Shown piece after piece: positions 1 through 64,000 of a DNA stretch of 64,000 nt (position 1 is the first letter of the stretch; each line of letters begins with the position of its first letter). Location of the stretch: NCBI GenBank assembly GCA_964586695.1, contig CAZPGQ010000001.1, forward strand, positions 5,350 to 69,349, given 5' to 3'. Source of the DNA: an uncultured Candidatus Saccharibacteria bacterium. GTDB lineage: Bacteria > Patescibacteriota > Minisyncoccia > Phycocordibacterales > DATDWN01. Made by a program: the position numbers and the translations under genes. The notes below the pieces were generated by a model that did not search any database, had not been told where the DNA came from, and was given only the letters and a program-made list of their open reading frames with translations.

Positions 1-2678
1 TTGGAACAGGAGCCGCTCTAGCTACTGCTATAGGTGTTGGTGCTCATGCAATACCTCGACCAGATGGAACTTGGCTCATATTTAATGGTCAATCTGGTGC
101 GGCAGGTGTTAACACTACACAAATATATACAACTGGTGACGGAACAGCTACTGCCGGAGGATCAGAAGGATTAGGTGTTTCTGTTGCTGGTCCAGTTGGT
201 CCAATAACAGCATCTGGAGCAGTTTCATTCCAGAGAGATGACGGTAAGTTTGTTGTTATTGCTGGTGCTGCTACAACAACATCTGCAACAACTGTGGCTC
301 TTTATGATGCAGGATGGGTATCACAGGGTTACTATAGGTCAGAACAAATAGATATGACAGGCGAATTGGATTCAAACACTACTTTGGTTTGGAAGACAAA
401 TGGAATAAAGGGTATATCTGCCGAAGTGAAAACAGCAAAAACTCAAGCTGAATTGGGAACATCTTCACCAAGAGAAATACCTACATCTGGAGAAAATATT
501 CGTGCGTCAGATACTGATAACTGGTTGTCTATTATGTTTAACTTTAAACGAAGTATTCCTCAAGAGACAGGTATCTTCCAGGATGTGGTTTACTCAAATG
601 GTACGGGCAAACTCCGAATGCCGTATCTGCCAATAGATATGCCTGTTATGTATGAGTTTAAGGTTACAAAGGATAAAGATTTGTTGAACCTACAAGCTGA
701 TGGAATATCTATGTTCCGAGTGAATTCATCTGGAGATATATATGCTTCAACTGGTGCAACAATAAACACAAGTGGTGCTGACCTTGCAGAGCGATATACA
801 TCACAAGAGCCATTAGACTTTGGAGATGTTGTGATTATAGATCCTATGAACAACCATGCTGTAAAGAAATCTAAGTATCAGTATCAAACAGATATGGTTG
901 GAGTTGTTTCTACAGATCCTGGATTTGTTTCTGGAGCATACACAGAAAATTCATACCCAATCGGTTTGATCGGTCGTGTTCCTGTAAAGGTTTCAACAGA
1001 GAACGGAATCATCAGAGTTGGTGACTACCTAACTACATCATCTGTTCCTGGACACGCTATGAAGGCTACACTTTCTGGACGAGTTTTGGGTAAAGCATTG
1101 GAGTCAGTTGATCCTGCGAAACTAGTAGATTGTCCTGCAAGTGATTTGTATGTTCCTGGTCGAAAATGTACAACCATAATGATGTTCGTAAACTTGATAG
1201 ATTACGGAGGACAGTCAGTTGATAATGCAATGTCAGATTGGAAGACTCTTAAGACTGCAAAACTTGCACAAACAGCACTTGATTCAGGTCTAGAATTCGC
1301 ATCAACAACAAGTATTGCAACTTCTACAGTATTGGTACCATCTATGACATCACACGACACTGAAGTTCTAAACTTCCTAAGTGATCTTAAGGCTGAAAGA
1401 GCTACTGGTATGTCATCAATGTCAGAAATATTAACAGATAAAGTAAGTGCAATATCACAAATAATTTCTCCAGAAATAATTTCAAGAATTGTTAAATCAG
1501 AAGTTATCGATGGTCTAGAAGTTCGATCTGAGAAAGTAAATACAAAAGCTTTGACAACAGATACTATCTCTGGAAATGGCATGACAATGTCACTTGTAGA
1601 CGGTAAACTTGTTATCCGAGGAACAAAAGTTGTTAGAGCTACAATTTCAACAACTACAGATATAGTTGCAACTTCTACTCTAAGTTCAGAATTGGCAAAT
1701 GCACTATCTGCTCTAGAACTATCTTCTACAACAGAACTACTTGCAACTTCAACAGATATTACTGCATCTACAACAAACATTATTGCATCAACAACAGAGC
1801 CTCTAGCTTCTACAACACCTGTAACAGTTGTTGAAAATGAAGTTGTTGTAAGCTTTGATACAGAAGGAAATGCATACTTTGCAGGTGAAGTTGTTGCAAA
1901 CAAAGTTAGCGCCGGTGCTCTGGCTGTAACAGGAGTTGCAACATTCTCTGGAGGTCTAGAGGTTACATCTATTGGTTCTGCAAGTACAACAGTTGCAATG
2001 TTAAGTGACACAGAATTCTTTGGACGACCATACTTTACATCTGACACAGGAGGCACAGCGGTTGTAAAGAAAGACGCAAAAGAAGTAGAAGTCGTCTTTG
2101 ATAGAGAATATGTAGAGGCACCTATACTGTCTGCTTCTATGGCTTACTCAACATCAACTGACGAGGCAGAAATAGATGCAATGTTCAATGATGATGTTAG
2201 ATTTGTTGTGACAAAGAGAGATACAAAGGGCTTTACTATAAGACTAAACAAACCAGCAGGTCGAGATATTGTGTTCAACTGGATCGCTCTAGCAATAAAA
2301 GATTCAAAAGAGTTTACATCTAGAACTGTAGTGCCAAATGATCCAAATAATACCGCTACAACAACTCCATCTGTGATTGGTGGAACAGGCACAACAACAC
2401 CTGTAACTGGGGGAACTAGCATTTCTACAACAACTAGTGTAACTACTGCCGTTGGCACAACAACGAGTGTTGTGGATCCAAATATTGGAACTACTACACC
2501 AATTGTTATAGATCCAAATTCTATTAATCCAACTCCAGTTCCTCCGCCAACAACTGTTGAAGTCGTTCCCGTTGTAGAAACAACTCCTACTCCTGCAGTT
2601 GATACTACAGTAGCACCACCAGTTGAGACTCCTACAGAAGTTGTTGCTCCAGAACTTGCTCCTACCGCGACGCCATAA
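1..2678 (+). CDS. Large secreted/surface protein, 5' end outside window. Beta-rich N-terminal region, central Ala/Ser/Thr-rich repeat-like region, C-terminal Thr/Val/Pro-rich mucin-like low-complexity tail.
   Basis: The frame starting at nt 3 is open from the window edge (GTGAALATAIGVGAH...) and joins the listed ORF 294..2678. The last ~120 aa are TTTP/VTT/PxP low-complexity. No catalytic motif recognised. Confidence 0.55.
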   Translation, partial: GTGAALATAIGVGAHAIPRPDGTWLIFNGQSGAAGVNTTQIYTTGDGTATAGGSEGLGVSVAGPVGPITASGAVSFQRDDGKFVVIAGAATTTSATTVALYDAGWVSQGYYRSEQIDMTGELDSNTTLVWKTNGIKGISAEVKTAKTQAELGTSSPREIPTSGENIRASDTDNWLSIMFNFKRSIPQETGIFQDVVYSNGTGKLRMPYLPIDMPVMYEFKVTKDKDLLNLQADGISMFRVNSSGDIYASTGATINTSGADLAERYTSQEPLDFGDVVIIDPMNNHAVKKSKYQYQTDMVGVVSTDPGFVSGAYTENSYPIGLIGRVPVKVSTENGIIRVGDYLTTSSVPGHAMKATLSGRVLGKALESVDPAKLVDCPASDLYVPGRKCTTIMMFVNLIDYGGQSVDNAMSDWKTLKTAKLAQTALDSGLEFASTTSIATSTVLVPSMTSHDTEVLNFLSDLKAERATGMSSMSEILTDKVSAISQIISPEIISRIVKSEVIDGLEVRSEKVNTKALTTDTISGNGMTMSLVDGKLVIRGTKVVRATISTTTDIVATSTLSSELANALSALELSSTTELLATSTDITASTTNIIASTTEPLASTTPVTVVENEVVVSFDTEGNAYFAGEVVANKVSAGALAVTGVATFSGGLEVTSIGSASTTVAMLSDTEFFGRPYFTSDTGGTAVVKKDAKEVEVVFDREYVEAPILSASMAYSTSTDEAEIDAMFNDDVRFVVTKRDTKGFTIRLNKPAGRDIVFNWIALAIKDSKEFTSRTVVPNDPNNTATTTPSVIGGTGTTTPVTGGTSISTTTSVTTAVGTTTSVVDPNIGTTTPIVIDPNSINPTPVPPPTTVEVVPVVETTPTPAVDTTVAPPVETPTEVVAPELAPTATP

Positions 2679-2704
2679 ATTGTGATAATATTTTTAACAA
2701 TTAA

Positions 2705-3154
2705 TTGAAAAATATGGACGAATATACACAACCAAAGAAACGAATACTTAATCTTAGTAATGCAGGTCTAATTGTAATTATAGTTTTAGCTATACTTTTT
2801 CTTGCGACACTTGGTACTACATATTACTTTTACCAAAAATCTCATTCAGTAGTAGTTAAGGATCCACAAAAAGAACTTGAGCAAACTATAAAAATGGTTA
2901 GCAAACATCTAGTATTGCCATCAAGTGAAATTCCAACCATGGCTACAGTTTCTGATCCAGAAAAACTCAAAGACCAACCTTTCTTTGCGAATGCAAAAAA
3001 AGGGGATAAAGTTTTGATTTACGCTAATTCACAGAAAGCTATTTTGTACGATCCAGAAGCTGATAGGATAGTTGAGGTTGCTCCAATAAATTCAACAACA
3101 GCAAACCAGGCACAAAACGCTCCTGTTGTTCAAACTACTACAACGAATAGATAA
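2705..3154 (+). CDS. Hypothetical single-pass membrane protein
   Basis: ORF with an N-terminal hydrophobic helix (LIVIIVLAILFLATLG). Its stop abuts the next start. No recognisable domain. Confidence 0.45.
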   Translation: MKNMDEYTQPKKRILNLSNAGLIVIIVLAILFLATLGTTYYFYQKSHSVVVKDPQKELEQTIKMVSKHLVLPSSEIPTMATVSDPEKLKDQPFFANAKKGDKVLIYANSQKAILYDPEADRIVEVAPINSTTANQAQNAPVVQTTTTNR

Positions 3155-3155
3155 T

Positions 3156-4145
3156 ATGAATTTTTTCAAGGTAATAAAAAATTGTATAGTACCGACTTTT
3201 CTAGGATGTTTTTTGGGTTTTTCTGTGTGCTGGCTTCTTTTTGCCTCTCAGAATTTTTCTAATTCTTGCGGAACCAAATTAAAGTTCATTAAACCTAATT
3301 TGGATTGTGAGCAGGCTGATGATAAATTTAATACACTAGAATCACTTAAAAGTAAGTTAGAGGTATCTATTGAGGGTTTTAAAAAAACAGGAAAAGCAAA
3401 AAGAATTAGTGTATTTGTTAGAGACTTAAACACGAGTAAATTCGTTGGTATTCATGATGGAGAAATTTATTATATGGCGAGTTTACTAAAGACGCCTTTG
3501 CTTATAGGTGGATTTAAATTAGCAGAGGTTGAGCCAAAAATATTAGATCAAGCCTTGATTTATAATGGAGTGCCTGATTTGTATGAAGATCAAATCATAA
3601 GTGTCTCGAATAAACTTAAAAAAGGGGAGACTTATACAATAAAAGAATTAATGAATAGGGCTGTCATTTATTCTGACAATACAGCCGCACAGATACTTCT
3701 AGACTATTTTCCTGAAGGATTTTTGGATAGGATAATGCAAGCTTTAGGTGTTCAGATTGTTAAACCAACTGGTGAGGTTGAGGACTTTGTTACTGCAAGA
3801 ACTTACGCCAATATCTTTAGAGTGTTATATAATTCTTCTTACCTAACTAGAGAATATTCCAATCAAGCTTTAGATATTTTAACAAAAACAGAATTTAAAG
3901 ATGGCATTACTGCAAAGCTACCCAAGGACTTAGTAGTTGCCCACAAATTTGCTGAAAGAACATTAGTTTATGGAGACAATAGTGTTGCTTTAGAACAAAT
4001 ACATGAGTGTGGACTAGTCTATTCTAAGGACTTCAAAGACTCATATATACTATGTGTCCTGACTGAAGGGGATTCTTATGATGACCTTAAATATGTATTG
4101 TCTGAGATTTCTTTATCTGTTTATCATGAAATGATTGAAGATTAG
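3156..4145 (+). CDS. Class A beta-lactamase-like / penicillin-binding-type serine hydrolase with an N-terminal membrane anchor
   Basis: SxxK motif (MASLLK) and SDN motif (YSDNTAAQILL) in the spacing expected for class A beta-lactamase/PBP-like folds. A clear KTG motif was not found. Start moved to the ATG at 3156, just after the upstream stop. Confidence 0.5.
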   Translation: MNFFKVIKNCIVPTFLGCFLGFSVCWLLFASQNFSNSCGTKLKFIKPNLDCEQADDKFNTLESLKSKLEVSIEGFKKTGKAKRISVFVRDLNTSKFVGIHDGEIYYMASLLKTPLLIGGFKLAEVEPKILDQALIYNGVPDLYEDQIISVSNKLKKGETYTIKELMNRAVIYSDNTAAQILLDYFPEGFLDRIMQALGVQIVKPTGEVEDFVTARTYANIFRVLYNSSYLTREYSNQALDILTKTEFKDGITAKLPKDLVVAHKFAERTLVYGDNSVALEQIHECGLVYSKDFKDSYILCVLTEGDSYDDLKYVLSEISLSVYHEMIED

Positions 4146-4149
4146 AACT

Positions 4150-4178
4150 TTGCAAAATACATTCATTTGTGGTATAAT
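4150..4178 (+). promoter_or_regulatory. Sigma70-like promoter for RNase P RNA: TTGCAA, 17 nt spacer, TATAAT
   Basis: TTGCAA at 4150-4155 and TATAAT at 4173-4178, with 17-nt spacing, directly upstream of the rnpB P1 helix. Confidence 0.5.
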
Positions 4179-4183
4179 AGCAT

Positions 4184-4528
4184 GGTTATGTTGGATAGTT
4201 GCTCCTGTGAAAGCGGGGGAGGAAAGTCCGAACATTGGTCTGTCCTAGAGACGGAAAGAGTAGCGGGTAACGCCCGTCTAGGGTAACCTAAGAGATGCGA
4301 GCAGTGACGCCAAAGGCGAAAGCCAGAGGGCTCCGCAAGGAGTAATCCAGTAGTAATACTGGGGTGAAACGGCAAAATTCTTACTTCAATGCAAGGCCGT
4401 ATCGAGAATCACGAAAGTGATATATCGGGGTGCCGCTTGATCACTACGGCAACGTAGATGACAGATAAATGACTATCGTCCAAAACTACTTTAGTTTTGG
4501 ATACAGAATTCGGCTTATAGACATAACC
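4184..4528 (+). ncRNA. rnpB: RNase P RNA (bacterial type A)
   Basis: Conserved P4 strands GAGGAAAGTCCG (5' side) and ACAGAATTCGGCTTA (3' side), the GGGGTGAAACGG motif, and a P1 helix closed by GGTTATGT at 4184 pairing with ACATAACC at 4521-4528. It sits in a gap with no coding potential. Confidence 0.85.
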
Positions 4529-4538
4529 AAAACGAAAA

Positions 4539-4566
4539 CCACGTCCTAACCGGGCGTGGTTTTCTC
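4539..4566 (+). terminator. Rho-independent terminator after rnpB
   Basis: Hairpin CCACGTCC-TAACC-GGGCGTGG followed by TTTTCTC. Confidence 0.55.
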
Positions 4567-4604
4567 GCTATGTTTAAGACTTGTTTTTTTATATAATAAG
4601 CAGA

Positions 4605-6740
4605 ATGACAAACGTATTCAAAAGATTTTTTTTAGTGCTAACTCTGTCATTTTTCCTCTATGCTCCAACTTTTGGTGCAACTATTTCTAGACCCATGAGT
4701 AATTCGGGACTGGTGGGGTATTGGAATTTTGAAGAAGGGGCTCCAAATGGCTTTGCAAATGATAGAAGTGGTTTTGGTAACAACGGAACGCTTGTAAATA
4801 TGAATACGACAACATCTTGGACAGGTAGTGCGACAAGTTCTGGTCAAGCGCTGGATTTTGATAGCAATGATGATTATATAGATGTTGGCTCAGGAAGTAA
4901 TTTAGATAACCTTGGTCCAATGACTGTTTCTGCTTGGTACTATGCTAGGAGTGAAGGAGAAAACTCCAGAGGTGGAATATTTAATAAAGGTGATGGTGAT
5001 GGAGTTGGTACTAATGGGCCAGAATTTGAATTTGGATCTACGGGTTTCGATGGTAGCGATAGGACAAACGCCTTTGCATTTGGCGTTGGTTTTTCTGGCG
5101 GGGCACTTCATAGAATAGCTTCAAACAATACAGTTACTTTAAATAAATGGCAGTTTGTTACACTTACTTGGGACGGAACAACTTCATCTTCTGGTGTTCA
5201 TATTTATATTGATGGAGTTGAGGTTTCTTATCAAAAAAGCCAAGATGGTATCGGCTCGTTAAATGATGATAGCGGAACAAATATGTCTATAGGTATTGGT
5301 AGTTTTGGCGCTCAATCAAATAGTTGGGACGGAAAACTTGATGAAGTTAGAATATATAATAGAGCACTATCTTTTGACGAAGTTCAAAGGTTGTATAAAA
5401 TTCAGAAGCCTCGAGTGGTGGGCGGGGTTACAAACAGAGGACTTTCTGCTTACTGGGCATTTGAAGAGAATACAGGCACAAGGGCTGAGGATTCTAGTTT
5501 AAATAACAATACTGGCACACTCACAAGCGGGCCAACTTGGGTCAGTGGTAAAAATGGAAAAGCCCTATTTTTTGATGGGGTTGATGATTATGTTTCTATT
5601 CCAAATGCATCAGCAGTTGCACCTCCGAATGCTATAACTATTTCTGCTTGGGTGAAGGCCACAACCACAACAGCTACTCAAAGTATTATTGATGACGATA
5701 ATGGTGGATCAATCGGTTATTTTTTGAGAATCACCTCTTCTGGAAAACTCAATGGAAGAATCACTGCCACAACTATAACTGGAAATACTACGCTACAACC
5801 AAATACTTGGTATCATGTGGCATTAATTTATGATGGAGCAAATGTTTATGTTTATCTAAATGGAATTTCAGACGCAACTCCTGTGGCTAGAACTGGAACT
5901 ATAACATACAGTGGAGCATCTAAAGCTATAGGAAAGAGACCTGCAGGAGGCGCTCAATTTAATGGAACTATAGATGAGTTTCGTATGTACGACAGGGGCT
6001 TATCTGCAAGTGAGGTTTATGCTTTGTACAAAGGTAGTGTGGCTACTGTAGTCAATAAGTCAAAAACAAACAGACTAACAAACGGTCTTGTTGGTTATTG
6101 GACATTTGATGGGAATAAAATCGCAGGAGTAACGGCGTATGATTCTGGTAGTGGGGGGAATAATGGAGCAATAACAAACGGTCCGATGCCTGGTATTGGT
6201 ATGGTAGGTCAGGGTCTAAGTTTTGATGGTGTGGATGATTGTGTAATAATAGCTAACTCAGCATCTATACAAAACCTTGGACCGATGACTGTGTCATTTT
6301 GGTCAAAATTTAGCACTACAACTGCCGCAGGTATTCCTGTGGGAAAAAGAGACGGCTCTAATACGGGAGCATGGTTTATTGCTTTTTCGGGATCAAGTAG
6401 GAATATTAATTTTACTAAAAGGTTGGGTGTTACTAGGGCAACATCCAACAGTACATTGTTGTTATATGAGTGGGCGCATATAGTTGTAACGTGGGACGGG
6501 TCAAATAATGGATCTGGTATTAATATTTATCAAAATGGGACTGAATTGTCATACCAAACTACTGTTAATGGTACTGCTGCAGACGATAGTACGAACAATT
6601 TGGGGATTGGCGCTGGTTTAAGTAGTGGAGCATGTTCCAGTGCGATTAGCCCATTTGCTGGCTTGATTGACGACGTGCGTTTGTACAACCGTGTCATAAC
6701 CCAAGACGAAATAAAAGCTTTATATAATATGGGGAGGTAG
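4605..6740 (+). CDS. Secreted protein with three LamG / concanavalin-A-like lectin domains
   Basis: Signal peptide MTNVFKRFFLVLTLSFFLYAPTFGA. A module recurs three times: GLVGYWNFEEG...ALDFDGxDDYV...DEVRIYNRALSxDEV, then GLSAYWAFEENTG..., then GLVGYWTFDGN.... This matches the Laminin_G_3 signature. A TATAAT box 7 nt upstream of the ATG at 4605 suggests a leaderless or very short leader. The track start at 4581 is a TTG codon. Confidence 0.65.
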   Translation: MTNVFKRFFLVLTLSFFLYAPTFGATISRPMSNSGLVGYWNFEEGAPNGFANDRSGFGNNGTLVNMNTTTSWTGSATSSGQALDFDSNDDYIDVGSGSNLDNLGPMTVSAWYYARSEGENSRGGIFNKGDGDGVGTNGPEFEFGSTGFDGSDRTNAFAFGVGFSGGALHRIASNNTVTLNKWQFVTLTWDGTTSSSGVHIYIDGVEVSYQKSQDGIGSLNDDSGTNMSIGIGSFGAQSNSWDGKLDEVRIYNRALSFDEVQRLYKIQKPRVVGGVTNRGLSAYWAFEENTGTRAEDSSLNNNTGTLTSGPTWVSGKNGKALFFDGVDDYVSIPNASAVAPPNAITISAWVKATTTTATQSIIDDDNGGSIGYFLRITSSGKLNGRITATTITGNTTLQPNTWYHVALIYDGANVYVYLNGISDATPVARTGTITYSGASKAIGKRPAGGAQFNGTIDEFRMYDRGLSASEVYALYKGSVATVVNKSKTNRLTNGLVGYWTFDGNKIAGVTAYDSGSGGNNGAITNGPMPGIGMVGQGLSFDGVDDCVIIANSASIQNLGPMTVSFWSKFSTTTAAGIPVGKRDGSNTGAWFIAFSGSSRNINFTKRLGVTRATSNSTLLLYEWAHIVVTWDGSNNGSGINIYQNGTELSYQTTVNGTAADDSTNNLGIGAGLSSGACSSAISPFAGLIDDVRLYNRVITQDEIKALYNMGR

Positions 6741-6741
6741 T

Positions 6742-7326
6742 ATGAAAAAAATTATTTATATATTTTTAATACTTCTATTATTAACGGCAGTTTTTTTTGC
6801 TTTTAAAAATAAAAATACAGGTCAAATAAATTTTGAAAATAATATAGATCCATTTTTTGAAAACAGTAATTCTATGGAGGTTTTGGATCCAGATATCAAA
6901 AAGGTAAATGACACTTTTAATACCTATTTTCATAAAAAGTATAGTTTTTCTTTTGATTATCTTTCAATATATAAAACTTCAAACTTTATAGAAGGGGATG
7001 GAGAACAGATCCATTTTCAAGCCGATAACGGTGATTGGTTCCAGATATATGTAACCCCATGGGACGAAGGAAGTATAATAACTCCAGAAAGGATTAGAAA
7101 AGATTTACCAAATATTGTTATAAAGGAACCACAACAGGTAGTGCTAGGCCCCAAACAAAAAGATGGGGTTGGTCCTCAAGCTTTAATATTCCTTTCTAAG
7201 GACGGAACATCTATTGAGACTCGTGAAATTTGGTTTGTAGAAAGGGGTTATCTATTTCAGATTACTACATTCAAAAGATTGGATCCTGTAATCGGCAATA
7301 TTCTTTCTACCTTAGTTTTTAAATAA
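6742..7326 (+). CDS. Hypothetical secreted/membrane-anchored protein
   Basis: GGAGG RBS 6 nt upstream. N-terminal hydrophobic segment (IIYIFLILLLLTAVFFAF). Its start overlaps the stop of the LamG gene. Confidence 0.5.
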   Translation: MKKIIYIFLILLLLTAVFFAFKNKNTGQINFENNIDPFFENSNSMEVLDPDIKKVNDTFNTYFHKKYSFSFDYLSIYKTSNFIEGDGEQIHFQADNGDWFQIYVTPWDEGSIITPERIRKDLPNIVIKEPQQVVLGPKQKDGVGPQALIFLSKDGTSIETREIWFVERGYLFQITTFKRLDPVIGNILSTLVFK

Positions 7327-7417
7327 AAACGAACTTTTTTGTTTGGTATTATCGTCATTTTTTTATATAATAAATAGCGCATTTAATTATTAATGAGTTA
7401 AAAATTAAATAAAAAAT

Positions 7418-9820
7418 ATGATGGAAAATAATAGTGTGGAGGTCGGCATGAGTGTCGAACCAAAGCATTCAATGTTCGATAGGGTTTCTTTGTGTATTTT
7501 GTTGGCAGTAACAGCATTAGCCCCTATGTTCTTTGTGCCAGTTTCGTTTATATCAGCACAGTTTGGTACAAGTCTGTTATTTGGTTTTGGGGTCATCGCT
7601 TCAATTTTAATTTATCTTATTTCAGGGATTGTTCTTGGTAGTATAGATTTGCCGAATCCTAGTCGGTATGTAGTTGGCTTTAGTGTGGTTGTTCCTCTTG
7701 TATATATATTAGCTGGTGTATCAAATGGTTTTTCCAGAATGGCATTTTTTGGTTATACATTTGATCAGAGTACTGTGGGTTTTGTTGTGCTCGGTTTTGT
7801 TTATATGTTCTTGGTTTCTATTATTCTTAAGGATAAGATTAGACTTATATATGGTCAGTATGCCTTTGTTTTTTCTGGATTAGTTCTATCTCTTTGGCTT
7901 ATGGCTAGGCTCGCTTTCGGGGTAAACTTTTTAGCATTTGGTTTGTTTACAAATATAACATCTACAGTTTTAGGAACGTGGAATAGTGTGGCGATATTCT
8001 TTGGTATTTCTTCTATACTATCTTTGATCGGTTGTCAGTTGATAAAGGGGAGTAAGCTTCTAAAGGGTTTGTTTTTATTGGGACTAGTTGTTTCTCTGTT
8101 TTTTGTTGCATTGGTTAACTTTTCTACAGTCTGGATGGTATTGGGTGTAGTATCATTTCTTTATATTCTATACAGCCTTTTTACAGTAGATCTGCTTGGA
8201 GGTATGCCAATGACTTGGGTTGCTCGATTGAAAAAACTTCCAGCTTATCCAACCATAATAATGGTGATTTCTGTTGTTTTTGTTATTTGGGGTTCAACTT
8301 TGGGTGCAAGCTTGAGTAATAAATTTAAAATTTCTAATGTTGAAGTTAGGCCAAACTTGTCTGTGACTATGGAGATTGCTAGAGAGACAATTAAAGCAAA
8401 ACCGCTTTTTGGTTCTGGTCCAAACACATTCGTAACACAATGGGTAACATACAGACCTGCAGATATTATTACTACAGTATTTTGGAATACAGACTTTACA
8501 AACGGCATAGGTCTTATTCCAACTTTTGCGGTAACAACTGGTGTAGTGGGAATGCTATCTTGGTTGTTGTTTTTTGGGTTCTATTTATATGTTGGAGTGA
8601 AGTCATTGTTTGTGAGACTCGATGATTCGTTTATGAAGTATCTTTTGGCTTCCTCTTTCTTCGTGTCATTGTATCTTTGGATTTTGACATTTGCTTATGT
8701 CCCAAGTCCCGCGATATTTATTCTAACTTTCTTTTTTACTGGATTATTCTTTGCTTCTATATATGTTGCGGGGATTATTCCAGTTATTCCAAAGAAGTTT
8801 TCTGCTAATCCACGAACTGGTTTCATTTCTTCTTTGATCATAGTGGTTTTCTTTGTTGGTGGGGTAGCGTTGGGCTACGGACTTTTTGGAAATTCCTTAT
8901 CATTGTGGTATTTCCAGAAAAGTTCATTTGCTCTTAATACAACAAAGGACTCAAAGCTTTCAGAGGAGTATATGTTAAAGGCAATAGATACTGTTCCTAG
9001 TGATGTTTATTATCGAGCTCTTTCCGATATTGAACTATTTAGGTTGAATGAAGTTCTTTCTCAAGATGCAAAGAAGGTGACTCAAGAGGAAGTTAAAAAA
9101 CAATTTAATGATATTCTTACAAAAGCTATAACCGCAAGTAAAAATGCAGTAGAAGCAGATAAAACAAATTATCTGAATCATATTTCTTTGGGTAAAGTTT
9201 ATGAAGCGGTTTCTGTGCCTCAGTTGAACATACAGGGTGCATATGAAAGTGCAGGCCTAGCTTATCAAGAAGCTTTGAGGCTTAATCCAAAAAACCCAGG
9301 AATACTGATGTTGTTCGCTAGACTTGCTATAAATAAAAATGATTTGAAACTTGCAGAATCGTTTGCTCTTCAGGCTATACAGCTTAAGAATAATTATCTA
9401 GATGCTTACTATATACTTTCACAAATAGAAGTGGCTACACAAAATATTCAGGGTGCAATAAGGTCTGTTACTGCAGCATCTGTTATTGATCCAACAAATC
9501 CAGCTGTATTCTTCCAGCTTGGACTCTTGAAGTATAATGTCGGTGACTGGGTTGGCGCCATTGAATCTCTGGAGAAAGCTGTCTCCATGACACCCGACTA
9601 TGCAAACGCAAAATATTTCCTTGGGTTAGCGTATGAGATTACAAATCAACACGACAAAGCAGTAAAACAGTTTCAAGATTTGGCAAAAACAAATCCTGAC
9701 AACAAGGAAGTCCAAGATATTTTGGCTAACTTGATTGAAGGAAAACCTATATTTAAATCTCCTGCAGAATCAAAGCCGGAGAAGGGAAGCGATCTGCCAG
9801 TTAAAGAAAAAACAAACTAA
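7418..9820 (+). CDS. Polytopic membrane protein (about 12 TM, O-antigen ligase/polymerase-like) fused to C-terminal TPR repeats
   Basis: The N-terminal ~430 aa are mostly hydrophobic helices. The C-terminal ~300 aa carry repeated TPR-like helical pairs (AYESAGLAYQEALRLNPKNP, AKYFLGLAYEITNQHDKAVKQF, and others). Confidence 0.5.
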   Translation: MMENNSVEVGMSVEPKHSMFDRVSLCILLAVTALAPMFFVPVSFISAQFGTSLLFGFGVIASILIYLISGIVLGSIDLPNPSRYVVGFSVVVPLVYILAGVSNGFSRMAFFGYTFDQSTVGFVVLGFVYMFLVSIILKDKIRLIYGQYAFVFSGLVLSLWLMARLAFGVNFLAFGLFTNITSTVLGTWNSVAIFFGISSILSLIGCQLIKGSKLLKGLFLLGLVVSLFFVALVNFSTVWMVLGVVSFLYILYSLFTVDLLGGMPMTWVARLKKLPAYPTIIMVISVVFVIWGSTLGASLSNKFKISNVEVRPNLSVTMEIARETIKAKPLFGSGPNTFVTQWVTYRPADIITTVFWNTDFTNGIGLIPTFAVTTGVVGMLSWLLFFGFYLYVGVKSLFVRLDDSFMKYLLASSFFVSLYLWILTFAYVPSPAIFILTFFFTGLFFASIYVAGIIPVIPKKFSANPRTGFISSLIIVVFFVGGVALGYGLFGNSLSLWYFQKSSFALNTTKDSKLSEEYMLKAIDTVPSDVYYRALSDIELFRLNEVLSQDAKKVTQEEVKKQFNDILTKAITASKNAVEADKTNYLNHISLGKVYEAVSVPQLNIQGAYESAGLAYQEALRLNPKNPGILMLFARLAINKNDLKLAESFALQAIQLKNNYLDAYYILSQIEVATQNIQGAIRSVTAASVIDPTNPAVFFQLGLLKYNVGDWVGAIESLEKAVSMTPDYANAKYFLGLAYEITNQHDKAVKQFQDLAKTNPDNKEVQDILANLIEGKPIFKSPAESKPEKGSDLPVKEKTN

Positions 9821-9833
9821 TAAGAAAAATAAA

Positions 9834-9860
9834 CCTGAGCAAAACTCAGGTTTATTTTTT
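9834..9860 (+). terminator. Rho-independent terminator
   Basis: Hairpin CCTGAG-CAAAA-CTCAGG followed by TTTATTTTTT. Confidence 0.55.
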
Positions 9861-9886
9861 GTCATAAATCTGCCATAATATGGCTA

Positions 9887-11563
9887 ATGGTAAAGCGTTT
9901 TCTGAGCCTGTTCAACAAAGAGATAATCGGCCTACATCAGGCCGCTTATCTTTTGGGTTTCTTTGCAATTTGTTCACAAATTTTAGCTCTTATCCGAGAT
10001 AGGATTTTGGCGTCCCAGTTTGGGGCAAGTAATACTTTGGATCTGTATTATTCTGCTTTTAGGATTCCAGATGTTATTTTTGTTACTGTCGCGTCCATTG
10101 TTTCTGTGTCGGTTCTGATTCCTTTTTTGATAGAACGATTTGAAAAAGGGGAGAAAGAGGCAAAAGAATTTATTGATACGGTTTTTTCTTTCTTCTTTTG
10201 TTTTATATTTGTTGTCGGTGTTACAGCATATATAACAGCACCATATTTTATGAAACTACTATTTCCGGTTTTTTATAATTCTGACAGTTTTCCAGAACTT
10301 ATAAAATTGACCAGAGTGCTTTTGTTGTCACCAGTTTTTTTAGGCTTTTCAAATCTACTCGCAAGCATTACGCAGATAAATAGACGGTTTTTTATTTATG
10401 CTATTTCTCCGGTAGTATATAACCTCGGTATAATATTCGGAATCATTTTTCTATATCCTGTTCTGGGTCTATCTGGCCTAGGTTTTGGTGTGGCTATTGG
10501 GGCTTTTTTTCATTTTGCTATTCAAATACCTTTTATTATTTCTCAGAGAATGTTTCCTGTTTTCAGGTTTCCTATAAAGTTTAGTTTTATAAAAAAAATA
10601 ATATTTACCTCTTTACCGAGGACAATTACGGTTTCTTCCAACGAGCTAGCAGAACTTTTCCTTATTTCTTTCGCTTCATTTTTTACAGTGGGTTCTATCT
10701 CTGTCTTTAATTTTTCTTTTAATTTGCAGTCTGTCCCATTTAGCATTATTGGAGTTTCGTATTCGTTGGCTGCGTTTCCAACTTTAACAAAGCTTTTTTC
10801 TAATGGTAACAAGGAGGAGTTTGTTGAACAGATGATAAATTCTTCTCGGCATATTATATTTTGGTCTGTTCCGATTTCTGTTCTGTTTGTTGTGTTGCGA
10901 GCGCAGATAGTAAGAACAGCTTTGGGGTCGGGGAGGTTTAATTGGGACGATACAAGGCTTACTGCGGCCGCTCTTGCCTTGTTTACAATATCTCTTGTCG
11001 CACAAAATATGGTCGCGCTTTTTGTCAGATCATATTATTCTCAAGGGAAAACAAAAACCCCATTATTTATGAATATGCTTTCTGCAGGCATTATTGTTTT
11101 TGGAAGTTTTGGTTTGGTTCAACTTTTTGATCAAAACTTATTCTTTAAGAATTTTATTGAATCCATTTTAAAAGTTCAGGGGTTGGCTGGCACTGCTGTA
11201 TTGATGTTGCCATTGGGTTATTCTATTGGTGTCATTTTTAATCTTATTGTTCACTGGTGGGGGTTCAGTTTGCATTTTCCTGCATTTTCAAGACCTGTAA
11301 AAAGAACTTTGTTTGAGGTTTGTGGTGCGTCTACAATAATGGGTTATGTTACTTATCAAGCACTTCCAATATTTGAAAAGATTTTTGATGTTGATACTCT
11401 GGTTGGGATATTTTCACAGGGATTATTTTCAGGATTTATTGGTATAGTAGTGGCTGTAATAGTTTTGTATTTGTTGGGTAGCCGAGAGTTGGGAGAAGTT
11501 TGGTCAACACTACATAAAAAGATATGGAAAGTAGATGTTGTTGCTCCAGACGCCGAGCTTTAA
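9887..11563 (+). CDS. murJ: Lipid II flippase MurJ (MviN family)
   Basis: N-terminal MurJ signature (AAYLLGFFAICSQILALIRDRILASQFGASNTLDLYYSAFRIPDV). About 14 predicted TM helices over 558 aa. Confidence 0.85.
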   Translation: MVKRFLSLFNKEIIGLHQAAYLLGFFAICSQILALIRDRILASQFGASNTLDLYYSAFRIPDVIFVTVASIVSVSVLIPFLIERFEKGEKEAKEFIDTVFSFFFCFIFVVGVTAYITAPYFMKLLFPVFYNSDSFPELIKLTRVLLLSPVFLGFSNLLASITQINRRFFIYAISPVVYNLGIIFGIIFLYPVLGLSGLGFGVAIGAFFHFAIQIPFIISQRMFPVFRFPIKFSFIKKIIFTSLPRTITVSSNELAELFLISFASFFTVGSISVFNFSFNLQSVPFSIIGVSYSLAAFPTLTKLFSNGNKEEFVEQMINSSRHIIFWSVPISVLFVVLRAQIVRTALGSGRFNWDDTRLTAAALALFTISLVAQNMVALFVRSYYSQGKTKTPLFMNMLSAGIIVFGSFGLVQLFDQNLFFKNFIESILKVQGLAGTAVLMLPLGYSIGVIFNLIVHWWGFSLHFPAFSRPVKRTLFEVCGASTIMGYVTYQALPIFEKIFDVDTLVGIFSQGLFSGFIGIVVAVIVLYLLGSRELGEVWSTLHKKIWKVDVVAPDAEL

Positions 11564-11682
11564 AACTTCCAAATTTGGCAAATTTCTTTGTTGCTAGTTT
11601 TATTTTTTCCACGCGCAGTACTAAGTGTACAGCTTGGTCAAAAATAAAACGTCGCGCCTCGAACTTTACTCAAATTGTATAA
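11564..11682 (+). repeat. Intergenic repeat element, copy A. It begins immediately after the murJ stop codon.
   Basis: Starts AACTTCCAAATTTGGCAA and ends ACTCAAATTGTATAAG, with an internal GTAC-TAAGT-GTAC hairpin. Alignable with the copies at 13522, 47267 and the partial copy at 46422. Confidence 0.5.
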
Positions 11683-11721
11683 GTTTTATGAATTCTAGTT
11701 TTTGTGCTTTAATGTAGACCA

Positions 11722-13521
11722 ATGGAAAACATAAGGAACTTCTCAATCATCGCCCATATAGATCACGGAAAATCTACTCTAGCAGACAGAATGCTCGAGA
11801 TAACGGGTACTATAGAAAAACGCAAAATGCAGGATCAGGTTCTGGACTCTATGGAGCTGGAAAGGGAAAGGGGTATCACCATAAAGATGCAACCCGTTCG
11901 AATGAAGTATAAACACGAGGGAAAGGACTACATTTTGAACCTTATCGACACTCCTGGTCACATAGACTTTTCGTATGAAGTTTCTCGCGCTCTAAAGGCT
12001 GTGGAGGGCTCTATTTTGCTCGTGGATGCGACTCAGGGAGTCCAAGCTCAAACACTTACAACCCTTGGAATGGCTCGGGAAACAGGTCTAAAAATTATCC
12101 CTGTATTGTCCAAAGTAGACTCACCACTGGCTCGTGTAGAAGAGATAAAAGCTGAGGTGGTAAAGCTATTAGACTGTGACCCGAGTGAAATATTGGAGAC
12201 ATCTGGAAAGACTGGAGAGGGCGTAGCAAATCTTTTGGATGAAGTAATAAAGAAAATCCCAGCACCAACACCGATAGAAGGAAATACATTTAGATCTCTT
12301 ATTTTTGATTTTAAATATTCAACGCACAAAGGTGTTATCGTTTTTATCCGTGTGATGTCCGGTTCTGTTTCCAGAAATAATCAACTTATTTTCAAAGTCG
12401 CAAAAGAAACTTTCAACTCTATCGAAACTGGAATATTTTCTCCGGATGAAGTTCCTGTAGAAAAACTAAGTGCGGGGGAGATAGGATATATCGTGACTGG
12501 AATAAAAGAACCAGGTATTGCATCTGTTGGAGATACAGTCGCATCACTAAACGACACAAACCCACCACTTCACGGATATATGTTGCCGAGACCTGTTGTG
12601 TGGGCATCTATCTATCCAGAAAGTCAGGATGACTTTACTACACTCAAACAATCACTTGGAAAACTAAAACTTTCTGACTCATCTTTTACATTTGAAGAAG
12701 AGTCATCTGGTGCACTTGGACGTGGTTTCCGTTGTGGATTTTTGGGAATGCTACACCTCGAAATAATCACAGAGAGGCTGCACCGCGAATTTGATCTAGA
12801 CCTTGTGGTGACAATGCCAACTATCACGTATGAAGTTACATACAAAGGTGGCCCAAAGTCTGGTAAGACAGAAATAATATATTCACCATCGTATTTTCCT
12901 GACGAAGGACTTTTGAGTAACATCAGGGAGCCTTGGGTAAACTGTACTATTATTACTCCATCAAGATTCCTTCCGAACCTTATGCCTCTTTTCTACGATC
13001 ACGAGGCGGAGCTACAAGACTCTGAAAACTTTGGAGGGGATAGAACAAGACTTGTTATGAAAATGCCGTTGCGAGAGTTGATGCGAAACTTTTTCGATAA
13101 ACTAAAAAGTGCATCTAGTGGTTTTGCATCTATGTCGTATGAGATAGAGGGAATGCGAGATGCTAACGTCGTGCGTATGGATATATTGGTTGCAGACGAG
13201 GTGATCCCAGCATTTTCAAAAGTTATATCAAGACGAATAGTAGAAGAAGAGGCAAAGTCGTCTGTTGAGAAACTACATAAAATACTTCCACGACAAATGT
13301 TCGTTATGAAAGTTCAAGCGAAAGCATTGGGAAGAATTATATCTTCAGAAACAGTAAAGGCATTTAGTAAGGATGTGACTCAGCATATGTACGGAGGAGA
13401 TATTACTCGAAAGATGAAACTACGAGAAAAGCAGAAGAAGGGAAAGAAGAAGATGAAAGAGAGGGGGATGGGGACAGTCGACATTCCACACGACGTTTTT
13501 TTGAAGATGATGCGTAGCTAA
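11722..13521 (+). CDS. lepA: Elongation factor 4 (LepA)
   Basis: NIRNFSIIAHIDHGKSTLADRMLE G1 motif, DTPGHIDF, the GTPase domain and a LepA-type C-terminal region. 599 aa. Confidence 0.9.
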   Translation: MENIRNFSIIAHIDHGKSTLADRMLEITGTIEKRKMQDQVLDSMELERERGITIKMQPVRMKYKHEGKDYILNLIDTPGHIDFSYEVSRALKAVEGSILLVDATQGVQAQTLTTLGMARETGLKIIPVLSKVDSPLARVEEIKAEVVKLLDCDPSEILETSGKTGEGVANLLDEVIKKIPAPTPIEGNTFRSLIFDFKYSTHKGVIVFIRVMSGSVSRNNQLIFKVAKETFNSIETGIFSPDEVPVEKLSAGEIGYIVTGIKEPGIASVGDTVASLNDTNPPLHGYMLPRPVVWASIYPESQDDFTTLKQSLGKLKLSDSSFTFEEESSGALGRGFRCGFLGMLHLEIITERLHREFDLDLVVTMPTITYEVTYKGGPKSGKTEIIYSPSYFPDEGLLSNIREPWVNCTIITPSRFLPNLMPLFYDHEAELQDSENFGGDRTRLVMKMPLRELMRNFFDKLKSASSGFASMSYEIEGMRDANVVRMDILVADEVIPAFSKVISRRIVEEEAKSSVEKLHKILPRQMFVMKVQAKALGRIISSETVKAFSKDVTQHMYGGDITRKMKLREKQKKGKKKMKERGMGTVDIPHDVFLKMMRS

Positions 13522-13639
13522 AACTTCCAAATTTGGCGATCTACTAGTTAAAAATTCAAAAATTTTCGTCGCAGTACTATTTGTGCTGCTTCTCATATTT
13601 TTGAATTTTTAACGTCGCATCTCATCCAAATTATGAAAG
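13522..13639 (+). repeat. Intergenic repeat element, copy B. It begins immediately after the lepA stop codon.
   Basis: AACTTCCAAATTTGGCGA ... TTCGTCGC, then the hairpin GCAGTAC-TATTT-GTGCTGC, then CTCATATTTT ... ACGTCGCATCTCATCCAAATTATGAAAG. It is followed at 13677-13708 by a perfect 11-bp-stem hairpin AACGGTCAGCC/GGCTGACCGTT. Confidence 0.5.
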
Positions 13640-13705
13640 TTCTAGAATTTAATTCAGTTGTATTGTATATAACAGGAAACGGTCAGCCGTTTCCTTGGCT
13701 GACCG

Positions 13706-13957
13706 TTAGATAATTTGAACTCGGCTCTCTGTGACCCTGATCAGCCCGATAAGCTTCACTTCCAGTAACAGTGGGCTTGAATGTGTCCAGATGTAAGCGA
13801 GGTCCTCCGCATGTTTCTTCGCACTTTCATCTTCATGAAACGCGGTCAATCGTTCCTCTTGCACCCAAGGAGCTTTATCCTTGAGTATTCCGAAGAACGA
13901 CCACCTACTTGGTTTTGGAGTTATCTCGAATCTTGCGATGTAGCTGATCATCCACAC
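13706..13957 (-). CDS. Hypothetical 83-aa protein at the distal end of the yebC-ruvC transcription unit, in a locally GC-elevated patch
   Basis: The ORF starts 23 nt downstream of ruvC on the same strand and ends at the strong hairpin at 13677-13708. Its composition is more GC-rich than its neighbours. No recognisable family, so it may be non-coding. Confidence 0.3.
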   Translation of the reverse strand: MWMISYIARFEITPKPSRWSFFGILKDKAPWVQEERLTAFHEDESAKKHAEDLAYIWTHSSPLLLEVKLIGLIRVTESRVQII

Positions 13958-13980
13958 TCTCCTTTAAATATATAATCATA

Positions 13981-14454
13981 TTATCTCTGTATTGCAAAGT
14001 GGGTGAGGCCGATGGCTATTGCGTCGAATTCGTCGTCGCTGCTTTTTTTACTATCTACAACAATTAATTTTTTGACCATGTCGATGATTTGTTTCTTCTC
14101 GCTTCGTCCGTAACCCGTGATAGCGATTTTCACTTCGTTTGGTGTGTATTCAAAAATAGGCAGTCCTGATGAACTCCCAGCGTAGAGGATAACTCCACGT
14201 GCTTCTGCCACAAGCATCGCTGTTTTCTGGTTTCCTGAAAAGAAAAGTTTTTCCGTCGCTAGTGCCTCCGGTTTATACTTTTTAATTATTTCTTTTATTC
14301 TATTTCCAATAAGAGCGAGTCTCTCATTGTGGGGGAGTTTGGCAGAAGTCTTGAAACACTCAGAAAAAACCAAAGTCTCATTTTGGTTTTTTTCCTTATC
14401 GATTATTGCAAGTCCAAGTCTTTCATAACCAGGATCTATTGAAATTATTTTCAT
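13981..14454 (-). CDS. ruvC: Holliday junction resolvase RuvC
   Basis: MKIISIDPGYERLGLAIID N-terminal catalytic motif. 157 aa with RuvC-like layout. Confidence 0.85.
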   Translation of the reverse strand: MKIISIDPGYERLGLAIIDKEKNQNETLVFSECFKTSAKLPHNERLALIGNRIKEIIKKYKPEALATEKLFFSGNQKTAMLVAEARGVILYAGSSSGLPIFEYTPNEVKIAITGYGRSEKKQIIDMVKKLIVVDSKKSSDDEFDAIAIGLTHFAIQR

Positions 14455-14658
14455 ATTAGTATTTTACCATGTACGAATGCTGAATAGTTTTTATAGACCT
14501 GCACAGGAAATTAGAAAACAACGACGAACGGAAAGAAGCCTGAAGCATTGTTTGAACGATAGTGAGTTTTGCGAGAAGGCTCTGGAGTGAGGACGATTGT
14601 TTTCTTGATTTCCGAGCAAAGCAAAACCCCAACAGGGGTTTATGCGTGTCTGTTAAAA

Positions 14659-15188
14659 CTATTCAGCATTCGTGTATACATCATTCACCTCATCATTTTC
14701 CTCTAACTCGTCAATTAGTGCTCCAAGTTTTCCCCCATCTTCCTCTGATAGGGGAACGGTTGATGTTGGAATCCACTCCTCTCCAATATTGTGTGTGAAT
14801 GCCCAGCTAGCCGCGCCAACTCCAGCCATGGCACAGTCATGTCTCGCTAAAATAGTTTTGATTTCTTGGTTCGCTCTGTTTTTTGCATCTGTTAGAGCTT
14901 CGATAATCATCGCACATCCACCTGGTCCGTATGCTTCGTAAACAATCATTTCAGTCTCGCCAGCTTCTGCTGACTTTTTGATTGCACGTTCAATGTTGTC
15001 GTTCGGAACATTCATTGATTTTGCTTTCTCTATAGCGGCCTTAAGTCCAGGTGAAGAAATGTTTCCTCCAGCTTTTTTTGCCTCTACTGAAATAAGTTTT
15101 ACCATCTTGCCGAAGATCTTTGACTTTTGACCATCAGTCTTCTCTTTCTGTCTCTTTATTTTTGACCATTTATTGTGTCCACTCATAT
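14659..15188 (-). CDS. yebC: YebC/PmpR family DNA-binding regulator
   Basis: MSGHNKWSKIKRQK...AGGNISSPGLKAAIEKAKSMNVP is the typical YebC N-terminus. The start is set at the internal Met (MSGHNKW) rather than the upstream extension listed in the ORF track. Confidence 0.8.
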
Positions 15189-15525
15189 GGCCAATTGTAC
15201 TCAAGTTATACAAAAAATCAAAGTTGATTATTTTTTGGGAGTTGCTAGACTGTTTTCGGCTGTTCTTTTGCACGAGGAGAACCGCTAATCCTTGAGGAAA
15301 GGAGGACTCGCTTCATGATCGACGAGGATCTGTTCGCGCTGTTCACCTAACCCTGCGGCGACCCAGAGGCCGGGTATGGGATCAAGGGTGAGCCCGGCAG
15401 CGCTCTCGTGCAGCGCACAAACAAACCGGAGACGGACTAGTATCCGTCAGGTGAGGAAGGCCTCACTTAACACATGGAGGATTGAATTAGAGCGGAGGGA
15501 CTGACATGTCCCTCCGCCTTAACTT

Positions 15526-16539
15526 TTATAAAAGAGTTTTTGGAGAGAGACCAAGGTGCTCATAACCAGAAGTTGTAACGGTTCTGCCTCGAGGTGTTCT
15601 GTCTAGAAAACCAAGTTGAATGAGGTATGGTTCATTGAACTCCTCGATAGTTGCTTGTTCTTCTGACATTGCTGCTGCGAGTGTGTTGAGACCAACGGGT
15701 CCACCAGAAAATTTATTTATAATAGTGTGCAGTATGTCACGGTCAGCAGGTGAAAGTCCTACGTGGTCTATGCCCAAAAGTTTCAAAGCTTCATCCACGG
15801 ACTCTTTTGTTAAGTCAGTTTTATTTACCTGAGAATAGTCTCGCGCACGTTTCAAAAGATAGTTCGCTGTTCTGGGTGTGTATCTAGATCGTTTTGCTAT
15901 TTCTTCGCCAGCTTTTTCATTGAGTTCGATACCAAGAATTTTTGATGATCTTTCTATAATTTTTTCGATTTCTTTGTTTGTGTAAAATTCAAGTTTAAAT
16001 ATTCCTCCAGAGAAACGACTTCGAAGAGGGGAGGAAATCATCGCGATTCGAGTTGTTGCACCAATGAGGGTAAACGGTGGGAGTTCCAGCTGTATTGTCC
16101 TCGCGCTCGGTCCTTTGCCAATAATAATATCGAGTGAACCTGACTCCATAGCAGGGTAGAGGACCTCCTCGATAGTTTTGTTGAGTCTGTGTATTTCGTC
16201 TATAAAAAGTATGTCCCCAGCAGAGAGGTTTGTGAGTATAGAAGCTAGGTCGCCGACCTTTTCTATTGCTGGCCCACTTGTTACTTTCATCTGTGCATTT
16301 ATCTCTTTTGCAATAAGGTGGGCAAGAGTTGTCTTACCCAAACCAGGAGAGCCGTAAAATAGTATGTGCTCTGGTGGATGATTTCTTTCTTTTGCAGCGG
16401 TCAGCAGAATCTGTAAATTTTTTTTGATATTTGACTGACCGATATATTCATCCCAACGACTAGGGCGTAGGGTAGTATCGAGAAAAAGTGCGTCTGTATC
16501 GACTGAGTCTTGTGTTTTTTTCTTCGGCTTTGTATCCAT
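15526..16539 (-). CDS. ruvB: Holliday junction branch-migration ATPase RuvB
   Basis: Walker A GSPGLGKTTLAHLIA, the LFIDEIHRL sensor region and the RuvB C-terminal winged-helix region. 337 aa. Confidence 0.9.
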   Translation of the reverse strand: MDTKPKKKTQDSVDTDALFLDTTLRPSRWDEYIGQSNIKKNLQILLTAAKERNHPPEHILFYGSPGLGKTTLAHLIAKEINAQMKVTSGPAIEKVGDLASILTNLSAGDILFIDEIHRLNKTIEEVLYPAMESGSLDIIIGKGPSARTIQLELPPFTLIGATTRIAMISSPLRSRFSGGIFKLEFYTNKEIEKIIERSSKILGIELNEKAGEEIAKRSRYTPRTANYLLKRARDYSQVNKTDLTKESVDEALKLLGIDHVGLSPADRDILHTIINKFSGGPVGLNTLAAAMSEEQATIEEFNEPYLIQLGFLDRTPRGRTVTTSGYEHLGLSPKTLL

Positions 16540-16578
16540 GGAGATAATTATACTATATAGGGGTGTTTAACAAGGCTA

Positions 16579-16677
16579 TTGACAAAAAAATCTTTGTATG
16601 CTAAACTACCAGTCTCAATAAGTTTGATTGAGTTTTCGTTGAAAAAGGCAGTTTAAGTTCACCTTCGGGTGATTTTA
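16579..16677 (+). ncRNA. Candidate small RNA with its own promoter and terminator in the pilB-ruvB intergenic region
   Basis: TTGACA at 16579-16584, 17-nt spacer with TG, then TAAACT at 16602-16607. The predicted ~64-nt transcript has a CTCAAT-AAGTTTG-ATTGAG hairpin. It ends with the terminator hairpin TCACC-TTCG-GGTGA plus TTTT at 16659-16676. No ORF lies on this strand. Confidence 0.3.
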
Positions 16678-16966
16678 TAAGCTCCAAAATATAAATCTCT
16701 AAGCAACTAAGCGTTTTGCGTTTACGAGTGTTCCTGCGAGGACGATTTGGTTATTACCTTGTGTAATATCTGCATCTATCCTTTGCGAAATACTTAGCTT
16801 TTGGTATCGATTATTAAAAGTGTTGCTTAGAGATTTATGCTTTGGAGTTTTTTGTTACTCCTATGTTTAATTATTCACACAAGGGGAGTCTTTAGCAAGG
16901 GGATAACTCACTGAGCCACAAAATTCACACTCTCGGCAATCTTGATTTTTTAAATTTGGTCAGTTG

Positions 16967-18643
16967 CTACTCTTTCTCAATATCTATCACTCTTTTTAGT
17001 TCGTCCATTGTCGTAATTCCTTTCAAAACTTTTAATATTCCATCTTGTCGCAGATCAAGTAGTCCTTGTTTTTCTGCTATTTTTTTAATATCACGTTCAC
17101 TAGCATTTTCTCGCACAACAAGTTCTATATCGTAATCCATTTTTATTGCTTCGTGTATTCCTGTTCTTCCTTTGAATCCTGTCATATTACATTTTTGACA
17201 TCCAGTCGATTGCCATATGTGTGTAGTGTCTATGTCCTTAAGATAATCTTTATCTGATATTGTGCTTACAATATCGTCGATAGTTTTTTTATCACCACCT
17301 TCAAGAGTGATTTGTTTTTTACAATCAGGACAAAGTTTTCTTACAAGTCTTTGTGCCATGGCTAGGTTTATTGCAGAAGATATGATTTTTGCATCAACTC
17401 CAAGGTCGATAAGACGTGGGAATGTTCCTGCTGCTGTATTTGTGTGGAGAGTAGAAAACACAAGGTGTCCAGTAAGAGCAGAGTTTATAGCAATACCGGC
17501 TGTTTCATCGTCTCTTATTTCACCAACCATTATCACATCTGGGTCTTGTCGTAGGGCACTGCGTAGACCTTCTGCGAAGCTGTAATTCTTTTTGTCGTCT
17601 GTTTGGGTTTGAACTATGCCAGGTAGATGGTACTCAATAGGGTTTTCTATTGTAATTATTTTTATTTCCGGCGTATGAATTTTTTTAAGCAATGCGTATA
17701 GTGTTGTTGTTTTTCCAGATCCCGTTGGCCCTGTTAGAAGTACCATACCATTTGGTTTTGATGTTTCGTGGAAAATAACTTCAAGAATTTTTGGATGAAT
17801 ACCAAGTTCCTCGAGTGGAACAGAAATCGCATCTGGGTTCAAAACTCGGAGCACGACAGAGTCATTGTATGCACCAGGCAGTAGGGAAGTTCTGATTTCT
17901 ATTTCACTCTTTGGTAGTTTAATACTAAAGCGACCGTCTTGTGCACCAGAAATATTTAACTTTAGATTTGAAATAAGTTTTATTCTAGAAAGAAGTAGTT
18001 TGTATGTATCCAAGTCGAACTGAAGTATTTCTGTCAGCATTCCATCTAGTCTGTATCGCAAAGTCACATAGTCTTCTTCTGGCTCGAGGTGGACGTCTGA
18101 AGCGTTTGTAGCAAGAGCTCCAGCGATTATGATTTCCATAATTCGTGAAATTCGGTAACTCTTTTTCATTTGTAAAACATCGCCGATTAGGTTCTGTACG
18201 TCTGGTATTGTGTGAACTTGTGCGAGGAATTCCGTGATCTGTTCGTTAGAAATATCCAAAGCTCCAGACTTTGTCTCAAAGGAGTATGAAAGGTCCTTGT
18301 ATCTTTCCCAAACTTTTTTCAAACTGGTTTCTGAAACCATGTAGACTTCTGGCGTATAACCTTTTGCTTTAATTTTTTCTATAGCTTCGACAGTTTTCGG
18401 ATTTTGTGGCGCCAAAGCTCCAACGCTCACGATTTTATTTACTTCATTGAATACTGCTACATTAGCTTCTCTTGATTCTACTTCATTAAGGATTCGAAGC
18501 GAGTCTATATCTAGTGGGGTAACAGTAAGATCGGCATAGGGTACACCATATTTTGATGACATTGCTTGTGCCAGACCCTCTTCCTCTTGTTTCCGAAGTT
18601 CATCTACTCGTTTATTCTGTTTTTCTTCGTCAAATATAACCAT
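16967..18643 (-). CDS. pilB: Type IV pilus / type II secretion assembly ATPase (PilB/GspE family)
   Basis: Walker A LLTGPTGSGKTTTLYALL, GEIRDDETAGIAINSALTGHLVFSTLHTN, a C-terminal tetracysteine motif (CPDC...CQKC) and an N-terminal T2SE_Nter-like domain. Start set to the ATG at 18643; the track start is a GTG. Confidence 0.85.
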   Translation of the reverse strand: MVIFDEEKQNKRVDELRKQEEEGLAQAMSSKYGVPYADLTVTPLDIDSLRILNEVESREANVAVFNEVNKIVSVGALAPQNPKTVEAIEKIKAKGYTPEVYMVSETSLKKVWERYKDLSYSFETKSGALDISNEQITEFLAQVHTIPDVQNLIGDVLQMKKSYRISRIMEIIIAGALATNASDVHLEPEEDYVTLRYRLDGMLTEILQFDLDTYKLLLSRIKLISNLKLNISGAQDGRFSIKLPKSEIEIRTSLLPGAYNDSVVLRVLNPDAISVPLEELGIHPKILEVIFHETSKPNGMVLLTGPTGSGKTTTLYALLKKIHTPEIKIITIENPIEYHLPGIVQTQTDDKKNYSFAEGLRSALRQDPDVIMVGEIRDDETAGIAINSALTGHLVFSTLHTNTAAGTFPRLIDLGVDAKIISSAINLAMAQRLVRKLCPDCKKQITLEGGDKKTIDDIVSTISDKDYLKDIDTTHIWQSTGCQKCNMTGFKGRTGIHEAIKMDYDIELVVRENASERDIKKIAEKQGLLDLRQDGILKVLKGITTMDELKRVIDIEKE

Positions 18644-18712
18644 GATTTTGTCTAAATATAATATCACAGAAAAGCCCTTAAAATAGGGCGTTTTTAACAG
18701 CTATTTTATAGC

Positions 18713-18741
18713 TTGACAAATACACTCAAATGGTGTATTAT
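18713..18741 (+). promoter_or_regulatory. Near-consensus sigma70 promoter (TTGACA, 17 nt spacer, TATTAT) driving GC-rich cassette 1
   Basis: TTGACA at 18713-18718 and TATTAT at 18736-18741, followed by an AAGGAGG RBS at 18749-18755. Confidence 0.5.
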
Positions 18742-18761
18742 TATAGGTAAGGAGGATGCCC

Positions 18762-19574
18762 ATGAGCATTCTGAATCGTACGGCCATTGTGGCCATGATT
18801 GTGTTCTTTGTAATGAGTTCGTCGTCTTTTGCTCAGGGCAAGTCTCCGGAGCAGGTCAGGGCGGAAAAGGCTGCCGCAGTTTTCGTCGCGGCAGTCGACG
18901 CTGCAGCAGCACAGACTGTCTCTGACAAGAAATCGGACAAGAAGAAGGAGACGGAGGCAGAGATGTTTGTTCGTCTCTCAACCCCAGTCGAAGGAGAGAG
19001 TGAGATGGACACGCGAAAGCGTGAACGCGCACTCAAGATCCTTCTCGACAACCGTGAGAAGGAGGCCACCAAGAGGAGGCAGAAATCCCTCTCTCTTGTC
19101 GAGCGTCAGGCCGCAGCCCAGGTTGAGGACGATGTCAAGAGGGAGGCCAAGGAAGACAAGAAGGCCTCCGACAGGCGTAGCATGCTCGGCCTTTCCTGTG
19201 GAAGGGATGAGGAAGGCGAACTCATCCCCACCGACAGTGTCGAGGTAAGTGATGACGCTGTTCAAGACTACCATAGAGACGTTCACTCGCGTCTCGTGGT
19301 GGTCAACCGGACACCGTTTGCCGTCGACGAGATTCGTCTCGTTGCTGGTAGGGGTGAGTCCGTGCAGGTCAAGAACCTGTGCCCGAACGGAAGGCTGAAC
19401 CTGATCCAATGGATCGGGTGGAGTATGAATACGTACGTTGAGTACGTGGCCACGATCCGAGATGGTTCTGGTCGGGTCAGCCTTTCCTACTCACCCCGGA
19501 TCAACTTGCAAGCTTGTCAGTTTGCAATGTGCCAGAGAGAATTCTCTGGCGTCTGGGAGATACAAGCAAGGTGA
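18762..19574 (+). CDS. GC-rich (about 55% GC) secreted protein of unknown function. Signal peptide, then a charged Ala/Lys/Glu-rich region, then a Cys-containing C-terminal domain.
   Basis: Composition differs sharply from the flanking sequence. Strong RBS 6 nt before the ATG at 18762. Signal peptide MSILNRTAIVAMIVFFVMSSSSFAQG. The high GC makes every other frame open, so the other ORFs listed in this region are artefacts. Confidence 0.55.
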   Translation: MSILNRTAIVAMIVFFVMSSSSFAQGKSPEQVRAEKAAAVFVAAVDAAAAQTVSDKKSDKKKETEAEMFVRLSTPVEGESEMDTRKRERALKILLDNREKEATKRRQKSLSLVERQAAAQVEDDVKREAKEDKKASDRRSMLGLSCGRDEEGELIPTDSVEVSDDAVQDYHRDVHSRLVVVNRTPFAVDEIRLVAGRGESVQVKNLCPNGRLNLIQWIGWSMNTYVEYVATIRDGSGRVSLSYSPRINLQACQFAMCQREFSGVWEIQAR

Positions 19575-19596
19575 GTGTCTCCCGAAAACAAGCACA

Positions 19597-19646
19597 CCCC
19601 GCGGGATTGTCCCGCGGGTAGGGGTCAGCAGATGCTGGCCTTTTTT
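19597..19646 (+). terminator. Palindromic GC motif plus rho-independent terminator closing GC-rich cassette 1
   Basis: CCCGCGGG-ATTGT-CCCGCGGG, then the hairpin GGTCAG-CAGATG-CTGGCC followed by TTTTTT. Confidence 0.6.
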
Positions 19647-19666
19647 CATACTCAAATATTTAAAAT

Positions 19667-20122
19667 ATGTTAATATCCAAACAAATGAAATACATTTCAA
19701 ACTCGCTCGAAGAGACACAGAAAATCGCAGATGATTTTATAAAAAACATTTCACCAAAAAGTGACACGGCTTTTGTTGTTGGTTTGTCTGGAAATCTTGG
19801 CGCTGGCAAAACGGCTTTTACAAAATGCATTGCAAAAAGTCTTGGCGTTGAAGAAACAGTAACTAGTCCAACTTTTGTTATAGAAAAAATATACGAATTA
19901 GAGAACCAAAAGTTTTCTCATCTTATTCATATTGATGCATATAGGTTAGAAAGTGGGGAGGAGCTACTTAACCTTGGTTGGCAGAGGATAATTTCAGATC
20001 CAAAAAATATGATACTTATTGAATGGCCAGAAAAAGTCTCTAGTGTTATGCCAGAGCACACAAAAATGAGTCTAAAGGCTCTAGAAGTAGTTGGAAGTCA
20101 TGAGATAGAGATAGTTGAGTAA
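19667..20122 (+). CDS. tsaE: tRNA threonylcarbamoyladenosine biosynthesis ATPase TsaE (YjeE)
   Basis: P-loop GLSGNLGAGKT, SPTF, and HIDAYRLESGEE, all typical of TsaE. A second in-frame ATG at 19685 is an alternative start. Confidence 0.8.
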   Translation: MLISKQMKYISNSLEETQKIADDFIKNISPKSDTAFVVGLSGNLGAGKTAFTKCIAKSLGVEETVTSPTFVIEKIYELENQKFSHLIHIDAYRLESGEELLNLGWQRIISDPKNMILIEWPEKVSSVMPEHTKMSLKALEVVGSHEIEIVE

Positions 20123-20273
20123 AATGTTATAATGCTAGAGTAATAAAAACTTCTTTCTCAACATATCCTTTTTGGAGCACGCATAATTTGGGGGCTCCAA
20201 ATTTGCTCGCTCTCGGCTCGACAGCCTCCGAGAGTCTCCAAAAAGAATATGATTTCGAAGAAGTTTTAAGCAT

Positions 20274-22631
20274 ATGGCTAAAACAAAATCTCAAAAAACA
20301 CTTGTCCTTTTAGATGTGCATGCAATATTGCATAGGGCATATCACGCACTTCCAGAATTTGAGTCTAGTAAGGGTGAACCAACAGGGGCACTATATGGTC
20401 TTGGAACTTTTTTGATAAAACTCGTTAAGGATTTGAAGCCAGATTATATTATCGCTTGTTATGACTTACCGGGTGGAACTATGCGACATGAAGTCTACAA
20501 AGACTACAAAGCGGGCCGAAAGAAAATAGATGATGCTTTGGTTGTTCAACTTGAAAGATCAAAAGATGTTTTTAAGGCATTAAATATTCCGATGTATTCA
20601 TCTCCAGGTTTCGAGGCAGACGATATGCTTGGAACAATAGTAGAAAATCTGAAAGACAATAAAGAAATAAATGTTGTTATTGCTTCTGGCGATATGGATA
20701 CAATGCAACTTATAAACGATGACAAAGTTACTGTTTATACTTTGAAAAAGGGGATCAAAGACACTATTATTTACAACGAGGAAGCTGTGAAAGAGCGTTT
20801 TGGTTTTGGTCCGGAACATTTGACTGATTATAAAGGTTTAAGAGGTGATACGTCTGACAATATTATTGGTATAAAAGGTATCGGTGAAAAAACAGCCGAG
20901 GAACTTATTGTAAACTTTGGTTCGATAGAAGATATATATAAGAAACTAAAAAAAGACGAGGAGGCTTTTCTAAAAGCGGGTATAAAGAAAAGAATCATTC
21001 AACTTTTAAAGGACGGCGAAGAGGAAGCTTTGTTTTCAAAAACTCTTGCCACAATACGTCGTGACGCACCGATACATTTTGTTGTGCCAGAAAAAGTTTG
21101 GCGAGAAGATGTCGATATGAAGAAAGTTCAGGAACTTTTTGTGGAGTTTGAGTTCAGAACACTCGCGGGAAAGTTTGCAGAAGTTCTGTCTATTGATATG
21201 CCAGAGGAACTAAGCATTTCAGCTAGTCCAGAGGAAATTCGGGAGATAGGCCTTTTGCTTTGGACTGTGGATTCCAACAAAACAACACCGACTCTGGAGG
21301 ATATTTTGTCATACACGAGAGCAAATAACATTTCAGACGCAAGGAAGTACTTGGAGAAAATGATAAAGGATCAAGATCTATCTTTTGTTGTAGATAGTAT
21401 AGAGATGCCACTTTTGCCTATATGTCAGAGGATGACAGAAATAGGAATAAAGATAGATGTAAAAAGGTTAGAGGAGTTGTCTGTAAAATATCACAAAGAA
21501 CTTTCAAGTTTAGAAAAACAGATTTGGAAAATAGTTGGGGAAGAATTTAATATTGCTTCACCAAAACAGCTTGGGGAAATGTTGTTTGTGAAGATGGGAT
21601 TGAAAGCGAAAAACCAAAAGAAAACAGCAAGTGGGGGATTTTCTACAAAAGAGTCAGAACTTGAAAAATTAAAAGACGAACATCCTATTGCTGGACTTAT
21701 TTTGGAATACAGAGAATTAGCAAAACTTTTGGGAACTTATATCGATACCATTCCAAAACTAGTTGATGCAAATAACAGGCTACATTCAGAGTTTCTACAA
21801 GCAGGAAGTGCAACCGGTAGAATGGCGAGTCAAAACCCTGGAATACAAAACATTCCAAATAGAACAGAACTAGGTCGTGAAATACGAAAGTCTTTTATTG
21901 CAGAAAAGGGTTATAAGCTGGTTACTTTTGACTATTCACAGATAGAGCTTCGTATCGCAGCTTTTTTGTCAGGGGATAAAAAACTCATAGAAATTTTCAA
22001 AGAAGGCTTGGATGTTCACACTGCTGTAGCTTGTGAAGTTTTTGGTGTAGATCCAAAAGATGTGACAAAAGAAATGCGTAGCAAGGCAAAAACTATAAAC
22101 TTTGGTGTTATGTATGGTATGGGAGTCACAGCACTCCAGAAAAATATTGGAACGAATAGGGAGGAGGCTCAACAGTTTTTAGATGGATACTTTAACAAAT
22201 TTTCTGGTCTTGCAGAGTATCTAGAAAGAGTAAAAAGAGAGACTGCTCAAAAAGGTTATACAGAAACTTTCTTTGGAAGACGACGATATTTCCCAGACAT
22301 ACATTCCAAACTTCCTTTCATGAAAGCTTCTGCAGAACGTATGGCTATTAACGCACCTATACAGGGGACAGAGGCAGATATAATAAAGCTTGCGATGGTG
22401 GAGATAGATAAATATTTGGAGAGTAATGGACTTCGTGATGACGTGCGAATGCTACTTCAGGTTCACGACGAGTTGGTATTCGAAATAAAAGAAAAGTTGG
22501 TAGAGGTTGTTGCTCCAGAGATAAAGAGGATGATGGAGGAAGTAATAGATACAAAGAAAACATCGGGGATAGTTATGCTGACAGAGTGTTCTGCGGGTGA
22601 TAATTGGGTGGAAACTAAAAAAGTATTATAA
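20274..22631 (+). CDS. polA: DNA polymerase I (5'-3' exonuclease plus polymerase domains; compact form)
   Basis: 5'-nuclease N-terminus (YHALPEFESSKGEPTGALYG). Polymerase motif A DYSQIELRIAAFLSGD, motif B RSKAKTINFGVMYGMG and motif C QVHDELVFE. Confidence 0.9.
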   Translation: MAKTKSQKTLVLLDVHAILHRAYHALPEFESSKGEPTGALYGLGTFLIKLVKDLKPDYIIACYDLPGGTMRHEVYKDYKAGRKKIDDALVVQLERSKDVFKALNIPMYSSPGFEADDMLGTIVENLKDNKEINVVIASGDMDTMQLINDDKVTVYTLKKGIKDTIIYNEEAVKERFGFGPEHLTDYKGLRGDTSDNIIGIKGIGEKTAEELIVNFGSIEDIYKKLKKDEEAFLKAGIKKRIIQLLKDGEEEALFSKTLATIRRDAPIHFVVPEKVWREDVDMKKVQELFVEFEFRTLAGKFAEVLSIDMPEELSISASPEEIREIGLLLWTVDSNKTTPTLEDILSYTRANNISDARKYLEKMIKDQDLSFVVDSIEMPLLPICQRMTEIGIKIDVKRLEELSVKYHKELSSLEKQIWKIVGEEFNIASPKQLGEMLFVKMGLKAKNQKKTASGGFSTKESELEKLKDEHPIAGLILEYRELAKLLGTYIDTIPKLVDANNRLHSEFLQAGSATGRMASQNPGIQNIPNRTELGREIRKSFIAEKGYKLVTFDYSQIELRIAAFLSGDKKLIEIFKEGLDVHTAVACEVFGVDPKDVTKEMRSKAKTINFGVMYGMGVTALQKNIGTNREEAQQFLDGYFNKFSGLAEYLERVKRETAQKGYTETFFGRRRYFPDIHSKLPFMKASAERMAINAPIQGTEADIIKLAMVEIDKYLESNGLRDDVRMLLQVHDELVFEIKEKLVEVVAPEIKRMMEEVIDTKKTSGIVMLTECSAGDNWVETKKVL

Positions 22632-22639
22632 AATATTTT

Positions 22640-23218
22640 ATGAAAATTGGAATCACACTAACATCTTCATTGTCTATTGGTCAGGAATATATAAATTTAA
22701 CACGCATGGTAGCTGAAATTTTGGCAAAGAATAATTTCAGTATTATTTATGGCGGTACTGATTATGGAATGATGGGAGAACTAGCAGAGGCATATAAGGC
22801 TGCTGGGGGTAAGGAATTAATTGGTATTATGTCAAAAGAGTTGCAGGGTGTTACAAAAAATTATAAAACATATTCAAAACTTGATGTTGCAATATGGGAA
22901 GATAGAATAATTGAAAGAATTGGAAAAATAAACGATCTGGCAGAGGGTTTCATTATTCTCCCTGGAGGGTACGGTACTCTTGAAGAAATGATGAGTATCG
23001 TTAGTGGTAAGGCCAATAAATTGCATAATAAACCGATTGTAATTTTGGATTTCAATGGTTTTTATAAGACATTTATTTCTTTTATGGATGAGATGCGTGA
23101 AAAAAAATTTAGCAAGATCAATGTTAAAGAATTAGTGCATATTTGCGAATCTATAGATGATGTTGTTGATTATTTTGAATCCTACAAAGAAGTGCCTCTG
23201 CCAGATAAGTTTGTATAA
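22640..23218 (+). CDS. LOG family protein (TIGR00730; cytokinin riboside 5'-monophosphate phosphoribohydrolase-like)
   Basis: IIYGGTDYGMMGELAE ... PGGYGTLEEM is the LOG signature. Confidence 0.75.
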   Translation: MKIGITLTSSLSIGQEYINLTRMVAEILAKNNFSIIYGGTDYGMMGELAEAYKAAGGKELIGIMSKELQGVTKNYKTYSKLDVAIWEDRIIERIGKINDLAEGFIILPGGYGTLEEMMSIVSGKANKLHNKPIVILDFNGFYKTFISFMDEMREKKFSKINVKELVHICESIDDVVDYFESYKEVPLPDKFV

Positions 23219-23227
23219 TTAGATCAT

Positions 23228-23941
23228 ATGTTGTACGTAATTTACGGAACCGATACTCATAAGGCCAGAGCAAAACTTCATGATCTTTTGGATTTGGCAA
23301 AGAAAAAAAGACCAGAAGCTGAGCTTTTTAAACTCACAACAGAAAACTGGAGTGAGGGTCAGTTTGATGAACTTCTTGTTGCTCAGGGTTTGTTTGAGCA
23401 GAAATACACTACTGTTTTAGATAATCTTTTTGAAAAAAAGGACATAAAGAGTTATGTAATGGAGAGACTCGAGGGGATGAAAGAATCAGAGCAAATTTTC
23501 TTAATGCTTGAGTCATCTATTGATGCTGCTAGTTTGAAAAAGTTAGCGAAGTTTTCCGAGAAAGTTCAGGTGTTCGAAAAAGTTGAAAATAAAAAACCAA
23601 GTTTAAATATTTTTTCTATCACAGATGGTTTGGTGCAGAAAGATAAAAAGAAACTCTGGATTTCATATGTTGATTTACTAGGTAATGGTGCTGTGGCGGA
23701 GGAAATACACGGAATACTTTTTTGGCAGGTAAAAAATATGATACTAGCTAGCAGAGCGGGAAGTGCAACAGAAACAGGACTTTCACCTTTTGTTTACAAA
23801 AATGCTTTGACTGGTGCTAGGAATTACAAAAATGAAGACTTACAAAAAATGTCTAGCGATTTGGTGGATATGACTCACAGAGTGAGACAAGGAAAAGGTG
23901 ATCTAGAGGTGATGATGGAAAAGTGGGTTTTGGGGCTGTAG
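23228..23941 (+). CDS. Possible DNA polymerase III delta subunit (HolA-like), short form
   Basis: N-terminus MLYVIYGTDTHKARAKL resembles the HolA start. The C-terminal helical region has LFWQVKNMILAS. Sits just downstream of polA. Assignment is weak. Confidence 0.35.
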   Translation: MLYVIYGTDTHKARAKLHDLLDLAKKKRPEAELFKLTTENWSEGQFDELLVAQGLFEQKYTTVLDNLFEKKDIKSYVMERLEGMKESEQIFLMLESSIDAASLKKLAKFSEKVQVFEKVENKKPSLNIFSITDGLVQKDKKKLWISYVDLLGNGAVAEEIHGILFWQVKNMILASRAGSATETGLSPFVYKNALTGARNYKNEDLQKMSSDLVDMTHRVRQGKGDLEVMMEKWVLGL

Positions 23942-23942
23942 G

Positions 23943-24509
23943 CTAGTAGTTCTTTGGTGGTAATGCAATTTGTTTTGAACTAGCGCAGGTATTGTTTTTC
24001 TGGGTAATTTTTTCTCCACCAAATACTAATAATGCAACAGTTATGCATACTAGGAAAATGTATTTATTAAAGTTCCCAATAAACAGTAGTATAAAAGCTA
24101 TAGTTGGCAGAAAGAAAAGTACCAATGAAACGTAGTCCGTATAGACAAGTATTTGAGCAAGAATATTTAAGTATGGTATGTATGAAATTATTTGAAAAGC
24201 AGCTACAAACGTCATTATCCACAGAGATATTTTTGTAAGCAAATTTACTTTTTCCGGCTTGTCAGATAAGTAAATAAACACTAAAGCAACATATAGGAAC
24301 ATAAATGGAGTGAAGATTCTCATGAATGTTGAAAAAGAATACAAGAGGTTGTCTGATGAAAAGGTGGAGGTGAATGAGCAGTATTCTTGGGGTATAACTA
24401 TTGAGTATATAGTTGAATATAACGTAGTTAAAATTGGAATCAATAATACAGCAGCGGGTATAATAAATTTAAATTTTTGAATGTTCATATTAAGTAAATT
24501 GTAACACAC
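23943..24509 (-). CDS. Hypothetical polytopic membrane protein
   Basis: About 5 hydrophobic helices. No motif recognised. Confidence 0.45.
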   Translation of the reverse strand: MCYNLLNMNIQKFKFIIPAAVLLIPILTTLYSTIYSIVIPQEYCSFTSTFSSDNLLYSFSTFMRIFTPFMFLYVALVFIYLSDKPEKVNLLTKISLWIMTFVAAFQIISYIPYLNILAQILVYTDYVSLVLFFLPTIAFILLFIGNFNKYIFLVCITVALLVFGGEKITQKNNTCASSKQIALPPKNY

Positions 24510-24630
24510 TAAAATTACTTATAAAATAGAAATGGCCGTTTTGATATTGGACTTTTGCTATTTTTCTGTTATATTTCAAAGGTGCTTATTGTCTTGATAG
24601 CTTTAAGAAGTTTAATTTTCCAAGGCAGAT

Positions 24631-24706
24631 GCGCCCATAACTCAGCTGGTAGAGTAGCTCCCTTTTAAGGAGAAAGTCGCAGGTTCGATCCCTGCTGGGC
24701 GCACCA
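24631..24706 (+). tRNA. tRNA-Lys (anticodon TTT), CCA encoded
   Basis: Hand fold: acceptor GCGCCCA/TGGGCGC, D arm ACTC-AGCTGGTA-GAGT, anticodon stem-loop GCTCC-CTTTTAA-GGAGA, T arm GCAGG-TTCGATC-CCTGC, discriminator A, CCA. Confidence 0.85.
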
Positions 24707-24748
24707 ATTAAAAAATCCCTGTAATGGGGATTTTTTAATTGGTGCGCC
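24698..24748 (+). repeat. Perfect palindrome with 22-bp arms overlapping the tRNA-Lys 3' end. Its inner part acts as an intrinsic terminator.
   Basis: GGCGCACCAATTAAAAAATCCC-TGTAATG-GGGATTTTTTAATTGGTGCGCC. The left arm contains the last 9 nt of the tRNA. Confidence 0.6.
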
Positions 24749-25010
24749 ACAGAGAAAAGTCTGGGAGACTTTTCGTCGGGGATCGAAAACCTTTGATAGT
24801 TTTTTATTTAAAAACAGAAAAGGTGTACCGTTCCCGTAGGGAAAGATCCCTGCTGGGCGTACATGTTTGAGTCGGAGTACGATGTTGCGAGTACGGCTCA
24901 AAAGTAATTTTAGCAAAAAATTACTTTTGGGACATGACGAAAATTAAATTTTCCGAATCGCATAGTTTCTACGGTGGGGTAATTAATTTAGTGTGCCTAG
25001 TTGTTTCAAC

Positions 25011-25571
25011 CTATTTTCTAAATAGATTTATTAATCTATCAAAGATAGCTATTAACATAAATAAAATACCAAGAGGAATACCAATAACTTCTGCTATGTC
25101 CCAAAAATCATTCCTAACCATGTACTGTGGTAGCAAAAACAAAATAAGTCCAATAGTCATAAAAATTACTGTTTTTAGATAGTTTGATTTTGGTCTATCT
25201 ACATATGCTGTGGTTATTTGATTGGTGTTTTGGTTTATTCTTGCTTTTTTCTTAAAATAAAACCCGAACCCAAATAATATTGAAGAACCAGCCAAAAAAA
25301 CAGGATAAAGTATCATTACAAAGAATAGTTCCATATCGTCTATACCTTTTGGTATTAGTGGGGCTAGGTATAAAATAGGTGAAAATAAAAAGATGATAGG
25401 TAAAAGTTTTGAATTAGAATCAGTAAGATTAACTTTAAATATTATTATTGAAGGAATGGCCCAACATAAAATTAAAAATAACCAGTTGTTTTCTCTGAAT
25501 AAAAATAATGGAGCAAAAATAGATGCTGTTGCTATAGATAAAAATATTGCAGCTAATTCATTATTTTTCAT
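25011..25571 (-). CDS. Hypothetical polytopic membrane protein
   Basis: Hydrophobic helices throughout. Start moved to the internal Met (MKNNELAAIF) so it does not overlap the upstream gene. Confidence 0.45.
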   Translation of the reverse strand: MKNNELAAIFLSIATASIFAPLFLFRENNWLFLILCWAIPSIIIFKVNLTDSNSKLLPIIFLFSPILYLAPLIPKGIDDMELFFVMILYPVFLAGSSILFGFGFYFKKKARINQNTNQITTAYVDRPKSNYLKTVIFMTIGLILFLLPQYMVRNDFWDIAEVIGIPLGILFMLIAIFDRLINLFRK

Positions 25572-25575
25572 GTAT

Positions 25576-25932
25576 TTACAGTGGATAGTCAATCGCAAAT
25601 GTTCCGGGTCCCGTAAGAAGTAGGGAAAGTAGAATAATTCCAGCAAACCAGTAGATCATCATCTTGTCATTTGTAGTAGGAGAAACTTTTCGGTTTGTCC
25701 AGAAGTCGAGTACTGTGCAAACAATAGCTATCAGAACTACACCTTGTGTGTAAGCCCCAACAAATAACATTACTCCAAAAAGTATCTGTGGTATTGCGAG
25801 CCACATTTTATTCTGTGTTTTAAGTGTTTTCCATCCGTTGCTTAGTAGAAAATAACTAACAACAAGTCGAAGTAATAGGGGAGCAAAAAGTCCAAAAGTT
25901 AATAATGATGGAAATAATGAAAGTGTATGCAT
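25576..25932 (-). CDS. Small membrane protein, DoxX-like
   Basis: Four predicted TM helices in 118 aa with a DoxX-like pattern. Low-specificity call. Confidence 0.4.
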   Translation of the reverse strand: MHTLSLFPSLLTFGLFAPLLLRLVVSYFLLSNGWKTLKTQNKMWLAIPQILFGVMLFVGAYTQGVVLIAIVCTVLDFWTNRKVSPTTNDKMMIYWFAGIILLSLLLTGPGTFAIDYPL

Positions 25933-25951
25933 ATCTCAATTATATGGTATA

Positions 25952-26452
25952 TTGCCGGATATGACAAAAGGGAAGACTGTAGAAAAAGAGATTGCTGTTT
26001 TGCTTCACGACATACGTTCAACACATAACGTGGGCTCTATTTTCCGCACAGCAGATACACTCGGAATAAATAAAATATACATTTCGGGTTACACTCCGAC
26101 TCCATTGGATAAGTTTAGTCGACCAAGAAAAGACATAGCTAAAGTGGCACTGGGTGCAGAGAAAACTATTTCTTGGGAGTATATAGATGATCCAAAAAAA
26201 CTTTTGAAAAAGTTAAGTAAAGAAGGTTTCCAGATTATTGGCGTAGAGCAGTCAGAAGATTCTGTTGATTATAAAAAAGTAAAAATAGAAAACAAAGTTT
26301 TGTTTATTGTTGGAAATGAAGTTTCGGGGATGGAAAAAGATATGCTTAAACTTTGTGATGTAGTAGCAGAGATACCACAAAGAGGGGAAAAGGAATCGCT
26401 GAATGTTTCCGTGGCTTTTGGTGTTGCTTTGTTCAGAATGCTTAATTTATAA
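25952..26452 (+). CDS. SpoU/TrmH family RNA 2'-O-methyltransferase
   Basis: HNVGSIFRTADTLGINKIYISGYTP is the SpoU motif. C-terminal IGNEVSGM ... LNVSVAFGVALF. Confidence 0.75.
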   Translation: MPDMTKGKTVEKEIAVLLHDIRSTHNVGSIFRTADTLGINKIYISGYTPTPLDKFSRPRKDIAKVALGAEKTISWEYIDDPKKLLKKLSKEGFQIIGVEQSEDSVDYKKVKIENKVLFIVGNEVSGMEKDMLKLCDVVAEIPQRGEKESLNVSVAFGVALFRMLNL

Positions 26453-26573
26453 ACCCTTAAATCTGGATGAAGTTCGAGGAAAAATGAGAAAATGCGAGGA
26501 GCCTTACTCAGATGTAAGGTGACGAGAATTTTTGAAATTTTGACAATGAAATTCGCCAGATTTAGGCGTTTAT

Positions 26574-27470
26574 CTAGTACTTATATTCATCTACTATCTT
26601 TCCTTCTTCATCTAGGAGAACAATATCTTCTCTAGAATTTTTCCACAAAGTCTCGCTTCTCTTTAGGAAAATTCTCCATTCATTCTGATAAAAATCCTTA
26701 TCATTTTTGTGTGTATCTACACAAGCGGGGTAGTTAATTTTTTTGTAAATAAAGTCTGTGCACTCTACGCTCCACTTTGATGATCCTGCTGGTAGTGGGT
26801 CTGTTTGTGTTTTGCATGAAGACATTGAATCTATAAAATCAAAACAGGAATCATTGTAGCCAGTTCTTGGTATGTTTGAAATATTTTCTTTGCTCGGTGA
26901 AGGACAGTATCCACCAATATAAGGTGTAAAAGTTTGAAATTGGTTTAAGTAGCCAGAACATTTGTTCAGTTTGAAATTGACTCCGTTCGGTGATATTCCT
27001 GTGTTTATATATATAGTATCATTAGCTGACATATAGATATCTTGTTCTGGGTTAACTGTTCCAGCAAAAAATAAATACGTACCTTGTGGTATTTTTACAC
27101 TGTTTCCAGTTGAACGACTTTTTAATGTCCAGCCAGTTATTTTTACAGGAGATTTCAAGCTGTTGTTTGATCGTATAACTGCATATTCTTGTGAAGCTTG
27201 GTTGCCTCGGGTTATATAGGATAAATCAATTATATCTTTGTACTTTGACTCGTATTTTTTTGCTTCCTCTGCTGAGACTTGTTTTTTAAGTTCTTCAACC
27301 TTGTATTGAGTATCATTTATCTGTCTTTGAATGTCAGCTTGTTTCTGTTCTGGGGTAACTGGTCCAACTGAGAAAAGTCCACCACCATTGGTGCCTTTTG
27401 ACCCGCCATACATTAATACAGCAAGTATTACTAATATAACCACCATACCCGTGTTACTGTCTTTTCCCAT
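26574..27470 (-). CDS. Hypothetical secreted/membrane-anchored Cys-containing protein
   Basis: N-terminal TM helix (MVVILVILAVLMYGG), then a coiled region, then a beta-rich region with several Cys. Confidence 0.45.
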   Translation of the reverse strand: MGKDSNTGMVVILVILAVLMYGGSKGTNGGGLFSVGPVTPEQKQADIQRQINDTQYKVEELKKQVSAEEAKKYESKYKDIIDLSYITRGNQASQEYAVIRSNNSLKSPVKITGWTLKSRSTGNSVKIPQGTYLFFAGTVNPEQDIYMSANDTIYINTGISPNGVNFKLNKCSGYLNQFQTFTPYIGGYCPSPSKENISNIPRTGYNDSCFDFIDSMSSCKTQTDPLPAGSSKWSVECTDFIYKKINYPACVDTHKNDKDFYQNEWRIFLKRSETLWKNSREDIVLLDEEGKIVDEYKY

Positions 27471-27489
27471 ACGTATATTCTACTACAAA

Positions 27490-28389
27490 TTATTTCTGAT
27501 GCGTATCGCAAAAGTGACTACTTCTTCCACCTATAATTTTTCTATTTATAATTCCGCCACAGTTTTTCTTCAGACATTTCTGACCTGTTCTCCTGTAAAC
27601 TTTGTGTGCGTTTTGAAAGTTTCCTTTTTCACCATAAACATTTCTGTAGTCCGACATAGAGTCACCACCCATTGTTATGGAATGTTCTAGTATTTCTATT
27701 GTGGCTTTCCAGATATCTTTTATTTCTTTTGCGGTCAAACTTTTTGGAGTTCTTTCTGGGTGGACATTTGCTGTCCAAAGTATTTCGTCAGAATATATAT
27801 TTCCTATTCCAGCTACAACACCTTGGTCCATTAGAACAGTTTTAATATCCCAGTTTGGTTTTGTTAGGATCTGTTTTTCCAAAGTTTCTTTTGAAAGACT
27901 GTCGAGAGGTTCTGGGCCAAGTCCAACTAGGTCAATATGAGATTCTTTTTTATCGGTCTCAAACATTAAAACTTTTGCGAACTTTCTCATGTCAGAAAAA
28001 GCTAGCGACTTTCCATTTGAAAGGTTGAAAATAAGGTGCACGAACTGGTTGAATGAATCAGAGAGTCGGGGATCTTCTGTAACCCACTTTTTACCGTTCC
28101 AACTGTAGTTTCCATATAGTAGGTGCCCAGTCATTTTCATATGGATTAGGACAGTTTTATTGTTAGTAAAATGTATCAAAACATTCTTACCTCTTCTTTC
28201 TGAGTTAATAAACTTTTCACCAACTAATTCCTTTTTGAATTTCTCAAAATATTTTTTGTTCTTTATGTTATCAGTTCTCTTGTTTGCCGTTTTTATAAAA
28301 TAGTCAGACCACACATCCTTTATAGAAAGTTTTTTCATGACTTCATTCAGTCCATTTACAGTAGTTGTTACTTCTGGTAATTCAGGCAT
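27490..28389 (-). CDS. mutM: Formamidopyrimidine-DNA glycosylase / endonuclease VIII family (Fpg/Nei)
   Basis: Starts MPELPEV (catalytic Pro2, Glu3). C-terminal zinc finger CLKKNCGG...HFCDTHQ. Confidence 0.85.
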   Translation of the reverse strand: MPELPEVTTTVNGLNEVMKKLSIKDVWSDYFIKTANKRTDNIKNKKYFEKFKKELVGEKFINSERRGKNVLIHFTNNKTVLIHMKMTGHLLYGNYSWNGKKWVTEDPRLSDSFNQFVHLIFNLSNGKSLAFSDMRKFAKVLMFETDKKESHIDLVGLGPEPLDSLSKETLEKQILTKPNWDIKTVLMDQGVVAGIGNIYSDEILWTANVHPERTPKSLTAKEIKDIWKATIEILEHSITMGGDSMSDYRNVYGEKGNFQNAHKVYRRTGQKCLKKNCGGIINRKIIGGRSSHFCDTHQK

Positions 28390-28392
28390 GGA

Positions 28393-28953
28393 TTATGATA
28401 AGAGTTTAAGGGCTTTTTTGACCTTGTCTCCAGTGTCTTTTGCATCAGTAACTTTTTTCAAAGCCTCGCGGGCTTCCTTTTCTCCGTATCCAAGAGATTT
28501 CAGAGCTTCTAGTGCATCAACATCTCCGGAAACAAACTCTGTTCCATCTGAAGTCCAACCATCCAGTTTATCTTTTAATTCAAGTACTATTTTTTCTGCA
28601 TTCTTTTTTCCAACACCAGAGACTTTTGTTAGGTGACTAGTGTCCCCAGTAGATATAGCATGCTTTAGGTTTTGTATTGTGGCTACAGAAAGTATCCCCA
28701 TTGCAGACTTTGGCCCAATACCAGATACAGTCAAAAGTAGCTCAAAGAAGTTTAACTCTTCTTTTGTCGAGAATCCATAGAGATCTAGTGCGTTTTCTCT
28801 AACTGCCAAATACGTCCAAAACTCGAGGATTTTGCCTGTCTGGCTATCCAAACTGGCTGTATTTGTGTGGATTTTGTAGCCAACACCAGAGACATCGAGA
28901 ATAATAGACTTAAGATCTTGGTGGATTAGTGTGCCTTTCAGATGTCCTATCAT
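28393..28953 (-). CDS. ruvA: Holliday junction DNA helicase subunit RuvA
   Basis: MIGHLKGTL...VSGVGYKIH, HhH motifs LLTVSGIGPKSAMGIL, and a C-terminal domain III. Confidence 0.85.
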   Translation of the reverse strand: MIGHLKGTLIHQDLKSIILDVSGVGYKIHTNTASLDSQTGKILEFWTYLAVRENALDLYGFSTKEELNFFELLLTVSGIGPKSAMGILSVATIQNLKHAISTGDTSHLTKVSGVGKKNAEKIVLELKDKLDGWTSDGTEFVSGDVDALEALKSLGYGEKEAREALKKVTDAKDTGDKVKKALKLLS

Positions 28954-29024
28954 GGCTTTATAATACTCTATTTGCAGGGAAGGGGCTATTGTCTTTTTTG
29001 GGATTCTGTTATAGTATGACGCTC

Positions 29025-29288
29025 ATGCCAATAACAAAGTCAGCTAAAAAAGCTCTACGCGGTTCTGAAAAGAAACGATCTTTCAACATAAACAAGAAAG
29101 AGCTAATTAACAAAGCAGTAAAAAAGGTAAAGAAACTAGTTGCCGACAAGAAGGTAAAGGAGGCTATGGCTATGATGCCAGAGGTTCAGAAGATACTAGA
29201 TAAGTCAGTAAAGACAGGACTTTTGAAACTTAACACAGCTTCAAGAAAGAAATCTCGAATCGTAGCAATGATAAAGAAAGCAAAATAA
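29025..29288 (+). CDS. rpsT: 30S ribosomal protein S20
   Basis: MPITKSAKKALRGSEKKRSFNINKK... is a lysine/arginine-rich S20-type helical protein of 87 aa. The track ORF starts further upstream; the internal Met is chosen as the start. Confidence 0.75.
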   Translation: MPITKSAKKALRGSEKKRSFNINKKELINKAVKKVKKLVADKKVKEAMAMMPEVQKILDKSVKTGLLKLNTASRKKSRIVAMIKKAK

Positions 29289-29290
29289 CA

Positions 29291-29318
29291 AAAAACCTCC
29301 CGCTCGGGAGGTTTTTTG
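29291..29318 (+). terminator. Bidirectional rho-independent terminator
   Basis: AAAAACCTCCCGCTCGGGAGGTTTTTTG. Confidence 0.65.
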
Positions 29319-29353
29319 TTATAAAGAGTTTTTTATGATATTTTTGTTTTATT

Positions 29354-29425
29354 GCTCTCGTAGTTTAATGGATAGAATGTCGGCCTGCGAAGCTGGCGAT
29401 CCAGGTTCGATTCCTGGCGAGAGCA
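29354..29425 (+). tRNA. tRNA-Arg with anticodon GCG (hand-folded), no CCA encoded
   Basis: Acceptor GCTCTCG/CGAGAGC. D arm with GG. Anticodon stem-loop TCGGC-CTGCGAA-GCTGG, giving U33 and GCG at positions 34-36. T arm CCAGG-TTCGATT-CCTGG. Discriminator A. Arg identity elements C35, G36 and A73 are present. The acceptor and D arm are nearly identical to the tRNA-Arg(TCT) at 34976-35047. Confidence 0.6.
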
Positions 29426-29437
29426 CAGTAAAATTAT

Positions 29438-29899
29438 TTAGAATCCTAAATATACTAGTAGTTTTTCCAAGAAGGGTTCTGCATGTTCCTCTTCGGGCAG
29501 GTGTTGTTTAAGTAAGTTTCTAACATCCTCAGGATGAACTTGGTTCTCTTCAATAAAAATTATTATAAGTGGCATAAAAACCTTTTTAGATTTTATCAGT
29601 ATTCTGTCATTGTTTTCTCTTGTTTCAACCCAGAATGAATCCAAGTTTCTGTATGGATACATTGTCTTGCCAACCCTAATCCCCATATCGTCAACATCAA
29701 CTTCCACAAGGTTTGGTTTCTTTGATGCAAAAAGCATTAATGTAAATGATGAAACTATAATCAAGATAGCAAAAATAATATTGTTCATTATTATAGAAAC
29801 AATTGCGATAGAGATAGAAACTATACTTACGATCCAATACCAATCTGTTGTTTTTTCTTGATGTAAATATTCTATTGTTGTCCAAGATAATTTTTCCAT
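29438..29899 (-). CDS. Hypothetical membrane protein
   Basis: Two N-terminal TM helices then a soluble domain. No motif. Confidence 0.45.
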   Translation of the reverse strand: MEKLSWTTIEYLHQEKTTDWYWIVSIVSISIAIVSIIMNNIIFAILIIVSSFTLMLFASKKPNLVEVDVDDMGIRVGKTMYPYRNLDSFWVETRENNDRILIKSKKVFMPLIIIFIEENQVHPEDVRNLLKQHLPEEEHAEPFLEKLLVYLGF

Positions 29900-29900
29900 A

Positions 29901-30365
29901 TTATGAGAATGTTAATGGTGTAGAACTTTTTTCTGATAAATTAATTTTAAGTGATGACCAGACTGTAAAAGCGCAGGCAATCAGTGCAATATTCTTTATT
30001 ATATACTGTCCCTCGAGAGTTGGCACCATTATATATTGCCATGCAGATGCTTTTAGGAAAAATAGTGGAAGCATTGTTGTAACCATGTGTATAAATAGGG
30101 TATAGATAGCCCATTTTTCCTTTCCAGGAATAATAAAAAGTATACCAATAATAACTTCTATAATTCCAAAGACAACAACGAACATGTTTGGTGAGATAAA
30201 AGAAAGATGCAGAACTTTTAACATTGGGCCCAAAGTTTCTTTGAAAAGTTCTTGAACAAGTCCGCTGGCAGGGGATATGCCTATGACTTTCAAAATCCCA
30301 AACCAAAAGTATATGACAAATAAAGCAATGCGAGACAACAAAACAGATGTTTGTTTCAAATTCAT
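29901..30365 (-). CDS. Hypothetical polytopic membrane protein (DoxX/DUF417-like)
   Basis: Four hydrophobic helices in 154 aa. Confidence 0.4.
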   Translation of the reverse strand: MNLKQTSVLLSRIALFVIYFWFGILKVIGISPASGLVQELFKETLGPMLKVLHLSFISPNMFVVVFGIIEVIIGILFIIPGKEKWAIYTLFIHMVTTMLPLFFLKASAWQYIMVPTLEGQYIIKNIALIACAFTVWSSLKINLSEKSSTPLTFS

Positions 30366-30412
30366 ATTTTAATTATACAAGAAAACAATAAAAGAAAAAA
30401 CGCTTTTATATA

Positions 30413-30811
30413 TTAAGCTAATTTATATATCTCAAAAGCCATAAAAAATATAGAAAAGATAACTACTACGATAACAAAACAATACTGCATATAGTATATC
30501 CAAGGATGTTTTACTTCCATATTCACATTTTTAATATTGTTATATTCAGCTTGTTTTAAAATTTTTTTCTTATTAATTCCTGCAAATGTGTACATTGTCT
30601 GGATCAGTATGTCGGCCATTTCTTCATCTTTGATTTGAGAAATAAATAGGCCTATCATGGTGGCAATTACCGTTATTATTATAAATAATTTTGCAGGGAA
30701 ATTTTCAAAAATTTGGTTTGTATATATAAAGTACGTAAGTGAAAAAACTATAATGCATAGTGAAATTAAAAATGAAACCAGTCTTAATTCACTAATTTTT
30801 TCTTTATTCAT
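30413..30811 (-). CDS. Hypothetical membrane protein
   Basis: Three or four TM helices. No motif. Confidence 0.4.
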   Translation of the reverse strand: MNKEKISELRLVSFLISLCIIVFSLTYFIYTNQIFENFPAKLFIIITVIATMIGLFISQIKDEEMADILIQTMYTFAGINKKKILKQAEYNNIKNVNMEVKHPWIYYMQYCFVIVVVIFSIFFMAFEIYKLA

Positions 30812-30869
30812 GATTATATTTTATCAAATATTGGTTTGTGAACGTGTATCACAGCGCCATCTGTAGACT

Positions 30870-31313
30870 TTATATCGCTTCGTATTGAGCTGTTGAGTAG
30901 CCTTCGTCTTCTACAGATTCATCAACCTTTCCTTCGTCTACAAGACGAGCCAAGCCTTCTTGAACCAAATAATCCCAAGCTTTTTTTGAGCGTCTGCTTA
31001 ATTTAGATTCTGTTGATTTAAATGTAATATTTTTCTGTTTAAGGTAGTCAATAATTTTTACATACGCAGCTCGTCCATATCCTCTTCCTCTAGCACCATT
31101 AACATTAATGGTATTTAGATATGCAACCCCTGCTTCTTTATTTGGTGACCATTTGATTAATAATGTAAAATTACCAATCTTTTCTCCATTCTCATTTTTA
31201 ATAGAAAAATCTTCGTCGGCCATTCTACCTTTTGCAATTTTCTGCTTTGGGCTAAGATTTTGTTCTATAGAAACTGTTGGCAGGATTCTTTCTGACGTTG
31301 GTACTCTTTCCAT
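30870..31313 (-). CDS. GNAT family N-acetyltransferase
   Basis: GARGRGYGRAAYVKII matches the acetyl-CoA binding motif A (R/Q-x-x-G-x-G/A). Confidence 0.5.
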   Translation of the reverse strand: MERVPTSERILPTVSIEQNLSPKQKIAKGRMADEDFSIKNENGEKIGNFTLLIKWSPNKEAGVAYLNTINVNGARGRGYGRAAYVKIIDYLKQKNITFKSTESKLSRRSKKAWDYLVQEGLARLVDEGKVDESVEDEGYSTAQYEAI

Positions 31314-31387
31314 ATTAATATTCTATCAAAGTTTATATATTGTCGCATGCACGAAAAATGACTCAATATTTGAGCCATTCTTTGAGT

Positions 31388-31473
31388 GCGGAGGTGGTGG
31401 GATTCGAACTCACGGTGCCTTGCGGCACTCTCGTTTTCAAGACGAGCGCACTAGACCACTATGCGACACCTCC
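31388..31473 (-). tRNA. tRNA-Ser (anticodon TGA), type II with long variable arm
   Basis: Reverse complement folds as acceptor GGAGGTG/CACCTCC, D arm GCA-TAGTGGTCTAG-TGC, anticodon arm CTCGT-CTTGAAA-ACGAG, variable arm GTGCC-GCAA-GGCAC, T arm GTGAG-TTCGAAT-CCCAC, discriminator G. Confidence 0.75.
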
Positions 31474-31477
31474 GTAT

Positions 31478-31714
31478 TTATTTAACTTCTTCTACTTCAA
31501 CTGTGTACTTTCGTGCCACAAAGAAAATGTAGAATATATCTAGGATACCGATTGTGTTTGCAAGCAAAATCACAATAAACCATTTTTTGTGTGAAAGCCT
31601 TGCTGCTTTCCACAGGGCAACACCTTTCCAAGGTATAGTCCACACTATTATGGTTGCCATAAGCCAAAGGGGAACCTGTATTCCACCATTTATGCTTTGA
31701 AGCAAAGTATCCAT
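31478..31714 (-). CDS. Small two-TM membrane protein
   Basis: 78 aa with two hydrophobic helices and a basic loop. Confidence 0.4.
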   Translation of the reverse strand: MDTLLQSINGGIQVPLWLMATIIVWTIPWKGVALWKAARLSHKKWFIVILLANTIGILDIFYIFFVARKYTVEVEEVK

Positions 31715-31778
31715 AGGGGCTATAATATCAAAAAACCCATATAATGCAATTCATTTTGTTTTAGGGTAAAGTAGAGTT

Positions 31779-32162
31779 ATGAAATATTTGGGCATTGATT
31801 ATGGTCTAAAAAACGTGGGTGTGGCCATTTCTGACGAAAGGCTAAAGTTCGCGTATCCACTGGTTGTATTGCAGAATTCCGATATATTGATTTTTGATAT
31901 AGGTAGGATCTGTAAGGAGAATAAAATCGTGGGTATTGTGGTTGGGGACTCAAAAGATTTTAGACAAAGAGACAACGAGATAATGAAAGTAGTAAAACCT
32001 TTTGCAGAAAGACTTGAGAGGGAACTCCAGATACCGGTATATTTTCACCCAGAGTTTATGACTTCAGTAGAAGCCGAGAGATTACAAGGAAAAAACAATA
32101 TGCATGACGCTTCTGCAGCAGCGTTAATATTAAAAAGTTATTTAGAAACACATTATGGATAA
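31779..32162 (+). CDS. ruvX: Holliday junction resolvase-like protein RuvX/YqgF
   Basis: MKYLGIDYGLKNVGVAISD N-terminus (catalytic Asp). 127 aa. Confidence 0.8.
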   Translation: MKYLGIDYGLKNVGVAISDERLKFAYPLVVLQNSDILIFDIGRICKENKIVGIVVGDSKDFRQRDNEIMKVVKPFAERLERELQIPVYFHPEFMTSVEAERLQGKNNMHDASAAALILKSYLETHYG

Positions 32163-32517
32163 TATAGAAACAAAACCAACAATAACAATAGATGACTTTC
32201 ATAAACTAGATATAAAGATAGGTCATATTTTATCCGCAGAAAAAATAGAAGGTGCAGATAAACTTCTGAAACTGTCTGTTGATATGGGAGAAGAGAAACC
32301 ACGACAAATAGTCTCTGGAATTTCATTATATTTTCCAGATCCACAAAATTTGGTAGGAAAAAAATGTGCATTTGCTGCAAATCTTGAGCCAAGAGTGATA
32401 AGAGGCCTTGAAAGTCAGGGAATGATACTTGCTGTTAGTGGTGGTGAAGGGGATTCATCATTTTTTTCATTACTTGAAACAAATGAAAAAGTTTTCCCAG
32501 GTTCTTCTGTGAAATAA
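32155..32517 (+). CDS. tRNA-binding domain protein (CsaA/EMAP/Myf-type OB fold)
   Basis: ITIDDFHKLDIKIGHILSAEKIEGADKLLKLSVDMGEE...RQIVSGI is the tRNA_bind domain signature. Confidence 0.7.
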   Translation: MDNIETKPTITIDDFHKLDIKIGHILSAEKIEGADKLLKLSVDMGEEKPRQIVSGISLYFPDPQNLVGKKCAFAANLEPRVIRGLESQGMILAVSGGEGDSSFFSLLETNEKVFPGSSVK

Positions 32518-32557
32518 CTCCTGTTTTTGAATTTATTTCTGGTATATAATTGAACTA

Positions 32558-33526
32558 ATGAAGTTCAATAAAATTTTTGATGCATTTCCTACACCAAAAT
32601 TTTTGGATATCCCATATGCGGGACTTTCTATATCTGATTCTGCTGTTCGTTGTATGCAATTTGGCAAAAAAGGTGGTGGGCTATATATAGAAAAGTACAC
32701 AGAAAAGGCACTACCTGTCGGTGTTATGACTAATGGTCAGATAAATAATCAAGAAGAGATAATAAAAGTAGTTTCTGAAATAAAAAAAGAGCTTAACCTA
32801 GATTATGTAAAAGTTTCTCTACCGGAAGAGAGAGCATATCTTTTTACAGCAAAAATTCCTGTAGTAGAAAAAGAAGAACTTAGAAGCGCGATAGAGTCAA
32901 AAATGGAGGAGAATGTTCCAGTTTCTCCATTGGAACTAACTTTTGACTACAACCTTTTTTACCACAAACAGAAAGAGCATCTAGATGTTTCTGTGTCTGC
33001 TATACCAATAAGTTTGATAGACCAATACGTAGATATAATGCAAAAGTCAGGACTCTCACTTTTGTCTCTTGAAATAGAGTCACAAGCTATTGTTAGTTCT
33101 CTTTTGCCAAAAAATAATCAAGGAACAACTCTGGTTGTGCATTTTAGTCCAGACAAAGTCGGTCTATACGTTTCTTATTATAGAGTTGTTTTGTTTACAT
33201 CTACTATCCAAACAAAAGGGGAGTACGCAAATAATCCAAGCTTTCTGCTTCAAGAAATTAAAAAATTATATACATACTGGCACACCTTAAAAGAAAATGT
33301 TGATAAGGATGATAAAAAAATATCTCAGATTTTTGTATGTGGAGAAAAATTCGAAGACAGCATGATTTCATATCTTGCTTCTCATCTTGATACGCCTGTA
33401 GGTTTGGGGAATGTGTGGACAAATGTGTTTGATATAGATAAAAACCTTCCAGAAATATCTTTTAATGATTCTCTAAAGTATTCTGGTCCGATTGGTCTTG
33501 CTTTGCCAAGAGATATATTAATATAA
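32558..33526 (+). CDS. pilM: Type IV pilus assembly protein PilM-like (actin-like ATPase fold)
   Basis: N-terminus FPTPKFLDIPYAGLSISDSAVRCMQF is typical of PilM. 322 aa. Followed by small TM proteins in PilN/PilO positions. Confidence 0.6.
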   Translation: MKFNKIFDAFPTPKFLDIPYAGLSISDSAVRCMQFGKKGGGLYIEKYTEKALPVGVMTNGQINNQEEIIKVVSEIKKELNLDYVKVSLPEERAYLFTAKIPVVEKEELRSAIESKMEENVPVSPLELTFDYNLFYHKQKEHLDVSVSAIPISLIDQYVDIMQKSGLSLLSLEIESQAIVSSLLPKNNQGTTLVVHFSPDKVGLYVSYYRVVLFTSTIQTKGEYANNPSFLLQEIKKLYTYWHTLKENVDKDDKKISQIFVCGEKFEDSMISYLASHLDTPVGLGNVWTNVFDIDKNLPEISFNDSLKYSGPIGLALPRDILI

Positions 33527-33527
33527 A

Positions 33528-34070
33528 ATGTTTAATTTATTACCAGAAAAAATAAGAGCAGAAATCCGAAAGGAGTACAATCACAGACGACTCGTGATGA
33601 TTTTGGTTTTTGTTATTTTTCTTCAAGTTGCATTTACTATATTTCTTTTTCCGACATGGCTTATGTCTGTAAACAAGGAAAAGGATGTAATAATACGAAG
33701 TGAAGATATGAATAAAAATCTTTCAAATCTTAATATTGCTTCTACTACAGCCAACATAAAATCGATAAATACTCAGCTAACAATAATCGATAACAAATTG
33801 CAGTATCCAGATATCGTTTCATTTATAAATCTTGTCTTATCAAAAAAGGCGACATCAACTACAATTTCTGACATTGTTTTTGTGGTAAATAGCGCCAAAA
33901 AAATGAATATTAATTTACAGGGGGTTTCTGCCACACGTGATACTTTGTCTGCCTTTTCAAAAAATTTACAGAAGATAGAGGAATTTAAAGCTGTAGATGT
34001 GCCACTATCTAGTTATACAAAAGATAAGAACCTTAGTTTTTCAGTTGAGATAAAAATAGAAACTAAATAG
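33528..34070 (+). CDS. PilN-like single-pass membrane protein
   Basis: Short cytoplasmic N-terminus, TM helix LVMILVFVIFLQVAFTIFLF and a periplasmic domain. Position after pilM. Confidence 0.45.
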   Translation: MFNLLPEKIRAEIRKEYNHRRLVMILVFVIFLQVAFTIFLFPTWLMSVNKEKDVIIRSEDMNKNLSNLNIASTTANIKSINTQLTIIDNKLQYPDIVSFINLVLSKKATSTTISDIVFVVNSAKKMNINLQGVSATRDTLSAFSKNLQKIEEFKAVDVPLSSYTKDKNLSFSVEIKIETK

Positions 34071-34071
34071 T

Positions 34072-34635
34072 ATGAAAAACTCTAAATCATTAAAAGGAAT
34101 AATTATAATGCTTTCATTATTTGTCTTGGTATTATTTGTGGCTCAGTATTTTGTATATAGAGATATCAAGATAAAGAATCAAAAAATTTCTGTTTTAGAA
34201 AGAGACCTTTCTTTGCAAGAGAATAGACAGGAGTATCTTATTTCAACAGAGAAACTAATTAACACAATGAGTTCTGATTTGGAAAAAATAGATAACTCTA
34301 TCCTAGCTTCTGACGGGGAAGTATCATTTATTAACAGCCTAGAAGATCTTGCCGAAAAGAATAATCTAAAGTTAGAGCCAGAATTTCTGGGCAGTGATGA
34401 AAATGATGCTTCGTTAAAGAATACAAACATAAAGACTTTTGTAATTAGGGCAAAAATAACAGGTTCTTGGGTAGATACATATACATTTATATCGGAGCTA
34501 GAGTCCAATCCAATAAAAATAAAAATTAATAAACTGGCTCTTTCAAATGTTTCGTTAGATTCAGGGATAGATGTTAAGAAACTTGGACAGAGATGGCAGA
34601 GTATATTTGAAATAGTTGTATTAAAATATAAATAA
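34072..34635 (+). CDS. PilO-like membrane protein
   Basis: N-terminal TM helix, then a coiled-coil, then a C-terminal domain. Synteny with pilM/pilN. Confidence 0.4.
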   Translation: MKNSKSLKGIIIMLSLFVLVLFVAQYFVYRDIKIKNQKISVLERDLSLQENRQEYLISTEKLINTMSSDLEKIDNSILASDGEVSFINSLEDLAEKNNLKLEPEFLGSDENDASLKNTNIKTFVIRAKITGSWVDTYTFISELESNPIKIKINKLALSNVSLDSGIDVKKLGQRWQSIFEIVVLKYK

Positions 34636-34636
34636 A

Positions 34637-34972
34637 ATGTCAGAACTATTTAAAAAAATTAAATCTTTGTTTAGTAAGTCAAAAAAAACAGAAAGTACTT
34701 ACGATAAAGCAGGGATCAGTCCAAAGAAAGATTGGTTTATTATATTACTTTCTGTATTTCTTATTTTGGTTATTCTTGTGGGTATTGCAGTTTATTTTTA
34801 TTTACAAATAAGTGCTGGAAATCTTTTTAAAGCCAAAGCAGGATCCTCTGATAATGAAGTAAAGATAAACCAAGTGTTGTTAGATAAAACTATTTCAGAA
34901 ACAAAACGTCGAAATGATTTTATTAATCAGATAAAGAGTGGGGAGGCTATTCCAAAGGACCCGTCTATTTAA
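34637..34972 (+). CDS. Hypothetical single-pass membrane protein in the pilus gene cluster
   Basis: TM helix FIILLSVFLILVILVGIAVYFYL. No motif. Confidence 0.35.
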   Translation: MSELFKKIKSLFSKSKKTESTYDKAGISPKKDWFIILLSVFLILVILVGIAVYFYLQISAGNLFKAKAGSSDNEVKINQVLLDKTISETKRRNDFINQIKSGEAIPKDPSI

Positions 34973-34975
34973 TTG

Positions 34976-35047
34976 TGCTCTCGGTAAGAATCGAACTTAC
35001 ATCAGCGGCTTAGAAGTCCGCGGTTCTATCCATTGAACTACGAGAGC
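34976..35047 (-). tRNA. tRNA-Arg (anticodon TCT)
   Basis: Reverse complement folds as acceptor GCTCTCG/CGAGAGC, D arm GTTC-AATGGAT-AGAAC, anticodon arm GCGGA-CTTCTAA-GCCGC, T arm GTAAG-TTCGATT-CTTAC, discriminator A. Confidence 0.75.
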
Positions 35048-35243
35048 AATGGCAATACATTAACATAAAATATGGATTTAGAAAATGGTGTTTCAAGGAC
35101 TCGACTCTTACAGAGTCGGTACACCTTTTCTGTTTTTATTTCACTTTGTTCATAAAAACTATCAAAGGTTTTCGAGTCCTGACGAAATTGCCACCGGCAA
35201 TTTCTTATCGCCACGCAAAAATCCGCCAAAGCGGATTTTCCTG

Positions 35244-35316
35244 TGCGCGATACAGGACTCGAACCTGTGACCTACCCGGTGTAAACGGGTTGCTCTACCA
35301 ACTGAGCTAACCGCGC
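35244..35316 (-). tRNA. tRNA-Val (anticodon TAC)
   Basis: Reverse complement folds as acceptor GCGCGGT/ATCGCGC, D arm GCTC-AGTTGGTA-GAGC, anticodon arm ACCCG-TTTACAC-CGGGT, T arm ACAGG-TTCGAGT-CCTGT, discriminator A. The terminator hairpin AAAATCCGC-TTTG-GCGGATTTT lies downstream on the minus strand at about 35200-35225. Confidence 0.8.
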
Positions 35317-35374
35317 GATGCATCCAGAATAACTCATATTGTCTCTTTTGTAAAATGACGCTACAATGGTCTAA

Positions 35375-36058
35375 ATGAAAACTCCGAACTGTATCGGGAT
35401 AATAATGGACGGGAATCGTCGCTGGGCTAAAAATAAAGGACTTCCAGTATTGGAGGGTCATAGAGCTGGTGGTAAGACTCTAAAGGATATCGTTAGATGG
35501 ACAAAGGATGCTGGTGTAAAACATCTTATTCTCTATACTTTTTCGACTGAAAATTGGAACCGAACAGAAGAGGAAGTCACATATCTACTTAACCTAATAG
35601 GAGAATTTATTGGAAAAGAGTTTGCCCACTTTAACAGCGAGGGTGGAGTGATGCATTTTGTTGGTGACCTATCTCGTTTTTCACCAGAACTACAAAAAAC
35701 ACTTATTGATGTAAGAGATAAAACTGCAAACAATACTGGTGTTAATATTTATTTCGCACTTAACTATGGTGGCAGACAAGAAATACTTTCTGCTGTAAAA
35801 AAAATAGTAGAAGAAAATCCAGTACAAGAAATCATTACAGACGAATATTTCGCAAAACATTTGCAGACAGGGGATATGCCAGATCCAGATATTATTATTA
35901 GAACTTCTGGAGAGATGAGACTTTCGGGCTTTTTGCCATGGCAAGGTGTATACAGTGAATTGTTTTTTACAAAAACGCTTTGGCCTGATTTTTCTAAAGA
36001 AGAGTTTATGAAAATAATAGAAGAGTATGGAGAGAGGGATAGGAGAATTGGTAAATAA
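35375..36058 (+). CDS. uppS: Undecaprenyl diphosphate synthase (isoprenyl transferase)
   Basis: GIIMDGNRRWAK...GH.AG and the conserved NYGGR / RTSGE...SGFLPWQ motifs. Confidence 0.85.
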   Translation: MKTPNCIGIIMDGNRRWAKNKGLPVLEGHRAGGKTLKDIVRWTKDAGVKHLILYTFSTENWNRTEEEVTYLLNLIGEFIGKEFAHFNSEGGVMHFVGDLSRFSPELQKTLIDVRDKTANNTGVNIYFALNYGGRQEILSAVKKIVEENPVQEIITDEYFAKHLQTGDMPDPDIIIRTSGEMRLSGFLPWQGVYSELFFTKTLWPDFSKEEFMKIIEEYGERDRRIGK

Positions 36059-36064
36059 ATCTAA

Positions 36065-36784
36065 ATGAATCCAACAATTTTATACGAAGATAATGACATT
36101 TTGGCTATTAATAAACCAGCCGGATTAGTTGTTCATAGTGATGGAAAAACAAATGAACCAAATTTGGTAGATTGGTTACTTTCAAAGTATCAAGATATAA
36201 AAAATGTAGGTGAGCCTGGTAGAAACGCAAAAGGTGAGGAAGTCTTGCGTTCCGGGATAGTTCATCGTTTAGATAGAGACACGTCTGGTGTAATGCTTGT
36301 GGCAAAGACACAAGAAGCTTTTGAAAGTCTAAAGTCTCAATTTCAAAATCATGAAATACAAAAAACATACCACGCCTTTTTGCTGGGTGAGCTAAAAACA
36401 GATAAGGGAACAATAGACCGACCAATAGGTCGAAGCAGTCGTGATTTTCGAATGTGGTCTGCACAAAGAGGGGCTAGGGGTGAACTCCGAGAGGCTGTAA
36501 CCGACTACAAAGTTTTAAATAGAAATAACGGCTATACATTTGTAGAAGTAAGTCCCAAAACAGGTAGAACACATCAGATTAGGGTGCATTTTAAGGCCAT
36601 AAACTATCCACTTATCGGTGACCCATTATATGCACCTACAAAGGAAAATAAGCTAGGCTTCGATAGAACCGCTCTGCATTCATATCAGGTAGTCTTTGTT
36701 GGGGTAGATGGGGTAAACCACACTGTTGTGGCTCCGTATCCAGAGGACTTTTCTTCTGCTATGGCTCTGTTGCAAAGCGCTTAG
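36065..36784 (+). CDS. RluA family pseudouridine synthase
   Basis: ILAINKPAGLVVH ... HRLDRDTSGVMLVAK catalytic Asp motif. Confidence 0.8.
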   Translation: MNPTILYEDNDILAINKPAGLVVHSDGKTNEPNLVDWLLSKYQDIKNVGEPGRNAKGEEVLRSGIVHRLDRDTSGVMLVAKTQEAFESLKSQFQNHEIQKTYHAFLLGELKTDKGTIDRPIGRSSRDFRMWSAQRGARGELREAVTDYKVLNRNNGYTFVEVSPKTGRTHQIRVHFKAINYPLIGDPLYAPTKENKLGFDRTALHSYQVVFVGVDGVNHTVVAPYPEDFSSAMALLQSA

Positions 36785-36809
36785 GGTTGTGTTAGATTAC
36801 TAGCTACTT

Positions 36810-37226
36810 ATGGAAATTCAATCACCAGTAAAAGTCCAGGACCGAAAAAACTTTGATATTAGATCAGGGGATACTATTCGAGTATGGCAGAAGATTCAAG
36901 AAAAAGACAAGACAAGACTACAGGCTTTTGAAGGCTTGGTTATTGCAGTAAAGCACGGAAAGGAGGCAGGAGCTACTTTCACAGTTCGACGAGTTGCTTC
37001 AGGAGTAGGGGTTGAGAAGATTTTCCCACTATACTCTCCAATTATCGATTCAATCGAAACTCTAAAGAGATCAAAAGTAAGACGGGCAAAGCTATATCAC
37101 GTGCGAGACAAGGCAGCAAAGGAAATCAGACGACAGATGAGAAATATAAGAGCACTTCCAGACAACACTCCAGGAGTAGAAGAAGTAGTAGAGGCTCCAG
37201 CTACAGAAGAAGCAAAAGCAGAATAA
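36810..37226 (+). CDS. rplS: 50S ribosomal protein L19 (with C-terminal extension)
   Basis: FDIRSGDTIRVWQKIQEKDKTRLQAFEGLVIAVKHGK...FTVRRV is the L19 core. Confidence 0.85.
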   Translation: MEIQSPVKVQDRKNFDIRSGDTIRVWQKIQEKDKTRLQAFEGLVIAVKHGKEAGATFTVRRVASGVGVEKIFPLYSPIIDSIETLKRSKVRRAKLYHVRDKAAKEIRRQMRNIRALPDNTPGVEEVVEAPATEEAKAE

Positions 37227-37230
37227 CAAA

Positions 37231-37256
37231 AAACTCCCAAATGGGAGTTTTTTGTT
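37231..37256 (+). terminator. Rho-independent terminator after rplS
   Basis: ACTCCCAAATGGGAGT hairpin followed by TTTTTTG. Confidence 0.65.
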
Positions 37257-37293
37257 TGAAATAATAACTAAACTCCAATATACTGCATCTATT

Positions 37294-37375
37294 GCCCGGG
37301 TGTTGAAATTGGTAGACATTTACCCTTGAGGTGGGTAAGCCGTAAGGTGTGGAGGTTCGAGTCCTCTCCCGGGCA
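37294..37375 (+). tRNA. tRNA-Leu (anticodon GAG), type II
   Basis: Acceptor GCCCGGG/CCCGGGC, D region TGTTGAAATTGGTAGACA, anticodon arm TACCC-TTGAGGT-GGGTA, long variable arm, T arm GGAGG-TTCGAGT-CCTCT, discriminator A. Confidence 0.8.
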
Positions 37376-37385
37376 CATAAAAAAT

Positions 37386-38036
37386 ATGTTTGGCACATTA
37401 GAAACAATATTGATTTCATATTCAGAAAAAATACCGCTGACAGCGTTCGCCTTTATTGCATCAATGGTTGAGGAAGTTGTGGCTCCAATACCATCTCCAG
37501 CTGTAATGATAGTTACGGGTTCCATTGCTTCTGTCCAAGAAAAAGTTTTTTACTATTTACTTGTATTATCAATATTGGGTGCCTTGGGTAAATTAATCGG
37601 AGCGATTTTTGTTTATTATATGGCAGACAAAATAGAAGATTTTTTTGCGGGGGTTGTGGAGAAATTTTTTGGTGTTACACACGAAGATATTGAGTCATTT
37701 GGAAAAAGATTGAGTGGAGGATGGAGAGATTATTTCATAATGTTTTTAATGAGGGCTTTACCAGTTGTACCTAGTTCTCTAGTTTCTATTGGAAGTGGTT
37801 TTTTGAAAATTCCCATGAAAGTTTTTATAGTATCGACTTTTTTGGGCTCAATAGTTAGGGATTTTATTTATATATATTTTGGTTATGCGGGTATTTCGGT
37901 TCTCGGGGCTTTTTTGAAAAAATCAGAATCTATTGAGTCGTTTATTCAGCTTGTTGCACTTATCATCATAATGGCAGGTTTAGTTTACGCATATGCTAAA
38001 AGACGGAAAAAATCTGTAGACACTTCTGTTATCTAG
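37386..38036 (+). CDS. DedA/TVP38 family membrane protein
   Basis: VEEVVAPIPSPAVMIVTG is the DedA motif. Start set at the Met after the tRNA; the track start overlaps the tRNA. Confidence 0.65.
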   Translation: MFGTLETILISYSEKIPLTAFAFIASMVEEVVAPIPSPAVMIVTGSIASVQEKVFYYLLVLSILGALGKLIGAIFVYYMADKIEDFFAGVVEKFFGVTHEDIESFGKRLSGGWRDYFIMFLMRALPVVPSSLVSIGSGFLKIPMKVFIVSTFLGSIVRDFIYIYFGYAGISVLGAFLKKSESIESFIQLVALIIIMAGLVYAYAKRRKKSVDTSVI

Positions 38037-38052
38037 TTATTCTGAATCCAGT

Positions 38053-39321
38053 TTATTTTTTAGAAGGGAGGATTATTTCAGTTGTTGTCCAATCTTTATC
38101 AAATACTGTTTTTAAACATTTGACCACATCAGTGTAGGTAATTTTTTCTCTTTCTTTTAACATAGAAGTTTTTGTTTTAACTTTTCCTGTTTGCCATATG
38201 TGAGATAGAACTTCATCTGTTGATTCTCCCGTGACTTCCTCCATTGATTTAAATCGGTCTATTCGTACTTGTTTCAATGTATTAAATCTTCCTTTTTCTT
38301 TACCAGAATAAATGTCATCAAGTGCTTTCCAGAATTCTGTCTTCACTGTTTCTATAGCCTCTTCTTTTGTTTTCAGATTTGCGCCCCATATTGTAAAGTC
38401 TCTCTGTATATATGAACCAGCACCAACTCCATAACATAATGCTCTCTCAGTACGAAGTCTTTCAAATAAAATATCATATAGAAGACTGGAACTCATAAGT
38501 TCTATTTGTTCGTTCGGACAATCATTGGTTTGCATTACTCTACCAAAAGTTATCTCTACTTGTTCTCTTGGATCACCAATTTCATCACTGTTTTTTACAA
38601 TATACAGCTTTTTTGGTTTTTGGATTTTTCCGAAATCTATTTTTGACTTTTTTGCTTTCGGTGCAAGTTTAATAAATTTTTCTATTTTCTTTAGATCCTT
38701 TTCTTTTATATTTCCTGATATAACAATAAAGAAATTTCCTTTACCGTAGTGGGCTTTGTGCCACTCCTTTATATCTTCCGTCTTTATTTTTTCTACTGTA
38801 TCTGGCCAGCCAAGTGGTGAAGAAGCATTGGCTCGTAGTGTTCCATGAAATGAATTCTCCAAGTCTTCTTTTATATATGAGAGTAATTTTTCATTTTTAA
38901 ATCGTCCCCAAGCTTCTTGAATAATAACTTTTCTTTCATGCTCTACATCTTCAGGTTTTAGGAGGGGATTAAAAATCATGTCAGCCATCCCGTCTAAAAC
39001 AACGTCTAGTTTTTCTGGCAGACATTTTAGGTGATAGTTTGTATTTGTAAAATGTGTCCAAGCATTCCAAGAGCCTAGTGTATTAACTTTTTTCCATTCT
39101 TCTATTATTTTCTTTGTTGGAAGTTTTGGTGAGCCGTCGAAAATAAGATGTTCGAGAAAATGTGAAATTCCTATAGTTTCAGGTTTGTCATTCAGCACTC
39201 CAACATTAAAACAGACGTGAATGTGTACACAGGGGGAGTTGGGAAAGTTTTTATAATACACAGGAACACCGTCTATAACTTTCTTTGAAAAATCGTAAGG
39301 ATCAAATGTTTTATTTGGCAT
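38053..39321 (-). CDS. M16 family zinc metallopeptidase (insulinase/pitrilysin-like)
   Basis: Inverted zinc-binding motif HFLEHLIFDG (HxxEH) near the N-terminus. Two-domain size. Confidence 0.8.
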   Translation of the reverse strand: MPNKTFDPYDFSKKVIDGVPVYYKNFPNSPCVHIHVCFNVGVLNDKPETIGISHFLEHLIFDGSPKLPTKKIIEEWKKVNTLGSWNAWTHFTNTNYHLKCLPEKLDVVLDGMADMIFNPLLKPEDVEHERKVIIQEAWGRFKNEKLLSYIKEDLENSFHGTLRANASSPLGWPDTVEKIKTEDIKEWHKAHYGKGNFFIVISGNIKEKDLKKIEKFIKLAPKAKKSKIDFGKIQKPKKLYIVKNSDEIGDPREQVEITFGRVMQTNDCPNEQIELMSSSLLYDILFERLRTERALCYGVGAGSYIQRDFTIWGANLKTKEEAIETVKTEFWKALDDIYSGKEKGRFNTLKQVRIDRFKSMEEVTGESTDEVLSHIWQTGKVKTKTSMLKEREKITYTDVVKCLKTVFDKDWTTTEIILPSKK

Positions 39322-39437
39322 GAGGTAAGTATATTACCAATTCAAACAATAGAGCAACTTAGGTATACACAAAGTCTTCTGGCTAACTTAGAAACCATCT
39401 TGTTTACCAGCAGGGAAATAAAGTATATAATATTTGC

Positions 39438-39929
39438 ATGGTTATAGTTTCGTGTAAATTATGCAGTAAAGAGTTTGGTGTTAAACCATCCTGGATTAAG
39501 TTGGGTTATGGAAAATATTGTTCTAGAGTTTGTCAGTATGAAGGAAGAAAAAGTGGAAAAGTTATTGCTTGTTCTGTTTGTGGAAAGGAATCATATAAAA
39601 ATAATAAAGCTATAAACGGTTCAAAAAGTGGTAAGTATTTTTGCGGTAAGTCCTGCCAAACTGTTTGGCGAAATGCTGAATTTGTTGGTAAAAAGCATGC
39701 AAATTATATTAACGGAAATGCTTCTTATAAAAGTATATTAGGTAGACATAAAATTCCTAGAATTTGTGGATTATGTGGGACTAGGGATTTAAGAGTTTTG
39801 GCGGTTCATCATATAGATGAAAATCATGTTAATAACGTATTAGAGAATCTAGCTTGGCTTTGCCACAATTGCCATTTTCTAGTGCATCATGATAAGGTAG
39901 AGAAGGCAAGATTTCTTGCCAGCAGGTAG
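39438..39929 (+). CDS. HNH endonuclease with N-terminal Cys-rich zinc-ribbon repeats
   Basis: Four or five CxxC pairs at the N-terminus. C-terminal LAVHHIDENHVNNVLENLAWLCHNCHFLVHH is an HNH motif. A TATATAAT box 7 nt from the ATG. Confidence 0.7.
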   Translation: MVIVSCKLCSKEFGVKPSWIKLGYGKYCSRVCQYEGRKSGKVIACSVCGKESYKNNKAINGSKSGKYFCGKSCQTVWRNAEFVGKKHANYINGNASYKSILGRHKIPRICGLCGTRDLRVLAVHHIDENHVNNVLENLAWLCHNCHFLVHHDKVEKARFLASR

Positions 39930-39933
39930 ACAT

Positions 39934-40007
39934 GGTGGCTATAGTGTAGCGGCTCTGCACGAAAGTTTGTGGAACTTTAAGTTCCGGTTCGACCCCGGAT
40001 AGCCACC
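39934..40007 (+). tRNA. tRNA-His (anticodon GTG) with encoded G-1 and C73
   Basis: G-1 then GTGGCTA/TAGCCAC acceptor. Anticodon arm AAAGT-TTGTGGA-ACTTT. T arm CCGGTTCGACCCCGG. Discriminator C. No CCA. Confidence 0.8.
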
Positions 40008-40078
40008 CTGCGATGAATTTCTCTAAAAAATCCTTACCGAGTAAGGATTTTTTAGTTCTATCTTGGTATACTTTTGGC

Positions 40079-40603
40079 ATGAAACAATCCATCTTAATTG
40101 CGGGAATAAGTGGGTCAGGAAAATCGGAAGTTAGCCGAAGATTAAAGAATTCTGGTTATGAGACTTGTGATATGGATAGCATGGAGGGGTTATGCTTAAT
40201 GGTTGATAAAAAAACTGGACTACCTACTCCATATGATAATGATAATGATCTGGAAAAAATTGAAAAAATGTATTGGCTTTATAAAAAAGACAAATTGGAA
40301 GAATTAATTATTAGTCAAAAAAGTGAACTGGTTTTTTATTGCGGAGCACCAAATAACTTAGAAGAAATAGTATCTTTATTTAATAAAGTAATTTTGTTAG
40401 TTGCTAATCCAGATATTATTCGACAAAGATTGGTGGATAGGAAAGATAATGGATTCGGGAAGTCGATTGAAGTCCAAAATTATATATTGGAGAGAAAGGA
40501 AAAAATTGAACAGAGTCTTGTGGCACAAGGTGCTTTGGTTGTGGATGCAAATCAAGACATAGAGGTCGTTGTACAGAAAGTGATTGAATTTTCTAGAGTC
40601 TAG
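40079..40603 (+). CDS. P-loop NTPase / small nucleoside(-monophosphate) kinase-like protein
   Basis: Walker A ILIAGISGSGKSEV and a Walker B-like LLVANPD. 174 aa. Specific substrate not assignable. Confidence 0.5.
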   Translation: MKQSILIAGISGSGKSEVSRRLKNSGYETCDMDSMEGLCLMVDKKTGLPTPYDNDNDLEKIEKMYWLYKKDKLEELIISQKSELVFYCGAPNNLEEIVSLFNKVILLVANPDIIRQRLVDRKDNGFGKSIEVQNYILERKEKIEQSLVAQGALVVDANQDIEVVVQKVIEFSRV

Positions 40604-40680
40604 TACAAGATTGAAAATCAGGAATGTTGATTGTGGCGTCATTTTTAAGCTCAAACACAGTTCTAACTTCCTCTACTACG

Positions 40681-40732
40681 CCACCCCAGATACAACAACC
40701 CGCGCAAGCGGGCTTTGTTGTATCTGGGGTGG
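40681..40732. repeat. 52-nt near-perfect hairpin (18-bp outer arms enclosing a CCCGC-GCAA-GCGGG inner stem) at the left edge of GC-rich cassette 2
   Basis: CCACCCCAGATACAACAA-CCCGCGCAAGCGGGCT-TTGTTGTATCTGGGGTGG. No flanking T-run on either strand, so it is not a classical terminator. Confidence 0.6.
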
Positions 40733-40805
40733 CTATGGAAATGTTTAGAGTTTCATTTATATTTTGTGACCTTTATAAAATGTTTTATTTAGGTGTTCAA
40801 TACTA

Positions 40806-40834
40806 TTGACAAATGTCATTTTTTTTGTTATTAA
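40806..40834 (+). promoter_or_regulatory. Near-consensus sigma70 promoter (TTGACA, 17 nt spacer, TATTAA) driving GC-rich cassette 2
   Basis: TTGACA at 40806-40811 and TATTAA at 40829-40834. GGAGG RBS at 40861-40865, 6 nt before the ATG at 40872. Confidence 0.5.
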
Positions 40835-40871
40835 ACTAGGTAGAGCCAATCCTGGCTACTGGAGGTTTGTA

Positions 40872-41732
40872 ATGCAGAAGTATGTGCTGATTTTTGCCGT
40901 AGTTTGCTCGCTGTTCCTTGTCGGTTGTGGCGGAGGGAACCCCTCAGCCCCGACACGTGGGACAATCACGTCGATCGTTGGGGGGCAACCTTCCAACGAG
41001 ATCGCTGGTCCAATCCGTCCCACGGTCCAACCATGGACGGTGGAACTGAGGGGAGGGCAGGCTGGGAAAGTCTGCTCGGGCCCAGCCAACAACCTCGACA
41101 GCCAGCCTTCGAGGTATATCATCAGGGTTGCTGATGCAGGTCCAGTTGAGTGGGAGCCGTTGGGTTTCGTACACTACAGCACGCATCCGGGGTGCGAACC
41201 GACGGTGGAAAACCCATCACCGTTGGAGGTCATTGGGCAGACAACTTTCCTAGCCCACAGCAGTGGGGAATTCACAGTCCCAACTAAGGGGGAAGGTCTA
41301 AGCTGTGGGCGCGTCCAGTTGGACGTGCAAGGCTTCGACAAGAAGACAAGGAAGCCAATTCCCGAACTCTTTTTTGTTGGCGTTGTGTTTGACTCGGGCA
41401 AGGAATGCCCGAGACCAGAGCCAAAGGTGGAAGAGATCCCACCTCCTTGTGTGGTGGGGGATGTCTCTGTAATTCGTGTTGGGGAAGATATCTTGTCCCC
41501 AACTGGACTGACTGTCCGACGGGCCGTCAAATTCAGCGGAAGTGGAGCCGTCACAGTAAACTGGGGAGACGGGTCGCCATCACAGACGGTAATGACCGGA
41601 GCGGTCATTACCCATGTGTTTCTAAGGCCAGTGAAGAACACTGGCCCAGACTTTAGGGAGTATGTCATCTCCCTCTCAGGGTGCGGTAAGACTGTCACAC
41701 AGTTTGCCGTTAGGGTGACCCAAACTCAGTAA
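40872..41732 (+). CDS. GC-rich (about 58% GC) lipoprotein of unknown function
   Basis: Signal peptide with lipobox MQKYVLIFAVVCSLFLVGCGGG. Gly/Pro-rich beta-type sequence with 8 Cys. Composition is sharply different from the flanks. The ORFs on other frames and strands here are GC artefacts. The track start at 40806 is the TTG inside the -35 box. Confidence 0.55.
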   Translation: MQKYVLIFAVVCSLFLVGCGGGNPSAPTRGTITSIVGGQPSNEIAGPIRPTVQPWTVELRGGQAGKVCSGPANNLDSQPSRYIIRVADAGPVEWEPLGFVHYSTHPGCEPTVENPSPLEVIGQTTFLAHSSGEFTVPTKGEGLSCGRVQLDVQGFDKKTRKPIPELFFVGVVFDSGKECPRPEPKVEEIPPPCVVGDVSVIRVGEDILSPTGLTVRRAVKFSGSGAVTVNWGDGSPSQTVMTGAVITHVFLRPVKNTGPDFREYVISLSGCGKTVTQFAVRVTQTQ

Positions 41733-41751
41733 TCTTGGGATTGGGGTTGAG

Positions 41752-41785
41752 GGCAGGCGCGACAAGCGTCTGCCTCTCTTTTTAT
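41752..41785 (+). terminator. Strong rho-independent terminator closing GC-rich cassette 2
   Basis: GGCAGGCG-CGACAAG-CGTCTGCC (8 bp with one G-U) followed by TCTCTTTTTAT. Confidence 0.65.
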
Positions 41786-41886
41786 ATAAAAATAATTATC
41801 ACACCTCTATAATTTTATTATAAATAAGATAAGACTATCTTATCTGTGCTATAATGGCCATCTGATTATCAATAGCCATTAAACGA

Positions 41887-42381
41887 ATGTACACAAAAGA
41901 AAATTTAAAAGCTTCTATTACTCACGAAATAAACGTTATCAAGCATTTATTTTCAAAGATACCAGAAGGTCAGATGGGATATAAGCCAACAGAAAAGCAG
42001 AGAACAATGCTTGAGCTTTTGAAATATTTATGTGCTCTTACTCCTGCAACTGTTGAGATGGTCTATACTGCAGAACCAAAAGTTTTTATGGATATTCAGA
42101 AAACAGCAACAGAGACAGTCACAGCAGAAAATTTTATAGAAAAGCTAGATATGGGTGCAACAGAAGCTATGGCTACCTTGGATAAGTTTACAGAAGAGGA
42201 TTTGGCTACAGTTGTAAATATTTTTGGTATGGGAGATAAAACAAAAGGAGTTTACCTTGTTGATACTATTGTAAAATGGCTCGCTGCATACAAACTTCAG
42301 TTATTCCTTTACATTAAGTCATCTGGGAATACTGATATTGGAACTAGTAATGCGTGGGGTGGTTTTGATCAGGAAAAATAA
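41887..42381 (+). CDS. Hypothetical helical protein (possibly DinB/YfiT-like four-helix bundle)
   Basis: All-helical 164-aa protein. A 19-nt perfect palindrome AGATAAGACTATCTTATCT overlaps its putative -35 region at about 41812-41830. The family call is weak. Confidence 0.3.
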   Translation: MYTKENLKASITHEINVIKHLFSKIPEGQMGYKPTEKQRTMLELLKYLCALTPATVEMVYTAEPKVFMDIQKTATETVTAENFIEKLDMGATEAMATLDKFTEEDLATVVNIFGMGDKTKGVYLVDTIVKWLAAYKLQLFLYIKSSGNTDIGTSNAWGGFDQEK

Positions 42382-42387
42382 TTTTGT

Positions 42388-44130
42388 ATGGAAATACTCT
42401 GGAAATACTTAAAAAAATATTGGCAACTTTGTTTGCTTGTTTTGGTGCTAGCAAGTATCAATCAGGTATTTTCTCTACTTGATCCATACATATTTCGGCA
42501 CGTCATAGATAACTATGCGACAAAGTTTGACCAATACACGCTCCCACAGTTTTTCCGAGGAGTATCATATTTGTTACTGCTTGCTGTTGGCGTGGCATTT
42601 GTTTCTAGAACAGCAAAAAACTTCCAGGACTATTATCTAAATAATATTACTCAGAGACTTGGTGCAGAACTGTATGCAGATGGCGTAAAACATTCTCTTG
42701 CCTTACCTTACGAAGTTTTCGAAGACCAAAGAAGTGGGGAAACACTAAACCTTTTACAAAAAGCGAGACTTGATTCAGAGAAACTCATAAACGCGGCAAT
42801 AAACGTGACATTTGTTTCTCTAGTTGGCTTTATCTTCGTGACAATTTACTCGATAAACCTTTACTGGGGGATTGCGGTAGCATATGGTCTAACCATTCCT
42901 ATTATTGGTAGTGTAAGTTATTTTTTGAGTAAGAAAGTAAAGGATATACAACAAAAAATAATAGTAGAGACTTCAGCACTTGCTGGTTCTACAACGGAGT
43001 CACTCCGAAATATTGAGTTAGTAAAAAGTTTGGGACTTTCCGAGCAGGAGATAGGACGACTGAACTTAACAACAAAAAGAATTTTGGAATTAGAATTGAA
43101 AAAACTTCGATATGTAAGAAGTATAAGTTTTATACAGGGAACTATAATAAACTTTCTTCGAACATCTATACTTTTGTTTATGATGGTTTTGGTTTTTCTA
43201 AAGATAATTACATTCGGAGAATTTTTCTCATTGTTTGTTTATTCGTTCTTTATCTTTGGCCCGCTACAGGAAATAGGTACAGTAATAAATACATACAGAG
43301 AAGCAGAAGCATCTTTGGCTAGGTATAAAACCATTTTGGATATGCCTATAGAAAAGATTCCAGAAAACCCAATTGGTCTTGAGAATGTTGAATCAATAGA
43401 GTTTGATAAAGTTTCTTTCTCATATAAAAGTGCAAAAACTACTGCAGTTGAAAACGTTTCTTTCGAGGTAAAGAAGGGTGAGACTATCGCATTTGTCGGT
43501 CCGTCAGGCTCAGGAAAAACTTCTGTAGTAAAACTTATTGTCGGTCTATATAAGCCAGTTTTGGGAAATATTTTGTATAACAAAAAACCAATACAGGATA
43601 TAAGTATAAAAGATTTGCGATCTCAGATTGGTTTTGTGACACAGGACACTCAATTATTTGCCGGCTCAATAAAAGAAAATTTATTGTTTGTTAACCCAGA
43701 CGCAACAGATGAAGAATGTTTAGATGTCTTGCATAAGAGTGCTTGTGATTCACTTTTGGCACGTGCAGACAAAGGTATTGATACTGTAATAGGTGAGGGT
43801 GGGGTGAAAATATCTGGTGGGGAGAAACAAAGACTTTCTATTGCTAGGGCGCTTTTGCGAAAGCCAACTCTTTTGGTTTTTGATGAAGCTACGTCTTCTT
43901 TGGACTCTATAACAGAAGAGGAAATAACAAAAACAGTTCGTGACGTGACAGCAACAAAGGAACATATCACAGTTCTGGTTGCTCATAGACTTTCTACTGT
44001 AATGCACGCAGACAAAATATATGTTTTGGAAAAAGGTGTTGTTGCAGAACATGGAACCCACTCTGACTTGTTGGAACAAAAAGGTTTGTACTACGCGATG
44101 TGGAGACAGCAGATTGGTGAGCGGGTTTAG
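42388..44130 (+). CDS. ABC exporter, fused permease-ATPase (MsbA/ABCB-type)
   Basis: Six-TM N-terminal domain. Walker A GPSGSGKTS, signature LSGGEKQRLSIARALL, Walker B LLVFDEATSSLD and an H-loop. Confidence 0.85.
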   Translation: MEILWKYLKKYWQLCLLVLVLASINQVFSLLDPYIFRHVIDNYATKFDQYTLPQFFRGVSYLLLLAVGVAFVSRTAKNFQDYYLNNITQRLGAELYADGVKHSLALPYEVFEDQRSGETLNLLQKARLDSEKLINAAINVTFVSLVGFIFVTIYSINLYWGIAVAYGLTIPIIGSVSYFLSKKVKDIQQKIIVETSALAGSTTESLRNIELVKSLGLSEQEIGRLNLTTKRILELELKKLRYVRSISFIQGTIINFLRTSILLFMMVLVFLKIITFGEFFSLFVYSFFIFGPLQEIGTVINTYREAEASLARYKTILDMPIEKIPENPIGLENVESIEFDKVSFSYKSAKTTAVENVSFEVKKGETIAFVGPSGSGKTSVVKLIVGLYKPVLGNILYNKKPIQDISIKDLRSQIGFVTQDTQLFAGSIKENLLFVNPDATDEECLDVLHKSACDSLLARADKGIDTVIGEGGVKISGGEKQRLSIARALLRKPTLLVFDEATSSLDSITEEEITKTVRDVTATKEHITVLVAHRLSTVMHADKIYVLEKGVVAEHGTHSDLLEQKGLYYAMWRQQIGERV

Positions 44131-44148
44131 TTGCTGTATAGTTAATGT

Positions 44149-45018
44149 ATGGAAATACTTGTAACTAAAAAATCTAAAGACTACGAACTCTTGGATAGTG
44201 GGGAAGGTCAAAAACTAGAAAGGTACGGTGAGTATGTTTTGGCTAGACCAGACACACAGGCTATTTGGCAAAGGAAATTGGGAAATAGTGAATGGGAAAA
44301 AGCTGATGCTATTTTTTCGCATGGGGCAAAGTCTGGAAAATGGAATGCCAAAGGAAAAATTAAAGAAAATTGGCTAGTTAATTTAAATGATGTTGTTTTT
44401 AGCTTGGAATTATTACCATCAAAACATTTGGGTGTTTTTCCAGAGCAATCTTCTCAGTGGTCTTGGATTGAAGACAAAATTAAATCTAGAATTAGTTCTG
44501 GTCAGAAAGTAAAAGTTTTGAATCTTTTTGGTTATACAGGAGGAGCGAGTCTTGTTTCTGCTAAAGCTGGCGCAGAAGTGGTTCATATCGATGCGTCGAA
44601 ATTTGCTGTAGATTTGGCCCAGAAAAATTTAAAATCATCAAACCTTGGAGAAAAGTCTGTAAGATTTATTGTAGATGACGTGAGAAAATTTGTTGAAAGA
44701 GAAATAAAGAGGGGAAGTAAATATGATGTAGTTCTTATGGACCCACCAGTCTACGGCAAGGGCGCTAAAAAGGAAGTTTGGAAAATAGAAGAAGATCTGT
44801 CTCCATTTCTTTCAAAAATAAGCAAAATAATTTCACCCGACCCACTTGCTATTGTGTTAAACGGTTATGCTTCTGTGTATTCTGCTCAGACATACAAAAA
44901 TTTGTTGGAAAATTCTTTTGGCAGTTTGGGAGGGAAGATTTCGTTTGGAGAAATGTCTATCGAGGAGTCTTCTGGAAGACTTCTTCCGTGCGGTATATTT
45001 GCTAGATGGTCAAAATAA
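44149..45018 (+). CDS. Class I SAM-dependent methyltransferase (RlmI/RlmK-like rRNA methyltransferase fold)
   Basis: VLNLFGYTGGASLVSA SAM motif I, DASKFAV, and YDVVLMDPP motif IV. Confidence 0.7.
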   Translation: MEILVTKKSKDYELLDSGEGQKLERYGEYVLARPDTQAIWQRKLGNSEWEKADAIFSHGAKSGKWNAKGKIKENWLVNLNDVVFSLELLPSKHLGVFPEQSSQWSWIEDKIKSRISSGQKVKVLNLFGYTGGASLVSAKAGAEVVHIDASKFAVDLAQKNLKSSNLGEKSVRFIVDDVRKFVEREIKRGSKYDVVLMDPPVYGKGAKKEVWKIEEDLSPFLSKISKIISPDPLAIVLNGYASVYSAQTYKNLLENSFGSLGGKISFGEMSIEESSGRLLPCGIFARWSK

Positions 45019-45019
45019 A

Positions 45020-45550
45020 ATGAACTTTATAGATATTAATGTTAAGAACTATTTTGATTTAAGTAGAACTTCTGGTCTAACAGAATATATGTATCTTTTG
45101 ACGAATCTTTTTGACGTTTCTGTTTATTCCGCGATGGTCTTTATATGTTTTGCTATTCTAATCTATCTTTTTAGGGGAATCAGATACGCAGTATTTTTTA
45201 TGACGACTTTAGTTTCTACCGCTGTTCTAGTTTATATTCTCAAAGTTATTTTTGACGTCTCTCGTCCTGACGGCGGGGTTATGTTTGCTTTTGGTCAAAG
45301 CTTCCCAAGCTTTCACGCAACTGCTTCCGCTGTATTTTTTATAATTTTGATCTACATTTTCGACGATTATTTGAAGTCATCTGTCCGTTTTGTGTTCAAC
45401 TTTTTATGTATATTTATGATTTTTGCCGTTTCCTTTTCTAGGATTTACCTAGGAGTACACTGGTTTAGTGATGTATTTGTGGGGGTGATTTTGGGTGGAG
45501 CCATAGTCTATGTATCAATAGGTATTTTTAGGAGATTCAGCTTGCTGTAA
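45020..45550 (+). CDS. PAP2 family phosphatase (undecaprenyl-diphosphatase-like membrane protein)
   Basis: KVIFDVSRP (KxxxxxxRP), PSFH (PSGH-like) and SRIYLGVHWFSD (SRxxxxxHxxxD) motifs. Start at the ATG at 45020, just after the upstream stop. Confidence 0.75.
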   Translation: MNFIDINVKNYFDLSRTSGLTEYMYLLTNLFDVSVYSAMVFICFAILIYLFRGIRYAVFFMTTLVSTAVLVYILKVIFDVSRPDGGVMFAFGQSFPSFHATASAVFFIILIYIFDDYLKSSVRFVFNFLCIFMIFAVSFSRIYLGVHWFSDVFVGVILGGAIVYVSIGIFRRFSLL

Positions 45551-45608
45551 GAAAACTGTGATAGAATAGTCTAATACAAATATAGGATTATAATTTAATA
45601 ATATTTTT

Positions 45609-46421
45609 ATGAATGATTTTTTTGAACCAACACAAAAGAGACGTTTTATAAACTCAATTGTGATCGTAGTTATTCTTCTAGGAGCTTTTTTGGCCATAGA
45701 AACTTTGAACTCTATAAGAGAGAACTCTTATATAGGTAAGGGTGTTTATCCAACAAATGTTATAGCAATAAACGGAACTGGAGAAGTTTACGCTATCCCA
45801 GACACAGCTTCATTCTCTTTCTCTGTAGTAGAAGAGGGTAAAACTGTAAAGGATGCACAGGACAAGGCTACAAAAAAGATCAATGCAATTTTGGACGCAG
45901 TTAAGAAGTTTGATATAGAAGATAAAGATATAAAAACTACAGGATATAGTTCATATCCAAAATACGACTATACAAGTTCTGCTTGTGTAAATGGTTATTG
46001 TCCTCCAGGCAAGCAAGTTCTAACAGGTTATGAGGTTAGTCAATCAATAACTGTAAAGGTTAGGGATACAGCAAAGGCTGGTGATGTTCTAACAAAAGTT
46101 GGTGGACTTGGTGCTTCAAATATCTCTGGCTTAGACTTTGTAGTTGATGATATGGATTCAGTTAAGGATCAGGCAAGAGAAAAGGCTGTAGCTGACGCAA
46201 AGGCAAAGGCAAAAGTGCTTTCAAAGACTTTGGGTGTAAGACTAACAAAAGTTGTAAGTTTCTATGAGTCTGGTGATATGCCTATGCCAATGTATTATGC
46301 AAAAGCTGAATCTGCTATGGGTATGGGTGGGGATATGGTCTCTGCTCGACCAGCACCTTCTATTCCAACAGGAGAGAATAAGATAGTTTCTAATGTAACT
46401 ATTACATACGAAGTGGAGTAA
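45609..46421 (+). CDS. SIMPL/DUF541 (YggE-like) periplasmic protein
   Basis: N-terminal TM anchor, then the characteristic Ala/Lys-rich AKAKAKVLSKTLGVRL region and the GYEVSQSITVKVRD motif. Confidence 0.65.
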   Translation: MNDFFEPTQKRRFINSIVIVVILLGAFLAIETLNSIRENSYIGKGVYPTNVIAINGTGEVYAIPDTASFSFSVVEEGKTVKDAQDKATKKINAILDAVKKFDIEDKDIKTTGYSSYPKYDYTSSACVNGYCPPGKQVLTGYEVSQSITVKVRDTAKAGDVLTKVGGLGASNISGLDFVVDDMDSVKDQAREKAVADAKAKAKVLSKTLGVRLTKVVSFYESGDMPMPMYYAKAESAMGMGGDMVSARPAPSIPTGENKIVSNVTITYEVE

Positions 46422-46446
46422 AAACTTCCAAATCTAGCGAATTTCT
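46422..46446 (+). repeat. Partial copy C of the intergenic repeat (5' end only), starting after the stop codon
   Basis: AAACTTCCAAATCTAGCGAATTTCT matches the 5' terminus of copies A, B and D. It is followed by a terminator AACCCCCCGAGGGGTTTTTT at about 46487-46508. Confidence 0.35.
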
Positions 46447-46532
46447 CAGTTTGACTATTTTAGTATTCTAATATACTATATTAATTAACCCCCCGAGGGG
46501 TTTTTTAATAAAGAACCCTCTAATACAAAACT

Positions 46533-46712
46533 ATGAGTCTAATAACATATCTAAAAGATACACAAGGAGAGCTAAAGCATGTCAGTTGGCCATCTAGAAA
46601 TCAGGCTATTGGTTTTACTATTGTTGTAGCGGTTGTTTCAATTTTCGTTTCATTTTATCTAGGATTTTTTGACTATTTGTTGAAACTTGTTATTGGTAAG
46701 TTTGTAATTTAA
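46533..46712 (+). CDS. secE: Preprotein translocase subunit SecE (59 aa; not in the ORF track)
   Basis: MSLITYLKDTQGELKHVSWPSRNQAIGFTIVVAVVSIFVSFYLGFFDYLLKLVIGKFVI has the KxxxxELxKVxWP motif and a single TM helix. Canonical position upstream of nusG. Confidence 0.7.
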   Translation: MSLITYLKDTQGELKHVSWPSRNQAIGFTIVVAVVSIFVSFYLGFFDYLLKLVIGKFVI

Positions 46713-46720
46713 TAATCTCT

Positions 46721-47266
46721 ATGTCAAAACAACAACCACAAGCAGGAAGAAATTGGTATGTTATCCATACATACGCTGGATATGAAAACGCTGTGATGAG
46801 AAATCTAAAACAGCGAATAGAGTCTCTTGGAATGGAAGATAAGATTTTTAATGTAATAGTTCCAACAGAAAAGAAGATAAAAATAAAAGCTGGTAAAAGA
46901 GTAGAAGAAGAGGAGAAGATATATCCAGGTTACATTTTGGTGGATATGATCGTAACAGAAGATTCTTGGTTCGTAGTTAGAAATACTCCAAGAGTTACAG
47001 GTTTCGTTGGTTCAGGTGTTTATCCTGTACCTATCGATCCAAAGGAAGTAGAAGAGCTATTTGGAAGAATGAATGCTCATACAGCAAAACACAAGATAGA
47101 CCTTTCAGTAAATGACTCTATTGTTATTGTTGATGGCCCATTTAAGGACCTTGAGGGTAAGGTAAACGAGGTTGATGAGGAGAGGGGCAAGGTAAAGGTG
47201 CTTGTGGCAATGTTTGGTCGAGAGACACCGGTAGAACTAGACTTCCTTCAGGTGCGCAAGAGTTAG
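46721..47266 (+). CDS. nusG: Transcription termination/antitermination factor NusG
   Basis: WYVIHTYAGYENAV NGN domain and the C-terminal KOW (GPFKDLEGKVNEVDEERGKVKVLV). Confidence 0.9.
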   Translation: MSKQQPQAGRNWYVIHTYAGYENAVMRNLKQRIESLGMEDKIFNVIVPTEKKIKIKAGKRVEEEEKIYPGYILVDMIVTEDSWFVVRNTPRVTGFVGSGVYPVPIDPKEVEELFGRMNAHTAKHKIDLSVNDSIVIVDGPFKDLEGKVNEVDEERGKVKVLVAMFGRETPVELDFLQVRKS

Positions 47267-47383
47267 ACTTCCAAATTTGGCGAACTCCTTGTTGCCAAAT
47301 TGAAAATATTCGTCACCTTAGCACTAACTAAGGCTCCTCATATTTTCAATTTCTCACGTCGGATTTCATCCAAATTATGAAAG
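47267..47383 (+). repeat. Intergenic repeat element, copy D. It begins immediately after the nusG stop and occupies the leader in front of rplK.
   Basis: ACTTCCAAATTTGGCGAAC ... TTCGTCAC, then the hairpin CCTTAG-CACTAA-CTAAGG, then CTCATATTTT ... ACGTCGGATTTCATCCAAATTATGAAAG. Nearly colinear with copy B. Confidence 0.5.
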
Positions 47384-47446
47384 CCTCATGGTTGTGTGGT
47401 GGTTGCAAAAATAAGGGATTTATTATAGAGTACTAGAACTAAAAAC

Positions 47447-47869
47447 ATGGCAAAGAAAATAACAAAAAAGCTTAAATTGGTCATTCCTGCAGGAAAGGCT
47501 ACACCAGCACCTCCAACAGGTCCTGCTTTGGGTCAGGCTGGAGTTGCTATTGGTGAATTCGTAAAGCAATTCAACGATGCTACAGCAAAGATGATGGGAG
47601 ATATCGTGCCTGTAGAAATTACAGTTTACGAGGACAGAACTTTCACTTTTGTTCTAAAGACTCCTCCAGCTTCATCTCTTATTTTGAAAGCTCTTGGAAA
47701 AGAGAAAGGTTCTGGAAAGAACGCCGTTTCAAAGATTGGTTCAATAACAAAGGCTCAGTTAAAGGAAATCGCAGAGAAGAAAATGCCAGATCTAAATGCT
47801 AATGATATTGATGCCGCGATGAAAATCATTGCAGGATCTGCACGAAGCATGGGCGTAGACGTGAAATAA
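47447..47869 (+). CDS. rplK: 50S ribosomal protein L11
   Basis: [43 protein letters not shown] is near-invariant L11. Confidence 0.9.
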
Positions 47870-47895
47870 TTAATTTAACAACCTCTAATACAAAA

Positions 47896-47918
47896 AACCG
47901 GGAATTCCCGGTTTTTTG
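47896..47918. terminator. Bidirectional terminator between rplK and the convergent dcd gene
   Basis: AACCGGGAATTCCCGGTT hairpin flanked by A-run and T-run. Confidence 0.65.
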
Positions 47919-47920
47919 TT

Positions 47921-48598
47921 TTATTGTTTTTTAATATCTCTATCCATGTAAAGCTTCGGCAACATACTTTTCGGATTCCATTCTTTCGCTAACTTTTTAA
48001 GATCTGTTGTTGTTTGGTACTTTCCTGAGTGAGCGTAGTTTTTATCTAGAATCTCTCCAGTTTCAAAGAATATTATTTGGGCAATTCTTCGTCCAACAAC
48101 TAGGGGTATAGCGTAGTGTTGAGAGTTGTTGGTTATCTCCATCGTCCATCTGTTTATGTATCCAACATCACCCCAACCTGCACATTTACAAACCTCAATA
48201 AAGTTCCTTCCCATAGAAGATCTAGCTTTCATCATTGTTGTTATATGTTTTTGCCCGCCAATAAACTCGTTTGTGTGGGCTAGTATAGTCTCTCCTGGGT
48301 TAAGTAATATAACTTTATCGTCAGGACTTATTCCATCCCAGTTAAAGTTATACTTTTTAAATACTTCTGAGGCCTTCTCTGCTTTTTCTGGTTTTGTACC
48401 CCATACGTAGTCTGTATGAGATTTGCTCCAAATGTTGTAGATATTGTGGTGGTGTTTTGAATTATGTTGCTCTCTAAAATAAAACTCTCCCAAAGTTACA
48501 TCATAACTAGACGTTGCTAGGTTTTCTTTTTTAAATGGATTTATAACTATATCACCGACTTTCATTGCTTCAGTAATTTTTTTATCAGATAGTGCCAT
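47921..48598 (-). CDS. dcd: dCTP deaminase family protein (with about a 50-aa internal insertion)
   Basis: Aligns by eye to E. coli Dcd. [22 protein letters not shown] matches [37 protein letters not shown]...[11 protein letters not shown] matches LHPGELALAVTLE...[27 protein letters not shown] matches HRIDPGWSGCIVLEFYN. Start set at the internal Met. Confidence 0.8.
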   Translation of the reverse strand: [225 protein letters not shown]

Positions 48599-48602
48599 AT
48601 TT

Positions 48603-49928
48603 TTATTTGTTATTTTCTTCTTTTTTAGTAATTGTTTGGGTTCCTCGCTTTGATGACCATTCATCTGGTGAGTAGTCACAATACATCTTCATCTTTGGAA
48701 ATAGTTTTTGAATAGACTTTCCCATTTCCTGAGCTATAACACGGAGGGTGGGGTGTACTGTTTGTCCTGATCTTAGTTCTGCTATATACGTTGCAGCCGG
48801 TAGATCAAAGGTACATGAGCAAGCTACGTTAAAGCCCATTGCGGTGTAGTACTGTCTGGTTTTCTCATCACATTTCAAAGAATTTATTTTTTTTGTTTGT
48901 TTTTTAATTACACTTTGGACTTCTGCTCGATATTTTTTCGGTATTTGTTCTATATACCATTTTTGGAATCCGTATTTTGTTGTGAGTGGTGGCATTAGGA
49001 TGATTCCACTTCTGTGTCTCTGCAGGTCTCTGAAAGATCCAAAATCCAACAAAAACTGGAATGTAAAAGTCCCAAACTTTTTTAGAAATGAAGGTAGTTC
49101 TGTTTTTATCGGCCTACCGGCTAAAAGATCTTTGTATTTATTTATAGCTTTTGAATTTATAGTATTTGTAACAGAAAAAGTTTTTTTGAGTTTTGATTCG
49201 GGCTCTAGATACACGTATTCATCCATGTAGGCTTTTATATACCTTTCTGTATCCGGGTATATTTTGTCGAAACCAGATGATGGATATTTTTTGTTTAGTT
49301 CAGTTGCCATTTCTTCCGCCGTATCTCTGACCTCATCTAGAGGGTGGTTGCGGAGTTCTTGTAGATGGTCTGCTGCTTGTCTTAAGTTTGTGTGCCATCC
49401 AACATATGTTGTGGCTCCTGCGGGTAGAAGTGAGCGAGCTATATCAAACGCTTTTGCGTATATTGCTCGTTCATATACTTTTGGGTTTTCGTCTTCACGC
49501 ATTGGAAACTTTTCCTTTAGGTATGGAGGAAGAACGGTGAGCATTTTGTCGTAAACTTTCATCCATGTATTTTGGATTTCCTCACCGACATGACTCTTGA
49601 GGGGATTCAAGATGAGAGGGTTGATAATTTCCTGTTTGCTCATGTCTATATATCTCGTACTCGCTTCCTGGCCGTTGTATAGCGCCCATTGTTGAATGGC
49701 TTTCGCACACAACATACTAACGTTTTCTGCACATATGGTCGTTGTTCCACAGTCACCAATACTTCTGTGACCATATCCAACATAGTACTGCGCCATAAAC
49801 TTTTCTGGTCCAACTCGTTTAACTGTTTCGAGGTGTGCATCAAAGCTTTGTGGATCTCTGGAATACATCGCCAGGGCCATGGCATTTGCCTCGGGTGGTA
49901 ATTCGTGGCTTACAATTATTTTTCTCAT
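48603..49928 (-). CDS. thyX: ThyX-family (flavin-dependent thymidylate synthase) protein, atypical 441-aa two-part form
   Basis: The C-terminal half has the RHR motif (LQRHRSG) and the late ThyX motif ELRSGQTVHPTLRVIAQEM, which matches NLRADSHAQWEIQQYALAI. The N-terminal ~100 aa resemble the ThyX HxS...QW...SxRY region but lack RHR. Neighbours are dcd, tmk and glyA. Confidence 0.6.
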   Translation of the reverse strand: MRKIIVSHELPPEANAMALAMYSRDPQSFDAHLETVKRVGPEKFMAQYYVGYGHRSIGDCGTTTICAENVSMLCAKAIQQWALYNGQEASTRYIDMSKQEIINPLILNPLKSHVGEEIQNTWMKVYDKMLTVLPPYLKEKFPMREDENPKVYERAIYAKAFDIARSLLPAGATTYVGWHTNLRQAADHLQELRNHPLDEVRDTAEEMATELNKKYPSSGFDKIYPDTERYIKAYMDEYVYLEPESKLKKTFSVTNTINSKAINKYKDLLAGRPIKTELPSFLKKFGTFTFQFLLDFGSFRDLQRHRSGIILMPPLTTKYGFQKWYIEQIPKKYRAEVQSVIKKQTKKINSLKCDEKTRQYYTAMGFNVACSCTFDLPAATYIAELRSGQTVHPTLRVIAQEMGKSIQKLFPKMKMYCDYSPDEWSSKRGTQTITKKEENNK

Positions 49929-49954
49929 AATTTGTATTATACTATTTACTACGT

Positions 49955-50644
49955 ATGCAGAAAGGAAAACTTATTGTTATAGATGGAATTGACGGCTCTG
50001 GCAAGGCTACACAGGTAAAAATCCTTAAACAAAGGCTTTTAAAAGAGGGTTTTAAAGTAAAAACTATAGATTTCCCAAGATATGAAAATAACTTTTTCGG
50101 ATCTTTGATAGGTGAATATTTATCTGGTTTGCACGGAGATTTTATTGCAATGGATTCAAAGATAGCTTCCATTTTATATGCAGCAGATAGATTTGAATCC
50201 AGTAAGCAAATTAAAAAGTGGCTCGGTGAAGGTTGCGTTGTTCTGGCTGACCGATACGCAACGGCCAACCAGATTCATCAAGGGGGAAAGATCGATGATT
50301 TGAAAAAGAGAAAAGAATTTTTAGCATGGCTATATAAAATGGAATATGGTGTTTTTGGTATCCCAAAACCTGACTTAGTAATTTATTTAGATGTACCTTT
50401 TGAGGTTAGTAAAATGTGGTTACAGAAAAAAGTTACTCAAAGAAAGAAAATCTATTTAAACGGAAGAAAAGATGTTGCGGAGGATAACCTATTGCATTTA
50501 AAGAACTCGAGAAACAGTGCACTGCTTTTGGCAAAAGAAAACAAAAACTGGGTAAAAGTTGAGTGTTGTAGAGGAAATGTTTGTATGAGTTTGGAGCAGG
50601 TTGGGGAGGAGGTGTATAAGATAGTTAAGAAGAAAATAAAATAA
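49955..50644 (+). CDS. tmk: Thymidylate kinase
   Basis: KLIVIDGIDGSGKATQ P-loop. DRY motif region (LADRYATAN). Confidence 0.85.
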   Translation: MQKGKLIVIDGIDGSGKATQVKILKQRLLKEGFKVKTIDFPRYENNFFGSLIGEYLSGLHGDFIAMDSKIASILYAADRFESSKQIKKWLGEGCVVLADRYATANQIHQGGKIDDLKKRKEFLAWLYKMEYGVFGIPKPDLVIYLDVPFEVSKMWLQKKVTQRKKIYLNGRKDVAEDNLLHLKNSRNSALLLAKENKNWVKVECCRGNVCMSLEQVGEEVYKIVKKKIK

Positions 50645-50703
50645 CATGATCTAGTGAAAACGAAAAAATAATATTTTATTATTCAGATTATTTTTATATT
50701 TAC

Positions 50704-51879
50704 ATGAAAGATACACAAATAAAAAAACTTATAGAAGGGGAAAAGAAAAGACAAAAAAGTGTTATTAATCTTATTGCGTCAGAAAACTATGTTTCAAAAG
50801 ATGTTCTCGAGGCATTAGGGTCAGAGCTGACAAACAAATATGCAGAAGGGTATTCTCACAAGAGATACTATGGTGGGCAGACTTTTGTCGATAAGATAGA
50901 AGATTTGACTGTTGAAAGAGCACTTAAACTTTTTGGATTGCCTGCGTCAAAATGGGCAGTGAATGTTCAGGCGCTTTCTGGGTCTCCAGCAAATCTAGCT
51001 GTGTACCTGGCAAATGTTCCTTTGGGAGGAAAAATTATGGGTATGAGTTTGGATCACGGAGGACATCTTACACACGGTCACAAAGTTTCTATGACTGGAA
51101 AAGCGTGGGCGCAGGTTCCGTATGGAGTTCGTTCTGATACAGAAGTAATTGACTACGATGAATTAAAAAAACTAGCCGAAAAAGAAAAACCAAATATTAT
51201 TGTTGCAGGCTTCACAGCCTATCCTCGAAGAGTGGATTTTAAAAAGTTTAGAGAAATAGCAGATAGTTGTGGAGCAATACTTATGGTGGATATGTCACAC
51301 TTTGCTGGACTTGTGGCTGGTAAAGAATACCCATCACCATTTCAATATGCAGACGTCGTTACTACTACAGTTCACAAGACTCTCCGTGGCCCAAGGTCTG
51401 CACTTATATTTTCAAAGATAGATGAAAGAGAATTGTATAAAAAAATAGATCGTGCTGTTTTTCCTGGACTTCAAGGTGGTCCTCACGTAAATCAGATTGC
51501 GGCTGTAGCTGTGGCTCTGAAAGAGGCAAATACTCCTGCGTTTAAAAAATATGCAAAGCAGGTAGTAAAAAATGCGGACGTACTTGCCAAAGAACTTACA
51601 AAACTTGGTTGGAGAATAGTTTCTGGGGGAACAGACACACATTTAGTGCTAGTCGATACATGGATGGATGGGAAGGGAATAAGTGGCGCAGAAGCAAGTG
51701 ATAAGCTAGAAAAAAATGGAATCATTGTAAATAAAAATACAATACCTGGCGAAAAAAGATCTCCTATGGATCCGTCAGGTATTCGTCTTGGTTCTGCTGC
51801 AGAAACAACTCGTGGTAAAAAAGAAAAAGATTTTGTGAATATTGCGAAGAAGATAGATAAGATATTAAAGAAAAAATAA
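50704..51879 (+). CDS. glyA: Serine hydroxymethyltransferase (short form)
   Basis: NLIASENYVSKDVLEALGSELTNKYAEGY..RYYGG, and the PLP-lysine region TTTVHKTLRGPR. Confidence 0.9.
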   Translation: MKDTQIKKLIEGEKKRQKSVINLIASENYVSKDVLEALGSELTNKYAEGYSHKRYYGGQTFVDKIEDLTVERALKLFGLPASKWAVNVQALSGSPANLAVYLANVPLGGKIMGMSLDHGGHLTHGHKVSMTGKAWAQVPYGVRSDTEVIDYDELKKLAEKEKPNIIVAGFTAYPRRVDFKKFREIADSCGAILMVDMSHFAGLVAGKEYPSPFQYADVVTTTVHKTLRGPRSALIFSKIDERELYKKIDRAVFPGLQGGPHVNQIAAVAVALKEANTPAFKKYAKQVVKNADVLAKELTKLGWRIVSGGTDTHLVLVDTWMDGKGISGAEASDKLEKNGIIVNKNTIPGEKRSPMDPSGIRLGSAAETTRGKKEKDFVNIAKKIDKILKKK

Positions 51880-51880
51880 G

Positions 51881-52300
51881 ATGAAAATATATTTTTCAGG
51901 TTCAATACGTGGGAGTAAAGAGCATACAGAAATTTATTCTGATTTTATACATGAGCTTCACAAGTACGGCGTAGTTTTAACTGAACATGTTGGATTTAAA
52001 AATTTAAGTGTAATAGGGGAGGTAAATATGCCTGTAGCAGAAATATATAAAAGAGATATGGACTGGCTTGTGGAATCTGATATTGTAGTAGCTGAAGTTT
52101 CATCCATGAGTCTTGGAGTTGGATATGAAATTGGTCAGGCAGAAGCTTTGAAAAAGCCAGTATACTGTTTTTGTCATTCAACGATCCGGGATAACCTTTC
52201 GGCTATGATATCGGGTAATCCTAATGTAAAATTGTATAGATACACTACAATAGAGGGTATAAGGGAAATTTTAGAAAAAGAATTTGGTAAGGATAAATAA
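51881..52300 (+). CDS. 2'-deoxynucleoside 5'-phosphate N-hydrolase (DNPH1/Rcl) / nucleoside 2-deoxyribosyltransferase family
   Basis: MKIYFSGSIRGSKEHTEIYSDFIHELHKYGVVLTEHV closely parallels DNPH1 (YFCGSIRGGREDRTLY...FGTVLTEHV). Confidence 0.7.
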   Translation: MKIYFSGSIRGSKEHTEIYSDFIHELHKYGVVLTEHVGFKNLSVIGEVNMPVAEIYKRDMDWLVESDIVVAEVSSMSLGVGYEIGQAEALKKPVYCFCHSTIRDNLSAMISGNPNVKLYRYTTIEGIREILEKEFGKDK

Positions 52301-52301
52301 T

Positions 52302-52634
52302 ATGGATCTTAATGAATTTCAAAAAAAAGCTATAGAGACTGCGATGTACCCTGAAAAGCACAAGATAATTTATCCTGCACTGGGCTTGGGGGATGAATCT
52401 GGCGAGGTGCTTGGAAAGATAAGAAAGTGGCTAAGAGAAGACGATGGTAGTGCAGAAATGACTCATGAAAGAAAAGAATCAATAAAAGGAGAGCTCGGAG
52501 ACGTTATGTGGTTTGTGTCTAATTTAGCAAATGATCTGGGATTTGCTCTGGAGGATGTAGCAAAATTTAATATAGAAAAGTTGCAGTCTAGAAAAGAAAG
52601 AGGAGTCATAAAGGGTGATGGTGATAATAGATAA
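52302..52634 (+). CDS. MazG-like nucleotide pyrophosphohydrolase (small all-alpha NTP-PPase)
   Basis: LNEFQKKAIETA...LGLGDESGEV...ELGDVMWFVSNLA is the EExxE/D metal-binding helix pattern of MazG/HisE-type NTP-PPases. Confidence 0.7.
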   Translation: MDLNEFQKKAIETAMYPEKHKIIYPALGLGDESGEVLGKIRKWLREDDGSAEMTHERKESIKGELGDVMWFVSNLANDLGFALEDVAKFNIEKLQSRKERGVIKGDGDNR

Positions 52635-52635
52635 A

Positions 52636-54294
52636 ATGAAAGAAGAAATAATAAAACACATTGAAGATATTCTAAAAGAAAAAGGAGTTGAAAATCCTAA
52701 GGTTAATTTCACACCTTCTATATATCTAGATAAAGGAGACTACTCAACAAACGTTGCTATGGTGCACGCTAAGGAACTAAGTATGAAGCCTTTTGATTTG
52801 GCAGAAGAAATTAAAAATAAAATAAATAGTGATGGTGTTAAAGTTGAGGTTGCTCAACCTGGATTTATAAACTTCTTTTTTGATAAAAAATATTTTGGAG
52901 AAAATGTTTCGAAAATAATAGAGCAGGGTGGAGAGTTCGGAAAGAATGAAAGCTTGAAAGGACAGAAGACTATTATTGAGTACACTGACCCGAACCCTTT
53001 TAAGGAGTTCCATATTGGACACCTTATGCCTAATGTCACAGGAGAATCAATAGCTAGAATTTTGGATGCAAATGGAGCAGAAGTTAAGCGAGCAAACTAC
53101 CAAGGTGATGTGGGTCTCCATGTTGCAAAAGCTGTATGGGCTATCAAAAACCACAATAAACCTTTACTCGAAGCATATGCATTTGGTCACAAAGCATATG
53201 ACGAAGATGAAAAAGCTAAGCAAGAAATCATATATATAAATAAAAAAATCTACGACAAAAGTGATACGGAAATAAATGATATATACGAAGATGGAAGAAA
53301 GAAGTCACTTCTATATTTTGAAGTAATGTATGAAAAGCTGGGAACAAAGTTTGATTACTATTTTTTTGAAAGCGAAGTTGCAGAGTTTGGAAAAGAAACT
53401 GTCGAAAAAAATATTGGAAGTGTTTTTGAAAAAAGCGATGGAGCCGTTGTGTTTAAGGGAGAGAACTATGATAAAAAACTTCACACACGAGTTTTTGTGA
53501 ACAATGAGGGTTTGCCAACATACGAAGCAAAGGAACTTGGACTTTCCAAAATAAAGTTTGATACATACCCGTATGATAAATCGATAATAATCACTGGCAA
53601 TGAAATCAATGAATACTTCAAGGTTTTATTCAAGTCAATGTCATTTGTTTTTCCCGAGCTTGCTTCAAAAACACAACATGTCTCACATGGTATGCTCCGT
53701 TTACCAGAAGGTAAAATGTCATCTAGAACCGGAAACATTATTTCTGCCGAGTCTCTAATTGATCAAGTAAAAGAAAAAGTTTTAGAAAAAATGAAAGACG
53801 CAGAACTTAGCCAGGAAGAAAAGAACGAAACAGTTTACTCTGTTTCAACCGGTGCAATAAAATATTCAATCCTTCATCAAGCTATAGGTGGTGATATTGT
53901 TTTTGATTTTGATAAATCAATTTCATTTGAAGGTGACTCTGGCCCATATTTGCAATACTCTGCAGTACGAGCACATTCAATTTTGAAAAAAGCAGAGGGT
54001 GTAGTAAGTGTTTCAAAAAATATTCCTGAAAATTGGGAAACAACAAATATTGAAAGGTTGCTCGAAAGATTCCCAGATATTGTTGCTCGAGCAGGAAGTG
54101 AGTACGCTCCACACTACATTGCAACATATCTAATAGAACTAGCAGGGGAGTTCAACTCTTTTTACGCTCACCACAAAATAATTGACGAAGCTGATGTATC
54201 TTCTTCGTACAGGTTGGCTGTGACCCAAGCTTTCTACCAGGTAATGATTTCTGGTTTAAATTTGTTGGGGATTAAGGTGCCTGAAAAGATGTAG
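52636..54294 (+). CDS. argS: Arginyl-tRNA synthetase
   Basis: Class I HIGH motif (FKEFHIGHLMPNVTGE). KMSSRTG (the ArgS KMSK-variant). C-terminal DALR anticodon-binding domain. Start set at the Met after the mazG-like stop. Confidence 0.85.
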   Translation: MKEEIIKHIEDILKEKGVENPKVNFTPSIYLDKGDYSTNVAMVHAKELSMKPFDLAEEIKNKINSDGVKVEVAQPGFINFFFDKKYFGENVSKIIEQGGEFGKNESLKGQKTIIEYTDPNPFKEFHIGHLMPNVTGESIARILDANGAEVKRANYQGDVGLHVAKAVWAIKNHNKPLLEAYAFGHKAYDEDEKAKQEIIYINKKIYDKSDTEINDIYEDGRKKSLLYFEVMYEKLGTKFDYYFFESEVAEFGKETVEKNIGSVFEKSDGAVVFKGENYDKKLHTRVFVNNEGLPTYEAKELGLSKIKFDTYPYDKSIIITGNEINEYFKVLFKSMSFVFPELASKTQHVSHGMLRLPEGKMSSRTGNIISAESLIDQVKEKVLEKMKDAELSQEEKNETVYSVSTGAIKYSILHQAIGGDIVFDFDKSISFEGDSGPYLQYSAVRAHSILKKAEGVVSVSKNIPENWETTNIERLLERFPDIVARAGSEYAPHYIATYLIELAGEFNSFYAHHKIIDEADVSSSYRLAVTQAFYQVMISGLNLLGIKVPEKM

Positions 54295-54313
54295 ATTTTG
54301 ATATAGTTAATGA

Positions 54314-54535
54314 ATGTCAAAAAAGTGGAAAATTTTCTATAAGACTCTAGGTTTTATTTTTATAGTAGTTGGTGTGTCTCTGTATTGGACCCCTGTTCCA
54401 GGCACAACTATTTTGATTATTCTTGGATTCGTATGGTTTATTGGTAAGTCAAAAACACTTTCTTTTTTCAAAGAGAACTTGAATAAGAAAGTATTCAGAT
54501 ACCTGAGACTCGGTGCAATAATTAAAAAAATGTAG
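54314..54535 (+). CDS. Small two-TM membrane protein
   Basis: 73 aa with two hydrophobic helices. Confidence 0.35.
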   Translation: MSKKWKIFYKTLGFIFIVVGVSLYWTPVPGTTILIILGFVWFIGKSKTLSFFKENLNKKVFRYLRLGAIIKKM

Positions 54536-54547
54536 TTTTCAAAAGTA

Positions 54548-54765
54548 AATAATTATGATAAGGTTTCCTTAACAGCGCTTAAGAGATTAATCACCTCTAG
54601 CTTTGGGAAGAAAACTGAAAGGTGAGTAGAACCCAACGGGTGGCCCGTTATAGCCATAAAGAGAAGTAAACAAGGTGGTACCACGAAGAAATTCGTCCTT
54701 GCTTAGGAACATATTGTTCCTGCGCGAGGACGAATTTTTTATTTAAAAATTATTAATAAATTATC
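54548..54765 (+). promoter_or_regulatory. T-box leader (tRNA-sensing riboswitch) upstream of ileS, with an intrinsic terminator
   Basis: T-box sequence AACAAGGTGGTACCACG at 54669-54685. Terminator TTCGTCC...GGACGAA plus TTTTTT at 54693-54740. Stem I has AGAGA/AGTAGA K-turn-like motifs, and an ATC triplet (Ile codon AUC) sits in the putative specifier loop (TTAATCACC). Confidence 0.75.
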
Positions 54766-54768
54766 AAC

Positions 54769-57700
54769 ATGACTGAAGAAAATAAAAAAGGAGAAGTGGC
54801 TTTGAAAGAGGAAAAGATCCTTGAGTTTTGGAACGAAAAAGAAATTTTCAAAAAAACTTTGGACAGGAAATCAACAAAAGGAAACTTTGTATTTTACGAA
54901 GGCCCTCCTACTGCAAACGCAAAGCCAGCTCTGCACCACCTTGAGTCACGAGTTTTTAAAGACATCATTCCTCGTTTTAAAACGATGCAAGGTTTTTATG
55001 TGCGAAGAAAAGCAGGTTGGGATACACACGGACTTCCTGTTGAACTACAGATTGAAAAAAAACTTGGACTAAAATCAAAAAAGGAAATCGAAGCTTATGG
55101 GGTGGAGAAATTTAACAAAGAATGTAAAGACAGCGTGTTTCAATATATCGGTGATTGGGAAAAGTTTACTGATCGAATTGGATACTGGGTAGACAAAAAG
55201 GATGCTTACTATACTTTTGACACTCCATACATAGAGTCTGTTTGGAATATTTTGAAAACTGTAAACGAGAAAGGTTTGCTATATAAGGACTATAAAGTCC
55301 TTCCTTGGTGTCCTCGTTGTGGCACTGCACTATCTTCACATGAACTAGCTCAAGGTTATCAAGACGACAAAGATCTTTCTGTTACAGCAAAGTTTAAAAT
55401 AAAAGGTGTAGATAACGGGTACTTTTTAGCTTGGACAACAACACCTTGGACATTGCCTGGAAATGTTGCTTTGGCAGTCGGGCCAGATATTACATATGTC
55501 GAGGCAAAAGTAGGTAGTGAGATTCTAGTTCTGGCAAAAGAGAGACTTTCAGTTCTTACAGAGCCATACGAAATAGTAGCAGAACACAAGGGAAGTGAAT
55601 GTGTTGGAATGGAGTACGAACCACTATACCCATATATGCAAAAAAAGTTTGGAGACAAAAATCCAGAAGCTTTTGCAAAAGCATTTAAGGTTTATTCTGC
55701 TGAGTTTGTTACAACCACAGATGGAACAGGTATCGTTCACACAGCTGTGATGTACGGACAGGATGACTTTGTTTTGGGAAACCAAATTGGTTTACCAAAG
55801 TTTCATTTGGTAAAAGACGACGGGCACTATTTGGATGGAATGGATTTCTTGTCTGAAAGATTTGTTAAAGACGAGGAGGTCGCAGTGGATGTTATAAAAG
55901 ATTTAGCCCACAGAGGATTACTTTTCAACAAAGAAAAGTACGAGCACTCATACCCGCATTGTTGGAGATGCAAAACTCCTCTTATCTATTACGCGAGAGA
56001 CTCTTGGTATATTGCCATGTCAAAACTTCGTGGAGAGCTTCTTTCTGAAAATGAGGGCATCACTTGGGAGCCTGGACATATAAAAGAAGGCCGTTTTGGT
56101 GAGTGGTTAAAAGAAATAAAAGACTGGGCAATTTCTCGAGAAAGATACTGGGGAACACCACTGCCTATTTGGAAAAACGAAGAAGGAAAGATAAAAGTTA
56201 TTGGAAGTGTGGATGATTTGAAAAAGTTTTCAAAGAAGTCTGGAAATAAATACTACATAATCCGTCATGGAGAAGGTGAACACAATGTTGCAAACATAAT
56301 CAGTTCTAAAAAAGATGATAATTTTCATCTAACAGAAAAGGGAAAAGAACAGGTTAGGGTATCAGCTGAATTTATGAAAGAGAAGGGAATTACAAAGATA
56401 ATTTCTTCGCCTTTCATTAGAACAACAGAAACTGCTGAAATAATCAGAGAAATTTTAGGTTTGGATAAAAGCAAACTGATTTTTGATGAAAGACTTTCAG
56501 AACACGATCTCGGTGACCTAAATGGAAAACCTATAAGTGACTATCACAAGATTGCTAAGACAAATGAGGATATATATGAAATGAAGGTTGGCGGGGGAGA
56601 AAGTTTGGAAGATATGAAAGTTAGAACTGGAGAGTTTCTCTATGATGTTGATAAAAACAACAGTAATGAAAATATCCTGATTGTTACACATGAACACACT
56701 ACATGGGCATTAGAATCAGCTGGAAAAGGATTGAATAAAAAAGATACTGCGAGTTTAAGAAAAGAGCATCAGGAGTTTATAAAAAACGCAGAGATTCAAA
56801 ATTTGGATTTTGTTCAGATGCCACATAACTCGAAATATGAAATTGATCTTCACAAACCATATATCGATAGTGTAGAGCTTGTTGACGAAGATGGTACTAC
56901 TTTAACTCGAGTAAAAGAGGTGATGGACGTTTGGTTTGATTCTGGAGCGATGCCTTTTGCGCAGGATCATTTTCCTTGGAATGAAGGGGAGATTTCATAT
57001 CCAGCAGATTTTATTTCTGAGGCTATAGATCAGACACGAGGATGGTTCTACACACTGCACGCTATAGGTGTTTTGATGGGTAAAGGTAAGGCATACAAAA
57101 ATGTAATTTGTCTCGGTCACATACTTGATAGCGAAGGTAAGAAAATGTCGAAGTCGATAGGAAATATTATTGATCCATGGTTAATGATGGATAAATATGG
57201 AGTAGATGCTCTTAGGCTTTGGATGTACACAGTAAATAGTCCGGGGGATTCAAAAAACTTTGATGAGAAAACTGTTGATGAAATAGTAAAAAAAGTTTTC
57301 AATCCACTACTTAACATTGTCGCTTTCTATGAGTTGTATAAAGATGAAACTATTGTTGCACACAATAAAAGTGAAAATGTTTTGGATAAATGGATTTTGT
57401 CTCGGCTTAACGAACTCATAAAAAATGGAACAAATTCTTTGGAGAAGTTTCAGGTTTTTGAGTCCGCTAGACCGATAAGAGATTTTGTTAATGATTTTTC
57501 AACTTGGTATGTGAGACGATCAAGAGAGAGGTTTAAATCAGATGATAAAAATGAAAAAGGGGATGCACTGGGTACAACATTATTTGTGCTAAAGGAGCTC
57601 TCAAAATATATGGCACCTTTTACTCCATTTTTTGCAGAGCAGGTTTATCAGCAGATAAAAGTGGAAAGTGATGTAGAAAGTGCGCATTTGTGTGACTGGC

Positions 57701-58185
57701 CAGAAGCCGGACAAGTTGATTCCGAAATAATAGAAAGTATGAAAAAGGTTCGTGAAGTTGTAACTTCTGCTTTGGAGATAAGACAAAAGTCAGGACACAA
57801 AGTTCGACAACCTTTGGCGAAGCTTTCTATTCCAGAAAATCTGTCACAAAACTTACTCGATATCATTGCAGACGAGGTAAATGTAAAAGAAGTTGTGGTG
57901 GGTGGAAGCGAAGTAAAACTTGATACTGAACTAACAGAGGAATTAAAGAAAGAGGGAATTGCTAGGGATATCATTCGGGCTATTCAGGATGCTAGAAAGA
58001 AAGAAAACCTAAATCCAAATGATGCTATCAAAATTGTTATGTGCACTGACAAGAAGGAAATAGTAGATGGATACATGGAAATGATAAAATCTCCAACAGG
58101 TGTTAATGAAATATCTTATTCAGGAGACAAGCAAGCCTACCTGGTTGAGGTGGAGGGTAGTACTTCTTTCTCTGTGATAAAGTAG
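54769..58185 (+). CDS. ileS: Isoleucyl-tRNA synthetase carrying an embedded histidine-phosphatase (PGAM-like) domain
   Basis: HIGH-type motif PPTANAKPALHHLESR, CP1 editing motif TGIVHTAVMYGQDDF, ISRERYWGTPLPIW, DVWFDSG and KMSKSIGN. About 165 aa (protein 493-655, nt ~56245-56735) are inserted between PIW and DVWFDSG. The insert contains YIIRHGEGEHN (RHG signature), SPFIRTTETAEII and ILIVTHEHTTWAL. Confidence 0.9.
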   Translation: MTEENKKGEVALKEEKILEFWNEKEIFKKTLDRKSTKGNFVFYEGPPTANAKPALHHLESRVFKDIIPRFKTMQGFYVRRKAGWDTHGLPVELQIEKKLGLKSKKEIEAYGVEKFNKECKDSVFQYIGDWEKFTDRIGYWVDKKDAYYTFDTPYIESVWNILKTVNEKGLLYKDYKVLPWCPRCGTALSSHELAQGYQDDKDLSVTAKFKIKGVDNGYFLAWTTTPWTLPGNVALAVGPDITYVEAKVGSEILVLAKERLSVLTEPYEIVAEHKGSECVGMEYEPLYPYMQKKFGDKNPEAFAKAFKVYSAEFVTTTDGTGIVHTAVMYGQDDFVLGNQIGLPKFHLVKDDGHYLDGMDFLSERFVKDEEVAVDVIKDLAHRGLLFNKEKYEHSYPHCWRCKTPLIYYARDSWYIAMSKLRGELLSENEGITWEPGHIKEGRFGEWLKEIKDWAISRERYWGTPLPIWKNEEGKIKVIGSVDDLKKFSKKSGNKYYIIRHGEGEHNVANIISSKKDDNFHLTEKGKEQVRVSAEFMKEKGITKIISSPFIRTTETAEIIREILGLDKSKLIFDERLSEHDLGDLNGKPISDYHKIAKTNEDIYEMKVGGGESLEDMKVRTGEFLYDVDKNNSNENILIVTHEHTTWALESAGKGLNKKDTASLRKEHQEFIKNAEIQNLDFVQMPHNSKYEIDLHKPYIDSVELVDEDGTTLTRVKEVMDVWFDSGAMPFAQDHFPWNEGEISYPADFISEAIDQTRGWFYTLHAIGVLMGKGKAYKNVICLGHILDSEGKKMSKSIGNIIDPWLMMDKYGVDALRLWMYTVNSPGDSKNFDEKTVDEIVKKVFNPLLNIVAFYELYKDETIVAHNKSENVLDKWILSRLNELIKNGTNSLEKFQVFESARPIRDFVNDFSTWYVRRSRERFKSDDKNEKGDALGTTLFVLKELSKYMAPFTPFFAEQVYQQIKVESDVESAHLCDWPEAGQVDSEIIESMKKVREVVTSALEIRQKSGHKVRQPLAKLSIPENLSQNLLDIIADEVNVKEVVVGGSEVKLDTELTEELKKEGIARDIIRAIQDARKKENLNPNDAIKIVMCTDKKEIVDGYMEMIKSPTGVNEISYSGDKQAYLVEVEGSTSFSVIK

Positions 58186-58190
58186 GAAAA

Positions 58191-58772
58191 ATGTCCTACC
58201 ACATCTACACAACAGAAGGGATCATTCTAAAGAGAGCTCCTTTTGGAGAGGCGAATTTGTTGTTGTATATTTTGACATCCGAACTAGGGCTTATTATTGC
58301 TTCGGCACGATCTGCTAGAGTATCTGCTTCAAAACTTCGCCCAGCATTGCAAGAATACGCCCACGTGTCTGTGTCTTGTGTTAAAGGGAAGGGTGGTTGG
58401 AAGGTTACAAATGTCGCGTCTATAGAGAACTATTTTTTTGAGTCACCAGAACATACACATAAAGTCATGGCGCAGATTGTGACTTTGCTAATTAAAATGA
58501 TGCCTGGTGAGGAGCGTCACACTGCAGTTTTTTCTTTGGTCAAAAGTGCCTTCACGGAAATAAAAAATATTGAAAAGGAGGGTCTAGAAAGTTTTGAGAT
58601 GTTGGTTGTTTTGAGGATTATGTTTGAGTTGGGTTATGTCGCAAAAAATAGTGAGATAGAAATATTTTTGAAAGATAATAATTGGGAAAATGATATTTTA
58701 AGGGAGGTGTCTGTTAATAGAAATATTTTACTTGGGGTTGTTAACAAGGCTATAAAAGAAAGTCAGCTGTAA
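58191..58772 (+). CDS. recO: DNA repair protein RecO (short form)
   Basis: N-terminal OB fold MSYHIYTTEGIILKRAPFGEANLLLYILTSELGLI is typical of RecO. 193 aa. Confidence 0.6.
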   Translation: MSYHIYTTEGIILKRAPFGEANLLLYILTSELGLIIASARSARVSASKLRPALQEYAHVSVSCVKGKGGWKVTNVASIENYFFESPEHTHKVMAQIVTLLIKMMPGEERHTAVFSLVKSAFTEIKNIEKEGLESFEMLVVLRIMFELGYVAKNSEIEIFLKDNNWENDILREVSVNRNILLGVVNKAIKESQL

Positions 58773-58815
58773 ACTGCTAGAAAATAAAACTAGTCGTGTG
58801 TTATAATTATTGACT

Positions 58816-60723
58816 ATGGAACCAAACTCTGAAGAAAGTAGTATAGAGCGTTTAAAAAGGAATTTATATTCCCGAAATGAAAAACTTGTTCCTAAAGAAA
58901 AAAGGACTCCAGTTCCTGCACACGAAGTTGATGTGCAACAAAATTGGGGAACGAATACAAATTTCGATTTATCACCAGAAGCTATGGCAAAGAAAAACAA
59001 TTCATTTTTTAATAAGTTTTTGTTGGGTTCTCTAGTATTTTTCTTGCTATCTTTGGGTGTAGCTGCTTTTATTTTCTTTGGTGGGTTGAATATGATTTCT
59101 TCGAACAATCTAGATGTAAAAGTTACAGCTCCTAGTTCTGTTTCTTCAGGAGAAGAATTGCCTATAGGACTTTCTATTGTAAATGGTAATAGGACTGATT
59201 TGGAAGAAGTGTCGCTTTTTGTTGAGTATCCAGAAGGTTCGGAATCTGTAGAAGAACAGGGTAAAGATTTAACACGAGAAAAAATTCAATTGGGCATAAT
59301 CCCGAAAGGGAAGTCTGGAGAACATAATTTGAATGTTATTTTGTTTGGCGAAAAGGATGCAATAAAGACATTTACGTTTAGATTGGAATATAAAGTAAAA
59401 GGTTCCAATGCTGTATTTTCTAAAGAAAAAAAGTTTGATGTGATGATAAGTTCTTCTCCTTTATTGTTAGATGTATCATATCCAAAAGAAGTGAATTCCG
59501 GTCAAATAGTTAGTGTCACTATTGATCTTACTTCAAACTCTACTGTTCCTGTAAAGAATACTTTGATAAAAGTAGAATACCCATATGGTTTTACATACAA
59601 AGATTCAACAATGTCACCTTATAGAGATAATAATATTTGGAATCTTGGCGACCTAAAAGACGGTGATAAAAAAACTTTAACAATTCGAGGTATTCTTGTC
59701 GGCCAGAATCTTGAGGACAGATCATTTAGAGTTTCTGCTGGAGCCCAAAGCGCAGATAATTCAAAGGATTTTGATACAACTTTGGCAACAGGTATATTCA
59801 CTATGGGAATTAGAAAATCGTTTTATGATTTGACTGTAAGTTATAACCAGCAGTCAGCTCCCGTAGCCGGACAGTCTATCCCTGTTGATATAAGATGGCA
59901 GAACACATTACCTGATAAAATAATAAATAGTAATATTCAAGTTACTATTTCTGGAAATGCTTTTGATCGTAATCTTGTTTCTGCAAGTGCTGGAGGTTTT
60001 TATCGTTCAGTCGATAATACAATTATTTGGGACAAGAATAGTAATTCTAGTCTTGCAACCATATTGCCGGGGGATTCGAGTCAGGCTGGTTTTTCTGTAA
60101 CATCTTTTGTTGATATGACATCGGGTAAGTTGATTAAAAATCCTCATATTGATTTGCATATTGTTATTTCTGGAGATAGATCTGGATCCGATTCTTCTAC
60201 AGTTACTTCAGAGGAAGATATAACAATTAAAATCGCGACAAATATTGGTATAAAGGCAAAAACCCTAAGAGATGCTGGTCCTTTTACCAATACTGGACCA
60301 ATACCACCAAAAGCAGATAAAGAAACTACCTATACAATAACTTGGTCTTTATCAAACACTACAAATGATATTAAAAATACAGTAGTCACAACAACTTTGC
60401 CGGTAGGGGTAGAATGGAAAGCTGAAACATCTCCATCTGGTGAAAAATTATCATATGATCCAAGTTCAAGAGTTGTGACGTGGGCTGTTGGTAACGTTTC
60501 TGCTGGTGTGGGTTACGGGTATGCACCAAGAGAAGCTTCTTTTAAGGTCGGATTAACTCCAAGTATAAATCAAATTGGTACAAGTCCTATTCTGACAAGT
60601 TCAATTAACGTATCAGCAACAGATAGCTATACAGAAAAACAGGTTATTTCTTCTACGCAAGAATTAAATACAAGATATGTTGATGCTACTTTCATAAATG
60701 GTAGAGAAATCGTAGTCAAATAG
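58816..60723 (+). CDS. Type II (N-in) membrane-anchored surface protein with beta-rich repeats
   Basis: About 60-aa cytoplasmic N-terminus, a single TM helix (FLLGSLVFFLLSLGVAAFIFFGG), and a long extracellular beta-rich region with repeated blocks. A TATAAT box 9 nt upstream of the ATG at 58816; the track start is a TTG. Confidence 0.5.
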   Translation: MEPNSEESSIERLKRNLYSRNEKLVPKEKRTPVPAHEVDVQQNWGTNTNFDLSPEAMAKKNNSFFNKFLLGSLVFFLLSLGVAAFIFFGGLNMISSNNLDVKVTAPSSVSSGEELPIGLSIVNGNRTDLEEVSLFVEYPEGSESVEEQGKDLTREKIQLGIIPKGKSGEHNLNVILFGEKDAIKTFTFRLEYKVKGSNAVFSKEKKFDVMISSSPLLLDVSYPKEVNSGQIVSVTIDLTSNSTVPVKNTLIKVEYPYGFTYKDSTMSPYRDNNIWNLGDLKDGDKKTLTIRGILVGQNLEDRSFRVSAGAQSADNSKDFDTTLATGIFTMGIRKSFYDLTVSYNQQSAPVAGQSIPVDIRWQNTLPDKIINSNIQVTISGNAFDRNLVSASAGGFYRSVDNTIIWDKNSNSSLATILPGDSSQAGFSVTSFVDMTSGKLIKNPHIDLHIVISGDRSGSDSSTVTSEEDITIKIATNIGIKAKTLRDAGPFTNTGPIPPKADKETTYTITWSLSNTTNDIKNTVVTTTLPVGVEWKAETSPSGEKLSYDPSSRVVTWAVGNVSAGVGYGYAPREASFKVGLTPSINQIGTSPILTSSINVSATDSYTEKQVISSTQELNTRYVDATFINGREIVVK

Positions 60724-60776
60724 AATCTAATTTTCGGGTTTGAAAGTCCAAGCTTTATACGCTAGTATACTTACAT

Positions 60777-62114
60777 ATGGCTGAAACTTCAAAAAATAGT
60801 GAATTAATGGAGAAAATAGTATCTCTTTGTAAGAGACGCGGTTTTATATTTCAGGGTTCTGAGATATACGGTGGTTTTGCTGGCACTTGGGATTATGGTC
60901 CATATGGAGCAGAGCTTTCAAATAATATAAAAAATATTTGGTGGAAAATGTTCATATCTGACAGGGAAGATATGTATGGTGTTGATACTGCAATAATAAT
61001 GAACCCAAAAGCTTGGGAGGCGTCTGGACACGTGTCTGGTTTTTCTGATCCTTTAGTTGAGTGTCAAAAATGTCATCACAGGTTTAGATCAGACCAGTTA
61101 GAAGATAAAGCAAAATGTCCTGACTGCGGTGGAAATTTTGGCGAGGAAAAGCAGTTTAATATGATGTTTAAAACTCATGTTGGTGCTACAGAAGATGAAA
61201 GTTCTGTTGCATATTTACGACCTGAAACTGCTGGAGGTATGTTCGTTAACTTTAAAAACATAATGGATTCCATTCATCCAAAACTTCCTTTCGGTATGGG
61301 TCAGATAGGTAAGGCTTTTAGAAATGAAATAGCTCCAAGAGATTTTATTTTCCGTTCAAGAGAGTTTAAACAGATGGAGATAGAGTATTTTGTTGATCCA
61401 AGAGATGAGAAAAATGTAATGTCTATTTTTGACTCATGGTTTGATGAGCAAATGAATTTCCTAAAAGCTATAGGACTTACAGAAAGTAAATTACATAAAA
61501 TAGAGGTACCTGAAGCAGACAGAGCTTTTTATTCAAAGAGAAGTGTAGACACAGAATATGATTTTCCTTTCGGCCAGAAAGAGCTTTTGGGTTTGGCTTA
61601 TCGAACAGACTATGACTTGAAAAATCATTCTTCTGCTTCTGGTGTAGATCTTTCATATTTTGATGAAGAAACAAAAGAAAGAATAGTTCCCCATTGTATA
61701 GAACCAACTTTTGGATTAGAGAGGCTTGTTTTGGCTGTTATGTCTGATGCATATTCAGAAGAAGAAAAAGATGGTGAAGTAAGAGTATATTTAAAATTTA
61801 CTCCAAAAGTTGCCCCAGTTAAAATTGCAGTTTTCCCTCTACTTAAAAACAAGCCAGAGTTAGTGAATAAGGCGACAGAGGTTTACAAAACACTCAAAAA
61901 AGAATTCGGTGCAGTGATGTTTGACGATAACGGTAATATTGGAAAGAGATATCGAAGACAGGATGAAATAGGAACTCCTTGGTGTGTGACAGTTGATTTT
62001 GAGACAATAGAAAAAAACGCTGGTGTAACTGTTAGAGATAGAGATGCTGGTGAACAAAAAAGAATGACTATCGATGAACTTGTTGGATTTGTTAAGAAAG
62101 AATTATCTTCTTAG
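60777..62114 (+). CDS. glyQS: Glycyl-tRNA synthetase (class II, alpha2 dimer type)
   Basis: N-terminus KRRGFIFQGSEIYGGFAGTWDYGPYG. Class II motifs FRNEIAPRD. C-terminal anticodon-binding domain. Confidence 0.85.
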   Translation: MAETSKNSELMEKIVSLCKRRGFIFQGSEIYGGFAGTWDYGPYGAELSNNIKNIWWKMFISDREDMYGVDTAIIMNPKAWEASGHVSGFSDPLVECQKCHHRFRSDQLEDKAKCPDCGGNFGEEKQFNMMFKTHVGATEDESSVAYLRPETAGGMFVNFKNIMDSIHPKLPFGMGQIGKAFRNEIAPRDFIFRSREFKQMEIEYFVDPRDEKNVMSIFDSWFDEQMNFLKAIGLTESKLHKIEVPEADRAFYSKRSVDTEYDFPFGQKELLGLAYRTDYDLKNHSSASGVDLSYFDEETKERIVPHCIEPTFGLERLVLAVMSDAYSEEEKDGEVRVYLKFTPKVAPVKIAVFPLLKNKPELVNKATEVYKTLKKEFGAVMFDDNGNIGKRYRRQDEIGTPWCVTVDFETIEKNAGVTVRDRDAGEQKRMTIDELVGFVKKELSS

Positions 62115-62169
62115 TTCGTCATATGTTCCTGTGGTATAATTGTTAGATTATTAACTAAAACTAATTTAG

Positions 62170-63237
62170 ATGGAAATTAGAGAACAAAGCATAAGCATTA
62201 GTATTGGAACTATTATAAAGGCGATAGTCGTCGGTCTTTTGTTTGTCACTCTTTTTATACTTAAGGATTTGGTTTTGGTGTTGCTAGTCTCTATTGTGGT
62301 TGCATCTTCAGTTGAACCGGGCACTCAGTGGTTTATTCGGAGGAAAGTTCCGAGACTTTTTGCGGTTATCTTGATTTACCTTTTGATCGCTATTGCTTTT
62401 GCTTGTGTAGTATTTTTTCTCTTGATTCCGCTTCTGTCAGAGTCTGGGGATTTTTTGAAAAATTTTCCAGTTTACTTTAATGCCAGTGTGGTTTCTGACA
62501 CTATAGGGAACACAGGTTTTGTTGCTGATTTAACAAATAGTTTAAATATTGAAAAAGTAATTACACAGATAAATACTCTTGTAGCTACTGTTTCAGGCAA
62601 TGCCTTTGGTACTGTCACTACAGTTTTCGGAGGTCTTTTGAGTTTTTTCCTTATGACTATTTTGTCATTCTATCTTGCTGTAGAAGAAGATGGAGTAGGG
62701 AAGTTTTTGAAAGCTATTACTCCGCTTAAACATGAAAAGTATGTTGTTGCTCTTTGGCTGAGATCACAAAGAAAAATAGGTCTTTGGATGCAAGGACAAC
62801 TTGTTCTGGCAATAATAATCGGCATGCTTGTTTATCTTGGACTTTCTATTATCAATGTTCCGAACGCACTTTTACTAGCGTCTCTTGCCGCAGCATTCGA
62901 GATCATTCCTTTGTTTGGTCCAATATTGGCTTCTATACCAGCAGTTATGATATCTTTTGTTGCTGGAGGTTTCCCTTTGGCAATACTTGTAATAGGACTT
63001 TATCTTATTGTTCACCAGTTTGAAAATCAGTTAATTTACCCTTTGGTTGTAAAAAAGGTTGTGGGTGTATCTCCAATAGTTTCTATTATTGCTTTGGCTG
63101 CTGGTTGGGAATTGGCTGGGTTTGTCGGTCTTGTTCTTTCTGTGCCTATCGCTGCAGTGATAATTGAATTTCTTGATGATCTTGAAAAAAATAAAATAGA
63201 AAAAGTCGAGAGAATGATGAATAGTCAAAATAACTAG
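62170..63237 (+). CDS. AI-2E family transporter (PerM/YdiK/TqsA-like)
   Basis: Eight TM helices with the family motif IPLFGPILASIPAVMISFVAGGFP...YLIVHQFENQLIYPLVV. An extended -10 (TGGTATAAT) is upstream. Confidence 0.8.
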   Translation: MEIREQSISISIGTIIKAIVVGLLFVTLFILKDLVLVLLVSIVVASSVEPGTQWFIRRKVPRLFAVILIYLLIAIAFACVVFFLLIPLLSESGDFLKNFPVYFNASVVSDTIGNTGFVADLTNSLNIEKVITQINTLVATVSGNAFGTVTTVFGGLLSFFLMTILSFYLAVEEDGVGKFLKAITPLKHEKYVVALWLRSQRKIGLWMQGQLVLAIIIGMLVYLGLSIINVPNALLLASLAAAFEIIPLFGPILASIPAVMISFVAGGFPLAILVIGLYLIVHQFENQLIYPLVVKKVVGVSPIVSIIALAAGWELAGFVGLVLSVPIAAVIIEFLDDLEKNKIEKVERMMNSQNN

Positions 63238-63255
63238 ACAGAATTTCTGAAAGAT

Positions 63256-64000
63256 ATGGATAAAAATTTTTATATTACTACTACATTACCGTACGTGAAC
63301 TCTGATCCTCACGTGGGTTTTGCTATGGAGTTAGTAAGAGCCGACATAATAGCTAGAAGCAAAAAACTTCAGGGTTACAATGTATTTTTTAATACAGGAA
63401 CAGACGAGCATGGTCAAAAGTTGTATACAGCGGCAAGAGATGCTGGTAAGGATGTAAAAGATTATGTTGACGGTTTTGCTGATGTTTTTAAAAAATTACC
63501 AAACGCTTTGGGAGTTTTGGAGGACATCCATTTTATACGAACGACAGATAGTCACCACGAAAAGGCTGCTCAAGAGTTCTGGAAAAGATGTTTTGATAAC
63601 GGATATATTTACAAAAAGAACTACACTACAAAGTATTGTGTTGGTTGTGAGCTAGAAAAAACAGACTCAGAGTTAGTGGATGGAAAGTGTCCACTTCACC
63701 CAAAGTTAGATATAGAAATGCGAGATGAAGAAAACTATTTCTTTAAGTTTTCTGCTTTTGGTGACAAGCTTTTGGATTTTTATAAATCAAATCCAAATTT
63801 TGTAGTTCCAGATTTTCGATACAACGAGATAAAATCTTTTGTAGAAAGGGGACTGGAGGATTTTTCTATTTCACGACTGAAGGAAAAAATGTCTTGGGGT
63901 ATCGCTGTACCTGGGGATGAAAATCACGTTATGTATGTTTGGTTTGATGCGCTTGTAAACTATATTTCTACACTTGGCTGGCCAGAAAATATCGATCAGT
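63256..64000 (+). CDS. metG: Methionyl-tRNA synthetase, N-terminal part (3' end outside window; not in the ORF track)
   Basis: The frame is open from the ATG at 63256 to the window edge. PYVNSDPHVGFAMELVRADIIAR (HxGH-type), the zinc knuckle CVGCELEKTD...CPLHP, and VWFDALVNYIS. Confidence 0.85.
   Translation, partial: MDKNFYITTTLPYVNSDPHVGFAMELVRADIIARSKKLQGYNVFFNTGTDEHGQKLYTAARDAGKDVKDYVDGFADVFKKLPNALGVLEDIHFIRTTDSHHEKAAQEFWKRCFDNGYIYKKNYTTKYCVGCELEKTDSELVDGKCPLHPKLDIEMRDEENYFFKFSAFGDKLLDFYKSNPNFVVPDFRYNEIKSFVERGLEDFSISRLKEKMSWGIAVPGDENHVMYVWFDALVNYISTLGWPENIDQ

Follow-up and report, generated by a model that had tools for sequence, protein, structure and literature searches.

A full-length histidine phosphatase lies nested inside the catalytic core of an isoleucyl-tRNA synthetase (IleRS) that is encoded in the window, the stretch of 64,000 nucleotides analysed here. 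The host gene, ileS, spans positions 54769 to 58185 of the plus strand and encodes a type-2 IleRS of 1138 aa in one unbroken frame. That its insert is a branch-1 histidine phosphatase of about 200 aa, nested in the CP3 region, we regard as virtually certain in both identity and architecture. The sequence-only reading had proposed a PGAM-like RHG fold fused in frame between the PIW and DVWFDSG motifs at 56245 to 56735, which corresponds to aa 493-655 of the single ORF at 54769-58185 (+), and profile, invariant residues, structural model and Foldseek all agree with that proposal. Its estimate of about 165 aa for the insertion was too short, and comparison with insert-less type-2 IleRS extends it to about 200 aa (aa ~489-692).

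Judged by its sequence, the host is a complete type-2 enzyme: the ALHH motif, the CP1 editing domain, the KMSKS loop, the anticodon-binding domain and the C-terminus typical of type 2 are all present. It reached 867.9 bits against TIGR00392 (equivalog cut-off 621.4), and its closest PDB sequence is IleRS2 of P. megaterium (8c8w, E 4e-242), which is also the top Foldseek match. The class I signature motif A54-L55-H56-H57 (54928 to 54939, plus strand) is of the G/AXHH type, with H56 invariant in an alignment of 41 homologs. In the initial reading the CP1 editing, DVWFDSG and KMSKS motifs were rightly recognised, while the designation "HIGH-type" was imprecise, as aa 54-57 read ALHH and not the canonical HXGH. 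G/AXHH is a documented non-canonical variant of IleRS2 that is compatible with activity and has been linked to mupirocin hyper-resistance (PMC10485003). The CP1 editing domain (aa ~196-397; 55354 to 55959, +) resembles the editing structure of T. thermophilus IleRS (1wk8, E 6.5e-29), and its TTTPWTLP motif is invariant in the 41-homolog alignment. The final conserved IleRS element ahead of CP3 is the CP2-CP3 linker and strand DWAISRERYWGTPLPIW (aa 452-468; 56122 to 56172, +), which contains invariant residues in the same alignment and within which the flanking motif ISRERYWGTPLPIW occupies aa 455-468. Its yeast counterpart, ARDWNVSRNRYWG, lines the reveromycin/tRNA-site pocket (PMC7955072). 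Beyond the insert, the protein re-enters the second half of the Rossmann fold at DVWFDSG (aa 720-726; 56926 to 56946, +) and continues through the KMSKS loop (aa 792-796; 57142 to 57156, +), which was located in the sequence and the 41-homolog alignment, to the C-terminal DUF5915 of type-2 enzymes (Pfam, aa 1048-1131). With 777 and 809 bits against the models for MupA and MupB (NF000257 and NF000258, cut-off 1900), the protein is on these profile scores a type-2 relative and neither of the two. The IleRS-with-GNAT family NF040702 was rejected as well (313 bits against a cut-off of 1999), and no acetyltransferase family of Pfam was found in the protein.

The entire insertion, that is, the phosphatase module plus short linkers, covers aa 489-692 (56233 to 56844, +). 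Its borders were taken from two insert-less enzymes, 8c8w, whose alignment covers aa 5-486 and 689-1051 and leaves about six residues between, and the L001 IleS, whose alignment covers aa 14-488 and 693-1120. The module has the full length of its stand-alone relatives of about 190 aa. It sits within CP3, at the spot that the tip of a zinc knuckle (CxxC...CxC) occupies in unfused relatives, and in the lineage of the window the CP3 zinc cysteines are lost where the phosphatase sits. A mere CP or zinc-binding insertion of IleRS devoid of a phosphatase fold can be excluded. The Pfam core His_Phos_1 (PF00300) extends over aa 496-658 (56254 to 56742, +) and matches profile positions 2-164 of 194 with an E-value of 2.4e-29; the profile search suggested at the outset returned the expected family. 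The whole protein scored 102.8 bits and the insert by itself 107.1, far beyond chance expectation at a gathering cut-off of 21.7.

All three motifs quoted from the initial inspection were located: YIIRHGEGEHN with R499 and H500, SPFIRTTETAEII with R551, and ILIVTHEHTTWAL with H641. The RHG motif (56263 to 56271, +) comprises R499, the predicted phospho-accepting nucleophile H500, and G501, and follows strand E494-499 in the model; R499 and H500 pair residue by residue with R8 and H9 of H. thermophilus PspA (4ij5), of which 4ij6 is the H9A mutant. The second phosphate-binding arginine, R551 (56419 to 56421, +), is retained in about 99% of the domain copies that cover the position. E578 (56500 to 56502, +), the predicted general acid, is Glu or Asp in nearly all of 272 copies, and the second catalytic histidine is H641 (56689 to 56691, +). 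Second Arg, acid Glu/Asp and second His thereby stand in the canonical branch-1 order, and the full catalytic set consists of R499, H500, N506, R551, E578 and H641. Among the 41 homologs, at 59-85% identity, R499, H500, G501, R551, E578 and H641 are invariant while the remainder of the insert varies; in an alignment of the insert only, a conserved stretch of 7-10 columns was absent. The full RHGNREH pattern was found in 226 of the 272 copies, and all seven residues are present in about 90% of the complete ones, departures being mainly fragments truncated at contig ends, changes at the non-catalytic G501 or N506, and E to D exchanges. The nested phosphatase is therefore predicted, with high probability, to be catalytically active.

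Modelled by AF2 on its own, the insert is predicted to be an independently folding module (pLDDT 90.9, pTM 0.90; about 90 inside the full-length model). In Foldseek the insert model reached TM-scores of 0.70-0.79 to PspA, PhoE, GpgP and HFP, and 4ij6, 6s2q, 1h2e and 4qih were matched by the predicted structure with an E-value of 1e-13 and TM 0.74-0.79. Two features were considered as hints to the substrate and discarded. A dispensable cap would have hinted at a macromolecular substrate, but the cap region is about 40 residues long in 211 of the 265 copies counted; P0054 and P0089, outside this count, seem mostly capless by eye. The charge of the domain proved uninformative as a proxy for RNA binding, with a mildly acidic median pI of 5.9 for embedded copies and values from 4.8 to 10.1 for free-standing ones.

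The architecture is widespread, well beyond the single protein of the sequence-only reading. PF00300 was recovered in 120 of the 120 best IleRS homologs, all of them from Patescibacteria, and more than 120 clusters from NCBI, JGI, ENA and Logan assemblies share it, on contigs of up to 397 kb. A scan of GTDB species representatives with the full-length alignment found the insert restricted to Patescibacteria-type loci. Four insertion sites were verified on the sequence, namely CP3, the segment after the CP1 return, the segment between DxWFDS and KMSKS, and the segment after KMSKS; the CP2 and CP3 sites lie on opposite faces of the catalytic domain. A single protein carries one to four copies, and the hosts include ValRS as well as IleRS. 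Copies inside one protein are only 35-42% identical and have therefore been maintained for long. Among the best 150 representative matches, from a search that was seeded with an embedded copy and so biased toward synthetase fusions at the top, the fusion partners are exclusively class Ia synthetases, with 81 IleRS and 3 ValRS among the proteins of at least 350 aa. P0229 combines a GNAT domain after DxWFES with the phosphatase in CP3, and the ValRS P0187 has some 280 extra aa with a sub-threshold LPD13 match and nothing else. Several sources name the fused proteins no more precisely than "class I tRNA ligase family protein". No insert is present in the neighbouring ArgRS (559 aa), and no second His_Phos gene was found within the 64-kb window. 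PADLOC yielded no relevant match to defence systems; two scans of viral contigs revealed no relative, and tblastn against INPHARED gave generic family members only, at no more than 33% identity.

Upstream of ileS lies argS (52615 to 54294, +), whose translation looks like ArgRS by eye and whose counterpart in related loci carries ArgRS Pfam domains, and downstream lies recO (58191 to 58772, +), which has a RecO_N match and holds the same place in related loci. Fused relatives display this ArgS-IleS-RecO block and have no separate phosphatase gene. A free-standing phosphatase of about 190 aa occurs directly upstream of an insert-less ileS, in an ArgS-x-IleS-RecO block, in four of nine relatives (P0224, P0208, P0255 and P0354); in a fifth, P0235, it follows ArgS and the contig ends within the next gene downstream. 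It stands away from ileS in three of the nine, and P0222 has the same block with ileS missing. These free-standing forms carry the source label "broad specificity phosphatase PhoE". On the evidence of synteny, phosphatase and synthetase form a pair that is either fused or adjacent, the nested domain corresponding to a gene of its own that sister Paceibacteria lineages have between argS and ileS. As the adjacent-gene cases share one synteny block, they may reflect a single ancestral arrangement instead of independent evidence. In the window, the 474-nt spacer between argS and ileS holds no remnant of a free-standing gene by tblastn, and is occupied by a hydrophobic ORF of 73 aa and a leader.

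This leader (54569 to 54741, +), upstream of ileS, is a putative, reduced T-box with an AUC (Ile) specifier and an intrinsic terminator. The region scored 47.3 bits against RF00230 (E 2e-9), relatives 55.9 and 67.9, and the gathering score is 93. It contains GGUGGUACCACG, the AUC specifier in the loop of a short, heavily truncated stem I, and the terminator, whose hairpin and U-run are seen in the sequence. The element is conserved in L092 and L094, with compensatory changes. The T-box leader is limited to the closest fused relatives; at other CPR ileS loci it was absent, both in six loci and by motif search.

What might the nested enzyme do? The initial reading named the tRNA 3' end, nucleotides related to the aminoacyl-adenylate, and regulation, all of them candidate roles. 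The module would act as a phosphomonoesterase by way of a phospho-His500 intermediate, R499, R551, N506 and H641 holding the phosphate and E578 serving as the acid, while the synthetase part would charge and edit tRNA-Ile as usual. From at least four surface-loop sites, one to four copies per protein and about 90% intact sets in complete copies, we conclude that selection probably favours keeping an active phosphatase physically attached to the synthetase rather than any one fixed geometry. One may speculate that it serves as a tethered clean-up phosphatase that strips a blocking phosphate from a macromolecule handled by the synthetase. The first candidate would be an unchargeable tRNA whose 3'-terminal ribose bears a 2'- or 3'-phosphate or a pyrophosphate, which might stem from nuclease damage or from toxin-mediated (pyro)phosphorylation of the CCA end. 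A second candidate could be a phosphorylated serine in the KMSKS loop of the enzyme itself; in other class I synthetases this serine is the target of toxin kinases of the HipA/HipT type. Whether an active phosphatase is coupled in function to the synthetase or has only been captured is, in our judgement, evenly balanced, whereas we are doubtful of a substrate as specific as the tRNA end or the KMSKS loop. It is likewise unlikely that the domain is a new sort of embedded repair or immunity activity, different from the editing of amino acids, that removes phosphate from the tRNA 3' ribose or the KMSKS serine and so keeps Ile and Val charging going under attack. Several observations speak against coupling. 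We know of no phosphorylated intermediate in the aminoacylation cycle; among solved structures, those closest to the insert act on small molecules with broad or metabolic specificity, at only 20-28% identity; the embedded copies, mildly acidic at a median pI of 5.9, give no hint of RNA binding; the scatter of insertion sites speaks against channelling of a substrate from a defined active-site geometry; and coupling offers no reason why IleRS and occasionally ValRS, but not other synthetases such as the neighbouring ArgRS, carry the domain.

The domain could instead be simply a captured housekeeping phosphatase like PhoE or PspA, a former operon neighbour of ileS with an unrelated metabolic or salvage job and no mechanistic link to charging, an account that we rate as possible but somewhat improbable. 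Its N- and C-termini lie close together and would allow a harmless drop-in to surface loops, the fusion merely securing co-expression in a streamlined genome. The best neighbours in sequence and structure are indeed small-molecule phosphatases and free forms are labelled PhoE, the insertion sites are scattered over different faces of the enzyme, some free-standing relatives are unlinked to ileS, the domains are acidic, and the gene already adjoined ileS in a conserved block, a simple source of DNA. Capture leaves unexplained, however, why at least four separate insertions went into IleRS and ValRS while the best 150 representative matches show no other protein as host, and why up to four diverged, catalytically intact copies are retained per synthetase; furthermore, read-through from an upstream gene would have produced an N-terminal fusion, not an internal one.

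A non-catalytic module, taking the structural place of the zinc knuckle lost from CP3 or allosterically tuning IleRS as the sensor of a ligand such as a phosphorylated metabolite, would suit the missing cysteines in the lineage of the window, and the histidine phosphatase superfamily does include members that act as binding proteins. Yet the complete catalytic set, nucleophile His and acid Glu included, is invariant at 59-85% identity and retained by almost every copy even where identity drops to about 35%, which a purely structural or binding role would not lead one to expect, and P0229, with the phosphatase in CP3, and P0166, with it at other sites, both keep the zinc cysteines while carrying the domain, which makes this role quite improbable. 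We consider it still less probable that a cofactor-dependent phosphoglycerate mutase, or CobC, SixA or PspA, moonlights inside IleRS: the best NCBIfam match of the insert is an archaeal dPGM (NF038349), yet the insert falls far short of all curated equivalog cut-offs. The scores were 95.2 against 225 bits for NF038349 (dPGM_arch), 28.9 against 81.7 for TIGR01258 (pgm_1), 75.1 against 162.9 for CobC (TIGR03162), 41.2 against 74.5 for SixA (TIGR00249), 56.9 against 350 for PspA (NF045917) and 66.8 against 261 for GpmB (NF002901). By eye, the insert also lacks FTGW and WRRS, which we take to be the substrate motifs of the dPGM type. There is a negligible chance that the insert stems from a chimeric assembly or a wrongly called frame, or that it splices itself out like an intein. 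The C-terminal junction in the window, PHN-S, superficially resembles the HN/S of inteins, but across homologs the position following HN is occupied by E, S, A, Q, D or K and not C/S/T, and the fold is not Hint; an artefact is further contradicted by the single uninterrupted frame and by the same architecture in more than 120 clusters on contigs as long as 397 kb.

Bacterial aminoacyl-tRNA synthetases are seen as architecturally conservative, with added domains that serve in tRNA binding or in the editing of mis-charged products. In much of the Patescibacteria, a whole intact enzyme of an unrelated class resides in the core of a synthetase that is itself essential, an architecture of which neither a full-text literature search nor a 2026 preprint on IleRS domain evolution gave a description. 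The pattern suggests a phosphate-removal step that is persistently linked to the charging of Ile, and of Val, in symbionts with minimal genomes; to our knowledge, no such step tied to isoleucine or valine charging is known. Should the substrate be tRNA or the synthetase itself, the domain would add a new layer of quality control or anti-toxin protection to translation; should it be a metabolite, the protein would still be a clear natural case in which an entire enzyme was inserted as a domain, of use to protein engineering and to annotation. If it acts in repair or immunity, it would constitute a built-in antidote on the target of a toxin and a third catalytic function in an aminoacyl-tRNA synthetase, and this would explain why tethering is favoured in any nearby loop and in several copies. 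Whichever substrate applies, the nested phosphatase is directly testable with recombinant protein.

In comparison with known systems, the insert shares its fold with the branch-1 histidine phosphatases 4ij5, 1h2e (G. stearothermophilus PhoE/YhfR), 4qih (M. tuberculosis GpgP, Rv2419c), 9mmh (HFP) and 3dcy (TIGAR), as well as the catalytic order of RHG, second Arg, Glu and second His and a size near that of the free forms of about 190 aa. It differs from this set (PspA/iPSP1, PhoE, GpgP, HFP and TIGAR) in being only 20-28% identical and below every curated cut-off, and in being nested in the catalytic domain of another enzyme, or encoded immediately upstream in relatives. Nested connective-peptide domains as such are tolerated by class Ia cores, as the CP1 editing domain, the leucine-specific domain of LeuRS and the "INS" of IleRS ARD2 illustrate; those modules bind tRNA or hydrolyse mis-acylated products, and none is a phosphatase. 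The INS subdomain is treated in the preprint on IleRS domain evolution, which does not mention a phosphatase (bioRxiv 10.64898/2026.02.03.703510). On both sides of the insert, the host is homologous to P. megaterium IleRS2 (8c8u-w), T. thermophilus IleRS (1ile) and D. radiodurans IleRS2, the ALHH motif of the latter being identical to that of the window (PMC10485003). Unlike T. thermophilus IleRS and unfused CPR relatives, it has about 200 extra residues in CP3 and has lost the CP3 zinc cysteines. A curated IleRS family, NF040702 (ileS_w_GNAT), likewise possesses an extra enzymatic domain, but this is a GNAT and not a histidine phosphatase, and it occupies a different site. Histidine phosphatases joined to nucleic-acid or tRNA machinery are represented by the bifunctional RNase H/acid phosphatase of the Rv2228c type (NF005567) and by tau55 of TFIIIC. 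The insert scored 68 bits against NF005567 (cut-off 326), and while both of those are terminal fusions without a synthetase partner, the phosphatase of the window is inserted into a catalytic core.

The ileS gene of the window is a single long ORF of 1138 aa (54769-58185, + strand), and the whole protein is assigned to ileS by NCBIfam TIGR00392 with 868 bits against a cut-off of 621. In the Pfam search, its tRNA-synt_1 domain is interrupted, and thus split into two parts, by a His_Phos_1 domain (PF00300) at aa 496-658, while Anticodon_1 and then DUF5915 follow C-terminal of the split domain. The sequence-only reading had placed an RHG phosphatase inside IleS at 56245-56735, corresponding to aa 493-655, and all motifs quoted there were found in this ORF. 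The match to the histidine phosphatase profile was likewise recovered (E 2.4e-29 and 102.8 bits in the whole protein, cut-off 21.7; 107 bits for the insert alone), and a phosphatase fused in-frame within the IleS core is supported by the Pfam split, the alignments, AlphaFold2, and Foldseek. The nested phosphatase is real and lies well past chance level.

The insert certainly belongs to the histidine phosphatase superfamily. Among the window protein and 40 aligned homologs (59-85% identity), N493, R499, H500, G501, T522, G525, S547, R551, E578, and H641 are invariant, including the catalytic residues of the family, and N506 nearly so, the rest of the insert being mostly variable. In a pairwise alignment, R499-H500 pair with R8-H9 of H. 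thermophilus PspA, of which 4ij6 is the H9A mutant. The insert has a pLDDT of about 90 within the full-length AlphaFold2 model; modelled alone it reaches a pLDDT of 90.9 and a pTM of 0.90, and is therefore regarded as an autonomous, independently folding module. A Foldseek comparison of its model with the PDB returned PspA, the mycobacterial hydrolase 6s2q, PhoE, GpgP, HFP, and TIGAR (TM 0.70-0.79, 20-28% identity). None of the curated NCBIfam models for dPGM, CobC, SixA, PspA, and GpmB reaches its cut-off with the insert, so that an identity as dPGM, CobC, SixA, or PspA was dismissed; an intein was rejected as well. One chain carries two intact enzyme modules.

The best solved relative, the type-2 IleRS of P. 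megaterium (8c8w), aligns with aa 5-486 and 689-1051 of the window protein, having about six residues of its own in between, and an insert-less CPR IleRS (L001) aligns with aa 14-488 and 693-1120. The insertion therefore comprises about 200 aa (aa ~489-692); its presence had been read correctly from the sequence, its size of 165 aa was too small. It is flanked by ...DWAISRERYWGTPLPIW...IGSVDDLKK on the N-side and by ...LHKPYIDSVELV...DVWFDSG on the C-side. In the published domain nomenclature this place is the CP3 subdomain, which comes after the CP2-3 linker lining the tRNA-site/reveromycin pocket and which has a zinc motif in T. thermophilus IleRS (PMC7191050, PMC7955072). Unfused CPR relatives display CxxC...CxC at the exact insertion spot (CDKC...CSCD in L001, CECG...CKKC in L006). 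These zinc cysteines are lost in the window protein and in 40/40 aligned fused homologs, the CP3 flanks of the window (56173-56232 and 56860-56925) showing KNEEG...DEDG in place of the zinc-knuckle cysteines.

An exhaustive HMMER search against 1.84 billion representatives, seeded with the embedded copy, gave 36 matches at E<=1e-30 and 1036 at E<=1e-10. The best 150 of the 1036 were mapped by a custom HMM and class I motif anchors, with sites verified by BLAST block mapping and junction reading, and revealed four insertion sites in class Ia synthetases. Site a, in CP3, is that of the window protein and most IleRS matches, and also holds the tandem pairs of P0246, P0247, and locus L061, copy 2 of the ValRS P0187, and copies 2-4 of the ValRS-like P0121. 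Site b, directly past the CP1 return (EPxxSxQWF), contains the first copy in both P0187 and P0121. Site c, between DxWFES and the FPADF...KMSKS segment, and site d, past KMSKS at the start of the helical domain, are both occupied in P0166, P0240, and P0192. P0166 has an intact CP3 zinc knuckle, its two copies being at sites c and d, and P0229, a further IleRS, has kept its CP3 cysteines with the phosphatase between them.

Synthetases carry one to four copies, with two to four in P0121, P0187 (locus L003 703-5319), P0166, P0240, P0192, P0246, and L061; two to three of the multi-copy proteins are valyl-tRNA synthetases. Top matches of at least 350 aa comprise 81 IleRS, 3 ValRS, and 4 phosphatase-only tandem fragments, and no other fusion partner was found among them (best 150 matches, embedded-copy seed). 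The R-H-G-N-R-E-H pattern is complete in 226 of 272 domain copies, and most exceptions are fragments truncated by contig ends, substitutions at G501 or N506, which are not catalytic, and E to D. In the multi-copy proteins almost every copy retains the catalytic residues, yet copies of one protein share only 35-42% identity, which indicates that several active-looking copies have long been retained. Some of these proteins show further peculiarities. P0229 (1066 aa, JGI) contains three foreign in-frame domains, namely the phosphatase in CP3, an IS200-like Y1 transposase domain (aa 340-461) inside the editing region, and a GNAT acetyltransferase past DxWFES; since the ORF ends within or after GNAT, the gene may be truncated or split. 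P0187 has about 280 unassigned residues (aa ~650-780 region) with a weak, sub-threshold match to the polyvalent-protein domain LPD13, and a PemK/MazF-type toxin gene (L003 162-596) lies directly upstream of its gene.

In a full-protein search of a 5.8-billion-protein collection, all 120 best matches (58-98% identity, ~1110-1210 aa) contain PF00300. Their source assemblies are those of NCBI, JGI, ENA, and Logan, with contigs up to 397 kb, which rules out an assembly artefact. Named sources are almost all Parcubacteria, Minisyncoccia, Zambryskibacteria, or Patescibacteria, with one partial match labelled Nitrospira. A scan of GTDB species representatives with IleRS core patterns, whose counts apply to the up to 600 matches listed and are not frequencies, showed the insert in 14 loci (L008-L021), and as two tandem copies in the Peribacteria locus L061. 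The 14 loci are labelled Patescibacteria, Yanofskybacteria, Minisyncoccia, Spechtbacterales, Paceibacteria, Saccharibacteria, or uninformatively ("bacterium"), and L017 Gammaproteobacteria; labels are those of metagenome bins, a few of which, such as "Nitrospira" and "Gammaproteobacteria", are probably mis-binned. The insert is absent in the other 65 loci among the matches listed, mostly non-CPR type-2 IleRS and including one Falkowbacteria and one Saccharimonadales locus. The architecture has a lineage-wide distribution and bears clear signs of selection.

Many matches of about 200 aa are pieces of synthetase genes. In Paceibacterota and Staskawiczbacteria, genuine free-standing proteins (~189-199 aa) are annotated as "histidine phosphatase family protein" or "PhoE"; with one of these, P0208, as the query, at least 120 clusters were retrieved, all single-domain. 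Among nine whose neighbourhoods were looked up, four belong to the block ArgS-HP-IleS-x-RecO-CLIPPER (HP, histidine phosphatase): P0224, P0208, P0255, and P0354 immediately precede an ileS without insert, from which they are separated by 1, 1, 7, and 98 nt, respectively. P0235 lies downstream of ArgS, and the gene after it is truncated at the end of the contig; P0222 has the same downstream block without ileS, and P0256, P0257, and P0182 are located elsewhere. The window and its closest fused relatives, L092 and L094, display ArgS-[spacer]-IleS(with HP)-RecO-CLIPPER-class II aaRS with no separate phosphatase gene, and the 64-kb window contains no second His_Phos ORF. The same gene thus either adjoins ileS or resides inside it. 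As one synteny block is common to all adjacent cases, these may go back to a single ancestral arrangement instead of independent events; the independent evidence comes from the four insertion sites and from the ValRS cases. P0222 (locus L004 204-5354) adjoins a defence-type island (AbiEii, NERD, MazG-like, SLFN-like helicase, DUF3800); in other genomes this place is taken by argS and ileS. Near P0257 (locus L089 348-2719), RtcB RNA ligase and tRNA-guanine transglycosylase genes lie 2.3-4.7 kb off on the opposite strand, maybe by chance.

By the chemistry of its family, the module would hydrolyse a phosphomonoester via phospho-His500; the phosphate would be bound by R499, R551, N506, and H641, and E578 would serve as the acid. 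A non-catalytic role is unlikely, given that the catalytic residues are invariant. Because CP2 and CP3 are found on opposite faces of the IleRS catalytic domain (PMC7191050), sites c and d lie elsewhere, and one to four copies occur, one precise geometry relative to the synthetic site cannot be what selection maintains. The common denominator is an active phosphatase tethered to a synthetase. Aminoacylation is not known to have a phosphorylated intermediate, so the substrate must be guessed. With modest confidence we favour a phosphorylated macromolecule met by the synthetase; candidates would be a tRNA whose 3'-terminal ribose bears a phosphate or pyrophosphate, or a phosphorylated KMSKS loop, the serine of which is targeted by HipA/HipT-type kinases in other synthetases of class I.

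The main rival explanation is that a PhoE-like housekeeping phosphatase, already a neighbour in the ileS operon and of a structure that lends itself to insertion into loops, was captured with no mechanistic link to the synthetase. This would agree with small-molecule phosphatases as the closest structures, with the acidic surface of the domain, and with the scattered insertion sites, but the association with IleRS and ValRS is exclusive and repeated among the best 150 matches, and several intact copies have been retained.

Upstream of ileS, the 474-nt spacer to argS holds a 73-aa ORF with two hydrophobic stretches (54314-54535) and a putative, reduced T-box leader (54569-54703, given also as 54569-54741), which scores 47 bits with RF00230 against a gathering score of 93. 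Its stem I is very short, with the loop AUUAAUCAC presenting the Ile codon AUC plus A, and a GGUGGUACCACG box is followed by a terminator hairpin and U-run. The element is kept with compensatory base changes in L092 (56 bits) and L094 (68 bits), but CPR ileS loci at greater distance showed no sign of it. At 4183-4533 and 24631-40008, the window also contains an RNase P RNA of bacterial class A (120 bits) together with seven tRNA genes, namely Lys-UUU, Arg-GCG, Ser-UGA, Arg-UCU, Val-UAC, Leu-GAG, and His-GUG, and no tRNA-Ile gene within its 64 kb.

In the full-text literature searched, no description of a histidine phosphatase or phosphoglycerate mutase within IleRS or another tRNA synthetase was found, and the word phosphatase is absent from a 2026 preprint on IleRS domain evolution (bioRxiv 10.64898/2026.02.03.703510), while the architecture is visible in precomputed Pfam annotations. 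The combination of a known synthetase with a known phosphatase fold would thus be new. The synthetase itself does not have the HIGH-type motif ascribed to it; the class I signature is ALHH and not HXGH (54928-54939, + strand, aa 54-57), and the consensus of the 41 aligned homologs at this position is also xxHH. ALHH is the same motif as in D. radiodurans IleRS2, where it has been linked to a millimolar mupirocin Ki, and belongs to the non-canonical G/AXHH class of type-2 IleRS, which raises the mupirocin Ki up to ~1000-fold (PMC10485003).
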